A stretch of DNA of 63,813 nt, counting the filler, from Asterionella formosa (Eukaryota), in assembly GCA_002256025.1 (NCBI GenBank). It is 2 parts of 2 records of this genome, joined end to end, with 100 filler letters (N's around TTAATTAATTAA, not from the genome) between each part and the next. Parts side by side here need not be neighbours in the genome. Positions count along the whole stretch, not along the records: positions 1 to 31,872 come from NKIB01000566.1; 1 more part is not named here. One strand, given 5' to 3'. Under the pieces are notes generated by a model. The model was not told the DNA's origin. It did not search any database and worked only from the letters and a program-made list of their open reading frames with translations. Both the position numbers and the translations under genes were made by a program. Positions 1 through 63,813 of this stretch are shown here, piece after piece. How positions within the stretch are numbered: the first letter of the stretch is position 1; the number at the start of each line of letters is the position of its first letter.

Positions 1-721
1 TACTAGTGCCTACGAGGACAAAAAGAATTATAGCACGTTACTTTGTCTATGACAAGAAAATTATTGGGTGTTTGGTTCCACCTCGAGAAAAATGTACAGG
101 GGGGTCCAGCAACCATAGGGGGGGTCCAGGACAATGAAGTATACGGTACATCGCTACCTCAGGTTACTAGTTCACCATTGTTGTTAGGGTTGCAAATCCA
201 TGCTTTCGCCAATGTCAGGAAATAGGCTCTTTTTTCAATATAAGGTATTTCACAAAATGACTGGATTTTTTCAATAATTTCTCCGAAAAAGGGTTTAATG
301 TCCAATACAAGGTGAACCTTGAATAGATTCTATTATTTTGCATCCACCTTACTTGTATTTAGTACTTTAGTTCTCACTTTTTAACAATGTACACACGGTA
401 CCAGGTAACCTGGTAGTCGTACAAGGGCACGAGGTGATACTTGCAGTAGACTGGGCATATTTCATAATTTAGTATACACCAACTGAGTTTTGGCGATACA
501 ACCGACTTCAATTAGGAAGGATGATAGAAACCGGCCGAGCGGACGCATCGCTCATACTAGCCAAGCACGCTTCATATAATGGTTTGCTGGAGTACTGAAA
601 ACACAAATAGCGTAAAGGGGATGGGGGCGATGATGCCTGCAGTCGAATCACCTCATAATGCACAGGAATAACTTTTCTGAACCAGCAGCTCAGCTTCAAT
701 CTTCGGATTGTTAGTTTGGCA

Positions 722-1867
722 ATGGTGCTCCCATCACCGTCAGTTCAGCCTATCCAGGATGCTCCTACTCAGGGCGTCAATGATCTTCCTAAGAAAGAAC
801 CCACCCCACCAGAAGTTCCCGCACCAAAAGGCGGTCCAGCGATCATAACTTCAGGAGACGTTCGTGATCCAGCAGAACCGTTGACCGAAAAAGCGGGTTC
901 CTCAATGATGTCGCACACTATTTCTCAGATTTCGGCTCTATCTGCAATGTTTGTGCCCACCGACGGATGCAGGTTCAACAAACTTTGCGCAGTGACACCA
1001 ATTGATGAGGAATCGTCGCCCCTACCCATCATGACTTCAGGAGAAGGTCGCGGCCCAGCTCCTCAGCAAGATCAGACACCTTTGACCGAAAACACGGGAC
1101 CAGTTGTGATCAGTCACACGACAGAGAACAGTGTTCCTTCTGGAATAACTACATCAAAGATGGGATGGTGGACACGCCAGTTTGTGCCAAAGCAAGAAAG
1201 GAACCCAGCGACAGGAGCAGAGCAAGAAATACCTTCCTTTTTAGGATGCGGCTTAGCAATCATGGGTTCAGAAGACCCAGCTGTCGAGGACTCAATGGTC
1301 CAACCTGAGATGAGTCCCACTGTTGTGCAAAGTGTCAGCACTCAAAGATCAAAGCCAAATAAACGATGGTGGTCAAGAATGCGACGTGCAAGAAAAGCAA
1401 ACAAGGAAGAAATCTCGCCCGAACAAAGTGGGCAACCAGCCCCTCTTCAAAATGGGGAGATCGCTTCTGCTATAAATTTGGGACAAGTGGCGACTAGTCA
1501 CACAATTGAAAAAAGTGCTGATACTCAAAAATCAAAACCAAAGAAAAGATTTTGGTTCAGGAAGCGGGGTGCTCATAAATCCGACACCAGCAAACACAAA
1601 TTTTGTGGCAAACGCAAAGGTCTACTTCAACGCAAGTCTCAGATTAATACAAACCAACCAACGAATTTTAATGAAACAGCAGTCGCTGTTACAACTACAG
1701 CAGCACCAGGAGTGGAACATGATTCACCATGTCAGATCAGAGTGAATGACTTATCAGTCACTTTGCGACAGATGGATGCTGCTCTTCTGGAGGCATCTGT
1801 AGACCTGTTGTCTTCCGTGATGGATACAGAAACTACAAACAAACAAGTTGTTGCTGCAGAGCAATAG
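722..1867 (+). CDS. Hypothetical low-complexity protein with internal duplications; paralog of 2627..4327
   Basis: 381-aa ORF from ATG 722; internal repeats (PAIITSG/LPIMTSG/LAIMGS; QRSKPNKRWW/QKSKPKKRFW); shares QDAPTQxVND and PCxIxVNDxSxTL blocks with next gene. Confidence 0.7.
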   Translation: MVLPSPSVQPIQDAPTQGVNDLPKKEPTPPEVPAPKGGPAIITSGDVRDPAEPLTEKAGSSMMSHTISQISALSAMFVPTDGCRFNKLCAVTPIDEESSPLPIMTSGEGRGPAPQQDQTPLTENTGPVVISHTTENSVPSGITTSKMGWWTRQFVPKQERNPATGAEQEIPSFLGCGLAIMGSEDPAVEDSMVQPEMSPTVVQSVSTQRSKPNKRWWSRMRRARKANKEEISPEQSGQPAPLQNGEIASAINLGQVATSHTIEKSADTQKSKPKKRFWFRKRGAHKSDTSKHKFCGKRKGLLQRKSQINTNQPTNFNETAVAVTTTAAPGVEHDSPCQIRVNDLSVTLRQMDAALLEASVDLLSSVMDTETTNKQVVAAEQ

Positions 1868-2626
1868 TCACAATGAGGATAGATGTAGGTCTGTTTACTT
1901 CTTGCATATTAATTTTAGCTTAAAATTAGATTTCTTATTTAACCATTACTTTGTTAGTTTGTCAAGAGTGGCCGCTATTTGAATGCGTTTACTGATTGTT
2001 ACTCTGTTCAACAGTAAGCACAAGGAGCCCTACTTATTAACATTGCTATCGATGATGACAAGCCCGCAAATTGGAACTGGTCAGGAAGACCAACAATTTA
2101 AGTTTCGAGAGAATGTTTTGAATAACAAGCAATTTCATGTGTTGACTTTTTTAGTCGCGGAAATCGGATCATTCCTCGCTAACACGCCAGGGTTGGAAAA
2201 TCTATAATTTTGTAGTCGCGGAAAGTTTTGACCAATTCATCGCTAAAACGAGTAGACTATGGGCATCTTTTGTATGATGTATATTCATTGTGGATACCTT
2301 TCCTTTTATCATTTCTTTTTATCGTGGGTGTTCGACTCCGTTGACGCCCGCCAAGCCGGAGTTCTAAGTTGTGTATCACTATGCAAAGACAAGCCTTGGC
2401 GATACAACGTGCTTTACCTACGGGCGATCGCAAGTTGCAAGCAGGTTCAACAGTGATTCACTTAAATGAAGGAGGCAGCGCGAAAGGAAGGCGAAGCCAA
2501 TAACACTAAGGCAATCCTCATATCACTGTCCACATTTTGTTACTCTCGTCATTAAAATAATACCCCACAAATGAAGGGAAAGCCAACTCTCTGAACTTCC
2601 TTTACTATTCAAAAGGATACTTACCA

Positions 2627-4327
2627 ATGGTGTTCCCTTCAACATTTCAGCTCTTCCAGGACGCTCCTACCCAGGCTGTCAATGACATTAAGAAAGAAGC
2701 ATTAGTATTACGAGGCGATCCTGCGGTCATGCCTTCTCGACCTCAAAATGGCAAAACCAAATCAACAAGGAAAACTAACTCCCAACCATCAAAGGGTGCG
2801 GTACGTCGTAGCAAAAAGGTTGGACCACAGGAAATCAGTCGCGTTCCTTCACAACAAGCCAAGTTAAAGCATCGGGAAGCCACAAAAACAGTCACTAACA
2901 AAAAAACCCGCCAAAACCGCCATCGCCTATTAGGATGTCTTTTTCGACGTAACTCGCGTTCACCGCTCCTCATCAAAGAACGTGAGATTGAAAAGGACAC
3001 ACCGCCGCAAGAAGACTCACCGCCCCCTTTGGAAAATGATATTTTGGCTATGATTGACCCAGTACAACAAGGATTACCCTGCGAGATTGGCGTGAATGAC
3101 TTCTCGACCACTTTGCAGACGTTGGAGATGCACCTAGGCAGTGCTCTGAAGGATGCATCCAATGACATATTCTCTGTTGTTAGTTCTGTGTTAGATAAAG
3201 GAACTGAATGCAGCGAAGTCTTTGCGCTAGTGGACGAGCCGAAAATGCCCCCTACAGGTGCTACTGTCGATGCTACGCCAACAGCAACAGCAGCTCTTGT
3301 CCCAACCTCACCCAAGAGTGAGGTCGAAAAATCACTCAAGCGTGAGGTCCAAATACCACCCAAGAGTGAGGTCGAACAGTCACTCAAGCGTGAGGTCCAA
3401 ATACCACCCAAGAGTGAGGTCGAAAAATCACTCAAGCGTGAGGTCCAAATACCACCCAAGAGTGAGGTCGTAAAGTCGCGCAAGCGTGAGGTTCCAACAT
3501 CCCCGAAACGTGAGGTTCCCATATCACCCAAGCGTGCGGTCCATTTTGGTGAAAACGGTGAAAACCAAGATGAAGAAAGTTACACACAGTCCACCATTGA
3601 GCGTGACGCTTCAAATTGTCCTTCAATTTTCAGCCAGTCGAATACATATTTCAGCCAGTCTACTGCACAAACCATTTTGAAGCCTTCAAGGACGTATGAT
3701 ACAGCGACTGAAAATGACTCAAAAGATTTCGTGTCCAACAATCGTAGAAGTTTTCCGATGTCAATTCTGACATTTCCTTCCGAGGACGACACTTATGAAA
3801 AGAAGAAGAATACGATTTGCTGGTTTGAAGGCGCTAATGGGAAATGCATTTCATATCAAACAAAAGCAGGTGGGTGTGCCATTGACGATACATGGGATGT
3901 TGACCCTTTTGATCATTGCAATGGTATGATATTAGATGATGATGAGGAAAGTATGATAAGTAAGCGGTCAAAGAATTGGTTTTGGGGGAACAAAAAAGTT
4001 GAGCCAATCAAGCCAATGAAGCCAATGAAGCCAATCAAGCCAAGGAAACCAACCCGTACAAAGCCTAATGAGAATTGGCTTCGATGGAATGATGATGAAG
4101 TGCACCAAGTACAGGAAGCAGTTGAAACTATGTTGTTGGTTGACATGTTCTCCCCGGTTGTGAAAAGTGTGGCGATCGGAAATGACATCTACGCAAATGG
4201 TCCTATTTTGTCTGATATAGAGGAAATATCTTATGATGAATCATCAACGATGGATGGGACAAGGTCCTATACTACCACCTCGTATGCTACCAAGTCCTAT
4301 ACCACCAAGTCCTATAGTGTGCTGTGA
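2627..4327 (+). CDS. Hypothetical disordered protein with 16-aa tandem repeats; paralog of 722..1867
   Basis: 566-aa ORF; N-term MVFPS...QDAPTQAVNDIKKE and PCEIGVNDFSTTL match the upstream ORF. Confidence 0.75.
   Translation: MVFPSTFQLFQDAPTQAVNDIKKEALVLRGDPAVMPSRPQNGKTKSTRKTNSQPSKGAVRRSKKVGPQEISRVPSQQAKLKHREATKTVTNKKTRQNRHRLLGCLFRRNSRSPLLIKEREIEKDTPPQEDSPPPLENDILAMIDPVQQGLPCEIGVNDFSTTLQTLEMHLGSALKDASNDIFSVVSSVLDKGTECSEVFALVDEPKMPPTGATVDATPTATAALVPTSPKSEVEKSLKREVQIPPKSEVEQSLKREVQIPPKSEVEKSLKREVQIPPKSEVVKSRKREVPTSPKREVPISPKRAVHFGENGENQDEESYTQSTIERDASNCPSIFSQSNTYFSQSTAQTILKPSRTYDTATENDSKDFVSNNRRSFPMSILTFPSEDDTYEKKKNTICWFEGANGKCISYQTKAGGCAIDDTWDVDPFDHCNGMILDDDEESMISKRSKNWFWGNKKVEPIKPMKPMKPIKPRKPTRTKPNENWLRWNDDEVHQVQEAVETMLLVDMFSPVVKSVAIGNDIYANGPILSDIEEISYDESSTMDGTRSYTTTSYATKSYTTKSYSVL
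3311..3531 (+). repeat. 48-bp coding tandem repeat (PKSEVEKSLKREVQIP) x3 plus degenerate copies
   Basis: Units start at 3311, 3359, 3407, 3455. Confidence 0.95.
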
Positions 4328-5789
4328 CAAGTACCCAGACCAGAAAGCATACAGGTATCCAACTGAAAAAAAATCCCACTTAGTATGGCAATAAGTTTTG
4401 GCAATCAATGGTCAATGTTGACTGTTGACGTGCACAAGATTGAATTTTAACTACGTAATTTTTTGGATAGTCACGATTATACATTTTGTTGCATTTGGCA
4501 TCCACAGTATAATACGAGATACACTCCAATATTACGTATAATGCATTATTCGACCTTTCTACCGGTTCGTTCCGGTATACTGCCCAACCGCATGGTACCA
4601 GGTACCAGGTACATGGTATGGTACCAAATACTCCGTACCAGTACCAGGTGAGTTATCTGGCTCAACTACAGACATACCTTAACATAGATATATCAGAACT
4701 CTATCAGGAGAAACTCAACTAACACCTATTTGAATACTTTAGTGTCAACCTAGGAGATCGAGTTGCACACAAGGATTAACTAACAAGCTCATATATTCAA
4801 CAAATACTACTACTTCTAGTTAGATACTTCACTTTGAAATCAAAAAGAGTCAAATTAGAATTAACAAGAATGTTGATATATTCTCAAGTCCCAGTGGTCC
4901 CATTGATCTAGGATTTCAACCTACTAAACATCAAGAATAGCACCTTCCATTCATTCATACCAGTTTGACATCTTGAGTCTTTCAAGCAACCAAGATGAGA
5001 TTCATGGAACTTCATGGAAGCTTTGTTGACTGCTAAATCCCTTCTTTCTACTCCAAAGGTGCCTTACAGAAATCGCCTTGTCTGAATGGATGAACGTTAA
5101 AGTACCCCCAGATGATCAGCCCGATAACAATTTTGATGATGCCATGGTGATATGGTTGGATGTGCAACTTTTTTCTTCTTCAGGATAGCTTTCAGTGTCA
5201 GCATCAGTAGATGCTCTGATACTTGACAAAACCATTCAACATTTTTAAAGGACTTTCATTAAAGGACTTTCAGATAGACTACTGTCTCAAAACCAGGCAT
5301 AGACTACTCAAGCTCGTGTATCATCCAAAAGATCAAGAGACTTTGACCAAGGAAGATTTGATGGTCATTGCAATTTGCTTGATGCTCGATGTGTGGCAGC
5401 AATTTAAAATGAAAGCAACAAAGACCAATCGATTTGCTCGATTTCGACTTACTTTGAGAGTCAATAATCATTTTAAGATCGTCTCAAGCACATCCCCAAG
5501 CATGGATTCTACCATGATACAAGAGTGCTGAGGAAGGCAATCATGTGATGCATCAAGAAACCAAGTGGGATTGGTGTCAGTCTTTAACACGAAATTGTCA
5601 TTATATAGTTGAAGTTGAAGGCAATCATGTGATTCATCAAGAAACCAAGCGGGACTGGTGTAGAAAATTCTCAGTGATTAAACTTATGATGGTGCACGAG
5701 TTTCAGAAAGTCGATTAGTGGCAATCACTTAAAGAATTATTGGGCAAAAGTTTGTTGGGTTGACTGTATGACTAGACACAAGAAGCAGC

Positions 5790-5828
5790 ATCAAGGCCAA
5801 CAATCAAGGCCAACAATCAAGGCCAACA
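5790..5828. repeat. 13-bp tandem repeat ATCAAGGCCAACA x3
   Basis: Read directly. Confidence 0.9.
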
Positions 5829-7099
5829 GCTCCCCACAATTAGAAATCACCGTCCTAATTGTTCTTGCCTCCTAACTGGCTGGGGTCCCGCTTTGCACTG
5901 CAGCTTTTGCTTCCTGTTTATGGCATAGCAAGTATGGGAGGACCGAGATGAGAGGAATAAAATTGGCGCATTAAATTTTCTATATAGACAATCATGACAT
6001 CAGTTGTGAGAATGGCAAAAGGAAAATGCTGATGTTGCAAATAGTGAGGAGCAAGCCATTGGCTGGAAGGATAAATAAGAGATTTCTAGTATTTACACGA
6101 AGATTATGAAAAGATTGGATGGTTGAGCGAAAAATCAAGATCTCCTGCTATCTTTAAATACAAGAGAAAATGTCTATGTTGCTCTTGAGCAATGTGAGGG
6201 CTGCCTTAGTATTTCACCTGTGACTGCTCAAGGGATGATGAAGAGTGGAACAGCACTGCTTCTAGACAAATGCAAACTGTGAGAAAGTTTGTAAGCAGCC
6301 AGTTGTGGTAATTTCTGGTAATGCAATCATATTCCATACTGCAGACCATTGATTGTGATGAAATGATGGTTATTGCCATGACTTTTGCAAGGTGGTGAAG
6401 CATCCTCAGCAAACTTGCAAAAAGTCTGAAGGTTCATTCACTTTCTAAGAAAATATTTGAAGATTAACCATCATATTCTTGTCATCTGCATATATTGCTA
6501 TGCTAGGTACTAGCTACCCTGCAATATATGCATTCAATTACTAGGAGAGGTGTGCTTGCCATATACCGTTATTTACTGCCACATCACTTGATTTGTGCCT
6601 CCAAGTCGTTTCGTCGTTGCTATGCTTTGCTAGCTACCGGTATATATACAGGTACTGGTACTGGCACCTGAGTACCGGTAGTCAAGACCAAGACTTGGGC
6701 GGAGGCAATGGTGTTCACTGAGCGCGCCAGAATTATGATTTCTTCCATGTCGTCTGCAGATTTCGTAGATTTCTACAGCATGGGTTTGAATGCGTTCGAT
6801 GCACGCCTAAGCGATTTCTGAGAAATTCCTCCTAAGATTTAAGAATATTGATTTCTAAAGCAAGGTCATTGGCTGCGTGACAGACATACTCTTAAAAAGT
6901 GGCTGTAAAGCCGGTTCTGCTGCTTAGAGTGACCTTAAAAATCATTTTTGACATTTGGAGCCGGCGCCATAATTTGTAGTATGAGTGGTACGAGTATGTG
7001 TACATATGCAGTATTGGCTCCTTCCATCATCTCACTTCTTTATTCATTCACACCGGTATACCGGATTGCTGATTCTGATCAGATTCAACGGCGCCCACC

Positions 7100-9454
7100 A
7101 TGCCAATGCTGCCAGCACCTCTCGCTCGATTTGGCAGTCCTGTGTTGACTGCAGCCCCTCGCAAGGTCAAGAAGCTGCATCGCCGTTGTCGTTCCAACCG
7201 AAAGGTTTCCCTCGATGGCCAAGAAGATCTGACGAAGCAATGCTGCGCTTCCATTGTCAGCACTCCTGTTTCTGATTCCGTTTCTGAATCTGCATCTCCT
7301 GATTCTGCGGACCACCTTAGACAAGATGATTCCGCCGCAATGCATCACTCTTCTAATGCCAAGGCGCCAGCCGAGGTCCAAGAAATATCCGCATCGGAAG
7401 ATTCCGACACGGACAACAACTCGTCCTTCCCAACTATTCCCGAGACGTCCCCTAGTTGCGACAGCTTGATGCCATTGGAGCTCAAGGAACTCGCTCAGCT
7501 GGCAGAGCGGCATCGACTAGACAAGCAGAAGCAAGTCAACACCAACAGGCGGAAGTTCGATTTCGACTGGATAGCTGAGCGAGCGTCGCCCGCTCTCAAG
7601 GCGCACATCAACCTCAAGAAGCACCTGGCCACCTACAAAAAGTCACCGTTCAATGCTGTTGTGCAATCGCAGTGGTACTACGACTTTCGTGCCTACCGAG
7701 AACAGTTGCGCAACGCATGGAATGACGAACAACCGGTTGTTAACTCATCACTCATCACACCGCCGTTCCAGTCGTCCAACAACTCCAAAATGCCAATTGT
7801 TCTGCAAGAACTGGCGCATGTTCTGGAAGTGCATGACTACAACTTTAGACCAGGAAAGCAAGGGCACATTGCATGGGAGTGGGTACAACACGTATCGTCG
7901 CCAGGGCTAGCCAAGCACATTAGTAGGAAGCAAAACGATCCCACAGTGCGCAAGTCCTACAAGAAGTGCCCGACTGCGGCCTTGGTCCCATCGACGCATT
8001 ATGCGGAGTTTCGGGACATGCGTGAGCGAATTTGGAACCAGCTCATGAGCCAGCAAACTCCCAAGATTGCTTCGTCGGGGTCACCTCTACTTTCCAATGA
8101 GTCACCTGGAAAAGCAAAACAGTCATCACCAAAAAGCTTTGCGCTCCTCAAGAAGTCGTCGCCCAAAGCTGTTCTCAAGCCAAAAGCAGTGGTTGACGTT
8201 GTGGTTCCAAAGGTGTCAATTGCCCCAAAGAAGAAACGCAAACGTGGACCCAAAATGACATTGTCCGGGCTGACTTTGGAACACCGTGAGTTGGCTAGAT
8301 TGGTAGAAGAAGTTAGACAAAAAAACAAAACCAATCGAGTCGTTTTCGATAAGGACTACATACATACCAACGCCTCCCCAGCACTTTCTGCCTATATTGC
8401 GAAACGATCGCAGCTGCCAACGTTTCAGAAAAACATTATCAGAGCCTTGGTGTCGATTAATAAAAAGACTTTGTGGGAAGACTTTCGGTTAAAGCTTCGC
8501 TGTCGAATGGAAAAGGGCATGTCGGTAGATGATCTCATGGAAAACTCAGCCGCCGCGAGTGTGGAAGCGGTGGAAGAAATGGCCGGAGAAACGGAGTCAG
8601 AAACGGAGTCGGAGCCTGAAATCACCCCCGCCGCGACTCCATCAGAACCCCGTATCATTGACTTGAGGCATCATGCCAAGGATGCATACTGGTTGGCTCC
8701 ATCACAGCGAATAGAGATTGTGGCATCTGTGGAAAAACATTCCCCTCGTCACTTGATGGCACTGAATAATGCCGCCAAGCTCAAATCCTCCGGACACTCG
8801 CAAAATTCCAAGCGTCGTCGCCTATTGGAATCTCCAGTAAAAGGCAGTAGGCTTAGTGCCGAGACCGATTGGTCTACGGAGGAACTTTCTGCAGAGCTTC
8901 AAAGCCTCGCCAAACTGTGCCAAGATGATGACTTTCGTTTGAGTCACTCAGACCAAGTCAACTGGACCTGGAATAAGTCCCTTCCGACAACAGATCTCTG
9001 TCCATGCTGCAGTCAGACGCAAGAACCATTTATTGACGAGGACCCGGACTCGGACGTGATACCAGCCCGCTGTAAATTTTTAAGCCAAAGCGACAACAAA
9101 CGCGTTGAACCATGTTTTGTGCCTGGCATTGAAAACAACGGTCTGGAGGTTATAAGATCGCTTCTTCCTGGTGATTGTTCAGGGTTATCACTCTGTATGA
9201 AAGACCTGGCGTTGAAAATGGAGAAGTCAGCCCTTGAAAATTTGGGCTGTATTGACTGGGACAATGTATCGTCCTGCGTCACTCCTTATCTTCGTGAGTT
9301 GATTGATGACCAAAGGTCGACACCTGGGTTCTTGGAGAACCCTGAACTCTTTTTAGTTCCAATCTCCAACATGGTTCAATTTTGCGACATTCGCCGCAAA
9401 CTTGCAATTGTTTTGGGTGGGACACAAAAGAGCCCTCATGCATGTTTAGGTTAA
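7100..9454 (+). CDS. Hypothetical protein with four full and one partial copy of an unrecognised ~80-aa helical repeat domain
   Basis: 784-aa ORF; repeated LxELA...(F/W)xW...SPxLxxHI...LV...FR pattern; basic NLS-like PKKKRKR. Confidence 0.8.
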   Translation: MPMLPAPLARFGSPVLTAAPRKVKKLHRRCRSNRKVSLDGQEDLTKQCCASIVSTPVSDSVSESASPDSADHLRQDDSAAMHHSSNAKAPAEVQEISASEDSDTDNNSSFPTIPETSPSCDSLMPLELKELAQLAERHRLDKQKQVNTNRRKFDFDWIAERASPALKAHINLKKHLATYKKSPFNAVVQSQWYYDFRAYREQLRNAWNDEQPVVNSSLITPPFQSSNNSKMPIVLQELAHVLEVHDYNFRPGKQGHIAWEWVQHVSSPGLAKHISRKQNDPTVRKSYKKCPTAALVPSTHYAEFRDMRERIWNQLMSQQTPKIASSGSPLLSNESPGKAKQSSPKSFALLKKSSPKAVLKPKAVVDVVVPKVSIAPKKKRKRGPKMTLSGLTLEHRELARLVEEVRQKNKTNRVVFDKDYIHTNASPALSAYIAKRSQLPTFQKNIIRALVSINKKTLWEDFRLKLRCRMEKGMSVDDLMENSAAASVEAVEEMAGETESETESEPEITPAATPSEPRIIDLRHHAKDAYWLAPSQRIEIVASVEKHSPRHLMALNNAAKLKSSGHSQNSKRRRLLESPVKGSRLSAETDWSTEELSAELQSLAKLCQDDDFRLSHSDQVNWTWNKSLPTTDLCPCCSQTQEPFIDEDPDSDVIPARCKFLSQSDNKRVEPCFVPGIENNGLEVIRSLLPGDCSGLSLCMKDLALKMEKSALENLGCIDWDNVSSCVTPYLRELIDDQRSTPGFLENPELFLVPISNMVQFCDIRRKLAIVLGGTQKSPHACLG

Positions 9455-9626
9455 TGTTGTCAATTGTGTTGTACTGTTCTGTTTGATAACCCCTATGGCT
9501 ACAGAACTGTTGTGGATAGTCATAACTTTGTAAAAATTTGTCTATATATCTATGAAATTGAAACTTCTATAAAATTCTTCCATTCTGCCCATTACAACTC
9601 GCCCCAAACTCTCCTGATAGAAAGGG

Positions 9627-9989
9627 TTAAATGGCACATTTTCCCCTCGTCTCAAGAAGGAGAACCAATTCGTGTTCAGTCATTAAACCAAGTTGTTGAC
9701 ATGATGGCAAGGATGCAAACGAATCGCGACGATGTTTCTTGGTAACACGACGGGAGAAAGTGGAGCGGTTGTGTTTACCCAATAGAGTTCGACCAAAACG
9801 GCGCGCCACATCCTTCTTTCGAGAATTTTCAACTCTTACAGGAGTAGTATTGGAAGAGTTGGGTGCAGTCGGAAAACTGAGTTGGTCCTCGGAAAGACAT
9901 GGTTCTTCGTCAGAATTGAAATGATCTGGTGTAGTGCAACTTGGAACTTGTTCCCTCATGAGGGTATCGGTATTTGCAATGTTTGCCAT
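9627..9989 (-). CDS. Small hypothetical protein (120 aa)
   Basis: ATG-started ORF convergent with the upstream gene; no recognised domain. Confidence 0.4.
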   Translation of the reverse strand: MANIANTDTLMREQVPSCTTPDHFNSDEEPCLSEDQLSFPTAPNSSNTTPVRVENSRKKDVARRFGRTLLGKHNRSTFSRRVTKKHRRDSFASLPSCQQLGLMTEHELVLLLETRGKCAI

Positions 9990-10813
9990 TTTGAATAGTA
10001 TCTTTGCTTAACAAGTATTTGAATCGCCTTCCGAGGTTTCGAATTAGTTGTTCGTTTCAGTCGATTTCGATTTGAGCAACAAAAAGGAAAGTGAGAAAAT
10101 GAATAGCAGCAGCCAAATTGTAACAGAAATCAAAAATAATGTGTAAGTCTCACATTGAAAGGGAACTCCCACATCAGAGGACCATTTTAATAGTGGGACG
10201 ACTACATATACTGTATGTTGTGGAACCATACTCAACTTAATTTTGTAAGGCGCATGATTGATTACAAACGAAGTAAACTACCGGTACCACGTACGACACT
10301 GGAGTATACTTACTGTTAAGCAAGTATGATGTATACTATTTTAGGCGGAGGATCTGCCAACATAATTGTTCTTTTCGCCACTACATACCGGTAAATAATT
10401 GTGTGGCATACTACATGATAAAGTGTAAATATTTAAATATATTCTTATAAGAAGGAAAATTTGGGAGAAGTCACATCAACACACATGATTGTTCTTTTCC
10501 ATTTATACTTATATATTATATGATGGTATAAAATTTACGAAGAAATTTATAATAAGAATACACGGAGGTGGACAAATACCGTTATCACAGGTAAATGTTG
10601 TGAGTTGAAGTTGGTGTCCAGCCAACCACATACCGGTATCACATACCGTATATTGAAGATATCTGCCCCTCAACTGATACATGGTACCAGGTACCTGCTA
10701 CTCCGGTGAATCAGCTAGGAGTACCTGCATGCATGCATATTTCATAGTAAAGCGTACCAGGTCCCTAAAAATTTCCTTAATAGTTTATTTTCCTACAGTT
10801 CACTTGCAATGGA

Positions 10814-11300
10814 TTATTTTACATACCAATGTAAAGGGCAAGGTAATGAGCAATTACACATTCCATATGAATTAGGGCAAATCACTGCTGCAGAGTCAGC
10901 TCGTGGATTTTCCGCAAGCATGCAAAGGTGATGTTGCTCATTCTGATCTAGAGAGGAGGCCAACCGTGCACAGGTTTTAAGGGAGGACTTGTTACCATTG
11001 ACATCTAAGAAGGTAAAAAGCTCAGCATCCGAATCACGGCATGTCCTTGTATTTTGACAATTGTTGCATGCTTCTTTGCATTCTTTGTACGCTGTGGAAC
11101 ACACAATACAATTATATTTATAAAATGGTAAATTATTACAGAGCCAAAAGCAGTTCCTGGAGTGCACTTTGCCCTTGTATTCCAGGTCCACGATGATATC
11201 ATAATTGTTATCGCAACATGTATCAGAGCACTTGTCACATGTTCGTAGCGCTACTATTAAACACCAAAAGCGGCACAGGACAACACAGTTTGCTTTATAT
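10814..11300 (-). pseudogene. Cys-rich diatom-type repeat protein fragment
   Basis: Frame reads TCDKCSDTCCDN...NCFWL...CKEACNNC...CRDSD...TC..L...LC...CPNSYGMC; in-frame stop just upstream, no clear start. Confidence 0.4.
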
Positions 11301-13340
11301 ATGAACTATTTGTGTTGGGCATGGAGATCCACTACTTGACTTGACTAATGGTTTCGCACTCTTGAGCTTGATAGTGGGCGAGCTGGAGTTGAAACCATAT
11401 ATGAATGTCTCAAATAAGGTCATATAGTAGCTGCAATGAAGATACAACAACGATTTCACACCCATCGCTGCGCACCAATGGACTTCGATTTCATGTTTGT
11501 CAGCATCAATGAATGCAACGACAACAACAACAAGATCGAGGATGCATGTGTACATACACTTTATTCATATGTATGTTATTTATATAGAACATCTTACTTA
11601 AGCTAGAATTATTTTGTACCAGTAGCTACGATGGCTACTACCTAATGTACTTTCATGATGCATCCAGCCATACTCAAACATTTGTATTTTCCGGGCTCTT
11701 TTTCCTATAGGTAGAACTTCTTCTTCGATTTTCACCGAAATTTCTGTTGAGCCTCTCAACAAATGGATATGGTACTTTATGTTACTCCTTTCTACTTTAG
11801 GAAAAATCGGCCATTGAGATACCCCTCAAGCACAATATAGCACGAGAAAACCAGCCAATAGCAATGTTAAATCAATCAGCTGATCGACAATGGAGGTGCT
11901 TCTGGTTGCATTGGTGAACTAGCTAATGAACAGGTAGAATGAAAACAAACTACAGTAGGAATTGATGATTAGATACTATTATATGTTTTGAGGCAATTTG
12001 ACGATCTGATGGATCTGTAGGCCATTTGCTGGGCGATTTGCATGCAATGGCATTTCCAAAAATTGATCTCCCAACAATCCATCTGCGAGTTGCAATTTAC
12101 CACACCTTCATCCTCCTCACATATCTCTCCATTGAAAAACCCATTTGTTGCTTCCTCTTTCCGTACTGCTCAGTTGATTGTAGCATTGCTTGAAATCTCC
12201 GCCAATTTGTTCCTTTTCTGATTGACAATGTCCGCCTTGCAGGATGTTTCTTGGAATTTCAATACGCCAGTGTTCTTGCAAGTCAAGAACCCGTTCCTTG
12301 TATTATTGTTATAGCTGCTTCTGCAAGAAAGAGGATGTACAAAAATGGAAACCTAGAGTGTGATTCTGGTGGAAAAATATTTGCTTCAATATCTGGTCTG
12401 CTGGTTGTCACTGTTAGGAGGTCATGTCAATGTTTGTTTGCAAGCAACATCATCAGGGAACTCAGGTACAATTCCTTCAACTCCAAGTGGCTGCCGAAAC
12501 CCAACAATCAACTGGTCTGATATTGTGAGACATAAAAAATACAAATGAGATGACAAGGTAAACAAGGTAGACAATGACGACAATTCAAGTGATGTTATTT
12601 ATGGTGAATGTTCTTGCATTCTTCCAGGAGTGCATAGTAGTATGTACTAACCAGCTTTGCTGTGGTTTTGTTCTCAGAGGGAGGACTAAGTGTAGTACAA
12701 AGGCTTCTATGTAAGAATATATGTGAGTGATGAATCTCCGAAATCATGAAATTACCATGATCTGTGCTTTCGACTTCTTCATCTCGTGGTGATTTGCTTA
12801 TACGATGAGGTGAAGAAGTTGAAATCTAAATGACAGTGGCTGATTGACCCCTAATTTCTTCGCATCAGGTTGATTGGCATCATGACACTATACTAATTTA
12901 GCTAAGAAAAAAAGACTGATTAGGATTCTTTTTACAGTGACTTTCAATTGCCCATGTTTGAAGCACAAAAGGTTGCATGTGTTGTGATATTAGTACTATT
13001 AACCCTAACCTCCACGAAACCACTTGAACGATTGAAAAATGTGATGATCATCTACCGTGATGTGTATACCGGTATGTATTAGTGCACATCCCGTTACGTA
13101 GATGACAGACCCTATCATTGCCGAACAGCGCCCCTGCCCCACCAGTGTTCTGACGCTAAGAAATTCTATCCTAATTCGGTCACTGGTAACTGCCAGTAAA
13201 CTAATTATTAGATAATAATCATACCAGGTACTGGTACTACCAGTGTAATAATTATAGCGGGTATGCATATACCTTTGTACACCGTACATGATACTCCGTT
13301 TCCTAGGAAAGGACGATTCCTTCCTTCTGCCTACCGGTAC

Positions 13341-15437
13341 ATGCCCATGATGGCCACTACCACCAGCAGCTGCAGCAGCACTCGCACTTGCACTAGCATG
13401 GACAAGTTTGAGCGCTTCGAAGCATGGTTGCGAGAGAATGGAGGACACTTCGAAATGGTACGGATAAATACAAGATCAAATGGACATGTTTGGAATCAGA
13501 ATTGAATGTCAGAATGGAAGGCAAACACTCAGTTCTCTGATTCACTCAACTGATACTCACTCATCTGATACACTCACCCTGATGATAGCTGGAATTGAGA
13601 GAATACGACACGCCGAAAGGAGCCACCGGGACGGACAACCATCACAATCATGATCAGGCCATGCAGGCAGTGATCAATGAGGAGAAAAAGGCGGACGCGG
13701 CCTGCGACGACGACGACGACTGCAGCAGCAACAAAGAGTCCGAGATGAGAGGAGTGCATGCCAGATTCCCCATTGGACCGAATCAGATATGCATGGCCAT
13801 TCCTCGCAAATGCCTCATCACGGTAGAAATGGGACAAGCCACGCCCTTGGGAGCGGCCATTTTGCAATCAGAATTGGATTTGGATGCTCCCAAGCACATT
13901 TTCCTCATGATTTACCTTTTGTGGGATCGAAAGACCAACGGAGCAAGCAGCTTCTTTCATCCATACTACGAAATCTTGCCCAAGACGCTTTCCAATATGC
14001 CCATTTTCTGGAATCAAGACGAGCGGAACGCGCTGCAGGGGTCCTTTTTATTGCAGCAAATCGATGACCGCAACGAGGCCATTGCCGAAGACTATCATAC
14101 CATTGCCATTACCTGTCCACAGCTGCTGGACCTGTGCACCCTGGACGAATTCAAATGGGCACGCATGTGTGTATGCAGTAGGAACTTTGGATTGCAGATT
14201 GATGGACACCGGACTTCGGCACTGGTCCCGCATGCTGACATGTTGAATCACTATAGGCCTAGAGAAACTAAGTGGACCTTTGATGAAGAAAGACAAGCGT
14301 TTACTATTACGAGGTACGAAAGATGCTTGGTTTTTATTTGACTTTTCCTCTTGTGTTTCGCAATGAATACACATTACCAACTCACTACGTTATCACATTA
14401 CATTTTATTACATCATTTTTTTATTTCATGTTGCACAACACGACGTTAGCCTTCAACCCATTCCAGCTGGAGCTCAAGTGTATGATTCCTACGGACAAAA
14501 ATGCAACCATCGCTTCCTATTGAATTATGGTTTTGCTGTTGAAGATAATCGGGAACTGGACGGATTTTGTCCAAATGAAGTACCCTTGGAAGTTGGAGTG
14601 CAACTCAATGACCCATTGTACTTGGCGAAAATGGAATTCTGGACTCGTGGGGAATCATCCTTGGCAGCACATGCAATTGCCATTTCTTCGGCGTCATCAT
14701 CATTGTCCATCCGAACACCATACTACATTGCGTCAACACCAGAAGCATCAGCACCGCCATTTGGACATTATTCATCGCCATCTCCCATGAAACGAGTACG
14801 AGTGTGTGTTTCCAATAATGAAAATACAAGACTTTTGTTTTCGCTATTGCGTGCGCTGGCATGCAATGAACAAGAGTTGGCATCCATTACAAATAATGCA
14901 AGTCCAGAATATCAGTCAAGATTCCCGAACGACGGGAGATCGGCACCATTTTATCGATCCTGTAGGGACATTCGCCATCCAATATCCATAAGGAATGAAC
15001 GTGAGGCCATGACACTACTGATGGAATTGATTGCTCGAGTGCTGGAGGGATATCCCACTACGTTGGCTCAAGATGTGATGGACTTGCAAGACGAGGCCTT
15101 GTTGCCAAGATTTAGCAACAAACGACACGCCAAAATTCAAGTAAGGGGGGAAAAGGAAGTATTGCATCATTTTCTACGCTGGGCGCGGACAGCATTGGAA
15201 GTGATGAATGTAATTGATGAAGAATTGAAAGTGGAACGTGGTGATTACATTTTTGATGAAGGGAGGGCATCATTTGATTATCTCATTCGAGAAATGGAAC
15301 AGGAGGATCATCGAAGTGGTGGTGGTGGGGGAAATAGTGCGTTGCACCATACTATTGTTAGATACTGTGTTGATGTGTTGGGGTCGCTGCGACGTGAAGA
15401 ATTAAAGGCGTTGAAAAGAAAGTTGGCTGCATATTGA
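13341..15437 (+). CDS. SET-domain protein methyltransferase, SETD3/Rubisco LSMT-like (exons 13341-13457, 13589-14313, 14450-15437)
   Basis: FEAWLRENG, RGVHA, IPRKCLIT, PYYEILP, FKWA..VCSRNF, LVPHADMLNH, YDSYG..N.RFLLNYGF, YPTTL; two GT-AG introns keep frame; alternative start 13398. Confidence 0.9.
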
Positions 15438-15735
15438 AATAGCGTGTAAAGAGACGATATAGGAACGCATAAAGGAATGAATGGTCGGGTGGGTTTGTTT
15501 TCGAAAAAAGGCGAGCTTGATTGGGATCGAGGGGGTACAGAACATGGAGTAGCTAGCCGACGAAGTGTAACAATATAGGCCGTTCGTATGGATCTGGTAT
15601 GCGACAAGATATAATGGAAGGTATTTCGCAATAATACAAGAAATATACTGTTAGCACAGCACAGCATATCACACCGTACTGTACTACCGGTATACTCAAA
15701 ATAGTCCCATCACCCATCATTTGCCTAATAATATA

Positions 15736-16575
15736 CTAGTCTACTGGATTAAATTGAAAGACAAAGCACCCTGCTTGCAAGTCATTCGTTCCATCTCGAA
15801 GCCAAGTCCAATTGGAAAATAAGCTTTGCCGGATCTGCGAGGGAATAACTCCTGATACACTCAAAAGGATGCCGCCTGGGACAATGCACCGTTCCAATTC
15901 TTTGACAGCTGCTTCTACATGACCATCGCCTGATAAATAAATAGCATCCAATGTTCCCTTTTCCAAAATGGCATCATATCGGCATGTCCATTCCATGGGC
16001 AAATGCCTTGCATCCAATTGTATCACATCCACAGTATTCATCATTGCTGGCTCGTACCATAACAAATCCCGTTGTCGGTCAATGGCATATTGAGAATAAT
16101 CAAATCCTGTCAAATGAAGATATCCAGATTTCCATAAATTTACTAGTAGTGGATCATTCCCTATTCCAGGACAAAGGATTTGTGCTGCTTTATTAGGAAC
16201 ATGTCGAACCCAATGTACCTTGATGGAATCATCCCATCCATAATACCAAGAATATTCCTCCATGGGAAAATCCCCTCTCCCCGAGTACACATCATCCCAA
16301 TATTGACGTCTCCCAAAGGCTGATCTTGCGTCATTGTCGTCATCGTTGCTGTCGTTGGAAGAAAGAGTACCGGTTGTATTCGCATTAGTACAACTGCCAA
16401 CAGACGTACGACAAGTAGTTGTAGTACTTCTTCTGGTACTACTTCTTGGAGGAGTCTGGAACAGTGGAAAGGCCCAAGTTGTATTGTTGATTATTAATAG
16501 TAATAGTAATAACAATGATTGTAGTAGACATTGTGAAGGAACAACACTGGGGAAGAAATGGTCATGTCTTGTCAT
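15736..16575 (-). CDS. Class I SAM-dependent methyltransferase (EEF1AKMT4/METTL13 N-terminal-like), probable plastid presequence
   Basis: FG..QYWDDVY, YSWY, ILCPGIGN, FDYS, LDAR, YDAILEKGTLDA, PGG; hydrophobic signal ending TWA-FPL then S/T/R-rich stretch. Confidence 0.85.
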   Translation of the reverse strand: MTRHDHFFPSVVPSQCLLQSLLLLLLLIINNTTWAFPLFQTPPRSSTRRSTTTTCRTSVGSCTNANTTGTLSSNDSNDDDNDARSAFGRRQYWDDVYSGRGDFPMEEYSWYYGWDDSIKVHWVRHVPNKAAQILCPGIGNDPLLVNLWKSGYLHLTGFDYSQYAIDRQRDLLWYEPAMMNTVDVIQLDARHLPMEWTCRYDAILEKGTLDAIYLSGDGHVEAAVKELERCIVPGGILLSVSGVIPSQIRQSLFSNWTWLRDGTNDLQAGCFVFQFNPVD

Positions 16576-17113
16576 CTTGATTATTTGTTTCATCAGACGA
16601 CACACGCAGCCATCAGCCAATCCTTTTATTTTTATATATATTTGGTTCTATTTATGATTAATTTTATGAAGCAACAAAGCAGGCGGTGCGAGTTGTAATT
16701 CTGGAGTGTCCTGCGATGATGCCCTGACGACATGAACATAATGGTCCTATCTACCGGTATTCATGACACATCATTTTGGGCTAAAAGAAAAAAAGCAAAT
16801 AAAAATAGCTAAAAAATGATCATGAGCTGCATAGTACCTGGTGCTACTATAGTCTACATAGACAGTAAAGTATATTACCGGTACATACGGCTTATTACAT
16901 GTACCGGATGGAACAAGGAATCTTGTACGTACGTATGCTGATACCAGAAAAGCACATGTGTACGAGTATCTACATGACCTAAATCTGTACATAGCTAGCT
17001 ACCTGTACTTGGTCCACCAACAATTGTGATCATAGCTACGGGTAGTAAAGAAAAAAAATCACTTTTTTAAAAATAGGTATAAATAAAACCACAATCAATA
17101 CAACTGCAACATC

Positions 17114-17803
17114 ATGTCAGGATCATCAGGAGCCTCAACCGCTTCGTCAGTCACTACCGGCACGCCTTCGCCCAAGAACACTTTTATCAAACTGTCCATG
17201 GAAGAACTCATAGCTCAAAAGCTGGCACAAGACCGGCCGACGATGGATGCTGCCATTAAATCATTTCTTAGTTTGGCCCTTGCCAGGACCAATAATGGCT
17301 CTGCTACCGGTATCACTCCTGCAACTCTCATGGCATGTGCCAAAACGCTCCTTCATGCCATCAATACCTATACATTTAGTGTCAAGGACGATGCAGCTAC
17401 TACTACCAGTACATCCTTGGAACATGACACAATTGCAACTCTTTGGAATGGATTAGTAGAAAGCAATCAGAAACCTAGTCGTTTCTTGGGACGACTGGCA
17501 TTGTTGGAATGCTGGAAGGACATATTGGTCCACACTGTTCATCCCAATGCTGCAGATTATGATTCATCTGTGCTTTTTTTCGAAGAATTTGGGACCTTGT
17601 TACTTCAATACTCAAAGGATACGGCTCATGTTCCTGATGAGGATAGTGATGCACACTTAATTTGGGGAGATGCCAATGCCGAACTTGAACGCCGTCGTAC
17701 CAGACGAGCGAAACGAGCAGAAGCCAACAAAGACCAAGAGCGAGCAAGTAAAGTCGTAACTACACTAGAAGGAGGGGAAGTTGAAATGCCGAAAGGAGAA
17801 TAA
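17114..17803 (+). CDS. Hypothetical protein (229 aa)
   Basis: ATG-started ORF with globular-looking composition between known genes. Confidence 0.7.
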   Translation: MSGSSGASTASSVTTGTPSPKNTFIKLSMEELIAQKLAQDRPTMDAAIKSFLSLALARTNNGSATGITPATLMACAKTLLHAINTYTFSVKDDAATTTSTSLEHDTIATLWNGLVESNQKPSRFLGRLALLECWKDILVHTVHPNAADYDSSVLFFEEFGTLLLQYSKDTAHVPDEDSDAHLIWGDANAELERRRTRRAKRAEANKDQERASKVVTTLEGGEVEMPKGE

Positions 17804-17999
17804 CAAATGTATATAAGTAAATAGGCAACTGCAAACAACTTATGATAGCAAAATCCATTGCTCATTGAAAAATATATAGATAATGTATGAATTGATCGCC
17901 TCGTTTCGTTTTTCTTCTCTCTTGTAGTCGTTCAAGTGGAAACTCTCATTTTCGATCTTTTGGAAAATATCTGACGACTTAATGCAACACAATATAAAT

Positions 18000-20475
18000 T
18001 TACTGCTTCACTTCATTCTGTGTTGCATCCAAAAATGCAAACCGCTCTTGGCGAATCTTGCGCCACTGTTTCTTGGACGCCTTGACATCCTTGCGAAGAC
18101 TCTCCTCCTCAAGGCGTTCCTTCTTGTTGGGGTCCATAATGGCTTCAAACGCTTCGGCAGGAGCAGCAAGGAAGGAATCCCAAAGAGACGTTTCGGCCTC
18201 CTTCTTCTCAGTCGACTTTTGGCTCTCTGTAAATAACAAAATTGTGTGAGACAAATAAATACAAACTCAAAAATAAATTTGGGCGTATTATTTCAAAAAC
18301 GTACCAGCCTTGTTGAGCTCCATTGCCACTTCATCCGCTTCCCTTGTCTTGCCAAGCTTTCGCAAAACCTTTTCATAATACTTTTGCAGAATAAGTGTCT
18401 CGTGATGACCAGGGCCAAGATCAGGCGATTCGCATCGCAACTTGATCAACTGTTTCAACGTTACTTCGGCCCAAACATCTAACCCATGCTTCATGAACAA
18501 ACCAGTCTCGGCAAAGTAATCCAAAATATACTTCTCTTGATACCACTCCAAGCTGTCTAGTGGCGTGTCGGCAACGGCCTCTTCCGCCATGACAATGAGT
18601 TCCGCCATGGTCTTGCGGTCCAAACCTTCCAAGGCATCGTAGGGATCACCAAAGGAATCTGTAGAGTACTCCAGACAGTGACGGTAGTGTCGGAATCCGT
18701 CAACTCCACATACAGTCCACATGGGCCAAAGATGGATCTGAATTTCACAAATATGGTCCTTCAACTCCAGGTTAATCTTGCAATCACGGTATCCACCAGC
18801 CATAGACTTGTGATCTGACTTTAAGGAGGATAACTTGACACGACGAATCAAGGGGCCAAATGAATCGCGCGCCAATTCCAAGAGCGCCAACAAGGACGGA
18901 AAGTCCTTGACGACAAGCAATGCACGGCAATAGTCCGTCACCTTGAGCAAATCGCCTTCGTACTTCTTCTCAGCCTTTTTGATGGCAGCAGCAGCATCCT
19001 TAATTGGACCCACTCCGACCTCTTCCATTCCAAGAGATCCAGCCAAAGCCTTACAAATCTCGACAAGCGATGGCAAGGCCGCTTCCGCCTGTTTCACCAC
19101 AGCTGCCGCTACTTGCGACTTGGTCATTTGAGCGTATTCCGGAAAGTCCTTTTGAATTACTTGCTTGCTCGAAGGATCATATCCAGAAGCGTCCCCAGGA
19201 TCATTCAATCCCGTCATGGAATTAAGGTACGGATATACAGGATCCAACTGCATCTTGCGGAAGACTTCATCATATTTGCGCTTGTCACGAAGGAGAGAAC
19301 AAATCATGCGGTAGAAATCCCAACTATCCTTAATGACAGCACGTCGTTTGGCAATTGCCTCAAGGGCTTCAGCATCGTATTCTTCACCAGTCGCAGCTTG
19401 GTGTTCGACAGAATAGTAAATGCCCCCGGCGCCGCCCTTGGACTTTTGATCAGGAATAGTGCCTGATCGGACAAGCTGATTGGAATAGTTGGCCAAATTG
19501 AGATAGGCTTCTTCAATTTTGTCACGCTGGCCATCATTCAGGCTTTCCTTGCCCCAATTGAGGGAAACCTGTTGTGTGGACACCTTTGCGAATAATGGGA
19601 AAATGAGAAAATGGTTAATTCACGTTTGCCACAAAAGGATGAAATCAAGAGACAAGGGAGTAACAACAAGTGTACCCACTTACCTTTTGGCCACTAGCCT
19701 TGGCCATGGCTTTGACAGCCTTTGATTTGCCTTTGTGTCCCAACATCATATCCATCGTTTCCAACCAGGCAATGGCACTTCGCTGTTCACACGCCACCAG
19801 CGTGGTCTTGGTCCCATCAATGCCAGTAAGGACAATCCCACGTCGGGATGGGTCATCGCTGGGGGCGGCAGCTGCCACCACCATGGAAGTGAGCAGCGTG
19901 TCCATGTTGGTGTTGGAATGCGGATTTGACATGAGTGTCACAGTATGGGTAGAAGTATCTAGTTTGTAAATCAAAATTCCTTCCGGAACGCGTTGGTAGC
20001 GTTGTTCCTTGCGCTTCTCTCGCTCCTTCTCTTTTCTAGACAACTTTTGTGCTTGACGAGCGGTAAGAGCCTCCTGCTCGGCAGCACTGAGGACAGCATC
20101 ATTATTCCTGCAGCACCCCCAACCAAAAGGTTTCTTCACCTTTTGTAACGCCGAGGCATTCGTCGTGGGCTCTGCGGTAGCATCCGACTTGTCCTCGTCA
20201 AGGCCGGGCGTCGACGCTTGCAGTTCAATAGCATTCTTGCCCTGACCTTCGACAGGAGGGTATGAGTAGGCAGGGTCCACAAATGCAGCTTCGAGGATGG
20301 TGCCGTTTACCAAAGCGATTGGTTCAGGTTCTTTCTCGACAGCAGGCGCGGCCTCTTCTTCAACAGGCGCAGGATCTACTTGCTCCTCGGGTGCATCTTC
20401 TTTTGCGACAGCCTCCTCAACAGGATTTTCCGGCGTTGTTGTCTCACGAGAAGATTCAAGAGCTATTGCTGTCAT
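18000..20475 (-). CDS. PH domain + RelA/SpoT-like nucleotidyltransferase + TPR-like protein (exons 20475-19684, 19583-18305, 18226-18000)
   Basis: GT-AG introns 19584-19683 and 18227-18304 join three ORFs in frame; PH-like TTLVACEQRSAIAWLETM; GPIK...KK..KYEGD...TDYCRA, GGYRD, HICEIQ; LGPGHHETL...LGKTREA. Confidence 0.8.
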
Positions 20476-21099
20476 GATTGCTGTGGTTGTTTGTCCTTTA
20501 ATACCTAGAATACCTATAGAAAAGGCCAGACAAACAGTAACAGCAAGAAAATATTATGTCAGATCTGCAAATGTGATAGGTTTTTTCGAGCACGTCCGGT
20601 ACATTCAGCGGGCACTCTGCATCAAGTTGATGTTCTCGAACAACCAACGACCGGTAATTGGAAACACACATCTACCGTATGACAATAGTGTACCGGTAGA
20701 CTAATTCCTTACCAATGTAATCTATAGCTACAATACTAGAGAATGAGCTGAAGCAATGTTAGGGAACGAGCACCTAACGGATGAAAGATGACGCTGTGGA
20801 GCAGGTTTGATTGTGCAGATCTCGTGTTTCTCACAAGCTTTGGCGAAAATTCCAACGGACTATCTATTTTTATGGAGACTCAAATTCCAATGATTAAACA
20901 TATTTGTATGCATTCATAAACAGATTGTTACTTTTCACTGGACTCCGAATGACCGGCTCGCGTGCACAAATGCGTTGGGCGGAGAGGCTGGATGATGACA
21001 AGATTTCTCGCGGACATGGGAATTTCGCAGTCGTGACAGACAAGCGGACCCCCCCCCCACCTGGTACCAGTACCAGGGTACCTGGTACCTGAAGAATGC

Positions 21100-21540
21100 G
21101 AATTCTTATTGGACCTACCCCTCATTTCAATAAATCATGTATTGCTTCCTCAGCCTCCACTCATCATATTCGATTCTTCCAATTCCTGGACTCTTCCTTC
21201 AAAAAAATTTCCACTTTGGCCTTGCAGTTTTCATATTTGCTTTCCATTTCTTGATTGCTGGCCTTCCACTCTGATCTCCATTCCCTACACTGTTCTAAAC
21301 ATGATTCCAAGACCCTAGCTAAGAGCCTCATTATGGGCTCTTTGCCCTTGCTCACCATCTCTATGGTTGTTTTACCTCCAAACTGCAACCCCTAAGAGTC
21401 CCTCAATGGACACCCCCTCACTCATCATTCCTTTGGGGCCCATTTGGGCCCCAGTGCAACTTTGCGAACTCCATTAAATTCGAGTTTCACTAAAAGCATA
21501 CTATAAAGTTTTCTTATTCCACTTTATATTATTTAATAGA
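21100..21540 (+). mobile_element. Probable 5'-truncated retroposon (LINE-like) 3' end
   Basis: C/T-rich strand like the LINE at 39-44 kb, ending in hairpin TGGGGCCCA-TT-TGGGCCCCA and a tail similar to the SINE at 25325; left boundary approximate. Confidence 0.5.
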
Positions 21541-21559
21541 AAATGGTTAGAAATTATTA

Positions 21560-22500
21560 CCTCATCATTTTCCATACTTTCTCCAATTCCTTGTGTCAAC
21601 TGATGTTGATTTATTGTGCAAACACATAAATCACTCTTCTATCAGCACAATTTCATTCTTATTGTCCTCTTCAGCTGAGGTTGCTTGTCGCAGTATAGCT
21701 CCGGCAACTGGGACTGGGGCATCACCTCTAGTGTTTGTTGCATCTAATGGCAGCACATTGCCAATTCACTTGAAGAACCATGACACCTTTGTTTTTGTTT
21801 GCACCATCATTCATTCATGTGACTGTTTGTTAAGCACTCTGACTGCTTGCACTTTTTTAATGTTTTTGTGTAATCCATGACTTTCATTTTTGCTTTCTCA
21901 ATCTTCTTCTCCTTGCTTCTTGATTTCCTCCTAGTCATATTTTCCAGTGCTTCCAATCCCAGTTTAAAGCGCCCAGCCACCACATGAAGTCCTGCCACAT
22001 CCCTTTAATTTTGGCGCAATCACCAATAGCGCTGACTCCTTTTGTTGGCAAGAAATCTGCTGATCAAGGTTGATGTCATTCCTTGAATCCTTGCTGTTCC
22101 TGCATTCAATAACTTTGTCCAGAAGGGTGCTGGTGTGATGGTCAAGATAACAGCATTCAATTCTGTCTGGGTTGCTGAAACTTCTGTCAGTTGTATTTCA
22201 TCATGAAGAAGTGTGTTGACATTCAATGGTCCCCATCCCTTTTTGACAATTGCTTTGATTTTGGGGTCTACTCGGGCAAATGATACTTCCCATCAGGCAC
22301 GAGATCCCAGGTCAACAATGTCGCGATTCTTAATTGCAAACTCAGCTTGGCATCCTTCTTTATATCAAGGGACAAAGTGCATGCCACTGGAAGACTCATA
22401 AACATCTTGTTGTCAATGCATTGACCATGTTGGTAACCTCAAATGTATCCATCAAAATTGTATATGAGCCATTGTGCCTTTGAGGTCCAATAAAATGCAG
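21560..22500 (-). mobile_element. Decayed pogo/Tc1-like DDE transposase, C-terminal part
   Basis: Broken frame reads DIVDLGSRA*WEVSFARV...KAIVKKGWGPLNVNTLLHDEI then AGLHVVAGRFKLG and a K/E-rich tail; many stops and frameshifts. Confidence 0.6.
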
Positions 22501-22717
22501 AATGAATGATACACAGGGTTGTTTGCTATCCATATGCATGTGACACTAACTAAACAAGTACCATTGTCTAGCATTGTTAGACCCTAGGCTAGACCATACG
22601 ACTGCTGAATACTCTGAAGTGATGAGGTAAAGGTGTATAAGGACTACACATTTTCCAGACTCGTTGATGTCTTGACCTACACACAGCTTCTTCCAGAACA
22701 AAAAACCAAGAATTTAT

Positions 22718-23642
22718 TTACATCATGGTGTAAAGTTTGATGGCAAATTGCGCCAAAATGGAAAGAATCAACATCACTCCCAGAACCACGGGACCGACAG
22801 TGTCTTCGTAAGGACCAGGTGACTTTTGACGAATCATGGCCGATCGACGAGCGTACTGGTACATGGAATAACAAATAAATGCGATAGCCACAGGGAGCAA
22901 AAGGACGCCATACAGTTGGGACCAGGGATTGGAATCAGCAAAGGCCACAATCGCCACCGAAGCTCCCGCCAACAGAATCGATGCATGCAACCATGCGAGA
23001 AAGGTACGTTCATTGGCAAAAAAGACTTTCGGTTCCACCTTGACGGGCGCCTTGCGTTCTCGTGACAGCGTTCCCACCGCCCCATATGCACGATTACTCG
23101 GTGGAGACGCAGAGGAACCAAACAGTTTCTGAAAGAAAGTGGGTTGCGGAGTAGCCGATCGAGAATGCGAGCTCGCTGGTCTTGGCTGAAGAAGTTTGAG
23201 GCAACATCATGGTAGTGCGGGATACGCAAGGCAAGAAGTGAGTCAGTGTTCTTGTAGCATGACTATGTTTTGTTTCTGAAATTGATTCTGATACCATTTG
23301 CGACAATTAATTCGCAACAGATGAACGAATCTTGATCGAATCTCCCAATGGAAAACATTCGAGATTCCAGTTCCATAACAAAACGTCGTGAGGCTATTTA
23401 CAAGGGACGGAACTCACTTTGATTCCAACGGGTCGAGCGGCAAATTCAGCTTCGGAAGAGCCTTGTGGAAGTGTTTCAACTACAGCAAGGCCATCCTCAT
23501 CGCGAACGGACGAATGGACTCCTCCTTCAGTTGATTCGCTCTTGAGGAAATAGTAACTAGATCCATTTCCACTTGCATTTGAGGGAAGCAACGACGTTGT
23601 TTCGTCGGTTTTCGAGGGAGAGCCAAAGCCAAAGCCAAACAT
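22718..23642 (-). CDS. VTC1: Vacuolar transporter chaperone 1-like protein (DUF202), polyphosphate synthesis complex (exons 23642-23418, 23185-22718)
   Basis: KVEPKVFFANERTFLAWLH plus three TM helices and YEDTVGP; intron 23186-23417 GT-AG in frame. Confidence 0.9.
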
Positions 23643-25324
23643 TGTCACCTTTTTTGTTGCGTTTCGTATATTGTGACAGGCATAATTTTTATACTAAATA
23701 CTACTGGTGGTATTCATTTAGTAGCGTCCCGAATTCCACACACCAGTCTTGTATGTTCATGTGGTACCTGTACCTCCTATGATTTATAGCATAAGATTAG
23801 TTAGTACACATCAGACATACATTGATATGCTCGTGCTATTCTGTATATGGGCACGTGCCATTTGTGTATGGCAATCATTACAGCTTCAACAACTTATTTT
23901 GCCTGGTTTTCAAACTCATTGCCATGTTTTGTTCTTTATTTTTTCGTTGAAAAGGGAGCGCTTGGCAACTTCAAGTTCATCACATGCAGGGACCACATGT
24001 ATTGGGCTGCTGTCTCTAGCAACACCATCATTCAAGCTTGGCATAGCTTAGGTATCAAAAAGTGTCACCTGTTAAAGCCATACATGATCATACAACAATA
24101 AGGCCAGTTTTGAGTGATGTTGTCAAAATTTTCATGTTGACCAGAAAACCTTGCTATTATTGAAACAGATCATATAATGTGAGTTACAAAACGCAATCCA
24201 TAACCTCGTCTGACAATTGTTTGCTATCCAACATATCAAAAGTGATGGGAAAGTTAGCATAAATTCCATGGTATTCAAACTGGTTGTGTTTGAAGACCAT
24301 GGATCCAATTGTATCATCATCTGTGCCCATGTAGGTATTCAATAATTTTCCCAAACTGCTTTGTGGGGAAATTTCCTTGCATCCTGCTCACTCAGCACTG
24401 TTGGTGCATTCACAAGATGCAAAACATTTTGACGATGTTTCTACTCAAAGAATCCATTAAATTCTTGTAAGTTTTTGCCATGCTTCTTAAAAAAGACAAT
24501 ACCACTGGTCATCCATTTTCCTTGCTTGGGACAGAGTACCTTTCATTACAATTATTTAAAGGTGATGAAAAGCATACCACTGATTACATGAGCAGCGATA
24601 ATAATTGCTGTTGATGATCCCTTCTCCTAAAAATCATTCCTGTTGTTGCCATGTACAGATAAAAATGTTGTCTTGCTTTGTTGATAAACTTAATCACATG
24701 ATAATGATTAAATTTATAAGAATAGTTTTGCATTGCACTGTATATGCAGCGATATAAACAGATACACAATTCGGAGCAACAAGAAAGTGTGTGTTTGAGA
24801 TACAAAAATTGGACCGAGCAACATATTTTTCCATTTTATATCCTTGTTAAGATCGGCCCTTAATAAAAATTACAAATATCTCCATGGTGTAAACTATGAA
24901 TCATCCTACTAGCATTGACCAAACAATCATAATTTTTTGATAACAATAACATAGACAATTAAAATTGAAATTGCTGATGGCGCATTTTAATGTATCACAA
25001 TACAAAACAAGTACTATATTATGAAAGGATTTAACACTTCAACATTTTCTACACAATAGCTAGGACAACAACTAAAAAATAAAATGATTAAATCAAGGAA
25101 AAGATGTGAAAAATTCAATTCATCAACTGAGAATTGCTTGCTTGTTTAGATGCTGCAAAGAATGGAAGTATTCGCTGTGATATGGGAATGATGTATGTGT
25201 GATGATGACATTTCAAAATATTTCACCAGTATGCTAATACTTTTTTCATGAGTACTGATAGTCCACAGTCGATTCGTATATAACACGATGCATACTGTGC
25301 ATATAGGCAGCATACAATAGTCTA

Positions 25325-25547
25325 GGGGAATAGCTTAGTTGGTTAGCTCACCTTCCGAGGTGGCGAGTTCGATTCCCGCATTCTCCACCTGCTTTGTTTA
25401 TGTGGCCCATTGGGTTCCAGGTGATGAGGCAGACAACAAGCAGATCTAAGGCCCTCTCGGGGGCCAAGTGCGACTTCACAAGCAATCTCCACAATTGTCG
25501 AGTTCTTAAACAATAACATACTATAAAATTTGCTTAATAATTCTTTA
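25325..25547 (+). mobile_element. tRNA-derived SINE with 16-bp target-site duplication
   Basis: Head GGGGAAT...ATTCTCCA acceptor stem, A-box TAGCTTAGTTGG, B-box GTTCGATTC; AGCATACAATAGTCTA at 25309-25324 and 25548-25563. Confidence 0.85.
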
Positions 25548-25954
25548 AGCATACAATAGTCTATTAGTTATATCTGGATTTTGGTATGATGATGCTTGCA
25601 GTTGTGTATTTCAAATCCCAACCAACCACTTTGAAATCATTAATCAAGATAGATTGCTTTCATCGTCACTTTGGCTGGAAAGAGAGAAGATTTTGAATTT
25701 GGAGAGAAGAAAGAGAAGTAACCAAGACTTGTTTACATTTGCTTACTTGTCACTGTCATTTACTTTTTTAAACATTTTTGCCCATGATTTCAGGCTTGGA
25801 ACAATTAAATTCTTATGAAGCCTTTATCACTCAATCGTGTTATAGACTATTGCATAGAGTTAATTGATGACATCCTCTAATATTTATGATGAACTTAGGC
25901 AACTGTCCAGCCTCACGTACTCGATGACAGCAAAATGACAGCAACTTGCAGGAA

Positions 25955-26165
25955 ACTACTTCGACTTGCCTAAGTATTATTTGGCTTTGCAGCTGTTTCG
26001 CAGGAGCCACATGGCTTTCAAGGCTGTGCATTTGTCGGCACTCAGATTTATCTCATTGCAGGGTACTACTTCTACTTGCCTAAGTATTATTTGGGTTTGC
26101 AGCTGTTTTCCAGGAGTATGGCTTTCAAGGTTGTGCACTTGTCTGCACTCAGATTTAACTCATTC
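25955..26165. repeat. Diverged ~110-bp tandem duplication
   Basis: ACTACTTCxACTTGCCTAAGTATTATTTGG starts at 25955 and 26065. Confidence 0.85.
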
Positions 26166-26332
26166 CTCCTCTGTTTTGCCAGGTTAATCTGGTTGTTTGA
26201 CATCTTTGACTGAGATGGCATGAGATATGAAATACACCAACTGAATGGCACACACGCACAATTAAGAGTACAAAGTTCACAACCTAATAAATCTATAACT
26301 TGTGTCACCGAAAATGAAACTGCTGTCATACT

Positions 26333-27535
26333 TTAATTTACTCCCGTGACTACTTTAGCAGCTCCTTGCCTTGTGCTTGCCCTGGGACGATGTTGACTGT
26401 TATTGTTGGCGACAACCTTAGTAAGTACAAGATCAAGTCCGATGTTCTTGGCTGCTCGTTGGGCTGTTTGTTTTGCCTTCAATTCAAGAATTCTACTTCG
26501 TCGGATCGCCCTCCTCTTGTATACTACATTGCTGCCTTCGAGATGACTCATCTTGATACCAGGAAAGCAAACCATTACAAGGGTCATATTGTCTCGACTA
26601 TTTTTCTCTAAACACATGTCAAGAATTTCCTCACACACCAAGCCAATATTCGTTTCTCCTTCATCGAAAATTCGCTGCACCATGCCACCGCACAGCTCGT
26701 TCGTGGCCACATCCCAAATTCCGTCACAGGCCAATATAATGAATTGATCATTTACCTCATCTCTTGGATACACAATGACATCTGGATTGCAAATCACCTT
26801 TTGCTTTCTTGCTACGATATCTTCCTCTGCCTTGAAGCTAAAGTCTCCAAGACCTCGACTTACAGCCAAGTCGCCATCCACCCGCTTCATTTTGACGAAT
26901 CCACCAGCAGCAACAATGCGTTCAGTTTCGGGTACGTTGCTGGGTTTGTGATCAAAACTTAGGGGCAAGATCCTATCTCCTCGTTTCAAAATAGCGCGGG
27001 AGTCACCTGCGTTGGCACATAATATATGAGTTGGAGTCACCATAACGACGATAATGGTCGATCCCGATCGTTCGGTTTTGGTTCTACCATCTTCTGCTTC
27101 TTTCTGTTCTTTCTGTAATTCTTCATTTCGCATCGCATGGATACGACGTAGCTCGACATCCATGTCTTCAAACGTTCCTTTCAGGGCCTCTCGTAACAGC
27201 TCTATGCCAGTGACATCGCATCGTCCTTTGCTTCCGTCCTTGGCGAGAACAACATACTTGTTCATTTCCTGTCGCATCGCGAGCAACTTAACAAATGTCG
27301 CTCCGGCGAATGCAGATGTTAAGGTTCCACCATGGCCATCATAGACAGCAAAGAGGGAGTGATCGTCTAGTTGTTTCTGTTGACTTGTGACGGGAATGGA
27401 TGTGCACACCGTGTGGCAATCTTCCATAGAGACCCTCCATCCCTTCATCGACGACGCAGCGAAACGAAGATCCTGTGTATTGCCTTGCTCTGTAACCTTT
27501 TCGGTCACATGGTCCAAGTCCATTACATTGCCCAT
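26333..27535 (-). CDS. Protein phosphatase 2C (PPM1A/PTC2-like)
   Basis: SMKGWRVSMED, VYDGHGG, SGST, ANAGDSR, DHKP, LAVSRGLGD, ACDGIWD, SRDN; MGN start (myristoylation-type). Confidence 0.95.
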   Translation of the reverse strand: MGNVMDLDHVTEKVTEQGNTQDLRFAASSMKGWRVSMEDCHTVCTSIPVTSQQKQLDDHSLFAVYDGHGGTLTSAFAGATFVKLLAMRQEMNKYVVLAKDGSKGRCDVTGIELLREALKGTFEDMDVELRRIHAMRNEELQKEQKEAEDGRTKTERSGSTIIVVMVTPTHILCANAGDSRAILKRGDRILPLSFDHKPSNVPETERIVAAGGFVKMKRVDGDLAVSRGLGDFSFKAEEDIVARKQKVICNPDVIVYPRDEVNDQFIILACDGIWDVATNELCGGMVQRIFDEGETNIGLVCEEILDMCLEKNSRDNMTLVMVCFPGIKMSHLEGSNVVYKRRAIRRSRILELKAKQTAQRAAKNIGLDLVLTKVVANNNSQHRPRASTRQGAAKVVTGVN

Positions 27536-28447
27536 GATATTGTTGTGTATACCCCACAATAATTGCCCCTATCATATAGATATCTGTCCTAAAATATATT
27601 CTTTGCTACATGTTCCGCTTAATGTTGGGATCTTGCTGGATTTGTGACTACCTATATAGTACGATGGATTCTCCTGAAGATTTGGCGATCGCCATTATTA
27701 CATAAAGCAAAATGCCGAATATACATATATATCTTTTCCCACATACATAGAATAAGTTTAGCTGTTTATTATATACGTGTATGAATAAATTCAATGGTCG
27801 CTAAAGCAAGTACGGTAGTGATACTTTCGGTCCTTCTGAGGTCCGCAAGTAGGAAACGAACGGGAGGCATTCGCGGGAGACTTGTGTTATGCTGATGAAT
27901 GGGCCTTTTGTAACGGTAGAGAGTGTGTCGAGATATCATTATTTATGTAATGCGAAATATAAATACTCTAGCATACCGGTATGCCGGTAAATGATAGGGT
28001 TAGGGAATACAGCCACATCAAGTGTTCATCGTTGTGCAGCAAAACGAAGAATTCCATATAGCCGACAATTACGTACGTATTTTTTCCGAAAGTCTTTTTC
28101 GATCGCGCCAGATCATTGATTCACAATCCCTGCTGGATGAAGAAAGGATTGCACACTTTTGAATAGACGTCACTAAATACTGACGACTGCTCTAGATATT
28201 CATGTCTTCTCACAATTTCGCAGCATCTATTAATTGCGAACATGCATGCCATGCGTCACATCATGACATTGGCAATATAGCATTTTGAAGTGGAAAAATG
28301 TCGGTATAAAGGGAAATGAGCTTGTTGGGAACAAAAACAATTGTTTCCTTAAAGATAGCTGAGTATGACATCCGAGCCAAATCCCTCTAAACGTGAATGC
28401 CGTGGCCACATATCAATCCGAATTTCCTTCACCTACGATGCCAGCCA

Positions 28448-29251
28448 TTATGGTTCCAACGAAGTTGTAGTGGCAGTCAGCAATACATACTCCCTGGTGG
28501 ATGCTCCGAATTTCAATACATCTCCTTTTTTCAATTGATAATATCGTGCAGCATCTATTTGTACACCATTGATAAAAGTTCCATTCGTAGATTCCAAATC
28601 CATTAAATATGGTTGACACTGCAATTTCCCAGTCTCCTTATTGGGCAACGCTCGATATTGTAACACCGCGTGTTGACTTGAACAACTTACATGCAACAGG
28701 GCAACGTCGGCAATCTCAGCATTTCGACCAAACAAATATGCTGATTGTTTTGAAACATGAAGGGTTTCAATTTGTTCGTCTCCTTTAAAGACATATAATC
28801 TCCACAGAGTATTCGGAGCTCTAGCTTCCGGTGGTTCACTGAATTTCAGGACAACTCCCTTGTATGTATTCCCCTTGAGTTCATCCTTTGCCAAGGCCCC
28901 AGAAAGACCAAAATTTGGTTTTTCTGTCGGTGCCACAGCAGTTGTTGTATTGCCGCTGGTGCTGTCGTCTTGGAGTGTCCCTCCTCGATCACCTGGCCTG
29001 GCATAGTAATTATCCTCTGCTACCTGAATACTCTTATTTTTATTGCTGGCCATGGGCTTTCGCTGAGATCTCCGATCATCATCTTGTCGTCCCCGCTTTT
29101 TCAGCTCCTTTTCACGCTCTCTAGATTCTGCAGATTGCAACAAAGCGCAGAGAGCGTCTTGATCAGAGACAGCAGTGAGGGAAGGCGCTGGTGTTGGTGC
29201 GCCGCCCCATCGGCTTCTCTTGCGATTGTTCTGATCCTTTCCATTACTCAT
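28448..29251 (-). CDS. SNIP1: FHA-domain protein SNIP1/Pml1/DAWDLE (RES splicing complex)
   Basis: EKPNFGLSGALA, LKFSEPPEAR.P, WRLYVFK, YLFGR, SCSSQHAVLQYR, PYLMDLESTNGT, FGASTREYVLL. Confidence 0.93.
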   Translation of the reverse strand: MSNGKDQNNRKRSRWGGAPTPAPSLTAVSDQDALCALLQSAESREREKELKKRGRQDDDRRSQRKPMASNKNKSIQVAEDNYYARPGDRGGTLQDDSTSGNTTTAVAPTEKPNFGLSGALAKDELKGNTYKGVVLKFSEPPEARAPNTLWRLYVFKGDEQIETLHVSKQSAYLFGRNAEIADVALLHVSCSSQHAVLQYRALPNKETGKLQCQPYLMDLESTNGTFINGVQIDAARYYQLKKGDVLKFGASTREYVLLTATTTSLEP

Positions 29252-29493
29252 GGCTTGGTACGTTCGTAATATGTCTTAGTATGCAAAGGAGGATCAGCCA
29301 CAATGATGATGGAAGGGATGTCGAATTAAGTGCTGCGGCATCGCTACCTTCTAATTCGTGAGAGCTTGCTTACAAAGTGGTTTCATCACAGCGCGCATCA
29401 TGATTGATTTTTGTGTGGCTGCCCGAGGGAAGAAGTACCGGTACATACGCTGCAGTACAAGGAGCACTTGCTTCCCATGTCAAAGTCGAACAT

Positions 29494-29932
29494 TGCTGAA
29501 GGCAATACACGCCCGAGGTGGTCTCTTGCCTGCGAGTATACATGTGTTCGAGGCTGGGTGGCGCGAGTAGGGTTAGGGTTAGGGTTAGGGTAGAAGGTCA
29601 CCGTACGAGTGCCATCCCAGTCGAGTACACATGTATACGAGAAGGCAAGTAGCCGCCGAGAAGGGTATTGTTGAGGCAATTCCCGCTCTAGCTATCGTCG
29701 CGTCATTCGCTTACCTACTGCCCACAAATTTAGCATAAATGTCAATTTTAGCCTACTATTGCCCATCATATAAAATATATTTTGGATATTTCCTATCTTC
29801 ACCTCGAAAATTGCCAAAGGTCCGATATTGCCCATCATTAAAATATATTTTGTATATTTCATATGTTCGCATTTTGGCAAGACAACAGACACCAATTGCC
29901 CCTCGGTTTTCGGGCGTGTATTGCCTTCAGCA
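29494..29932. mobile_element. 439-bp non-autonomous element with 23-bp perfect terminal inverted repeats and internal telomeric hairpin
   Basis: TGCTGAAGGCAATACACGCCCGA at 29494-29516 and its reverse complement at 29910-29932; internal direct repeat ATTGCCCATCAT(A)TAAAATATATTTTG; no clear TSD. Confidence 0.75.
29568..29592 (+). repeat. Interstitial telomeric tract TAGGG(TTAGGG)3, four G-runs
   Basis: GGG at 29570, 29576, 29582, 29588. Confidence 0.95.
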
Positions 29933-31002
29933 GCCCCTCCTGAAAATAACCTTTCCATTCCCTTGCTACTACATGAGCATGATGTACTAGCCAGCAGTTC
30001 TGTTGTTTCCTGGGTTGTAGTACCAGATGTCATTACAGATATCTTCTTTCTTTTCCATGCATTCTCCATCATGTCACATAAAATTTCTCCCCATGGTATC
30101 TTGAATGCTGCCTACTACTACAGGATAGCTATTCATGAATTAAGAGGGTGTGTTAGTTGAATTGGAAGAAAGTACGAATGAAGAGGCACCACAATCAACC
30201 TACTCCCAGCAGGTATATGATTTCTTGATGCGAGTTCATCTCTCCATCCATCAAGGCGCTATCATCCAAACGAATATTTCTATATACCATTATTGGAAAC
30301 TTGCTAATCCTCTTTGTGGATACATCGTGGATACTGATCCCTCCTCTCAGGTGGGTCAGATCTTTTCGTGAAACTTGTTTAGAGTGGTGACTCCTTTGTG
30401 GTGGTACTACTTATTTTTCTTACTCAGGAGGTGCTGAAGAAGCAAATATTGAGAACGGCTCCTTGGTGGTCAAATTTGGTTTCTCAGGTGTACCAACAGC
30501 ATTCAACAGCAGAACTTCAGGACGATCTTGTGTGTCGGAAAAAAGTCCTGACCATGAAATATACTATATTGTGATTGGTGGTCTTGGATTCCCATCAGCT
30601 GCTTCAAGGTTGTTGCGTGCCTGACAATGTAGTCTCCTCACGCCATCAGCTTGTGATTCTACTAGTTTGCGACCGCACTTGGCTGTTCAAAGTGCAATAA
30701 AGGTTATCACATTCATTACGAGAATTTATTCCATTCCGATTAGCGTATTCATTAGGCAAAGTTGAGCAGTAGCCTTTTGTCGGCACTGCTCTAAATTGGG
30801 TTCCGTTTTCAGCCTCCGCCATGGTCGCTGGCTCACTCATTGTGTTTGATTTTCGACATGCATTTCTTTATGATGAAAACCATTGGCTGTTTAAGATAAA
30901 TAAATATATTATCATGGATTTACTTAACATAGGAATTAACTAGCTAAATAATGACCAATTCTCCAACAATCGTGACATGTGCAAAATGTGGTTACTTTTG
31001 TC

Positions 31003-31103
31003 AAAAGTATGAAACTCGTGGTAAGCATTTTCAGGGACGATCACTCTTGCAGTTACAGGAACAAAGAGGCAAAAGAAACACTTACCACGAATTCTATGCT
31101 TTT
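31003..31103. repeat. Imperfect ~29-bp inverted repeat, probably core of a decayed MITE
   Basis: AAAAGTATGAAACTCGTGGTAAGCATTTTC vs GAAACACTTACCACGAATTCTATGCTTTT. Confidence 0.65.
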
Positions 31104-31872
31104 AAAGAGTTATAATTTTGACTAAATTCCTGTATTCTCAATGGAATCAAAATCGAGATTGAAATAGAGAATTAGCATACGAATTTTTTGAAAAGTGTAA
31201 AACATGTTGTAAGTGCCCCAGTACTAACTTGTTCGAGTTTACAAGGGAAGTGCTCCAGGTGAGTGCATGTAATGGTACTGATAGTCCCCATATCCATTCG
31301 TATATACCTCTGGTGGACCATAGTGGCATTGTGGTATATCTATTGATGAACTCAGCAATCAACAGAAGTGTTGAAGTGGAAAACAGTGAACAAATGTAAT
31401 TTATAAGCACGTTTGTGTGTTTTGTCCCATGTGCAGAGTATGTACTCGTATACTACCAGTAAAGAACTGCTGTGACCCACTGAGTTCTCCTATTCGTTTG
31501 ATTAGTTTGACTAAATCTATTCCATGCCTTGCGAGAATCAAACTTCCAGGTCTTGTTAACCAAAGGAGTCAGCAGGTTGCGGATCAGTCGGTATTCTCAT
31601 TGAAGGTCGAGGTACTGAGAAACAAACCATTTTATGTGGACAAAATTTGCCGGTAATGCATCTAAGCCACGTATTACGTGAAGTGACCATCACATAAATA
31701 AGCCTGGTGGTTGATTTTGAATGCATCACGTGAATTAGTTGAATACATCAAAATACGTAGTTGAATATATCTATATATTATCTGAATACATCACGTTAAA
31801 TATTTGATCAAAGTATCATGCATGCATTCCTGATCATCACTATATTATGTGATCACCTTCACATAATTATTT

Positions 31873-31972
31873 NNNNNNNNNNNNNNNNNNNNNNNNNNNN
31901 NNNNNNNNNNNNNNNNTTAATTAATTAANNNNNNNNNNNNNNNNNNNNNNNNNNNNNNNNNNNNNNNNNNNN
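31873..31972. other. Artificial scaffold gap linker (44 N + TTAATTAATTAA + 44 N)
   Basis: Exactly 100 bp, symmetric, stops in all six frames. Confidence 0.97.
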
Positions 31973-34912
31973 GAATGTTTACTTGGAAGTTGAAATTGAG
32001 GAGGAAGGGGCATTTCCATTGCATTTTCAGGGAGAAAGCCGGTGTGATCTTGGAAATCTGAATATTGCATGATCTCTGAATTCAATCCTTGGAGAGTTTT
32101 TAGTCTCAATTGTTTGTCTTGTTGTGACTGAATATTGTTATAAACTTAATCGTCGCTGTCGTCATGAAATGGATGATTGTGGCCACTTGATTCAAGGAAA
32201 GGACACATAATCTCTTCTTGTTGTCTTCTCTCCCTAAACGCTGCAGCAGTTACACTGCCATTAACTTCTTTCCTTGATTGATTCGATGCGCGCACTACCG
32301 CAATACATAGTTTCATTATGTATTCCAGGAACTCGATGTTCTTGCATGCAATGTCGACAGTGACCATACGCATAGAATACACGGTTGCTACAATTTCGAT
32401 TGTGAGACTCAGATGGGGATTTGTTCTTCCGAAATTTGTAGTTACACAGATAGCACCATTGCCATGTCCGCAAAGACATTGCAAATTTCAAATGATGACA
32501 AAGTCAGGATATGAAAAGGATAGAGTGAAAATGAATTATCAATAATAAATTTAGCATCACTCCGATCATGCTGTGCTGGACAATACAGAGTCGTGAAATT
32601 ATCACTCCACCATAGTAGTAAAAATGGAGGTATACCGCTACATACAGTACAGGCGTCACTAATAGTAGTATAGAGCAACATCAATGTTTTCCTAACATCT
32701 ATGATATGGTTAGTGCATTGTAGAAGTCTCACACTAACTATATTTATTATGTAACTAGTACTAAGCATGCATTGGATTTTATTAGATCCATTCAAAATCA
32801 ACGTCGTCATCAATGTCCCGTTGATTAATGTGTTCATTGTAATCGATATTCTTCTCAGGAACATTTGGTTGAAGTGGTTCAACATATTGATGCATATCCT
32901 CTTCACTTACATTGGGAAATGAGAAGTATGAGTGTGGGTAGATGATATTTGTGGTGGGAGTAGCAATTCCACTAGGATTCCTTCCATATTCAGATCGATT
33001 ATTTTGTGAAAGTCCAGTATAGATTTCCTAATTACAATCAAATAATCTCATTGTGTGATGATAATGTTCTTATTATCATTATACTTCAAGGTCGGTAAAA
33101 TATTAATATTAATCATCATAGTTATAGGATACCTTGATCATAATTTTGATCCAAAAATTATCATGTATACGAAAATCCTGTGCCACTTAGCGTACGATAC
33201 CCTTGATCCTATATGCATGATACTTTTTATTGGCAGAGGTAATTTGGTGTTAGCTGACAGATTATGTAAACAATCAAAAATTCTACTTGAGTCAAGCTTT
33301 GTTTGACAAAGTACTGTCAGAACAAAGAATTATAATTCACATGCAAAGAGAAATAAATTCAATTTGGATACAGTGAGCTTTCAATCAAAAACAAACAGTT
33401 GGGTCAGGTTTGTTTCAACTCTTTCTAAAGGTGCATACATACTGTTTGTTGTACAGGATAATCTATCATTATTTTTATGAAAATTAGAGATGATTCATAT
33501 GGAAAGCAAAAATCGATTTGGGTATACTGAGAGTTGAACGAATTGGGTCTGCGTCGACTAGATTGAAAACCGCTTTGTTGTGTTGGATAATCAAGGGTCA
33601 TATCATGAAAGCTAAAGATTCAAATTGAGAGTGATACTCGGCTTGGGTCTGCTGAGAGTTCAGCTGAATGAAACAATCCAATTTTTGTCGAATTATTTAA
33701 ACTGTGAATATGTTGTGTTGAGCACAATTAAAGACTTGCCTGCAAATAGTGGAGAACGAATGGGCTATAATACATTCAATCCTTTAGATCCTTTAGTGTA
33801 ATTTCATTCCCTGTCATGACGAAGTTTATAAAAAAAGTCATGAATTTGAAACAGAGATATGGTGTTGGTCTACTGACAGTCAGTTCAAGTCGAGAAATAT
33901 GATTCAATTTGAGTTGCAGCCACTTGTTAAAACAAAAATCAACATAACTGGTATTGAGTTATTGAATCTATAATCATACAAAGGATATAAAAACATGTAG
34001 AGAGTGAAAATTTATTTTATTTTGCTGACAGATTCATTAAAATCAAATTCTAATTGAGTGGAATTTTGCCCTACTAAGAGGGAAGGTTGGAGAAGCTGTC
34101 AAACATAAAACATGTTTCTCCTGAGTATAGCCAATTTCTGTGGGTATGATGGAGGGAAGAGAAAGATCTGTGACAAAAGGATATAAAAAATTCTTTACTA
34201 CTTAACTTGCTTAGCTTGTGCATTTCAACCTGCATCAACTATTCAATGACTTCCTGCCAGGCTTACCAAGCGCACTAAGCCAAGAGGATCATGATTAATG
34301 TGGGCAGCCATCAAGTCTTGCAGCAATGAAATGATGGAACAATGATGCCATGGTGTGTAAGTAACTGTGTTGATCGTGATGCATGTATCAAAATTCTTTC
34401 GAACACACTCGCTTACCTACTTGCCCCTTATTGCCCCGAAATAAAAATTACTTAACAAATTACTTAGAGTTTAAAAATTACTTAGAAGTACCCGAGTGGC
34501 AAGACGATAGCTGGAGCGGGAATTGCTAAATAAATGTCGACTCCACGTGAAAGTTTGAAGCTCGTCATCATTTACAACCCCTATATACTGGCATATTCTT
34601 GTCATCAGGACTACGTCCATCAATCTCAAGACTGCACGCGATTATTGTTCCATAGATCATCGAGGAAGGCGCATCATCACCTTTTGCTTACCAAAACTTC
34701 TTGATCGCATTGTGTAATTAGAAAGATGATTTATGAAAGAGAAGGTTGAACCATGTGAGGTGAAACATTTGTTGTTCCAAGATGTTCGCGGAGGCCTTAG
34801 CAAGTCCTTTTTTGTGAAGACGACGAACGTTGCAAATAATCACAACGTCTCACAATTCCCACTTGAGTCGAGTTCGATAATCTGACTTCTTTCTGTCATT
34901 CATCATTTTAAC

Positions 34913-35746
34913 ATGGACGTTCACGAGGTCGACGGGAAGCCTGATGCCATTGTGGTGATTTTTGGCTGGCTCGGGTCGCAGCTTCGGCACCTCCACAAGT
35001 ACTCTCAGCTCTATCGTGACAGGAATTGTAGCACAGTCACTGGCGTGGCGGACTCATATGCTATTCTATTCGGAGATTTCAAAATCTTGGAGGACTTCTG
35101 CAGAGAGGCCACCAAGGCAACTGTCCACCTTTTGAAGAAGTACCCCGATGTGCCAGTTCTAGTACATGTCTTCTCGAATGGTGGCGCCTTTCCATTGCAG
35201 CGTCTTGAGTTAATGATGGAACAAGCTCGCCTCTCAGAACACCCATCACAATTAGACAAGGAACTTTGCTTGTTGCGACAAGCCATTCGACGAGGCGGTC
35301 AACTCTTCGATTCCTGTCCTGCTTATCCTGGACCAATGACGGCGAGCCGTGCGATCACCTCGTCGGTTTCCAATCAATACGTGGGAGCTGTGATTCAAGT
35401 AATTTATTTGGTATGGGTTTGGATGGATACGATTTTATTGTGGTTACAGGGAAAACCGTGCCGGGCAGAATCTTATTGGCATCACATTTTGGACATGCCT
35501 TTCGCCCCTACACAAGGCTACATATTTTCGGCGGGAGATCACATTACTGATGTGATCAAGTTGGAAGAATTGATTGAAGTAAGAAAGAGACAAGCATTGG
35601 ATGTCCTGATTTTGCGGTTTGAGGATTCAGGCCATGTACTTCACTTACGACACCATCCAACAGAGTATCGTGCTTTTATTGGCAACTTTTTGAAGAAAAT
35701 TCAACAGCACCAAGTTGACGCTACTGGTACATCTGAAGCTTATTGA
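34913..35746 (+). CDS. TMEM53/DUF829 family alpha/beta-hydrolase-fold protein
   Basis: VIFGWLGS...L.KYSQLY, HVFSNGG, FDSCP, YIFS.GD, FEDS.HV.HLR.HP.EY. Confidence 0.9.
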   Translation: MDVHEVDGKPDAIVVIFGWLGSQLRHLHKYSQLYRDRNCSTVTGVADSYAILFGDFKILEDFCREATKATVHLLKKYPDVPVLVHVFSNGGAFPLQRLELMMEQARLSEHPSQLDKELCLLRQAIRRGGQLFDSCPAYPGPMTASRAITSSVSNQYVGAVIQVIYLVWVWMDTILLWLQGKPCRAESYWHHILDMPFAPTQGYIFSAGDHITDVIKLEELIEVRKRQALDVLILRFEDSGHVLHLRHHPTEYRAFIGNFLKKIQQHQVDATGTSEAY

Positions 35747-36027
35747 AACACATGTCGATTTGATCGCAACATAGTTTTAAATGAGTGTAGATCGTTGTGG
35801 GGCAATTCCAACAGCAAAGAGTGTGGCGTATTCGTTGCAGCAAGTTAGTCATTATAAACTTGCTGTGAGCGTTTGATGGAAGGTCCTGCTGTTGGAAGGT
35901 AATGTTTAAGATCTTTTCGTAGCTTTCAACTGCGCTAATAAAACGTTTCTGGAATAACAGGTGCCACTACATGATGTTTTCAAAAGGACAAATAAAATAA
36001 CGATTAGATGTTCTACATACTTTGTTG

Positions 36028-37772
36028 CTAATATGTCCAACTGAGTGTTCGTCGAACACCGATATTTTTACCAACCTTTTTATTCTTTTCAACTGCATCA
36101 ACCACCTTGAAGGCACCATCATTTCGATTCGGTGCAATCACTTCAAACCCCTCCCCTGTGCCGGCTTTTTGTCTTTCATTCTTCTTTTGAGGAACGACTG
36201 TCGTTCCCAGTGGAATTAAGTATGAAATGGGCTCCCACGCTTTCTCAGAAAAGTCACGTGTCTTAGCCCCAGCATCTGCCAAGTTCATGAACCACTGAGG
36301 AATTTCATTTGCCATCACGCCCAATCGCAAGGAGGCGTCCTTGGCGAAAGTACAACAATTCTTACGCAATAAATCATAATCCATTCCATGATATTCAGAC
36401 GCCATTTCTTTCATGACATCGCGACCATCTAAATATGATGAAACTTCGCGATAACTACTTCTGGTGCTTTCCTCCGAATTATTTGTGCTTTTAAGTGCCC
36501 ATTCCGTCTTTTTGACTTGTCGGTCTCCAAAGTCAATCGTTGATCGATACTCATACCCAGGTGAATGCTTCGGCATGCAGGTGAAAACGCCGGTTGATCC
36601 GTGCAACTCATTGGCACCGTACGCGTATTCAATTCCGTTGATCTGCGAAAGTAAAAAAACTAAGTTGCTGCTCTCAAACGACAAAAAATAATAGCTAAGG
36701 TGACACATCCACTGAAACTCACCTCTATGCCGCAATGATAGGCTCCCGTTCCCAGTGCATGCAGTCCATTGTTCATGGCTTGAAAGCATTTTCCAATTGG
36801 AAAGTCGCAACCCCACGGCAGTCGCATCACCGTTTCTTTGTGGATCAAATCGTAGATGTGCAATCGAATCCGATTAATCTTGCGAGTCACCGGCAATTCG
36901 CCACGACGACCATATCGGACAGTCCGTGATAATCTTAGAATAGAATCGTTTAACTGCGGGGGCGAAATAGTCGACGGTCGCGTCAAAGGGATTGGATCAC
37001 TTCTCTTAAGTGACCGAGAGGTGAATGCGTGGTTGGTGACATTGGTATCGTCACGACTACTCAATAAAATGTCGTCTGAACCAGGCATCGAAGACTCTAA
37101 ATTACTTTGCGGAGGAGGAGGTGGTGGCAGACCTACTCTAACATCGGAATAGCGGTCTTCGTGACCGTCATCATCCTCGTCGGCGCTAGTGCCGGTTCGA
37201 TCGACCGACCACGAACCTGGATCGACTTCTTTTGGCTTTTCACCCGTTGGCGGCTGATGCAAAGGGTCAGTGTTTTGTTTCATGAGTCGGTATTTGAGTC
37301 GCTCTCGCAAGCTAGACTTTCCAGGCGAACTCAAGGTGGAAAGAGTTTCGTGAGGCGGAGACCTCTCGTCCCAATTTATGGATACCATGAGTGCCTTCTT
37401 CCTTGTTAGCCATTCTTCTGCTTCTTGCTCGTGTGAGTTTGCCGATTCCGTAGGTATGGATGTGTACTTGTCTTCGAATTCTTCGAAACTAGTAGCGTCT
37501 GCGATGCCGTTTGTGTGGTCTACGAATCCTTCTTTTCCGTCTTCTCCTCCTCTGTCATTGATAGTAAAACGAGATAACAACTCGTCGATTAGTTGCTCTT
37601 TCGAGCTCCCGGAGGTACTTGGGGTTGTGCTGAGCGAGTCTGATCTCGAGGGTATGAGATGCTCTCGCGGCTTCGGCGAAATGGTTGTATCCATAGTGTA
37701 TTGCCCTGACTGTCTTCTCTTCTTGGAATGTATTGATGACGGTGAGCTGCTCTCAACCTGTATCAACGACAT
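36028..37772 (-). CDS. PPPDE/DeSI family peptidase (DESI2-like) with long disordered N-terminus (exons 37772-36723, 36642-36028)
   Basis: LHIYDL, GAYHCGIE|INGIEYAYG, GVF..P, YDLLRKNCCTFA, IPQW..NLA; intron 36643-36722. Confidence 0.9.
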
Positions 37773-38258
37773 CAGGTTGATCAGATGTGATGGAGATGCA
37801 AGTTGTGTCGTTAGATGTTTTATATGCGTTGGCGGGAAAGCAAGGCATGCATTCTCTCGAAAGCCGTTGCTGGCGTGGGGGGCAGCAGGGCAACATGTTA
37901 GGCAGTGAGTATTAGTTGCCTGCATGCGCGGGAAATTTTCAACGCAGAAGGAGTATGTAAGTGACGGTTACCCCCAACCACAGGCATCCAAACATTGGAT
38001 AGTAAATGTATTCCCGGTTTAAAACCCTAATGTCCGTAGGATATGTATTCCCGGTATTACATAGGACAATGATGTGACCGGCCTTGGCTATCGAAATTAT
38101 TGCCGACGACTGTACATTGGCTAATGGTACTTTTTTACGGTACGGAGTACCTGGTAGTGTAGAGTACCAGTACCTTTTACCGGAACCTGTCGTGCAGTTA
38201 CATATGTATGATAGTAAATACCGGTTGTATTCTTGAATTATAATATCAGTTCAGTCTA

Positions 38259-38410
38259 CCGGACAAAGTACCAGGATTCTGTCCACCTCCACCTGACACC
38301 GGTATTTGAGAAAATGATAACATGTTGATCATACACGGTGACGCTAGTGATTTTCGGTTGAAGTTTAAGTGAAGATCACCTTCACGGCGTTTTCCTGGAC
38401 GATTGTCCGG
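38259..38410. mobile_element. 152-bp MITE-like element with CCGG termini flanked by TA
   Basis: TA|CCGGACAAAGTACCAGGA ... TCCTGGACGATTGTCCGG|TA. Confidence 0.55.
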
Positions 38411-39229
38411 TACCGTCTGGTAATAAATAGATCGTAGTAGCATCCTACCGCCAAAGGCTAAATTAATTTATGAAATCCTGTATTGTGTACACGGATAAGT
38501 TTTTCGTGAGTTCTATAATGGCGCGACAGGAGTTTGCAAGAATGGAATCCAACTGTATGTTTGCGCAGTTGGCAAGCAACAGCGTGACAAAGTCCAAAGC
38601 ATTGAAACAAAGAATTTTTGTGGTGTGGTAGGCAACCAGCCACCATGGCTTTTTTGTTGCATATATTTATACAGGGTAAAGGGTTCTGTCCTCCCTCCTC
38701 TGGGACCCTCTGGGAGAAAGCAATTGTGTCAATTCTTAAAATTTCTCCAGTAGCATTTTTTTCTCCTATGATTTTCTCCGGTTTCTTTGCCCTAATGTGC
38801 ACCTTGCGCTTAGCTACAGGTTCATGCATAATGTATATGTAATTAATTTAAAATTGACAACTTTGTTTCAAAAAATTCGTTTTTGACCTTTTTTGATTTT
38901 CACTTATGGCCATCTCAAGCAAAATGCAGATGCATGAGGACCCAGTTTTCTTTGAACAACCTATTCCCTAAATACATACAAAGTAGGATATAACAGTGGA
39001 ACAATGGTAACTTGCCTTCGACCATGGAATGCGCAACTGCGAAAGTGGCAATGATGGGAATAGGAAAATGACGGTATGAACCCATTATATGTTTGGTGGT
39101 ATGGTCCATGTAAGTGCAACAACTGTATAATGTTTATGATACAACATGTGCCCTATTCATGTTATAATAATCATAATGACATGCATGTTGTATTCAGTTT
39201 CCCGCAAATAAAATAGTGAACAGCACTGG

Positions 39230-39860
39230 AAAGCAGATTGATTTGGCCTTCTGGAAGGGCTGTTGCAGCTCCTGTACTTCAACCCTCTCATGGCCTCTCC
39301 AACTCCGCCCCGGTCAGGCGTGCTGGGCCATCTGGCGCCATATCCCATCCCAATATTCACGGTCAAACCCCGCTCCTCTTTCCTTTGACCCCAAAATCGC
39401 CTCTCTCACTGGCTACCTACTGGCCCCTCACATCAAAAATGGCCAAGCAGCAGGCATCCTTGGAGTTTCATATGCTCTACGCACAGTGCTTCACTTTCAT
39501 ACTAACCTCCTTGCTTGCTCCCTCTTCCCCATACTTGGCTAACCTTCACAGAGACAATGAGGCCCTAGTAGTTAAACGCAACGGACGAATACGGCCTCCA
39601 GTCCTGGGAAAACGAGGAGTCTGACCCCATCTAGCCCCTGCCGATACCAATCTTGACAGACTCCTTAGCAACCTCTGCCCACACTGCGTTTACCATTCAA
39701 AGCCAAATAGGCAACATCCCCTCCATGGTCACTTAGCTCTAGCCTGGGGCGAAACCATGACCATCTATCATAATCAACGCTTCCCAAAAAAATCCTTCAC
39801 CTCCGCTCAGTGGACTTGTCCAACATTGAAAAGTCTATGAGTCTATGCCTCTGATGGTAC
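39230..39860 (+). mobile_element. LINE RNase H-like fragment, opposite orientation to the LINE body
   Basis: Strand bias flips; broken frames read AGILGVSYAL, LHRDNEALV, LAPADTNL; boundaries approximate. Confidence 0.45.
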
Positions 39861-39879
39861 TTGTGCATTGGGCGCGGGT

Positions 39880-42800
39880 AAATGAGGTTACAGAGGGGGG
39901 GTATGCGATTGAGGGACTCCACAGAGCCATGAAAGCGGTGTAGATATCTGTGTGTGAGAGTGGAGCTTTCGATATATTGGTGGTCCAGATTGAGGCTTGG
40001 TCAAGACGATAAGTATATTCTTGGAGAAAGGAGCCATCTGGGGCGACACGAACGCCAAGTGAGCATTTGCCAATGGAACATTCAATTCTTGGGATAGAAA
40101 AACTGGAAAGAGAGCGGCTGACATAAAGAGATTGATTTCGGGGGAGTGGAAATTGGCATGAAGGGTGGGCTTACCGATGTTATCCCAAGACCATTCTATC
40201 AGATAAAAGAAAAAAATTTGAAGCGCAAGAGCTCTGTCACTAGCAAACAGAAGGCTTTCCCAGTGTTGGGCGACCTTTTGCATGGATGAAACAAGGGCAG
40301 GGCTGCTAGAGAGGGTCTTGGATGTGATCCAAAGATCCGTATCGTCTACAAATGCCTCCCCTGGGCGGTTGGAGTGGCGGAAAGAGCAAGGACAATGGGC
40401 GGGAAAGCCATTAGTGAGGGTGGAAAGAGCTTGGAGGAGCACATTGCTCACGCACATTCATATACAGGGGTCAGCGCCACTGCCCTGCAGAACTCCCAAA
40501 ATGAGAAGAGTGCTGGTGGTGGTGAAATGGGCTGATGAGACACCATAAGCTGTCTGAACAAAAGAATTCATAGCAAAAATGATGGCAAGCATGCAGGTGG
40601 CAGCTGAAGAGGGCATTCCAACACGTTCTGTGGCCATGAGACTGAGAGAGGGAATAATTCGGTTGTAGCAAGCTTTGGTATCATTGTTAAATGTAGTGGC
40701 GCAAGAGTGGCGGAGGCAAATGTAGCTAGTCATAGGAGATAATCTTGAGGAGAATAGCGCATAGGCAGCTGGCACAAGGAAGATTGCCAAAGTTCCATCG
40801 AGTCAGAGCAAGCGCTGTGATGGAGAGCATGATAAACTAGGCGTCTACCCCATAGAAGGCAGAATGCTAAATTCATGTTGGGCTCAAGTAGTTGAATTAC
40901 TTGGAGGCGGGTGATGAGAGGATTGCCACTGTCTTTCTCAAGCATGACCTGGATGGCGGTAAGCCAATGAGTGGGGGCAAAACCAAATCGAGATGGGAGA
41001 GTAATCGTGAAGGCAAGAAGAGTCGATATGGAGTCATCCCTGGCTAGAACCTTGTAGTGGGTTAAATGACAACCGGATGGGCTGGAGGCAGTATTTTCGG
41101 AAGTGTTTTGAAATTCGGATTGGAAATCCTCCATTGTGATAGTTATATCAATTGGGTCTATGCCCTGGAGGGAGGCTTGGACAGACATAGTTTGAGAAAA
41201 AGGCTGACTTCCAAGATGGGATCTATTGATGTTGTGTCAAAGGTGCTGCCACAGAGAATGAAGTCCGTGAGATGGTTTCGAGAGAATGGAGGGAGAAGAG
41301 TACTAAGAAGGTGGCCACTTGCACCAGGAGATGAAGCGGCTTGACTGAAATGTTGGATATTTTGGGCTATAATTGCATCAAATAGTAGGAGGGCAGGGTT
41401 GGAGAGGGAGGTGGTCTGGCCAGTGGGAAAACCACCTTGAAAGAGGGTAATTTCAACCTGTTGAAGAGTGGAGTGGTGATATCCTTTGTCATGCTGCCTT
41501 AGTTTTTGGAAGGTGCGTCTGACCTCTTCGGCTTTTCTAATGTTGTTTAGAGCGATTTCGGCAGTGGAATCAGAGTGCCTGGAGGCATGTTCGGCCTTCT
41601 CTTCAAGATGGGCAGCTCGGAGAACATCTGCTTTGACTTGACACTCATCGAGGGCAAGCAAGACAGGTGGAGCGTAAGGCATTGAGAGAGTATTGGGGGT
41701 TGTGGCGGTTGAGAAGGATAGTAGTAGGTATGTTGGGATGGGGATGGGAGGATGGCTTATTGAGACTCCTTGCAAGGGCACCATCGCCAAAGTTCTGGCA
41801 ATCGAAGTGATGTTTCTTCCAGAATAGATAATTTTGACCATGGAGCATGAGGGCGGGTGACCAGGGATAGACATAGGACGAGGCATGAGCAGAGCGTTTT
41901 TCCGCATGGAGAAGGGCAGCAGTGATATCTCGGTCTATCAATTCATATAGAGTTGGATGACTGTGCGGGGAGCATTGGTGGTGCTGAGATGGGCAAGATA
42001 TGTGTAGCAGGAGAAGACCTGGTGAGCAAATGTTGAGGTAGTGGTGGAAAAAGGAAAGATATCATTGGCACTGCTCCTCTGGGTTGCGTAGTCGAAGGAG
42101 TCATTGGCTGGGGTCAGTTGGGGGGTCAGTGGAGCTATCCTGGAAGAGCATGTGTTCATCAAGGTCGACATAAATAGCATGGTGGTCGTCGCTGAATGGG
42201 CTTTGTTCATAGCTCAGAATACCACCTTTGCAAACTGCACATAGAAAGAGTGTAGTTCCAAAAATAAAATCGATGCGGCGACCTTTGAAAGAAGTGGAAG
42301 CTGAAGGGGGAAGGGAGGTGTGCAAATCTGTGAGGGAGCATTTCCTCATAAAGGACTGTATGTCAGGATCAGTGTGGAGAGAATTTGCGTCCCACATGAG
42401 GATGATTTCTTAATTGTTGGACTTGCCAGGAGGTAATGGTGGTAGTGGAATCAGAGCAAGGAGGAGTGGAGGAGACATTGCGGTGTTTGGGTTCAGAGAG
42501 GGTGCATTGGTCGCTGTGGCTGGCGCCAGAGTTGCGATTGGACTTGGAGCAGGTGAGGGGAGGGAGTGCTGGAGAGTCGGAGTCTCCATATGGGGTGTAC
42601 TGTAGCAGAATGGAGAGAGTGTTTGTGGAGTGGAAGGGAAGATCATCTAGAGTTTGATGTGATTGATGATGATCTAAGGCATGCCAGACACTAGCTGATG
42701 AAATTGTAGGGAATTGTGTCTTTAAGATGGGGTACAGAGTTACGATGAAGAACTCAAGGTAATTTACATTGGCAAAGTGAGTGCAGAGGTAAAGAGCTGA

Positions 42801-44200
42801 GGGATCAGAGGCATCAGTTTCAATGCTGCAAAACAAATATTTCGTCCCTGGAGATGGTTCTGAAAAACTGAGTAGGGCGCTTCCAAGAGTTTTGTGGGAG
42901 TCGGGAAAAAGATGGGTGAGTGGCAGGAGACTGGTGACTTTAATGGCCTCTTAGTTGTTGTTCTTGAATCTTGGAGGCATAGGTTTGGTCGGAGAGTCCC
43001 AAAATTTTTGGAGACAGAAAGATCATGTACCTTGGAAGGGATACTGAGAGGAGAATTTAGTTTGTTCCTTTGGGGAGAGAACGTCTTGAAGCATGCGGCT
43101 GGCACAAGATTGATAGGGAGGAGATGTGCAGATAACAATCGCATGGGCTTTTAGTATGGTGGGGTAACTGCTGGGGCCATCTACTTGGCACCACAGACAG
43201 AAAAAGGGGAGAGGAATGCTTAAGTGAGAGTGGGCTAGTGTAGAAAGTTGTTGCTGGAGGGAGATGCGGTTCATTTTATGATAAGAAAATAAGAGCCAAC
43301 CACACTCAACCGGAAGGTCACCATGGAATTGATCAATTCTTATGAGCCATTGATTGTGCGCCAATGAAAGGGAAGGAATTAGAGTTAGTATGGGTTGGCA
43401 TGTGTTGAGATGGATTCTTCCTTTGACAGATCGTTCATCGAGAGTTCTTCCCCCATGGAGAAGAGAGGTAAAACTGTTGAGCCCTATGAAATGTTGTACT
43501 AGGGAAGTTACAGAGGTGGGGAATGAAGAATCGGAGGCAAGAACTTTGTTGGGTTTACCCGAGACAGAGTTGAGAGTGGCATAATGGTGATAAAAGAATA
43601 GCGCTGTGAAGAGAGATCGGACTGTGTCCGCTTTCTCAGAGGAAGAGTAATTCGTTGGGACTGGTATGATTGGTATGATGTGGGACAGTGGGACTCGGAA
43701 GAAGAGCCAGATGGAGTGAAAGGCTCCTGATGGTGGAGCAGGGAATGGTGGTTCGGGAAGCTCAGCAACGTGAGTAGTGGACGTGTCGTCTGAAGATTCA
43801 GCAGAGGTTCCCATCTTGGGGGGTGCCAGAGAGAGGTAGGAGGAATCGATAGCATCGGTATTGGGTGTGCGCTTTTTGGTCGCTTTTTGTGGGAGGATGC
43901 CACTGAACAGTTGACAGAGGCGGTAGTCGGGAGAGTTGGGGCTGCAGCAGGAGAGGCAGGGATAGGAGAATGGCGCTTGAAGTAAGCACCAATAGAGGGT
44001 TGTGCCAAAAGTTGATTCTGTTTCAATGGGAAGAGCTGAGTTTGAGGCGAGTTGTTGGATTTCTGTTTGGCGAGGGCGAGCTGTTGGAGGGAGGAAGGGA
44101 GTGGGGAAGGGCGGAAACAGCGGCGCCCAAAGTGGGCATGGTGAACAGCGGCGTGAGCAGAAAAAGGCGTGTAGCAGCGTCCGTAGACCCAATACTAGAC
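39880..44200 (-). mobile_element. Decayed non-LTR retrotransposon (Ambal-like): ORF1, APE endonuclease, reverse transcriptase
   Basis: APE: WDANS, RRIDFIFG, SDDHHAIYVD; RT: SSPSG.H..HYK, MLEK..G, NDTKACYNRI, GVLQGSG, AFVDDTD; many frameshifts. Confidence 0.9.
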
Positions 44201-45057
44201 AAGTTATATTATTGTTATAGTTAAAAAATTTTAAAGATATGTATGCTATCAATATATATATGCATGCTAAATTGTTTTCGAATAATTTATTTAGATGCTA
44301 ATATTTTAATGAGAGATAACGAGTTTATACTCACGTCTAAATAATTAATTAGAAAAAGCATTTTTCGAGTAAGCCGAACCTCACATAGAGAAATGGTACG
44401 TTTTCTAGGTAATCCATCCTAGCTAGAAATAAGTTCCTTGGCACTTGAGTTGCTGCAAATTGACGCAATTGTTTTCGCCCAGAGGGAGTACCAGGTGCCT
44501 GCAAATTGCGGTAATTTTGCTTGTTCATGTACATATTCCCAAAACCAACAAATATTTCCCAACTCGGCAGCCATTACTTAGAGATCAATGAATAAAACTT
44601 CTGACAGTTTGCACCCTCCAGCCGTATAAAGACGACTGGACAAAATTTGATAAATTCGATAATTAGGGAATGGCAGGTTCTCACGAATTATAATTTGGGG
44701 TTAAAGTACTTTAGGGACTATTTTAGTTTCTGCAAATGGACTCTTCTTTAAGCAATTCTACCTTCAAGCAACATTTGACTACTTCAACTTGATAAACGTA
44801 GTTCTTAATTTATTTGTACATGCTGCCTACGTCACTATGGCAGAAAAAATGAGTTACCGGAACACTCCTGTCAGCACATGGCTTGCCAATCATAGACCGG
44901 GTTTCACATGTACCGGTATATAGGAATGGGCTACTGCACATCACGATTATAGGGCATTGCTGGTAGTTTTGATGGCATACCGGAAAGCTATGTCAAGAAT
45001 ATAGTATTGTCAACTGCTATTATGAGTCACGAGAATTTTGGACTCGAATACAATCCA

Positions 45058-45167
45058 ATGAATCAAATTGAGCATTCCCATGTCAAGAAAGTAGCTAACA
45101 TGATTGATGTTTCAGATCAATCAGATGAATCAAATGGAGCATTCCCATGTCAAGAAACTAGCTAACA
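45058..45167. repeat. 43-bp direct repeat x2 (period 67)
   Basis: ATGAATCAAATxGAGCATTCCCATGTCAAGAAAxTAGCTAACA at 45058 and 45125. Confidence 0.9.
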
Positions 45168-45984
45168 GATCAATCAGAAGAAGGTTTGTATCCTCAGAGA
45201 AAAGAAAGGAACACAAATAACAGATTCTCAAAGTGTGATGAATGGGATTGAAACTAGGTTTTTAGAATAAGCTCATAAATTTAAGAAACAGTGAGAATGA
45301 CAGAGAAAGGTCAATAGCGAAAACTAGCGAGAAGGCTAGCAATGATAGATATAAGTTCTAGTAATATCTACAACAGGTAAGTGCTACAAAAGGAGATACC
45401 CACATGAGGGAAGGATTACGAAGCCTTTAAAAGTGCTTCACATTTGTCGGCTTTCATGAGGACTGCATCCAGATTGCGAATTCGCAATCTATCAATTCTC
45501 AGTAGATAAAAACCTAACTGTTTCACATCTTTAGCTTCGATTATTCATTTTATAGTTAACTTCATTTATGAAGCGCCTTAAGACTACTCAAGTGTTAGTA
45601 GGGTAGCCTGCGTGGCGCTTCCTTGCATTGACAGCCTAGGTTGTATAAAAATCTTAGCCTACCCAGTATCAACCCAGCAAACATGGTGACTTTGGGCACT
45701 GCAAGGCGGGGAAAGGGTGGATACACTCTCTCGAATGAGAGTAGGGGAAATTATGTGCTGTAAGTGCCATATTCTGGCACTGGTGAGTTAATCTGTCCCC
45801 ACATCTTGATGACTGAGGAGAAGGCAGATGGCTTGGTTTGATCTTTTAATGAGGCATTTATTTGCCTTCCATGTGATTGCCTTGCCTTTAGTGGTATTTA
45901 TGGCAGACTCTGATAATATTGTGCAGCTTTGGTATCTGTTTGGATCAAAATGAAATGTGGTGACATGATCATCATGACTCTTCT

Positions 45985-46450
45985 TAAATGAATAATGCAT
46001 CTTATTCCAACAATTTTGTCAAGCTTGTTGAGTTTCTTGTTGTTTCTGTTGATTCTTTCATGTGTTTCTAGCTCATTGCATACACTGTAGTTATTGTGTT
46101 GCTCAAGGCGCTGGTGCATAACCACTTTCAATGCCATTACCATTGACAGATGCACTCTTCAATTGAATGATGCATGTTGTTGCATTCCATTCATTTTTAT
46201 CAAGCTCCCTGAGTTTCTTGTTGTTTCTGTTGATTCTTTCATGTATTTGTAGATCATTGCATACGCTGTAGTTATTGTGTAGCTCAAAGCGCCAATACAG
46301 ACCCGCTTCCGATGCCAGGACATCGACAAATGCGCTCTTCAATTGAATGATGCATGTTGTTGCATTCCATTCATTTTCATCAAGCTCCTTGAGTTTCTTG
46401 TTGTTTCTTTTGATTCTTTGATATGATTGAAGCTCATTGCATACAGTGTA
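45985..46450 (-). repeat. ~180-bp tandem repeat x2.6 encoding a 60-aa unit; frameshifted ORF 46103..46513
   Basis: YSVCNELQ.HERINRNNKKL.ELD.NEWNATTCIIQLKSA repeated; third copy in another frame. Confidence 0.85.
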
Positions 46451-47808
46451 GAGATTTGGTAACAAGGGAGGTCTGATTTGATTGTGCGGCTGTAAATATA
46501 CATCGCCCTCCATGGTTAGAGGGGGTGCTTACCAGTGCTAGTAGGATCGCTGTGATAGTACTAGCTTAGTTTCTTTTGTTTACATTTGGATGCTTTGACA
46601 AAATTGTGTTTGATTATTCATTTTACTCCTGTATCATAGTCGTCGTTGTTTTGTAGCTACCGTAAAAGTGTGGTGTCTGCTCACAGCATCATTGTTTACA
46701 AATTGTGAATCTCTAAATTGCATTTTTAAAAATGTGCCATTGGCAACTTCAATTTTCGTTGTCAATATCAGTGTTATTAGGATTATTCTTTTACGATTGT
46801 ACTGTCATGTTGTGTTTGATATATGCATCGAATAGGAAAGCGTTATTTCCACTTTTCGTCCAGATATTCACTATTTTCATCATGGTCAATGCTGCAACAA
46901 CATGATGATGATGATGGATTCTCCAGCCGCTTGCAACTACAGCTACTGCTTCACTATATCGTATTCTATATTCAAATGAATAGCATTATTTCAATTAAAT
47001 ATTTATATTCCAGAGCAAATGCATGCTACCTCGTTTACTTCATACCCTATGCATGAATCTAGCCATACGTAATATATATATAAATGCAATAAAGTGAATT
47101 GTTCACTTCATTTTACATGTGATAACTGGTATTCAGTATAATTGGCTACTGTATTACTACATCGGTTGTAGGTGGGAGCAACGCCAGCTGTGATGAAATG
47201 ATGATGTCACAATAAGAAAAATTGCTACTTTTAGCAAACCTACTTAAGGCAAAATGGTCCTAAATTAGGCAAAACCAACAGCAGCAAATGGCAGAATAAG
47301 CAAAACAGAGTGGTCTCAATATTTTAGGCTAAATGAGTTTGAAGCTCAAAATATATTTGAACAACACACTGGCCAGGTTGGTTTTCCAAATGGATATCAA
47401 GAAGAGACACAGGTATTGATTTGGAATTGGAATAGAGTATTGCAGCAAAATTACTGCAACCTGCTGGTATTCACCCTGTTACCAGTACATTGGGCAGGAG
47501 GTCCGGGTTGCCTGTTGGGAGCAAAAATCGTCTTCTTGCTGTCACCCACCTCCTTTTTTTGCATTGTTGCATGGCGAAACCTTACATACACAACTATTGC
47601 ATTATTTTAGAACCTTTCATCACAGAGGATGTAGGCATGATCTTATGACATTCAATTAAAATAGTCTGTCCCATCAGGGCATTTAACATATCAGACACAA
47701 CTCCCAGATTACGCCTATTCACGATAGGTGGTAGAAGTTTCCTTCATTGTTTCAAAAATTCATTGAATTGTTGAGGTTCTTAGTGGTGTTTACATGCAAC
47801 GCTCATCA

Positions 47809-49920
47809 TCATGGCATAGCATCCAATGCAAGGATGATTTGCGAAAAAGTGGGACGGGCAACTGTATCCTTTTCAATGCAAGCACGAATCAAGGCAGCAT
47901 ATTGTGGTGGGCACCACTTTGGAATTTCTGGTCGATAATCTCTGTTCAAAACAGCCAACGCACACTGAATAGCACTCATGCCTTCGTAAGGACATTCTGC
48001 TGTCAAAAGCTCCCATAAAATGATCCCAAAGGAAAATACATCAGCTGGTTCAGCATAGGGTTGGTTGGCCAAGATCTCGGGTGCCATCCACTGGACAGTT
48101 CCACAGTTGCCTGTCATGCTCCTTTCTTGTGCTTTCAATCGACTTAACCCAAAATCGCACACCTTTGCTGTATATGATTCGTCCAATAGCAAGTTGGCCG
48201 ATTTCAAGTCTCGATGTAAGACTGGCGGAACTCCGCTATGCAAGTATGTCATACCTCGTGCTGCTCCAAACGCTACTCGTTTGACCAAGACCCAAGGCCA
48301 CGTATCCTTTGGCGGCAATTGATTGGGCAAGTCTGACCCATCATATAACTCCAACGGCCAAGCTGCCATAGTCAAACCATCTGCCGCTACATACGGTGCT
48401 TGAAGCGGCAAACGGAGCGCATCCCACAGACTGCCATTCGCCGCCAATTCTGTAATAATTGCTCGATTCGGGGGATCCAAGGACGCACCCATATAGAGAC
48501 AAATATTAGGATGCCGCATGCCACGGAGCATATTGATTTCTGCAGCAAACTCTTGTAAAATAACAGTAGACACATTTTCTCGTTGCGCCCTTCCTGTCAA
48601 CACTTTGACCGCGACTGGAGTTCCCCTCCACTTGGCCCTCCAAACTTGGCCAAATCCGCCGCCACCAATAATTTCTTCTAACGACAATTCGCTAAAAGCA
48701 ATACTAGTCGATGCCAGTGAAGATGCAGAGTCGGTAGAGTGCGTAAGATTCTGTCGTTTGTGAATGATATTTCTGCGAGGATCGTCCGGATCACTTGCTG
48801 CCGTTTGGGGAGTAGTCGATTTGTTTTTGATCAATTGAGGAAAGAACAATCGCGAATCCGGCTGAGAAAAGTCAATGTAGTGTTGAAGATTCCCAGACTC
48901 CATTTCAGCTGCCAAATCGTCAACATGAAAAGATCTTGATGACGAATTCCTCACTAAACAGACGTCAGCAAGCGTGGGCATGAAAGGGACTTTTAATGCT
49001 GGTGACAGACTGGGTGCTAGTGGCGCATGTGCGGCCATGGTCCGACGTTGCTTCATACCAGCTCGCGGAGTTTCGGCCTGTAGGATATCATCCGTTCCAG
49101 GCGAGGCGCCCAAGCGCGAAGACCTGCGGGACTCATTCGAAATAATGGAGGGTACTTTGCCTCGGGCAATAGCTCCTGATTGCAAGGGACGCTCTTCGTC
49201 TACTTCCGACAATTTTTCAAATGAAGAGACAGGTGATAGGGGTCTTACGATAACTCGACCTCTATGGGGGGTTGTTGTTGCCGAATGGGACTGCTGGGGT
49301 GTGTGTTGCTGTGGCTGTAGATTATAGTAAGAATTGCTGGGAGATCGATATGAACCTGAAAGTGCCGTGTCATTTCCAGGGAAATGAGAATTACTATTCA
49401 ACGATCCCGACTTGCGGTGTCGAGAGGTTGGATATTGGCGAGGATACGGATAAAATAACGGAGCTCGCGAGTTCGGCGACAATGTGTCATCGTGGTCCCC
49501 ACTATAGTATCGCTCCATTTCGCAATCGTCGCTCCAATCATCAGTCTTCTTCTTCCTCAAGGTGGTAGGTCGTCTCTTTCTGTTCACCGGCGAACTATCT
49601 GTGACAAGATGTAGAAATAATGCCACGAGCAGTCCCATGACAGCCAAGAGCACCATGGCTGAATAAAGCCACGGCTCTTGCACCAGTGGGACTCTTCGTC
49701 CATTCTCATTGTGCGAATTTTGAAACACGTCTAAATTGTAAACACGATCTTCTTCCTCGAATTGCTTTTGTAGAGAAGGGGCAGCTTGTTTCCCACTCCG
49801 AACATAGCGCCTTGATTTTCGATACAAAATGTCGTCCGTCAATGATAAAGAGGCCTCTCGGACATGACCATCGCCAAAGCCCGTAATATAGTGAGTGTTT
49901 CTAGGCCTTTTCGCCATCAT
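47809..49920 (-). CDS. Tyrosine-kinase-like (Raf/CTR1-like) Ser/Thr kinase with one N-terminal TM helix
   Basis: IGGGGFGQV, VAVK, RHPNI, HRDLKSANLL, DFG, GTVQWMAPE, DVFSFG; TM WLYSAMVLLAVMGLLVALFLHLV. Confidence 0.95.
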   Translation of the reverse strand: MMAKRPRNTHYITGFGDGHVREASLSLTDDILYRKSRRYVRSGKQAAPSLQKQFEEEDRVYNLDVFQNSHNENGRRVPLVQEPWLYSAMVLLAVMGLLVALFLHLVTDSSPVNRKRRPTTLRKKKTDDWSDDCEMERYYSGDHDDTLSPNSRAPLFYPYPRQYPTSRHRKSGSLNSNSHFPGNDTALSGSYRSPSNSYYNLQPQQHTPQQSHSATTTPHRGRVIVRPLSPVSSFEKLSEVDEERPLQSGAIARGKVPSIISNESRRSSRLGASPGTDDILQAETPRAGMKQRRTMAAHAPLAPSLSPALKVPFMPTLADVCLVRNSSSRSFHVDDLAAEMESGNLQHYIDFSQPDSRLFFPQLIKNKSTTPQTAASDPDDPRRNIIHKRQNLTHSTDSASSLASTSIAFSELSLEEIIGGGGFGQVWRAKWRGTPVAVKVLTGRAQRENVSTVILQEFAAEINMLRGMRHPNICLYMGASLDPPNRAIITELAANGSLWDALRLPLQAPYVAADGLTMAAWPLELYDGSDLPNQLPPKDTWPWVLVKRVAFGAARGMTYLHSGVPPVLHRDLKSANLLLDESYTAKVCDFGLSRLKAQERSMTGNCGTVQWMAPEILANQPYAEPADVFSFGIILWELLTAECPYEGMSAIQCALAVLNRDYRPEIPKWCPPQYAALIRACIEKDTVARPTFSQIILALDAMP

Positions 49921-50865
49921 GATGAAGACATATAGGGTCGAATGATGGCAATGACTGGGAATTTCGTCTACCCAGAATGCGAGGGCTCTCGAGGGCTCTC
50001 TTGTTTCAGTGAGACAATGGTGATACCTTCCCTCCTCATGAACAGAACGAGTCTAGTTTACGAGCCTCTGTCAAGAGATCTGCGGGATCGAAAGCAAACT
50101 CCAGTGCAGGCTACGTTTCCTAGCGCTTGAATCTTGTTCCACTGAGAACCTTTGTGCGTGAATCTCGAACCATACAATAAGCCTTATGGTCAATCGAGTA
50201 CTGATAACTCTATGTGTACCTGGTAGCTTGACTTAGGGATTGATCCGTTCAACAATACCGTGCAAAAATGATTCAAACTCTGGGAGGTAGTAAGCCGGGG
50301 TCATCCATCAGTGGTGATGATTTGCCGAGATGGCGAGAGACGAGAGAAGCGGTATGATCCGTGATGGTGTAGTAGCGGCAGTACCAGTGTCAGCACCAAT
50401 CAAGGATACCTGGTTGGAGTATCACGTACCAGTACAGTTCCATCAGGAACACAGTTTGTACAGTACCTGGTACCTAGTACAATCATCAGGTACTCCTGGT
50501 ACCAGCTACGTAGTACCTGGTACTTGCTTACCGGTATTCGATGTGTTATTTATTTTCTTTCTCCTTCTTGGTGTCACATGATGGTGTCAATGATGAGTTT
50601 TGGTTGCATGATTTTTTCAGTTTTACCGGACCACACTTTGACATTTTACGTAGGGGGTAAGTAAGCAAGATAGGAACTAGAGGTCTCATATGGTCACATA
50701 CAATGAATTCAACACACGAGTGTACAACAGGATGGAATCCAGAATCCGTTTATATGCCATACTTGATGTCGACATTGGGTTGCACATTACAAAATACGGT
50801 ATAAAATGCATGTATGAAATCGTACATGAATTCGTACGGTTGACCCGTAAACATGGTACCAGGTA

Positions 50866-52374
50866 CTCCCTCTGGCTGAAAACAATTGCAGCAACTTTTA
50901 AAATTTCTCCGGTGCAATTTTGATTAAGATTCTCTCCAGCTCAATTGCCCTAATGTGCGCAATCACTTAAGGTTCCTGCATTTCAACCCAAGTTTAGAGG
51001 TAGGGTTAAAAAATAATATTGAGTCAGAGTACTCAAACACACACTTCTTACGAGTAAAACATAAATGTGTATCGCTAAACGGAGCTTTCACCAACATCAC
51101 CCTTTCCATATGCTTAGATACAGTCATTGACAAAAGTAGGGGAACAGGTCAATGCTATATATTGTCAGGATATAGGATCTGGCGAGAAACTACAGAAAGG
51201 AACTTCGGTTTTTAAACTATGCTATAAAGACCAGAAATTTCAGGGGAAATCACTTTATTTGACATAGTAAGAAAACCGAAATTCCTTTCTGCAGTTTCTT
51301 GCCAAAAGTTATATACTGATTCTATTTGAAGGTTACCTATGTATCTAAATCGGCTTCAGACCCAGCCAACGTTGAGCTATTGTTGTCCAAATATTTGCCG
51401 AGCCACCGGGTTGTATATAAGAAAAATAATCGTCGGTACATATACAATTCAGTGATGCACAATGTTTATATATATAGTTAGCTATTTCAAAAAGGAATCT
51501 ATGTACGTACGCGCAAATTTCCACTGATTTGAATATATCAAACGGAATCATGTCATTCAAAAATAGCTCCTTATAAATTCTTAGTTCCAGGGAATTTCGG
51601 CAACGCTAAGCAATATTTTAATTTTTGCATTAGAGTTGAAATGCAGGAACCTTAAGCCACAGATCCATGTAATATATATAATTAGTAAATTTAAAATTGG
51701 CAACTACATATCAAAAAAGCATTTTTGGGCTTTTTCGAGTTTCACTTACGGCTAATCTCAAGTAAAATGCAGATGTATGAGGACCCATTTTTCTTCGAAC
51801 CATCTATTCTCAACATACTTACAAAGTAGGATATAACAGTAGAATAACAGCAACTCGCGTTCAAGCAATTATGGAACGCGCAACCCCGAAAGTTGCAACG
51901 GTGGGAAGGAAGACAATGACGGTATGGTCGTTTTGAGGAAATCACCATTAAATATCCGGCGGTGTGGTCAATGTAAGTGCAACAACTGTAGAAAGCATAC
52001 GAGATGACAGTTACTCTTTTCATGTTATAATTATGATAGTGGCTTGTTCTATTTGGCTTCCTGCTGGTTTCCAGTAAATATTTGAGTGGCCGACCAACAT
52101 AAAACAGCATTTGCTTGGCAATATGCTAATATATGTAATTGATATATATATATATGTTAAATTGGTTTTGAATAATTTATTTAAATGCTATTGATTCAAT
52201 TACAGAAACAGAAGGTATGTTCATGTCTATGTAACTAATAACGAATGCATTTTCTCGAGTAAGCCGATCCCCACGTAGAAAGATGTTATGTTGGCTACGT
52301 AATCCTTCACATGCAAACAGTGAAGACACTAGTGGTGCCAGCGATTCGACGCAATTATTTTCAACCAAAGGGAG
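50866..52374. mobile_element. Stowaway-like (Tc1/mariner) MITE copy 2 with nested TTAA element
   Basis: TA|CTCCCTCTGGCTGAAAACAATTGC ... GCAATTATTTTCAACCAAAGGGAG|TA. Confidence 0.85.
50971..51651. mobile_element. 681-bp MITE with TTAA TSD and GG..CC termini (Kolobok-like)
   Basis: TTAA|GGTTCCTGCATTTCAAC ... GTTGAAATGCAGGAACC|TTAA perfect 17-bp TIR; internal inverted repeat 51185-51299; absent from copy 1 near 38810. Confidence 0.85.
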
Positions 52375-54360
52375 TACCAGGTACCTGCAAGTTGTGGTCA
52401 GTTGTTTGCCAAAAACAGAACGTGGCGCCTGCAAGCACTCAAGTTCGACTCCCCGGTAATATTACCTCAACATGTAGAAAATTTTAAGGGTTTTGTGCTG
52501 GCCAATTAATTTCATTATTATCAAAATCTAATTTTGAAGAATGATTTTCTGAAAAAACCAGTTTCCGAACATTGCTACGATGGGGGGCGGGGATTGGGTT
52601 TTTTTCCCAATCACAATTCTGGGTGTCAAGATTCCTTTTTCCAAAAATCTCCTAGTTTATATCACATGGAGCAGTCCTTGTGACGAATGGAAATTTTGCT
52701 TCGGTATGTCGTCTGTGGGAACATGATGTAGATCAATGTTATTTTCTTCACTTTTCTCTATAGTCGAATTTTTTTAATTTTTCACGACCCCCCTCCTTTG
52801 ATCGCGGAACCGCCAAAGTTGGTGGTACCGTCATGGTGACTTGTGTGCCGGTTTGTTGCAACAAGTTGATAGGTCCATCATGGTTGCTCTTGCTAATGAT
52901 AACAAACAATACAGCCATTTTTAGTTATGTACGACAACTTTTGCGATGCTATTGCCCTGGCATCCGAATCCTGTCTGTAACGACAAGTAATCCATGTGAT
53001 GCAATTCACTACCATTTTGAATGAACAGAAGTGCAAACAGCTGTGATACATACCGGTATGCATGCATCATACATAGGAGGATGACGGAGTACATACATGC
53101 ATCCCTGTATACATACTGGTATCAACTACCAATTCATACTACCATACCCTGGTACCATGACTGTTTACGGAACTTATAGTACAATTGACTTTATGTCAGT
53201 ATTTGTTTTTAGCTATGTGTTCTCCAAGCAAATATGTTCTTGGAACATGATGTTTGCCAGTATGGTACCTGGTACCGGTAGTAGTGGCAACATCATGAAA
53301 ATGATCACGAATTAAAAACCAATTGTTCTTTTCAGCTACTGATGTTGTAGTAAATGTCGCTCTAGTACTTGGTGTTAGACGATTATCTACGAACTGCTCG
53401 TGTTTCGATCTGGCAAGAAATCATGGCGGAGATAATGTCATTGTGGTCGAGCGCCATATTGCTTCCGCCGATTTTCTATTTCAGCTATTTCGCAATGAAT
53501 ATCAAAGCTACGTGTTCGTTTCTTTCACTACTTGTCAGCGACACGTGTTTTCTATCTAAGCAACTAATTGCTAGCTGCAAGGGTGGCAAGGGCAGCATAA
53601 CAACCCACAAACGCAAGGAGTCTTGGCTGAAGTTGAAGTTGTCCATTGATGATGACAATTGACATGATGGATGCTTTTTACAATGACATTTTTGAATCAC
53701 TTTATAGCTGCTGCTGTATATCACAGAATAGCTAACATTTGACAGTTCTTGGGAGCAAAAACCCAGCCAATATCCAATTAAAAAGCAGGAAATTACTGCA
53801 ACAACCATGCTGATGCATTCATGGATTATCAAAGATTCATGAAAAAAGGTGCCCTAAGGTTTTTAGCTAATTCATGACAAAAAGGCGCAGTAAGGGAGCC
53901 AACACACAATTGCGCTGAAACGACTTAGGCCATAACATGTTTTACCAGAAATTGTATCAGAATTTTAATCAGCCCTGCAAGAATTACCCATTTGGAATCT
54001 TGTCTAGCTCGGTTGGCAGACTTGAAACTATCTAAAAGGTTTCAATCATTTAATGCAAGCAAGTCAGTCTCTGATACAAGCACCTATCTATCTGCCGGCA
54101 AAATGTTGGGAGTTTCAGAAACATGCTGAAACTGACATTTCGAAAAAGACTGTGACTTGCATAATTTGAAAATACATGTATGTGCCAATATTTTGTTTCA
54201 TATAAGGTATATATTTATTCAGGAGTGCATACCAGGTAAACGCGTCATATATTCTATCCACTATTGCAGTGTGGACGAGTCATTTCTTCCTCTATGTAAT
54301 TCAGGCACAACCACCCTGGTGATCAAATCCAAACCATTCCTTCATTTATTTAGTAAGTTC

Positions 54361-57300
54361 ATGACCAACAGAATCAACGATTCGACCATGGGATCAAACG
54401 AGGCAGGCAAGGTTCGCCGAAGCAGAAAGGTGCAGTCACGAAGCCGTGATCACCTATCGATGCTTGATGTGGAGGACCCACCGCATCCACCAAAGCGTTC
54501 TTCAGTTGCCTCACACGGATCAAATGGTTCCCAAGCTACCCACAAGACTGGTACTGTATCCCAAGCGTCGTCTGAAACTGTTGTTGCCTCAATGCTTACG
54601 AAAATGAACCTGCCATCCCAACGTAAGAAGTCGCGTAACTCTAGGCCAGAACCAAAGTGTTCGTCAAAATGCACATACCTGTTGTTGGCAGCGATGTGCA
54701 TCTTTGTGGCGTTTTACGGGGGAAATACCTATTTGAACACCATGGTGATCAACGATGAATTCGATACAGTCGCAAGCAGCTCTCAAAATAAAAATTCAGA
54801 CGTTGAAAGGCACCAAGAGAAATCAAAGAAAGACGACGAACCCGATGGTGATTCACTGGAGGGAAAGATCGGCGAGAGCGCAGATGTCGCGGGGACGAAG
54901 GCTAAGCCAAAAGCAAAGGATGAGGTTACTGATTCCCTCTGGGACGGTCTCTTAGCTACTACCTTAGTAACCGAAGGAGACAATTCCACAAACAAGAAGG
55001 AAGATGAGTATCCTGAGCAATATGACGACAGCCAAACGCCTTCCGAGTCAAAGCGCGTTGTGCCGGGGGGCGAAATAATCACCTCAAATCTGACTGAATC
55101 AACCGGAAAGAAAGGATACAAAGAGGATTCGAATTACGAGGTAACGGAGAGTGCTATGAACGTCACCGAAAAAGGTGCAGGTCGTACGATGATATCTGGC
55201 GACCAAGCTGAAGTCGAAAATACCAAGCCAGCAAAGGAAGACGACAGCGATGAGTTATCTCACGACGACCGGCGATACGGAGACAATAAGATTATGTCTC
55301 AGGAAAGAAGTGGAAATATGATTCTGAGCAACGATAAACAAGTGATGACTTTAAGGGACGATGAAGACCCACAGTTAATTGTGCACGAAGGCATGAACCC
55401 AAAACCAAGAACGAATGAGAAGCAAAAAAGTGCAAGCGTCGCGCAAGACGTTACCTACCAGGTGAATTCCGGGATAAATCTTTCACAAGAAAATTCCGAC
55501 GCTCAAGCTTTGAATCAAAACCAAAAGTTGCAGGAGACAACAATGGAGGAGCGAGACAATCGTGAAGGTCAAATGAGAAATCCAGACAGTAGAGGGGACA
55601 TGAAGCAGACAGGATTTGGAGATGGCCAAATGAGAATTGAAGCTTACCAAGGAATGGAGAAACAGGAAAGAACCAGTGATGGTAGAAACAAGAATTTGGA
55701 GGATCAAGGCATGATACAGGAGCAAGGTGATGGTGCTGGACAATTGAGAATCTCCGAAATTCGAGGTGAACTGACCGATAGAGGTTTTGGCGACATGCAA
55801 ATGCGAAATGAAGATGGCAAAGGAATGATTTTGTCGAAAAGAAACGAGGACGATCAAAACAGGAATGGAGAGGGTGAAGGTATGATACAGGAGCATCGCG
55901 ACAGTAATGCTCAAGCCAGAAGTGCAGGCAGTCAAGCAGGAATTCGAATGAGTAACGGGAAAAGCATGATGGAACAGACCGAAGACAATACAAATTCAAC
56001 TTGGAATGGAAAGGTTCAAGGCACGAAGCAGGAGCAAGGATACGGTGATGGTCAAATGAGAGATCCAAATGATCCAGGGAGACAAGAGCAAGCAGGATTC
56101 GTCACAGATAAAAATCGAAATGAAGTCGATCAAGGCATTGTACAGCTGAAAGCAAGCGATAACGGTCAAGAGAGGAGTCAACATGGCCAAAGAACAATAG
56201 TTCATGAGCGAAGGGACGGTGATGGTCAAATGCGACACCCAGGTAGTCAAGGGGCACTGCTACAGCAAGGATTAGGCGACGGTCGAATGCGCACAGACGA
56301 TAGTCAAGCCATGACACAAGGGGAAGGCGGTACGGGACAAACGAAAACGCAAGCGAGCCAGGAATTGGCAATGCAGCGAAGAGATAGAGGTGGCGATGTT
56401 CAATTGAATGATCAAAATGTTGGAGGGAGTGTGCAGGACCAAGGATTTGGTGATAGTCAAATTAGAACGAGCGACAATCAAGATATATGGCGAGAGACAC
56501 GAGTAAATGATGGTCAAATGAAGAGTCTAGAGGGCAAAGGGATGGTGCAGGAAGAAGGAAATACTTTTGGTGAGCTGGAGATTCCAGGTAGTCATGGATT
56601 AGGCGATAGCCGAATTCAAGTTGAGGATGGCGATATCACGATGCAGCAAAAAGCAGGCGGTAACGATCCATACATGAATCGAGATCGTCAAACAACGATC
56701 CTGGAGAATGAAGACTTTGTCGACCAAAAACTTGATCAAGACAGTCAAGTCATGATGCAGAGAAGCACGTTCAAAAATGCTCGAAATGAGATGATTAATG
56801 AGGTTGGCGACACTGAGAGTGCTAGTCCAGGAGACAAATCGAAGCAGTTACTGAGTCAAGGTGATCAAGATAAAGGGATGGAGGATGAACGCGTTCCACA
56901 AGGCTCCAACAAGCTGAACGATATTGAAATAGAAGCTGTGGATATGAAGCACCCAGGAGATCAGATGATGCGACAACATGAGGGACAAGGTCTCATAATT
57001 ACGCAAAGTAGCAAGAAACAAGGAGGAAACGTTACGGCGAGTGGCCAACGACAAGACATGGTCTATCAAGACAGAAATGATGTGATGAACAGCAATAATG
57101 AAAAGGATGAATACACCTCCGGTATCTCAAATGAAATGATGAACCAGAACGGCATGCAGCAACACGATGGTTCGATGATTGGATTCGTTCCTCAAAGTGG
57201 CGAATCCACACAGAGCGACATCATCTCACAAGTTGATGAAGTCGTGATACAGGAAAAGAATTTGTTTGATGATGAGGAAGAGGGTCACCGTGGAATTCAA

Positions 57301-58728
57301 AATCAGTCGCAACAGGGTATGCGACCAGCGGACTCAATAATCGGCGGTCATCAAGCTATTATTCATGAGGGGTCCATGGTGAACGGTACCTCAAGTCTGA
57401 CGTCCAGAGAATCCATGAGTAAAATTCCCTTTATGGGTGCCCAGTTGCAACGAAGTGACATGATCAGCAACCTCAACACAGGTCGAGATAAAAAAATCGT
57501 GAGTCAAGTGAATTTCATGGTTGAAAAGGGTATTGCCGAAAGTGATGGAACAAGGGAACCTACAAACCAGTTCCTGCAAATTGATAATCAAAGTCACAAC
57601 CGTGGCTCAAATCGTCGCCTGCTGATGCAGCACCAAAGTCCTATCCCCCCGGCCCTTGATTCTCGAATTGAAGAGTATGTACGAAACCACGTTCTCTTTG
57701 AGCGTCTTGTCAACGTTGATCAAGATTTGCCCTTTGAAGAGTCTCACCAAATCCCATATTTCTGGCACATTCACAAATCAGCAGGAAGCACTCTAAAGCA
57801 TATCATGGTCTGCCTAGATCGCGTGCAAACAAGGAGAATGAACCTTCCCGAATGCAACGAAGATGAGAATAGTATACATACTTGTAAGCTGGAGTGGGGA
57901 ACGGTTGTGAACGTGGATGCATCATCGCCTGGAGGAATCGCACGCATAAATAAGCTGGGCTTACTGAAGGAGAAAATTCCGAATCTAGTTATTGATACTT
58001 CGCGAGTTTTCGAAGCTCTATCAATACTAAGCAAGGAGCGGCGCGGCCGCCTCTTTGTCGTGATGCGAGACCCTGTTGAACGAGCAATCAGCAAATTTTA
58101 CTACACGAAGATTGCAACATGGGAGCGAAACTGGCGCCCTGATGTTGTCAACATGACCATGATTGAGTTTGCCGATTCTCGCTACTGCTATGATAACTGG
58201 ATCACTCGACGGTTGGTCCACAAGATGGCACCTGGCTCTGAGTTGACACTTGAGGATCTAGCAATTGCCAAAGAAATCCTTAGGCAAAAGGCATTGATTC
58301 TTTTGACGAATGACATGATACAATCCAGTGATAGAATCGTTAAATACTTTGGCTGGTCTACGAGCGAGTACCAGCAATGGTGCATCAACAAGTTTGCCGT
58401 CGAGGAACCAATCAACTCGAATCCTCATCCGACTCAAGATCGTAATTCCGCCGAGTGGCATGCGATAAGACAGAAGAATATTTTTGATGTTGCACTTTAT
58501 GATTATGGACTCCAGTTGTTCGAAGCTCAGGGTCGCCTAATTGACCAAATGTCGTCAAATGTGCCAATTCGCAAGGCTATCTCCAGCTATGTTCCTTCGA
58601 ACCATCACAACATACCGCAACAGGAACAGCAAGTACCGACAGAAGGGATGTATAGTCCCATGTTACCAAAGATGGGTCAAGGCAAGTTGGCTTACCAGTT
58701 TGAAGCTGAGCGACACCATGGTCAGTAA
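54361..58728 (+). CDS. Type II membrane sulfotransferase-family protein with long repetitive stalk
   Basis: TM YLLLAAMCIFVAFYGG; ~20-aa GDGQMR repeats; PAPS-binding motifs FWHIHKSAGSTLK and RDPVERAIS; start 54361 or 54388. Confidence 0.85.
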   Translation: MTNRINDSTMGSNEAGKVRRSRKVQSRSRDHLSMLDVEDPPHPPKRSSVASHGSNGSQATHKTGTVSQASSETVVASMLTKMNLPSQRKKSRNSRPEPKCSSKCTYLLLAAMCIFVAFYGGNTYLNTMVINDEFDTVASSSQNKNSDVERHQEKSKKDDEPDGDSLEGKIGESADVAGTKAKPKAKDEVTDSLWDGLLATTLVTEGDNSTNKKEDEYPEQYDDSQTPSESKRVVPGGEIITSNLTESTGKKGYKEDSNYEVTESAMNVTEKGAGRTMISGDQAEVENTKPAKEDDSDELSHDDRRYGDNKIMSQERSGNMILSNDKQVMTLRDDEDPQLIVHEGMNPKPRTNEKQKSASVAQDVTYQVNSGINLSQENSDAQALNQNQKLQETTMEERDNREGQMRNPDSRGDMKQTGFGDGQMRIEAYQGMEKQERTSDGRNKNLEDQGMIQEQGDGAGQLRISEIRGELTDRGFGDMQMRNEDGKGMILSKRNEDDQNRNGEGEGMIQEHRDSNAQARSAGSQAGIRMSNGKSMMEQTEDNTNSTWNGKVQGTKQEQGYGDGQMRDPNDPGRQEQAGFVTDKNRNEVDQGIVQLKASDNGQERSQHGQRTIVHERRDGDGQMRHPGSQGALLQQGLGDGRMRTDDSQAMTQGEGGTGQTKTQASQELAMQRRDRGGDVQLNDQNVGGSVQDQGFGDSQIRTSDNQDIWRETRVNDGQMKSLEGKGMVQEEGNTFGELEIPGSHGLGDSRIQVEDGDITMQQKAGGNDPYMNRDRQTTILENEDFVDQKLDQDSQVMMQRSTFKNARNEMINEVGDTESASPGDKSKQLLSQGDQDKGMEDERVPQGSNKLNDIEIEAVDMKHPGDQMMRQHEGQGLIITQSSKKQGGNVTASGQRQDMVYQDRNDVMNSNNEKDEYTSGISNEMMNQNGMQQHDGSMIGFVPQSGESTQSDIISQVDEVVIQEKNLFDDEEEGHRGIQNQSQQGMRPADSIIGGHQAIIHEGSMVNGTSSLTSRESMSKIPFMGAQLQRSDMISNLNTGRDKKIVSQVNFMVEKGIAESDGTREPTNQFLQIDNQSHNRGSNRRLLMQHQSPIPPALDSRIEEYVRNHVLFERLVNVDQDLPFEESHQIPYFWHIHKSAGSTLKHIMVCLDRVQTRRMNLPECNEDENSIHTCKLEWGTVVNVDASSPGGIARINKLGLLKEKIPNLVIDTSRVFEALSILSKERRGRLFVVMRDPVERAISKFYYTKIATWERNWRPDVVNMTMIEFADSRYCYDNWITRRLVHKMAPGSELTLEDLAIAKEILRQKALILLTNDMIQSSDRIVKYFGWSTSEYQQWCINKFAVEEPINSNPHPTQDRNSAEWHAIRQKNIFDVALYDYGLQLFEAQGRLIDQMSSNVPIRKAISSYVPSNHHNIPQQEQQVPTEGMYSPMLPKMGQGKLAYQFEAERHHGQ

Positions 58729-59505
58729 ATTGTACCCCAAAGCAGAGTGACGCACTAATAATCAGGAGTGATCTCAAATTCAAATCTGATGCAGTAGAAA
58801 AAACATGATGGAATGTCTGGATTCTTCAGAGACTCTGACCAAAATCAAAAGAATGCCAACATGTCTCCATCAAAATTTAATATTTACCTCGAACCTAGGC
58901 GGACGAATCAGGGATGGAAATTGCTTCTAGTCAAATCCTGTCGCAAGGTGGCCAAGACAGCATGCGCTAAATGGTGTGGTTCAGCAAAAGACACCGAACA
59001 ATAGATGGCAGCATTATCTGGTGGCAGAATGAAACGCTAGGATACGCCGAATTCCAAACCCAAGGTCGAGAATCGGTTATATTCCATCCCCAAGGCAACA
59101 ATGTCATCATTTCCAGACTTTCTCGTTCGCCCCCACAGGAACACCGGTTCTTGAAAAAAAGTGGAAGCCATAGAACGGGATTGACGACGAAAGGTGTTTG
59201 TAGTTGATTCGCCTCTCATGTGACCTAATCATCTCATGGAAAATAACAGCAATCAAACAGAATGGTATGCAACATATGGTTGCGTACAATACGGCTCCTT
59301 GTGACGGCAAGAGCCAATTTGTTTGCCAACTAAAGTCAATCCAACGACAGTACCATGCAGCAACATGCGAATTAAGACCACCCAATCTATTCTGTCCAGA
59401 TTTGAACACGAACACTTTCGTAGATACGCTTTAGAGTAAAAAGGCTCTAGTAAATGTGCTAATACTTCCATACATCCTTAGTTAGCAACTTGCGTGTACA
59501 ACAAT

Positions 59506-61401
59506 TCAAGAATTTCTTGTGTAGCAAGCGAAAAAGCCCTGAATGGCACTAATAATCTCTGCCTTGACCTCTGGAGTTATGTCCTGTGTTTCCTCAATAG
59601 TCTTCGCGGCTTGTGGCGTCGTCGAGATTACGTGCTTTAACAATTCGTTCATGACCAGTTTGCCTTCGGGGGTTCCTGCCAAGCCTCCGGCATCGATCGT
59701 TACATCCAATGCACCGGACGAAGCCGCCAAGAGAGCAACGCATGATTCCGCTAAATTTCGTCCACCTTCACCAGGTTCTTGGTGCATCGCCAACAACCAG
59801 GCATCTCGCTTTTTCCTTTGCTTAGTCGTCGCGACCGTCATTGCGGCTCCCTCCATGTTCGCAGCTTGCGACAGATCTAAACGAAGCCCTTCGACAATAC
59901 GTCGGATGGCAGGAGCATCTGCTCTCGATTCTGTATCCGCACCAATCCCAATTCTAGTGACGCTTCGTTGAGGATCCATAGCTGGACGTTGACCAGCAGC
60001 TTTCAAGCGCTCGTCTAACCATATTTGACCATCGGACATGCTCATGAGGTCGTCCACATGTTGCAAGACCAGTCGACGCTTTCCTTCTGAAATGGATGGG
60101 AGTGGAATATTAATTTTTCTCAAGGTGGCGGCTTTCAAGGGTATTTTCTTCCCGACTAGCAAATCAATGCGAGACTTGAAGTTTGTCCCATAATTTTCAA
60201 ATTGTGATTGTTCGTATAAAGTATCTTCGCCGTCGTCATCAGAAGGAATTTGTGTCAACATGGTCAACGTGACAGAACCTCCACCCTTGCTTGATTTGAA
60301 GCAACCTGCACGCTGAATAAGAGCTGAAAAGAAACCACGCATTTCTGACGAGGCTCCACCATCGCGATCATCTTTAACGACAGAATCCATCCCAAAAACG
60401 TCCACCAAGACTCGAGTAGTAGCATCCCACAAGACCTTTAGTGGATCTATGTTGTCTACAATCACTAACGCATCTACCCCATGCTTATGTGCGTATGTTT
60501 CTGCAATCGCGCACGCACATGCAGCAATCGCCGTTGCTTCGGCAGCCTTGGCTACGGGATCCTTCGTTTCGTACCCATCTCGCGGTGCCACCACCACGAT
60601 GTTATCCATCAAACCAGCCGCCTTGAGTTGAGCCAGAGCGATTTCCTTCTCATGAGTACACGCATAAATGCACTTTATGTTTGATTTCTTGACTTGCGTC
60701 GACAAAAAGTCTCTAGTCATCCCCCGTAAGTCCTCGTTATCTGCCCCAATCACCAACATGTTTTGCCCCTTGCCAATCGGGGCGAGTGAATCAAACATAG
60801 TCGATCCTGTCAACATTGGCGAGTTAATGAGCGCAATATCAGCGACCTGAGGAATAGGGCTAAAGATAGCTCGCTCCTCCCCATCATTTAGTGTAGATAG
60901 CGGCAACCCAAAGCAGTCGACAACTTGCATGTCGTCAGTGACCGTCACCTTCGTCCTTTCCGCCGAAACAGCAACGGAACCATCCGGTGCTTCGTCGTCG
61001 AGATCGCTGCTGTACACAAAGAGGATCGGAGGACGCTGTGCCACGACCATGCCGGTAGCGCCGTTTCCGAACGTTACGGTACGCCCAATCAAGTCATCGC
61101 CATTGTTGTTGGCGCGAGGTGATATGCCCGAAGGCTTCGGGGCAAGTGCGAAAGGAGAATTCAGGTCGGTAGATGGTGTCATGAGATCGTCTCGCAGCTG
61201 GATGGCGGCGAGACCGCCGCGGAAGTACGATACGATTGCGCCCTTGGCAACTGTTTCAACTGTTTTGGGAACTTCGGGAGCAACAGCGGAGCAGAGAGAA
61301 GAAGAAAACCTCCTGGGATGTGCAGGTGACCAGCCTTGTACAGAGGCAAGGGGCCACGCACACACGCTGCTGATAATGGCAAGGGGATGTAGCTTCATCA
61401 T
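59506..61401 (-). CDS. Nucleus-encoded, probably plastid-targeted F1 ATP synthase alpha-like protein lacking Walker A
   Basis: PMLTG..FDSLAPIGKGQ, LIQRA, GGGSVT, SMSDGQIWL, GQRPA...SVTRIG; signal peptide ending VQG-WSP. Confidence 0.85.
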   Translation of the reverse strand: MMKLHPLAIISSVCAWPLASVQGWSPAHPRRFSSSLCSAVAPEVPKTVETVAKGAIVSYFRGGLAAIQLRDDLMTPSTDLNSPFALAPKPSGISPRANNNGDDLIGRTVTFGNGATGMVVAQRPPILFVYSSDLDDEAPDGSVAVSAERTKVTVTDDMQVVDCFGLPLSTLNDGEERAIFSPIPQVADIALINSPMLTGSTMFDSLAPIGKGQNMLVIGADNEDLRGMTRDFLSTQVKKSNIKCIYACTHEKEIALAQLKAAGLMDNIVVVAPRDGYETKDPVAKAAEATAIAACACAIAETYAHKHGVDALVIVDNIDPLKVLWDATTRVLVDVFGMDSVVKDDRDGGASSEMRGFFSALIQRAGCFKSSKGGGSVTLTMLTQIPSDDDGEDTLYEQSQFENYGTNFKSRIDLLVGKKIPLKAATLRKINIPLPSISEGKRRLVLQHVDDLMSMSDGQIWLDERLKAAGQRPAMDPQRSVTRIGIGADTESRADAPAIRRIVEGLRLDLSQAANMEGAAMTVATTKQRKKRDAWLLAMHQEPGEGGRNLAESCVALLAASSGALDVTIDAGGLAGTPEGKLVMNELLKHVISTTPQAAKTIEETQDITPEVKAEIISAIQGFFACYTRNS

Positions 61402-61805
61402 GAGGTTACTTTTCGAATGATTGTGAGAATGTTGATGTTGATACAGTGCTCGTTGCCGTAAGTATCGAGTTCCGATGCTCAGGCGCATAGAATGGATGGA
61501 AGGTGAGGGTTTGCAACTCGATGGAAGGTGAAGGTTTGCAACTCAATCGAAGTTGATTAACCAGAGGGGATCTAGACTGACTACCGGTACCAGTACCGGT
61601 ATGTGCTTCAATGTATATGATTCAATGAGGAGCAAACAGATTTGGTTGTCAACAGGAGCGAGTAGTCTAGCGATATGAGTACCGGTATGTATGTATGCCG
61701 GTACCGGTACCTGGTAGTCCATGCATCATTGATTCACAAATATAGAGAATTTTCGTCGTGAATGGAACAAGCAACATGGCAGAGAATCATGACACTCTCT
61801 ACCTA

Positions 61806-62215
61806 TGTTGAAATGGTCCGTACTCCTTCCCGCGGGCTGGGTCTCTCTTCACGTAGACTCTTACGTGATCGTAGTACTACCTAGTACTACTTACTTTCTC
61901 TCTTGTCTCTGCTTCTAGCCTTCCTGCTAGATAGACTAATTGACCTTCCTGTCAATTAACACACTGTTTCCTCGGTTGATAATCTAAAACTCAAATTAAA
62001 TTATAAGCTAAACTAAATGTTTCCTTTCCATGCATCTTTGCTTCCTGCAAAGTCATTCTAAGACTCTCTTCGAGTTTCCACTTAACATTTCCATAGAAAT
62101 CTTCAATCTTTGATATCGTTAGACAGCTGATTGACATGGCAATGAAATATTCGACTCGTTCGATTACAATCGGCCGAGTCCATTATCCTTGTGATTCGGG
62201 CTAATATTCTTGACA
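61806..62215 (-). mobile_element. 3' LTR of copia retrotransposon (410 bp)
   Basis: TG...CA ends (TGTTGAAAT / ATTCTTGACA); polypurine tract GGGGAGGA directly upstream on minus strand. Confidence 0.75.
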
Positions 62216-63813
62216 TCCTCCCCATTACCACGCTCAAGAGGCTGGAACATCGTTCCACTCTGAACTGGTTCTGACAATCTCATGTGAATCTTCACGTTCT
62301 TAGCTAGTCATCATGTCCGCAAAATTATCTTCCGACCTTATAAAAATTACCTCCAATTCTTCATCCTCAATCATGTCCTTTACATGATGATACTTAATAT
62401 CAATATGTTTTGTCCTGGTTCCGATTTGCTGATTCTTCGCGATAAAAATAGCTCCTGTGTTGTCTTCTTGTAGGATACTTGGTAACATGACCTTACCACC
62501 AGTAACCTCATTCAGTAGCATTGCTATGAACTTGATCTCTTGTCCACACTGGGACATCCCCACATACTCGGCTTCCACGCTGGACAGCGTAACTGTTTGT
62601 TGTCCTTTCGACTGCCAACTGATAAGTGCCCCGCCAATAGTAACAAGATAGCCAGTCATGCTCTTCCTGTTAACCTTATTAGCAGCCCAGTCACTGTCCA
62701 CGTAGGCAATGACTCTTAACTCTTTTGGCTTATGCAATTTGAGAACTGTATCCTCCATATTGGATAGGTAACCAATGAATCGCGCCACTGCATGCCATTG
62801 TTCTTCACCTGCTGGGCAGCTCAAATGAGCCGATAATTCCCAAACCGCATTCGCACAGTCTGGCGAATCCTTCTTTGTAGACCATAATAACTTGCCCTCA
62901 ATTTTTCGATATTCTCCTTCCATAATGACTTCACCGTCATTCTTGTTCAATGTCTTTCCTGGTACGCCCGGCATTGCTTACGACTTAATTTTCATACCGG
63001 TCAACTTCTCGTATTCGTGTAGAAGTTGCATACGAAATTTCTGCATCTGCACCTCCCAGTATTCACCATACTTGTCCTCTTTCCAAGCATATTCCACTCC
63101 TAGGTGTTTCTGTAGAATACCCTGCTTGGTAATATTGAAATCTTCCTTGATAACATTTTTCATATACTCCACTGCACTTGGAGTCCCACATACAATACCG
63201 TCATCCACGTAATTAACAAGTAGACCATCAATTTGTCCATCCTTGTTCCGGTGCATAAATAACATAGGGTCGATCTTGCTCTTCGTCATACCTGGTTTAT
63301 TGGTGACACATTTCGCAAACGTCCTGGACCAGCATCGTGGAGCTTGTACTATCCCGTACATAGCCTTCACAAGCTTGCAAACATGTGTATCGGAATCGAC
63401 TCCGATCAAACCTTGAGGGGGCTCAATATAAATGTCCTCATCGACGTCAGCATTTAGAAATGCTGCTTCCACATCAATAGCCTCCGCTCGCCAACCGTTG
63501 TACATCGTCACTGCGAGTACCGTTTTGATTGTCGCATCGCTTGCAACTGGAGCAAATGTCTCAGTAAAATCGACACCTGGAATTTGCTCATATCCCTTCA
63601 CGACCAATCTTGCCTTGTAAATGGTCTTCCCGGTTAACACATCTTCTTTAATTCGAAACACCCATCTCGTTTTTAGTGTTCGCTTCTTAACAGTATCACG
63701 TTTGACAACTTTCCACACTCCTCTCGACTGGAAGTTTTCATATTCTTTGTTGATCGCCTTGATCCACTCTTTCTTGTCTGGTCTTGCCATTGCTTCATCG
63801 TAGCTTGTTGGTA
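62216..63813 (-). mobile_element. Ty1/copia (CoDi-like) pol: RT and RNase H, inactivated, runs off the window
   Basis: YKARLVVKGY, DVEAAFLN, KAMYG, YVDD, YVDSDWA, SSVEAEY, EDNTGA, TKHIDIKYH; stop at 62978 and 4-bp insertion near 62301. Confidence 0.95.

Follow-up and report, generated by a model that had tools for sequence, protein, structure and literature searches.

The gene and its transcript

The window, that is the whole stretch of DNA analyzed here, comprises 63,813 nucleotides (filler included) of the Asterionella formosa assembly GCA_002256025.1. Its minus strand carries a coding region of three exons at 18000..20475, which was deduced from open reading frames, their translation, RNA contigs and the protein P0004. 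Exon 1 (20475-19684) and exon 2 (19583-18305) were defined by open reading frame and translation, and exon 3 (18226-18000) ends with the stop codon TAA at 18002-18000. The exons are separated by two GT..AG introns, one of 100 nt in phase 0 (19584..19683) and one of 78 nt in phase 1 (18227..18304), where the split junction codon G|AG encodes Glu. With this codon counted, the predicted protein has approximately 765 amino acids. Its domain order from the N- to the C-terminus is an acidic tail, a CC motif, a split PH fold, a synthetase fold, about 2.5 TPRs of the kinesin light chain (KLC) type and a charged tail. Residues of exon 1 are numbered according to P0001 and those of exon 2 according to P0002.

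The first-pass annotation had combined the three exons into one gene and had named RNA-seq as a check of the introns. RNA contigs confirmed this gene structure. Both introns were removed exactly in all four runs, which came from three studies, and in three of the four runs a single contig covered all three exons. Thus, the exons form one mRNA and are not separate genes. The contigs covering all exons had their 5' end at 20514-20565 and extended beyond 17900 on the 3' side. The 698-amino acid product P0004 showed 100% identity over its matched part, and the match ran uninterrupted across both junctions (...ASGQK|VSTQQ... at intron 1 and ...ELNKA-E-SQKST... at intron 2). An odd N-terminus of 13 residues in P0004 was absent from all six frames of the window and was treated as an assembly or alternative-5' oddity outside the gene model. 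PolyA RNA from several field samples unrelated to one another contained the transcript. Those flanking open reading frames of the window that had a Pfam match were unrelated eukaryotic genes, and none of them was a toxin-delivery or immunity neighbour. We conclude that the locus is a genuine nuclear gene of this freshwater diatom and that it is expressed. All features that the first-pass annotation had described were found at, or very near, the positions it had given for them.

The synthetase-fold domain and its predicted catalytic residues

Exon-2 residues 153-316 (18636..19127, minus strand) had been described as a RelA/SpoT-like domain with motifs parallel to those of the Pfam family RelA_SpoT (PF04607). 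This family gave no match for the window protein even at E ≤ 10, and it matched none of the 37 rows of an alignment consisting of 36 orthologs and exon 1 at E ≤ 0.1. Single-sequence scans of the three exon products against Pfam and NCBIfam yielded noise matches only, and a single-sequence phmmer search of the PDB returned Tas1 with an E value of 0.98, which is not significant alone. A profile of the domain was then compared with the PDB. Tas1 was the sole match at E ≤ 0.01, with an E value of 4.6e-16. The alignment covered profile positions 30-182 and Tas1 residues 247-415, a domain-wide similarity in preference to other RSH proteins, of which the next matches followed at 0.054; canonical Rel and SAS proteins had E values of at least 0.05. 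When the profile contained only close relatives (20 sequences of 31-80% identity), Tas1 was found at 4.2e-4 and KLC1 at 5.3e-5.

Structure prediction pointed in the same direction. The AlphaFold2 model (pLDDT 87.3, pTM 0.79) had four Foldseek matches in the PDB at E ≤ 0.001, all of them RSH synthetases, with Tas1 as the best (9.7e-6); SAS1, RelP, RelSeq, RelA, CapRel and FaRel2 ranked below it. Tas1 was again the top match in VIA-align, at an identity of about 20%. The predicted domain is an alpha/beta fold with a five-stranded sheet that can be superimposed on RelSeq, SAS or Tas1, and the modelled order beta1-basic helix-beta2-helix-beta3-loop-beta4-beta5-helix puts the motifs at the positions they have in SAS and Rel. 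The PF04607 gathering score of 27 bits was passed only by two distant relatives, P0218 with 33.6 bits and P0222 with 31.3 bits. For P0222, as for P0237 and P0272 below the threshold, the RelA_SpoT match and the region aligned to the query overlapped. The ESM Atlas returned unnamed clusters and one cluster with 17% RelA_SpoT members. As judged by profile and model, the domain is a Tas1-like member of the RSH synthetase superfamily. Since the PF04607 threshold was not reached, we file it at the level of the superfamily and not as a PF04607 member. The parallel drawn earlier stands as an alignment of the superfamily motifs, and the sequence is much closer to Tas1 than to canonical Rel or SAS.

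The four motifs proposed for the active site were all recovered by alignment. The basic donor-site motif K195...K203 (GPIKDAAAAIKK; 18975..19001, minus strand, as for all following features) aligned to K243 and K251 of RelSeq (1vj7). D217 of the D217-x-x-R220 motif (18924..18935) aligned to D264 of RelSeq, and E280-I-Q282 (18738..18746) to E323-I-Q. In RelSeq, D264 is the catalytic, Mg2+-binding Asp and E323 the catalytic Glu of the ExQ motif. In the G-loop GGYRD (residues 263-267, 18783..18797), Y265 aligned to the acceptor-base-stacking Tyr of RelSeq and SAS, and G264 and Y265 together correspond to the G-Y pair in RelSeq, Mtb Rel, YwaC and Tas1; the loop itself reads GGYRd against NGYQS and NGYRS.

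These residues are strongly conserved among the relatives matching the domain profile, where each total is the number of the 256 rows (253 proteins) with a residue at that column. Both lysines were invariant (K195 in 238/238, K203 in 236/236), D217 was present in 233/234 and R220 in 234/235. The glutamate E280 was found in all 232 rows, and Q282 in 213/231. Within the G-loop we observed G264 in 232/234 and Y265 in 230/234, with F in the other four. The Tyr is accompanied by two near-invariant basic residues, R248 (224/236) and R266 (231/234). Thus, the catalytic acidic residues, whose loss in orthologs had been named as a point against the assignment, are retained. All three observations that the first-pass annotation had listed as refuting its reading were checked, and none was made. 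The residues C219 and C279 are neighbours of D217 and E280 and could conceivably form a disulphide or redox switch.

One residue departs from the characterized enzymes. The Arg after the conserved Gly, R241 of RelSeq and R46 of SAS1, is described as ATP-binding (PMC6881373, in the excerpt used here), and its equivalent is Pro in 225 of 238 members of the family. The active enzyme Tas1 has Pro at this site as well, so that we regard it as a shared departure and not as proof of inactivity. Furthermore, the G-loop reads GYRD(C)K/I instead of GYxSxH, and the acceptor chemistry is consequently not readable from the sequence.

Tas1 (Apk1; PDB 6ox6), a (pp)pApp-synthesizing type VI secretion effector of Pseudomonas aeruginosa, is the only solved protein with significant sequence similarity. 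Both proteins start the donor motif with G/A-P-I-K and have the Y-x-G-D segment, the same D-x-x-R spacing, a G-Y loop and E-I-Q; in both, the sheet is followed by a G-H-x-x-Y-E helix. They differ within the loop, which is GGYRD in the diatom protein and LGYSG in Tas1. Tas1 is described as a bacterial toxin that is passed between cells and is neutralized by the immunity protein Tis1 (PMC11782079 and PMC7229694, excerpts). In contrast, the diatom protein is conserved, endogenous and eukaryotic; it has PH and TPR modules and neither a delivery domain nor a known immunity partner. The synthetases of the SAS group (RelQ/SAS1, RelP/SAS2 and the exported SaEAS; 5ded, 6ewz, 6fgk, 8vx3) are single-domain proteins of about 200 amino acids. 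Unlike these, the diatom protein carries three extra modules and far exceeds a stand-alone length of 200-250 amino acids. The sequence similarity of SAS to the family is not significant (E at least 0.16), and R46 is replaced by the Pro mentioned above.

Flanking domains, conservation and location

The protein begins with a poorly conserved tail (residues 1-57, 20305..20475; pLDDT about 46-60), whose reported acidity was borne out by 16 D/E against 3 K/R. It is followed by the conserved strand GTILEAAFV (exon-1 residues 58-66, 20278..20304), in which A64 and F65 are invariant across the 37 rows. This segment is predicted as a strand (residues 60-66, pLDDT about 95) and is modelled as the first strand of a PH fold; alignments with PH domains begin at model residues 53-61. 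The core of this fold lies at exon-1 residues 163-250 (19726..19989), and its C-terminal helix bears the invariant W237. Accordingly placed by the model are a seven-stranded beta-sandwich, a capping C-terminal helix and the conserved Trp of the PH superfold. The PH-like segment noted before is thus present, and the N-terminal strand is an addition to it: the model suggests that an insert of about 100 residues interrupts the PH domain. The sequence of the beta1-beta2 region is IY(K/R)LDT..(H/R)T, and no clear phosphoinositide-binding signature (basic beta1-beta2) was found in the sequence of the PH fold.

Two further elements lie between the strand and the core. The motif GWGCC (exon-1 residues 118-122, 20110..20124), of which GCC had been pointed out in the first-pass annotation, is located inside the PH insert. 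Its CC pair is present in 36 of the 37 aligned rows, and it is a candidate site of dual S-palmitoylation. A long basic helix (residues 131-161, 19993..20085) is predicted ahead of the PH core with pLDDT >90 and contains 10 K/R and 6 D/E.

The catalytic domain is flanked by helical regions. Ahead of it, exon-2 residues 71-150 (19134..19373) form a conserved helix and loop with a mean identity of 79% to the 36 orthologs; the helix itself (residues 71-111) is modelled with pLDDT >90. Behind it, residues 318-426 (18306..18632) comprise KLC-type TPR helices with about 2.5 repeats. This assignment, made previously from the sequence alone, agreed with the similarity to the KLC TPR profiles (TPR_12/TPR_10), with the KLC1 match and with the structural alignment. 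TPR structures aligned across the model range 82-426, and the helix and loop in front of the catalytic domain appear to continue a TPR-like helical scaffold. The charged tail was located in exon 3 as a conserved segment (DPNKKER...KKQWRKIRQERFAFLD; 18027..18134) with 12 K/R and 8 D/E, where the mean ortholog identity is 66% compared to 44% in the preceding linker.

Across diatoms, both pennate and centric, the orthologs have 70-80% identity, and the catalytic domain is the most conserved part (81%). Wherever a source name was given, the relatives were annotated as "hypothetical protein". More distant eukaryotic relatives combine the domain with other repeats, namely long TPR_12/TPR_10 arrays in P0246 from Ectocarpus and LRRs in the diplonemid protein P0248 and in P0251.

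The leaders of all 29 full-length orthologs were hydrophilic and acidic, with lengths of 6-77 amino acids. None of the 28 that could be scored contained a signal-peptide-like stretch, and the highest 12-residue mean hydropathy among them was 0.84. By this simple hydropathy test, which is not a dedicated targeting predictor, the plastid presequence of diatoms, in which a transit peptide comes after a signal peptide, was not detected, in agreement with the earlier statement that signal and transit peptides are absent. Nor did Pfam find an HD hydrolase, which had likewise been reported missing, or a TGS or ACT domain, a NACHT or NB-ARC NOD, or a domain for toxin delivery such as PAAR or LXG, be it in the window protein or in the 37 aligned rows. 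From its sequence features, the protein most likely acts outside the plastid.

This distinguishes it from the plastid RSH enzymes (PtRSH1 and PtRSH4a/b; RSH1-4/CRSH). They belong to the same superfamily, occur in the same organisms and have alignable synthetase motifs, but they contain an HD hydrolase (or its remnant), TGS and ACT, which the diatom protein lacks, and the latter is invisible to PF04607. The three PtRSH proteins of P. tricornutum were found by BLAST in a 2019 study of diatom RSH, which concluded that all of them are targeted to the chloroplast; a presequence was predicted for PtRSH1 and potentially also for PtRSH4a, and in the excerpts used here the study lists only these plastid enzymes (PMC6881373). 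A divergent SAS, 'divRel[S]', was recorded in Thalassiosira pseudonana and Phaeodactylum tricornutum (Phatr2|49781) by Atkinson et al. in 2011 (PMC3153485). Phatr2|49781 is not among the three PtRSH identifiers, and it may therefore represent the diatom Tas1-like family or a paralog. The record, as far as the excerpt goes, is one line on an unclassifiable SAS-like protein besides Rsh1 in heterokont algae. It says nothing on architecture, localization or conservation, nor does it draw a connection to Tas1, a protein not yet known in 2011. Further literature contained only unrelated number matches to Phatr2|49781 among the matches listed.

Proposed function and meaning for diatom biology

We propose that the protein is a regulated, cytosolic and membrane-associated pyrophosphokinase which makes a (pp)pApp- or (pp)pGpp-type nucleotide, and we give this reading an even chance. 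By analogy with the solved RSH enzymes, ATP would be held at the donor site by K195, K203, R220 and R248, and Mg2+ by D217 and E280. An acceptor ribose would then receive the beta,gamma-pyrophosphate of this ATP at its 3'-OH, with the acceptor base stacked on Y265 in the GGYRD loop. A purine nucleotide is the most likely acceptor, and the messenger would then be of the (pp)pApp or (pp)pGpp type. As Tas1-type enzymes are lethal when unregulated, the activity is probably gated. We conjecture that the gate is the conserved helix and the TPR scaffold flanking the catalytic domain; in the RSH enzymes covered by PMC11782079, a blocked donor site goes with tRNA enzymes and a blocked acceptor site with (pp)pApp makers. 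The split PH domain may place the enzyme at a membrane, together with the basic helix and the CC motif, which is probably palmitoylated. Among the homologues of Tas1, of which PMC12691689 has 2,959, both (p)ppApp and (p)ppGpp makers are described (excerpt). Consequently, the likeness to Tas1 does not fix the product, which the first-pass annotation had also called uncertain.

The acceptor could also be RNA. Like FaRel2, PhRel2 and CapRel, the protein might pyrophosphorylate the 3'-OH of tRNA CCA or of another RNA and thereby throttle translation, for example under stress. We consider this unlikely. Tas1 alone was significantly similar, and no CapRel or FaRel2 chain appeared at E ≤ 10 with the domain profile, so that similarity to these tRNA-pyrophosphorylating toxSAS is not detectable at the sequence level. 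Furthermore, the regulator of toxSAS is a pseudo-Zn-finger domain, in the place of which the diatom protein has a TPR; in what was not a dedicated search, neither this finger nor an N-terminal tRNA-recognition element was identified. The near-invariant R248 and R266 flank the Tyr in the pattern that the toxSAS paper, in the excerpt used here, associates with nucleotide acceptors. This weakly suggests a nucleotide rather than a tRNA as acceptor.

Somewhat less likely again is a latent death or immune effector that, in the manner of Tas1, CapRel or the RelA_SpoT heads of fungal NLRs, is held off by its TPR and, upon a viral or stress trigger, drains ATP or floods the cell with (pp)pApp, resulting in programmed cell death of the diatom. 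The closest solved relative is a toxin, and the distant relatives P0246, P0248 and P0251 pair the domain with sensor-type repeats. Fungal NLRs also combine RelA_SpoT with TPRs (PMC4986451, excerpt) and resemble the diatom protein in being eukaryotic with a non-organellar RSH-type domain. However, they consist of an N-terminal RelA_SpoT, a central NACHT/NB-ARC and variable C-terminal repeats, whereas the diatom protein has no NOD, only about 2.5 TPRs and strong conservation. The 70-80% identity among diatoms, highest in the catalytic and TPR parts, indicates purifying selection as for a housekeeping protein and not an arms-race receptor, and expression in unrelated field samples also speaks against an effector. 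Among the matches listed, fungal NLRs were the only literature on RelA_SpoT with TPR in eukaryotes, and none was found that joins RelA SpoT with kinesin light chain. The term 'eukaryot' is absent from the main texts of PMC7229694 and PMC12691689, and six diatom, brown-alga or 'Eukaryota' names are absent from the six files of the PMC12691689 supplement, whose lists may hold accessions only.

Slightly less probable still is a different acceptor, for example another ribose-containing cofactor or a protein, or else a sensor or scaffold that binds nucleotides but turns over few or none. The GYRD loop unlike that of characterized enzymes, the Pro in place of R241 and the divergence beyond the reach of PF04607 would fit such a role, as would the 79% identity of the non-catalytic helix and loop, which suggests important protein-protein contacts. 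Pseudoenzymes, however, usually lose the residues that bind ATP-Mg2+ and the acceptor. Here, every known residue of this kind is essentially invariant in about 230 sequences including distant ones, and Tas1, an extremely active enzyme, has the same Pro and D-x-x-R spacing. Finally, a chance motif match of an unrelated alpha/beta domain, for which one could cite the missing Pfam match and the Tas1 E value of the single sequence, is effectively refuted by the profile and Foldseek results.

Returning to the regulated pyrophosphokinase, we would tentatively extend it to the whole group, as a possibility that falls short of an expectation: all diatoms, and possibly their sister group Triparma, may run a non-plastid alarmone-type pathway in which a membrane-tethered, TPR-gated Tas1-type synthetase makes cytosolic (pp)pApp or (pp)pGpp on a membrane or protein cue.

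Diatoms rank among the main primary producers worldwide. To our knowledge, eukaryotic alarmone biology has so far been confined to plastid RSH enzymes and the hydrolase MESH1. For animals, there are reports of ppGpp but no known synthetase (PMC7666150, PMC9894426; excerpts). Since the family is missed by Pfam and annotated as "hypothetical protein", standard surveys miss it. If the intact Tas1-type site is active, diatoms would possess, in addition to the plastid route, another one outside the plastid by which hyperphosphorylated nucleotides could be made or RNA 3' ends pyrophosphorylated, and this route would be tied to membrane and TPR-mediated inputs. If the non-plastid pathway holds true, eukaryotes would have in this protein their first RSH-type enzyme of nucleotide signalling that acts outside organelles in a conserved physiological role. 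It would then also be a domesticated relative of a bacterial toxin.

Gene structure and transcripts

The gene lies on the minus strand and was read by eye as three exons: exon 1 (20475–19684; 264 aa, P0001), exon 2 (19583–18305; 426 aa, P0002, plus the first base of a split codon) and exon 3 (18226–18000; 75 aa including the junction codon, its 74-aa translation P0003 beginning at 18224), which ends with a TAA stop codon at 18002–18000. The surrounding sequence is eukaryotic and diatom-like, with short GT..AG introns and a GC content of 35–49% in 2-kb windows. The stored protein P0004 (698 aa) is 100% identical to the gene product over the matched part and runs continuously over both exon junctions (ASGQK-VSTQQ and ELNKA-E-SQKST). 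For four RNA runs, drawn from three studies, contigs were placed on window positions 17900–20600. All four skipped 19584–19683 and 18227–18304 exactly, with CT..AC ends on the plus strand, and in three a single contig passed through all exons, from 17900 to 20514–20565. Thus, two independent checks, P0004 and the RNA contigs, confirm the three-exon gene model. Since the contigs are spliced and span the exons, these are not transcribed as separate genes, and the single gene of the first-pass annotation stands. The gene stretch was detected in 20 listed runs of 17 studies, mostly freshwater metatranscriptomes; 19 runs were recorded as RNA, and their contigs are evidence of presence and structure, not of expression level.

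The first 14 residues of P0004 (a relative of window 20220–20475) differ from exon 1, and no reading frame of the window encodes them. They may come from an alternative 5' exon elsewhere or from an assembly artefact. Environmental RNA contigs showed single-base differences from the window at 20148–20149, 17934–17980, 18165, 18732, 19236, 19326 and 20425, which look like allelic or strain variants. The paired difference at 20148/20149 turns Leu into Val in ASALQ, in agreement with P0004 (ASAVQ).

The neighbouring ORFs at 14367–15434 (plus strand), 15739–16647, 22721–23206, 26336–27568 and 28451–29275 (all minus) comprise a Rubisco-LSMT substrate-binding domain, a class I methyltransferase, a DUF202 protein, a PP2C phosphatase and an FHA-domain protein. 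They are ordinary eukaryotic genes without obvious functional link to the studied gene. The ORF directly downstream of it (17087–17803, plus) gave no Pfam match. Farther away, window 40001–44000 exhibited a GC skew of +0.31 to +0.42 versus approximately 0 elsewhere; its long minus-strand ORFs are of low complexity, rich in Pro, Ser, Thr and Leu, and resemble a decayed repeat or mobile element.

The Tas1-like synthetase domain

Direct Pfam and NCBIfam scans of the gene product found nothing, its score stayed below the PF04607 threshold, and not one of the 36 orthologs plus exon 1 in alignment A2 (37 rows) matched RelA_SpoT at E ≤ 0.1. The protein carries no annotation because these models fail to detect the synthetase domain. 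Homology to RelA/SpoT homologue (RSH) synthetases is clear from four lines: transitivity, profile searches of the PDB, fold and residues. Two distant matches pass PF04607 (P0218, 33.6 bits; P0222, 31.3 bits), and P0237 and P0272 are sub-threshold; the RelA_SpoT match overlaps the query-aligned stretch in P0222, P0237 and P0272 and lies elsewhere in P0218. Against the PDB, a 45-sequence profile retrieved Tas1 (Apk1, the (pp)pApp-making P. aeruginosa toxin; 6ox6) with E 1.1e-13, and a profile of only the 20 closest relatives with E 4.2e-4. For the catalytic-domain-only profile A4 (16 sequences) Tas1 was the sole match at E ≤ 0.01 (E 4.6e-16, Tas1 residues 247–415), followed at E ≤ 10 by the RelA entry 8fr8 and RelSeq (both 0.054), Rel 5xnx (0.15) and YwaC (0.16).

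The AlphaFold2 model of exon 2 had a pLDDT of 87.3 and a pTM of 0.79, with pLDDT below 50 only at residues 1–14 and 37–63. Its four Foldseek matches at E ≤ 0.001 were to Tas1, SAS1 and S. mutans SAS (small alarmone synthetase); the next ranks among the matches listed were RelP, RelSeq, SAS2, an exported SAS, RelA, CapRel and FaRel2. Structure comparison ranked SAS2 and RelP (10.9 each), CapRel (10.7), SAS1 (10.5), B. subtilis Rel (10.1), SaEAS (9.6) and SpoT (9.2) under Tas1. Both its fold and its catalytic residues place the protein in the RSH synthetase superfamily, with Tas1 as the nearest member.

In the profile alignment, G192, P193, K195, K203 and D217 (exon-2 numbering) correspond to RelSeq G240, R241, K243, K251 and D264, G264-Y265 to the G-Y of the RelSeq loop, and E280-I-Q to E323-I-Q. 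RelSeq D264 and E323 have catalytic roles. Conservation was counted over 256 rows from 253 stored proteins matching A4 at E ≤ 1e-3, mostly close orthologs, with the rows holding a residue in the column as denominator: K195 238/238, K203 236/236, D217 233/234, R220 234/235, R248 224/236, G264 232/234, Y265 230/234, R266 231/234 and E280 232/232. The 45-sequence alignment, with identity down to 17%, is invariant at K195, K203, G210, D217, R220 and E280. Fold match and residue conservation therefore bear out the RelA/SpoT-type fold of the first-pass annotation and its candidate catalytic Asp and Glu.

The Arg after the conserved Gly (SAS1 R46/RelSeq R241) is an ATP-binding residue according to passages of PMC6881373; this position is Pro in 225 of 238 family members. 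A basic residue stands at +3 from the catalytic Asp (D-x-x-R), versus +5 in canonical RSH, and the loop, rightly flagged as noncanonical, is GGYRD-C-(K/I), not GYxSxH. Tas1 shares the Pro and D-x-x-R departures (APIK, DLAR) and is a very fast enzyme. The differences are therefore the mark of a Tas1-like lineage, not of lost function. The product is not fixed by this likeness, and extracts of PMC12691689 describe some Tas1/Apk1 homologues as (p)ppGpp-specific or as favouring guanylate acceptors.

Two cysteines, C219 (window 18927–18929, at D217+2) and C279 (window 18747–18749, at E280−1), are each retained by at least 90% of the 20 closest relatives. Given their positions, the active site could conceivably be under redox influence.

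Accessory modules and family distribution

The TPR region forms five helices at exon-2 residues 318–426 of the AlphaFold2 model. Its kinesin-light-chain type was recognized correctly, as the close-family profile matched KLC1 in the PDB with E 5.3e-5; the wider profile gave E 9.6e-17, partly driven by TPR-rich distant members. TPR structures align across residues 82–426 of the model, which suggests that the C-terminal TPRs and the ultra-conserved helix 71–111 belong to a single helical scaffold into which the catalytic domain is inserted.

PH-domain structure alignments start at exon-1 residues 53–61. Strand GTILEAAFV (58–66; 20278–20304, minus) is therefore modelled as strand 1 of a PH domain that is split: an insert of approximately 100 residues separates it from the remainder (19726–19989, minus). 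The PH-like segment proposed initially is hence supported by structure and extends N-terminally to this strand. The insert bears a long basic helix and the CC of the GCC motif noted earlier, kept in 36 of 37 aligned rows. Split PH domain, basic helix and CC motif suggest membrane placement.

As the annotation had stated, Pfam scans found no HD hydrolase domain in the gene product or the 37 A2 rows. The 29 full-length orthologs have hydrophilic leaders of 6–77 aa. Hydropathy scoring, a crude stand-in for a targeting predictor, revealed no signal-peptide-like stretch in the 28 leaders long enough to score (highest 12-residue mean 0.84) and by this test agrees with the reported lack of a signal or transit peptide. 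Plastid import in diatoms requires an ER-type signal peptide; with such hydrophilic leaders, a plastid location is unlikely.

The exon-2 ORF, used as query in a word-indexed search, yielded 243 proteins at E ≤ 0.001, and all 120 matches listed have E ≤ 2e-196 and 68–100% identity over 89–99% of the query. The sources named for them include Synedra, Nitzschia, Cylindrotheca, Skeletonema and Bacillariaceae, and thus pennate as well as centric diatoms. Names among them are "hypothetical protein", "uncharacterized" and, once each, "PH domain-containing protein" and "TPR repeat protein"; Fistulifera solaris copies are likewise "hypothetical". Transcriptome ORFs labelled "complete" measure 710–769 aa, in agreement with the gene's length. 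Mean identity to 36 full-length orthologs was 81% for the catalytic domain, 79% for the preceding helix and loop, 70% for the TPR, 61% for the PH core and 30–44% for the linkers. Exhaustive phmmer searching of 1.84 billion representatives gave 287 proteins at E ≤ 0.001. These include paralogs with approximately 40% identity over query residues 75–425 and long unrelated N-termini (the named ones from Thalassiosira and Discostella), a Triparma relative with 29% identity, and many distant matches covering residues ~160–300 only.

The distant relatives P0237, P0252 and P0272 (1,109–2,115 aa) join the domain to Phage_Mu_F (P0237) or ddrB-like ParB (P0252, P0272); among the three, sub-threshold RelA_SpoT occurs in P0237 and P0272 only. 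Such mixes are a usual feature of the polyvalent proteins that belong to mobile elements, and the three are probably the prokaryotic relatives of the family. In other eukaryotic proteins, all of them distant relatives, the Tas1-like domain accompanies TPR_12/TPR_10 arrays (Ectocarpus P0246), LRRs (P0251 and the diplonemid P0248), a C-terminal ubiquitin domain (P0223) or ZZ, C1 and FYVE zinc fingers (P0267). Judged by domain content, these five proteins suggest that eukaryotes use the Tas1-like fold more widely than has been described.

Possible function and relation to known RSH proteins

By analogy with solved RSH enzymes, ATP-Mg2+ would be held by the basic beta1/helix motif (K195, K203) together with D217 and E280, the acceptor base would stack on Y265, and pyrophosphate would pass to the 3'-OH of the acceptor. 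We give a regulated nucleotide pyrophosphokinase about an even chance of being the correct reading. Transfer to RNA 3' ends is a distinctly less probable alternative. Parts of PMC11782079 ascribe a "large positive patch" to nucleotide-using synthetases, as opposed to the tRNA-using FaRel2. R248 and R266 beside the Tyr fit this patch and therefore weakly favour a purine-nucleotide acceptor. A free Tas1-type enzyme depletes ATP; an endogenous version that is conserved would therefore have to be gated, and the obvious candidate for this role is the helix and TPR scaffold on either side of the catalytic domain. The same chemistry could serve a latent death or immune effector, a role we consider rather improbable. 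Another acceptor, or a sensor or scaffold function, appears slightly less probable again, and a chance resemblance to RelA/SpoT is barely credible.

The diatom protein failed the tests for a long or plant/algal RSH, a stand-alone SAS, a delivered toxin and a fungal-type NLR. According to sections of PMC6881373, the three characterised P. tricornutum RSH (JGI 11099, 7629 and 33947) have domains of the HD, synthetase, TGS and ACT types and were concluded to be chloroplast-targeted. The protein studied here has neither an HD domain nor a signal-peptide-like leader. In the portions of the literature searched, no diatom protein is described that unites PH, Tas1-like and TPR modules. The nearest printed record there is one sentence and one table row of Atkinson et al. 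2011 (PMC3153485), in which T. pseudonana and P. tricornutum carry an unclassifiable "divRel[S]" (Phatr2|49781). This identifier is absent from the three PtRSH IDs in the consulted part of the 2019 study (PMC6881373). If divRel[S] is the family studied here, the family has been on record since 2011, and the architecture, the degree of conservation, the affinity to Tas1 and the apparent non-plastid nature would be additions to that record.

Follow-up and report, generated by a model that had tools for sequence, protein, structure and literature searches.

The window, i.e., the whole stretch of Asterionella formosa DNA that was analysed (63,813 nt), contains an intergenic repeat unit of 439 bp, located upstream of a gene for an FHA-domain protein (28448-29275, minus strand; Pfam FHA, E 2e-16). 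A PP2C phosphatase gene adjoins this neighbourhood of FHA gene and repeat. Among named organisms, the PP2C protein has its best relatives in pennate diatoms, with Fragilaria crotonensis at 60% identity, followed by Nitzschia, Pseudo-nitzschia, Seminavis and Epithemia, and a look-up of the same protein in the ESM Atlas indicated that it is eukaryotic and nothing more. An RNA contig of run X17 spans the FHA gene and ends at 29403, ~90 bp from the repeat. The parts of the unit, together with a related fragment further along the window, are as follows.

29494..29932, plus strand: repeat copy of 439 bp, composed of the left 418 nt of the family and a 21-23-nt inverted copy of its own left terminus
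29494..29516, plus strand: left terminus, TGCTGAAGGCAATACACGCCCGA, the left arm of a 23-bp inverted repeat and the boundary of the family
29503..29569, plus strand: left arm of the hairpin
29604..29670, plus strand: right arm of the hairpin
29676..29699, plus strand: GCAATTCCCGCTCTAGCTATCGTC, inverted partner of the end of a second module (34505-34528)
29757..29868, plus strand: internal direct repeat, with copies at 29757-29800 and 29826-29868 (spacing 68-69 nt), each containing TATTGCCCATCAT
29758..29925, plus strand: five ATTGCC hexamers, starting at 29758, 29810, 29827, 29895 and 29920
29910..29932, minus strand: inverted copy of the left terminus, the exact reverse complement of TGCTGAAGGCAATACACGCCCGA
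34422..34530, plus strand: separate fragment of a related module, ending ...GATAGCTGGAGCGGGAATTGC and 89% identical to positions 329-437 of the relative L001

The initial annotation had delimited a 439-bp element with perfect 23-bp terminal inverted repeats, and both ends of the unit are borne out: the inverted match is exact, and a search of the window for TGCTGAAGGCAATACACGCCCGA at up to three mismatches returned two matches, namely the two termini, against a chance expectation of 0. At the left end, unrelated flanking DNA begins from 29492-29494 on in 99 contigs of run X1 (38 + 25 + 36) and in 8 of the 10 sequenced copies. The loose ends of the X1 contigs at these positions agree with their consensus to just 0.35-0.41, indicating many different flanks and, hence, a true terminus. 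At the right end, 131 X1 contigs diverge from the window copy after 29911, and the relatives L001, L004 and L007 also differ from it beyond this point (CAGCCCTGGGATTGCC..., > 600 nt, without a long ORF). The right-hand inverted repeat was found in none of the nine other loci, and there was no second copy with the same right end. The junction between the inverted terminus and the family sequence lies at 29911/29912, where two bases, TC, are common to both. Given that most relatives end otherwise and that nothing beyond TC is shared at the junction, the 439-bp form probably arose by deletion or rearrangement. The ends as originally described are thus real, whereas the form of the element is atypical for its family.

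No target-site duplication was found at the window copy, whose flanks read ...GTCGAACAT (AACAT) on the left and GCCCCTCCTG... (GCCCC) on the right. No direct repeat of >= 2 bp is common to these flanks, whether at the ends or close to them, and a search with shifted boundaries and for palindromic sites of 2-4 nt also gave no duplication. Inside the unit, the hexamer GGCAAT, the inverse of ATTGCC, occurs only at 29501 and 29675. With the five ATTGCC hexamers this amounts to seven occurrences in 439 nt, as compared with ~ 0.4 expected for either orientation, and the orientation is strictly mirrored. Judged by number and placement, these hexamers are mirror-oriented subterminal repeats. The GCAATTCCCGCTCTAGCTATCGTC segment lengthens the palindrome outward by ~ 31 nt in L001, where the module ending ...GATAGCTGGAGCGGGAATTGC abuts the left terminus (module end, then left terminus); in the window this module stands alone at 34422-34530. 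Another relative, L008, joins the left arm and the right part, inverted relative to each other. Its arrangement was set aside as evidence, being possibly an assembly artefact at the palindrome.

The unit contains no ORF with a match to a protein family, and the 22 window ORFs of at least 170 aa that were scanned against Pfam yielded no match to a DNA-transposase family. A Copia-type reverse transcriptase at the end of the window is the sole mobile-element protein among the scanned ORFs. L001, L007 and L008 likewise show no long ORF in > 600 nt. Taking window ORFs and long copies together, no HUH/Rep, reverse transcriptase or other enzyme could be linked to the family.

Public sequencing runs offer a wider view of the family. 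Its 31-mers were detected in 20 of the 24 public runs listed (16 studies; freshwater, river, estuary and algal samples), and six of these 20 runs are RNA libraries. Contigs of four runs were aligned to 28300-31200; for X1, the region of the telomeric loop (29560-29598) was masked. X1 alone placed 24,282 contigs on the element, with a summed depth of 0.86-3.2 million per bin as compared with ~ 970 on both flanks. This ratio (~ 1000-3000 times the flanks) is not a copy number and means no more than that copies are very numerous. When JGI/ENA metagenome contigs were scanned with a 20-nt stretch of the left terminus, nine loci emerged, all of them real relatives and seven with unrelated DNA to their left, while viral contigs gave no match to either the terminus or the telomeric junction. 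Two hits in genome contigs (L010 and L011) were discarded: each is a chance 20-mer within a bacterial gene, and similarity does not extend beyond it. The very many X1 copies, the diverse left flanks and the nine metagenome loci all agree with the initial view of a mobile-element family.

The hairpin in the left part of the unit is 167 nt long, between 29503 and 29670, and its two arms carry four CGAG words each, at mirrored positions.

29514..29517 and 29657..29660, plus strand: CGAG site 1, left and right words mutually opposite
29533..29536 and 29638..29641, plus strand: CGAG site 2, left and right words mutually opposite
29549..29552 and 29622..29625, plus strand: CGAG site 3, left and right words mutually opposite
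29564..29567 and 29606..29609, plus strand: CGAG site 4, left and right words mutually opposite

The coordinate sums of the paired words for sites 1-4 are 59174, 59174, 59174 and 59173. Throughout the whole window, CGAG is found 175 times and CTCG 133 times. The hairpin, with eight CGAG and no CTCG, is the sole 200-nt stretch of the window with at least five CGAG, and a CTCG cluster of like density does not occur in the window. It is known that 5'-pyrimidine-GA-purine steps (5'-Y-GA-R-3') form stable sheared tandem G.A pairs, and CGAG opposite CGAG fits this context. While the positions of the four sites agree with the initial annotation, the pair flanking CGAG on one side is mismatched too at three of the four (C.A, G.A and T.T), with a G.T wobble at the fourth. 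L001 is alike in this respect, with a mismatched neighbour on one side at four of its five sites and a G.T wobble at the other. Each site would hence form a looser internal loop than originally drawn, which sets it apart from a textbook sheared tandem.

Predicted folding energies differ between the two strands. For the window hairpin folded as DNA, the plus strand reaches - 38.4 kcal/mol (z - 5.4) and the minus strand - 29.2 kcal/mol (z - 3.9). The difference is larger for L001 folded as RNA (200-nt hairpin), with - 112.3 kcal/mol (z - 11.2) for the plus strand and - 84.0 kcal/mol (z - 6.0) for the minus strand; folded as DNA (261-nt stretch), the values are - 76.1 kcal/mol (z - 10.0) and - 67.0 kcal/mol. 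The original proposal that the CGAG sites favour the G-rich strand is thus supported. Counts of G.T pairs versus A.C mismatches, tried as a separate indicator of strand, gave no clear signal (4 vs 3 in the window, 5 vs 2 in L001). Since G.T pairs are not clearly in excess of A.C, the strand asymmetry rests on the G.A sites. Rfam 15 returned no match to the hairpin at E values up to 1 for either window positions 28000-31500 or L001 and L007. Two C/D-box models scored over the flank and left terminus of L009 (sR14, 23.9 bits, threshold 38; sR44, 21.3 bits, threshold 45), both below the gathering score, and were rejected as chance.

Comparison with the relatives indicates that the mirrored words belong to the family as a whole. 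Fuller copies display a palindrome of ~ 190-250 nt with five mirrored CGAG/CGAG sites and a CCC loop, and many other copies have lost the hairpin centre. The plus strand of the L001 hairpin has 10 CGAG and no CTCG; the CGAG words form five pairs at mirror positions and follow one another at 15-20 nt from start to start. Across loci, 31 of 34 CGAG sites are intact, a count that leaves out the outermost left site, which lies inside the search pattern; the three losses (TGAG twice, CAAG once) are all CpG transitions. Conversion of CTCG to CGAG takes two transversions, and five such changes at mirror positions are therefore not decay. The earlier argument that four identical mismatches could not stem from random decay of an inverted repeat thus extends to a trait of a dispersed family. 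As judged from the aligned copies and their predicted folds, the CGAG/CGAG sites are an inherited family trait that would stabilise the G-rich strand as a hairpin. One asymmetric four-base word in the same orientation on both arms is a design in need of explanation.

Signs of selection on the fold itself are fewer. One stem pair varies on both sides.

29526, plus strand: pairs with 29648; T>A in 23% of X1 depth, with A>T at 29648 in 10%

L009 has both changes, turning T-A into A-T. Covariation of the stem, suggested as a check in the initial annotation, did not reach significance, as this was the one two-sided change among 74 pairs in six sequences and 87 of 500 shuffles equalled it. Concerted change of palindrome arms can also arise by DNA repair. 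CpG transitions in the right word of site 1 amount to 2% of X1 depth at 29657 and 16% at 29658, and the 16% loss at this outermost CGAG compares with 19% at a neighbouring CpG. Similar CpG decay inside and beside CGAG points to no visible constraint on inserted copies, as would be expected if selection acts on source copies only.

At the tip of the window hairpin, the stem gives way to a telomeric sequence.

29572..29591, plus strand: telomeric repeat of 20 nt (GTTAGGGTTAGGGTTAGGGT), occupying the position of the 32-nt tip found in the family hairpin
29603, plus strand: the window has G, as opposed to C in L001, L007 and 97% of X1 depth

The loop carries four GGG runs of the TTAGGG repeat (29570, 29576, 29582 and 29588), as initially reported, with the qualification that a fifth GGG (29556-29558) lies just 5' of it. 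GGG(TTAGGG)3 is a quadruplex-forming sequence, and the loop, with its four G3 runs and TTA spacers, is by sequence a candidate intramolecular G-quadruplex. The sequence TTAGGGTTAGGG occurs nowhere else in the window. The tip reads GCGCGAGTAGG-GTTAGGGTTAGGGTTAGGGT-AGAAGGTCACC in the window and GCGCGAGTAGG-TTGACCGTACGAGTGGCGCCCCCGGCGCTGCG-AGAAGGTCACC in both L001 and L007; L005 agrees with the latter two over the left part of the tip (left arm). The telomeric repeat is thus absent from all three other copies that reach the tip. In L001 and L007, the two copies with complete tips, the 32 nt lengthen the stem: they contribute a fifth CGAG/CGAG site, further GC-rich pairing and the CCC loop. The bases TAGG at 29568-29571 are common to the window and the family sequence, and it is there that the telomeric repeat begins.

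Since the 32-nt tip continues both the symmetry and the CGAG punctuation of the palindrome, it is taken as ancestral and the telomeric 20 nt as its replacement, a polarity that is read from three paralogous copies, no orthologous site without the telomeric loop having been seen. The window base G at 29603, five bases from the junction, makes up no more than 3% of X1 depth. Depth at 29603 is about one-tenth of that at 29526/29648; it was not relied on as the share of centre-bearing copies, the position being 5 nt from the masked stretch. In twelve other DNA runs, the share of sampled words recovered levels off at 0.71-0.74, as compared with 0.95 for X1, which is consistent with about one-quarter of the words (those over the loop junctions and the right-end junction) being low-copy. 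The centre is also crossed by RNA contig X15 record 11, which is 12 letters longer there than the window copy; this excess would be explained by the family tip (32 vs 20 nt) as well as by two additional TTAGGG units. With the telomeric repeat absent from the other tip-reaching copies, the G-quadruplex loop is best read as break-repair filler, a putative scar peculiar to the window copy or a small lineage rather than part of the family design. The suggestion that the family carries a telomere mimic therefore does not hold: the loop replaces 32 nt of a longer stem.

Loss of the palindrome centre is a recurrent event in this family. In X1, 79-159 nt of the hairpin centre are bypassed by no fewer than nine distinct joints. 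Each has a depth close to that of a single copy, and several of them carry 2-23 nt of filler. L003, L004 and L009 also lack the centre, between direct repeats CGAGTAYACATGT. The window copy fits this series of break, loss, filler and rejoining. In the mechanism we propose, the palindrome tip of the window copy would have broken with a loss of 32 nt, ~ 20 nt of the presumed host telomeric repeat (TTAGGG) would have been added, most likely by telomerase using the 3' TAGG at the break as its primer, and the extended end would then have been joined to the other arm. TAGG is a 3' end able to pair with a TTAGGG-type telomerase template. Telomerase synthesis is the somewhat favoured origin of the loop; capture or templated copying of telomeric DNA is possible, on a tentative estimate, and what is left of the probability falls to other origins, an ancestral or selected loop among them. 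In the excerpted text of two studies, the telomeres of diatoms in general are given as TTAGGG (PMC3622300, PMC12044402), and the excerpt of the former mentions that no telomerase activity was detected in a diatom extract (PMC3622300).

Short interstitial telomeric sequences are a close known parallel. According to the portions available of three reports, telomeric repeats are inserted during double-strand-break repair in vertebrates (PMC2246262, PMC7215372, PMC8537989), and in these portions the published cases resemble ours in having a few exact hexamers in one copy that are absent from relatives, and in a deletion junction with the repeat starting at a short telomere match (here TAGG). The window copy has 20 nt of TTAGGG for 32 nt of family sequence, with TAGG microhomology, and its counterparts are paralogous. 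It differs from the cases as excerpted in that those are vertebrate, whereas here the host is a diatom and the site the tip of a transposon palindrome, and in that the event is deduced from paralogous copies, not from orthologous loci without the repeat. If read correctly, it would be a natural case outside vertebrates of telomeric repeats filling a break, at a palindrome tip, and would tie palindrome fragility to the origin of interstitial telomeric sequences.

Considering all of the above, we assign a probability of roughly 0.7 to a joint reading, in which the unit belongs to a non-coding mobile repeat that is dispersed at very high copy number in a freshwater pennate diatom, its telomeric loop is secondary (a repair scar) and its CGAG design is inherited. 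As to the role of the CGAG sites, three readings present themselves: they would act within a single-strand scaffold (ssDNA or RNA) or as like-oriented protein sites in duplex DNA, or they may be a historical feature of a master copy. It seems unlikely that the CGAG hairpin is a selected single-strand structure of the G-rich strand, i.e., a recognition scaffold for the moving enzyme, with an ssDNA or RNA intermediate. Such a structure would explain why five identical, mirror-placed sites are kept across copies and why the strands differ greatly in folding energy. The presence of the repeat in RNA libraries and the missing target-site duplication point the same way, the latter together with the unlike ends of longer copies, as in single-strand movers. 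However, window ORFs and long copies connect the family with neither a HUH/Rep nor a reverse transcriptase nor any other enzyme, and its left end lacks the TC that marks the canonical 5' end of a Helitron. The two-sided pair change, seen in L009 and in 10-23% of X1 depth, would suit a selected fold, but concerted arm change is possible by DNA repair without any such selection. The RNA contigs are strandless and partly represent host transcripts running into copies (e.g., a 2,315-nt contig with 63 nt of element), and the many copies without a centre are still numerous. The fuller proposal, that the five-site hairpin is a selected scaffold and that the repeat multiplies via folded ssDNA or RNA of its G-rich strand, is in our estimate quite unlikely; if true, it would define a hairpin-guided class of mobile elements in diatoms with no described eukaryotic counterpart.

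The duplex alternative, which we also consider improbable, takes CGAG as like-oriented protein sites, akin to the subterminal repeats of cut-and-paste elements, laid over a palindrome, with the G.A 'pairs' as a by-product of orientation. All 10 CGAG of L001 do point in the same direction at 15-20 nt from start to start, and a longer word, CGAGAAGG, is found at three sites and resembles the terminus TGAAGGCAAT. The sevenfold mirrored GGCAAT/ATTGCC (vs ~ 0.4 expected) is typical of transposase binding sites, and the 23-bp inverted end of the window copy also agrees with this explanation. Just four bases are invariant, however, which is short for a protein site, exact mirror placement is needless for duplex binding, and neither a transposase nor a target-site duplication was found. 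It is very improbable that the telomeric loop is ancestral or selected, as a G-quadruplex cap or telomere mimic, with the long tip of L001 and L007 as the derived state. The loop does hold exactly four G3 runs, and telomeric copies in X1 went uncounted owing to the mask over 29560-29598. Against these points stand the absence of the loop in three of three other tip-reaching copies, the low share of the window allele at 29603 (<= 3% of depth) and the lack of about one-quarter of the element words in the 12 other runs. Moreover, palindrome and CGAG pattern both run on into the long tip, something that would not be seen with a secondary insertion. The preferred reading thus remains that of a repair scar in an inherited hairpin.

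The repeat is filed as non-autonomous and foldback/MITE-like, with no superfamily assigned. The window copy presents cut-and-paste-type features in its 23-bp inverted end and the seven mirrored GGCAAT/ATTGCC hexamers. Like MITEs and other non-autonomous TIR transposons, the unit is small (439 bp), non-coding, very high-copy and dispersed beside genes, with a sharp left boundary, a 23-bp inverted end and mirrored subterminal hexamers. Unlike MITEs, it has no target-site duplication and no autonomous partner among the window ORFs and long copies, and its relatives mostly have another, longer right side. The inverted ends of the window copy may be the product of a one-off deletion or rearrangement.

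Foldback (FB-type) elements have a long palindrome, either internal or terminal, whose modular arms vary in extent, and their copies often show rearrangement or loss of the centre. The present family shares with them the long palindrome, the variable modular arms (extended by ~ 31 nt in L001, rearranged in L008) and the frequent centre deletions. In contrast to FB-type arms, the arms here are not tandem subrepeats, but are punctuated by a like-oriented asymmetric 4-nt word; we know of no FB element with such a word in one orientation. IS200/IS605 elements, through TnpA, and Helitrons transpose as single strands in a hairpin-dependent manner. They resemble the family in a strand-specific imperfect hairpin near an end, the lack of target-site duplication, unlike ends in long copies and a head-to-tail junction, as found in L001. 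They differ in that no HUH enzyme was found for the family and in that its hairpin is ten times longer, and they serve as a candidate for what the repeat works like. A Helitron has 5'-TC and 3'-CTRR ends with a short 3' hairpin and inserts between A and T. Assignment to Helitrons was rejected, as the left end here is TGCTG and the module end at 34528 is ...AATTGC. Six of 10 copies have T immediately before the element, which gives no fixed A|T site.

The repeat is probably a new family, its newness being judged from literature and not from repeat libraries: papers on diatom MITEs and on tandem G.A hairpins in transposons, at the level of their titles and the beginnings of their abstracts, contain no description of it. 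Diatom repeats are poorly catalogued, and copies of this family, found next to genes and within transcripts, are apparently very numerous in each genome. In the excerpted part of a study of a freshwater-diatom genome, unclassified repeats are named among the largest contributors to repeat content (PMC12044402). The window also contains a second repeat (50966-51656), which has the classical form, with TTAA on both sides.

One insertion site is found both in L006, a marine metagenome contig locus with a relative of the hairpin element (the 439-bp repeat copy at 29494-29932), and at loose end 29494 of X15, an estuary RNA library, where the contigs of this run leave the window sequence at the left boundary of the element; the two left flanks differ by one letter. 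The shared site indicates that at least this copy is common to both samples and is present in RNA. In another metagenome locus, L008, the right part of the element is inverted and adjoins the hairpin's left arm. This would be the picture if the hairpin had been flipped, or if it formed the middle of a palindrome of far greater size. The arrangement may be an assembly artefact.

Additional features of the window
34422-34530, lone module fragment, ends GATAGCTGGAGCGGGAATTGC
50966-51656, second small repeat of 691 bp, bounded by perfect inverted repeats of 22 bp, CTTAAGGTTCCTGCATTTCAAC
62981-63811, - strand, open at the window end, ORF matching Copia-type reverse transcriptase (RVT_2, E 2.8e-45)

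The module represented by the lone fragment lies directly 5' of the hairpin element in the metagenome locus L001, and the fragment end is the inverted partner of 29676-29699. The second small repeat is flanked by TTAA at either end, contains an internal 57-nt palindrome and looks like a TTAA-targeting MITE, piggyBac- or Kolobok-like. The flank of L009, a further metagenome relative of the hairpin element, matches this repeat at 87-94%. Given its RVT_2 match, the terminal ORF is a fragment of an LTR retrotransposon.

No Pfam match was obtained for the 588-aa ORF at 2561-4327, within which lies a tandem repeat of 24/48/96 nt (3302-3543), for several - strand ORFs of 189-424 aa in 40001-44000, or for the 1530-aa + strand ORF at 54136-58728. 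GC skew is strong across 40001-44000 (+0.31 to +0.42), and the stretch holding the 1530-aa ORF displays an AT skew of ~0.25. Two 44-N runs (31873-31916 and 31929-31972) coincide with the filler joining the two records, and an apparent palindrome at 31855-31990 spans both.
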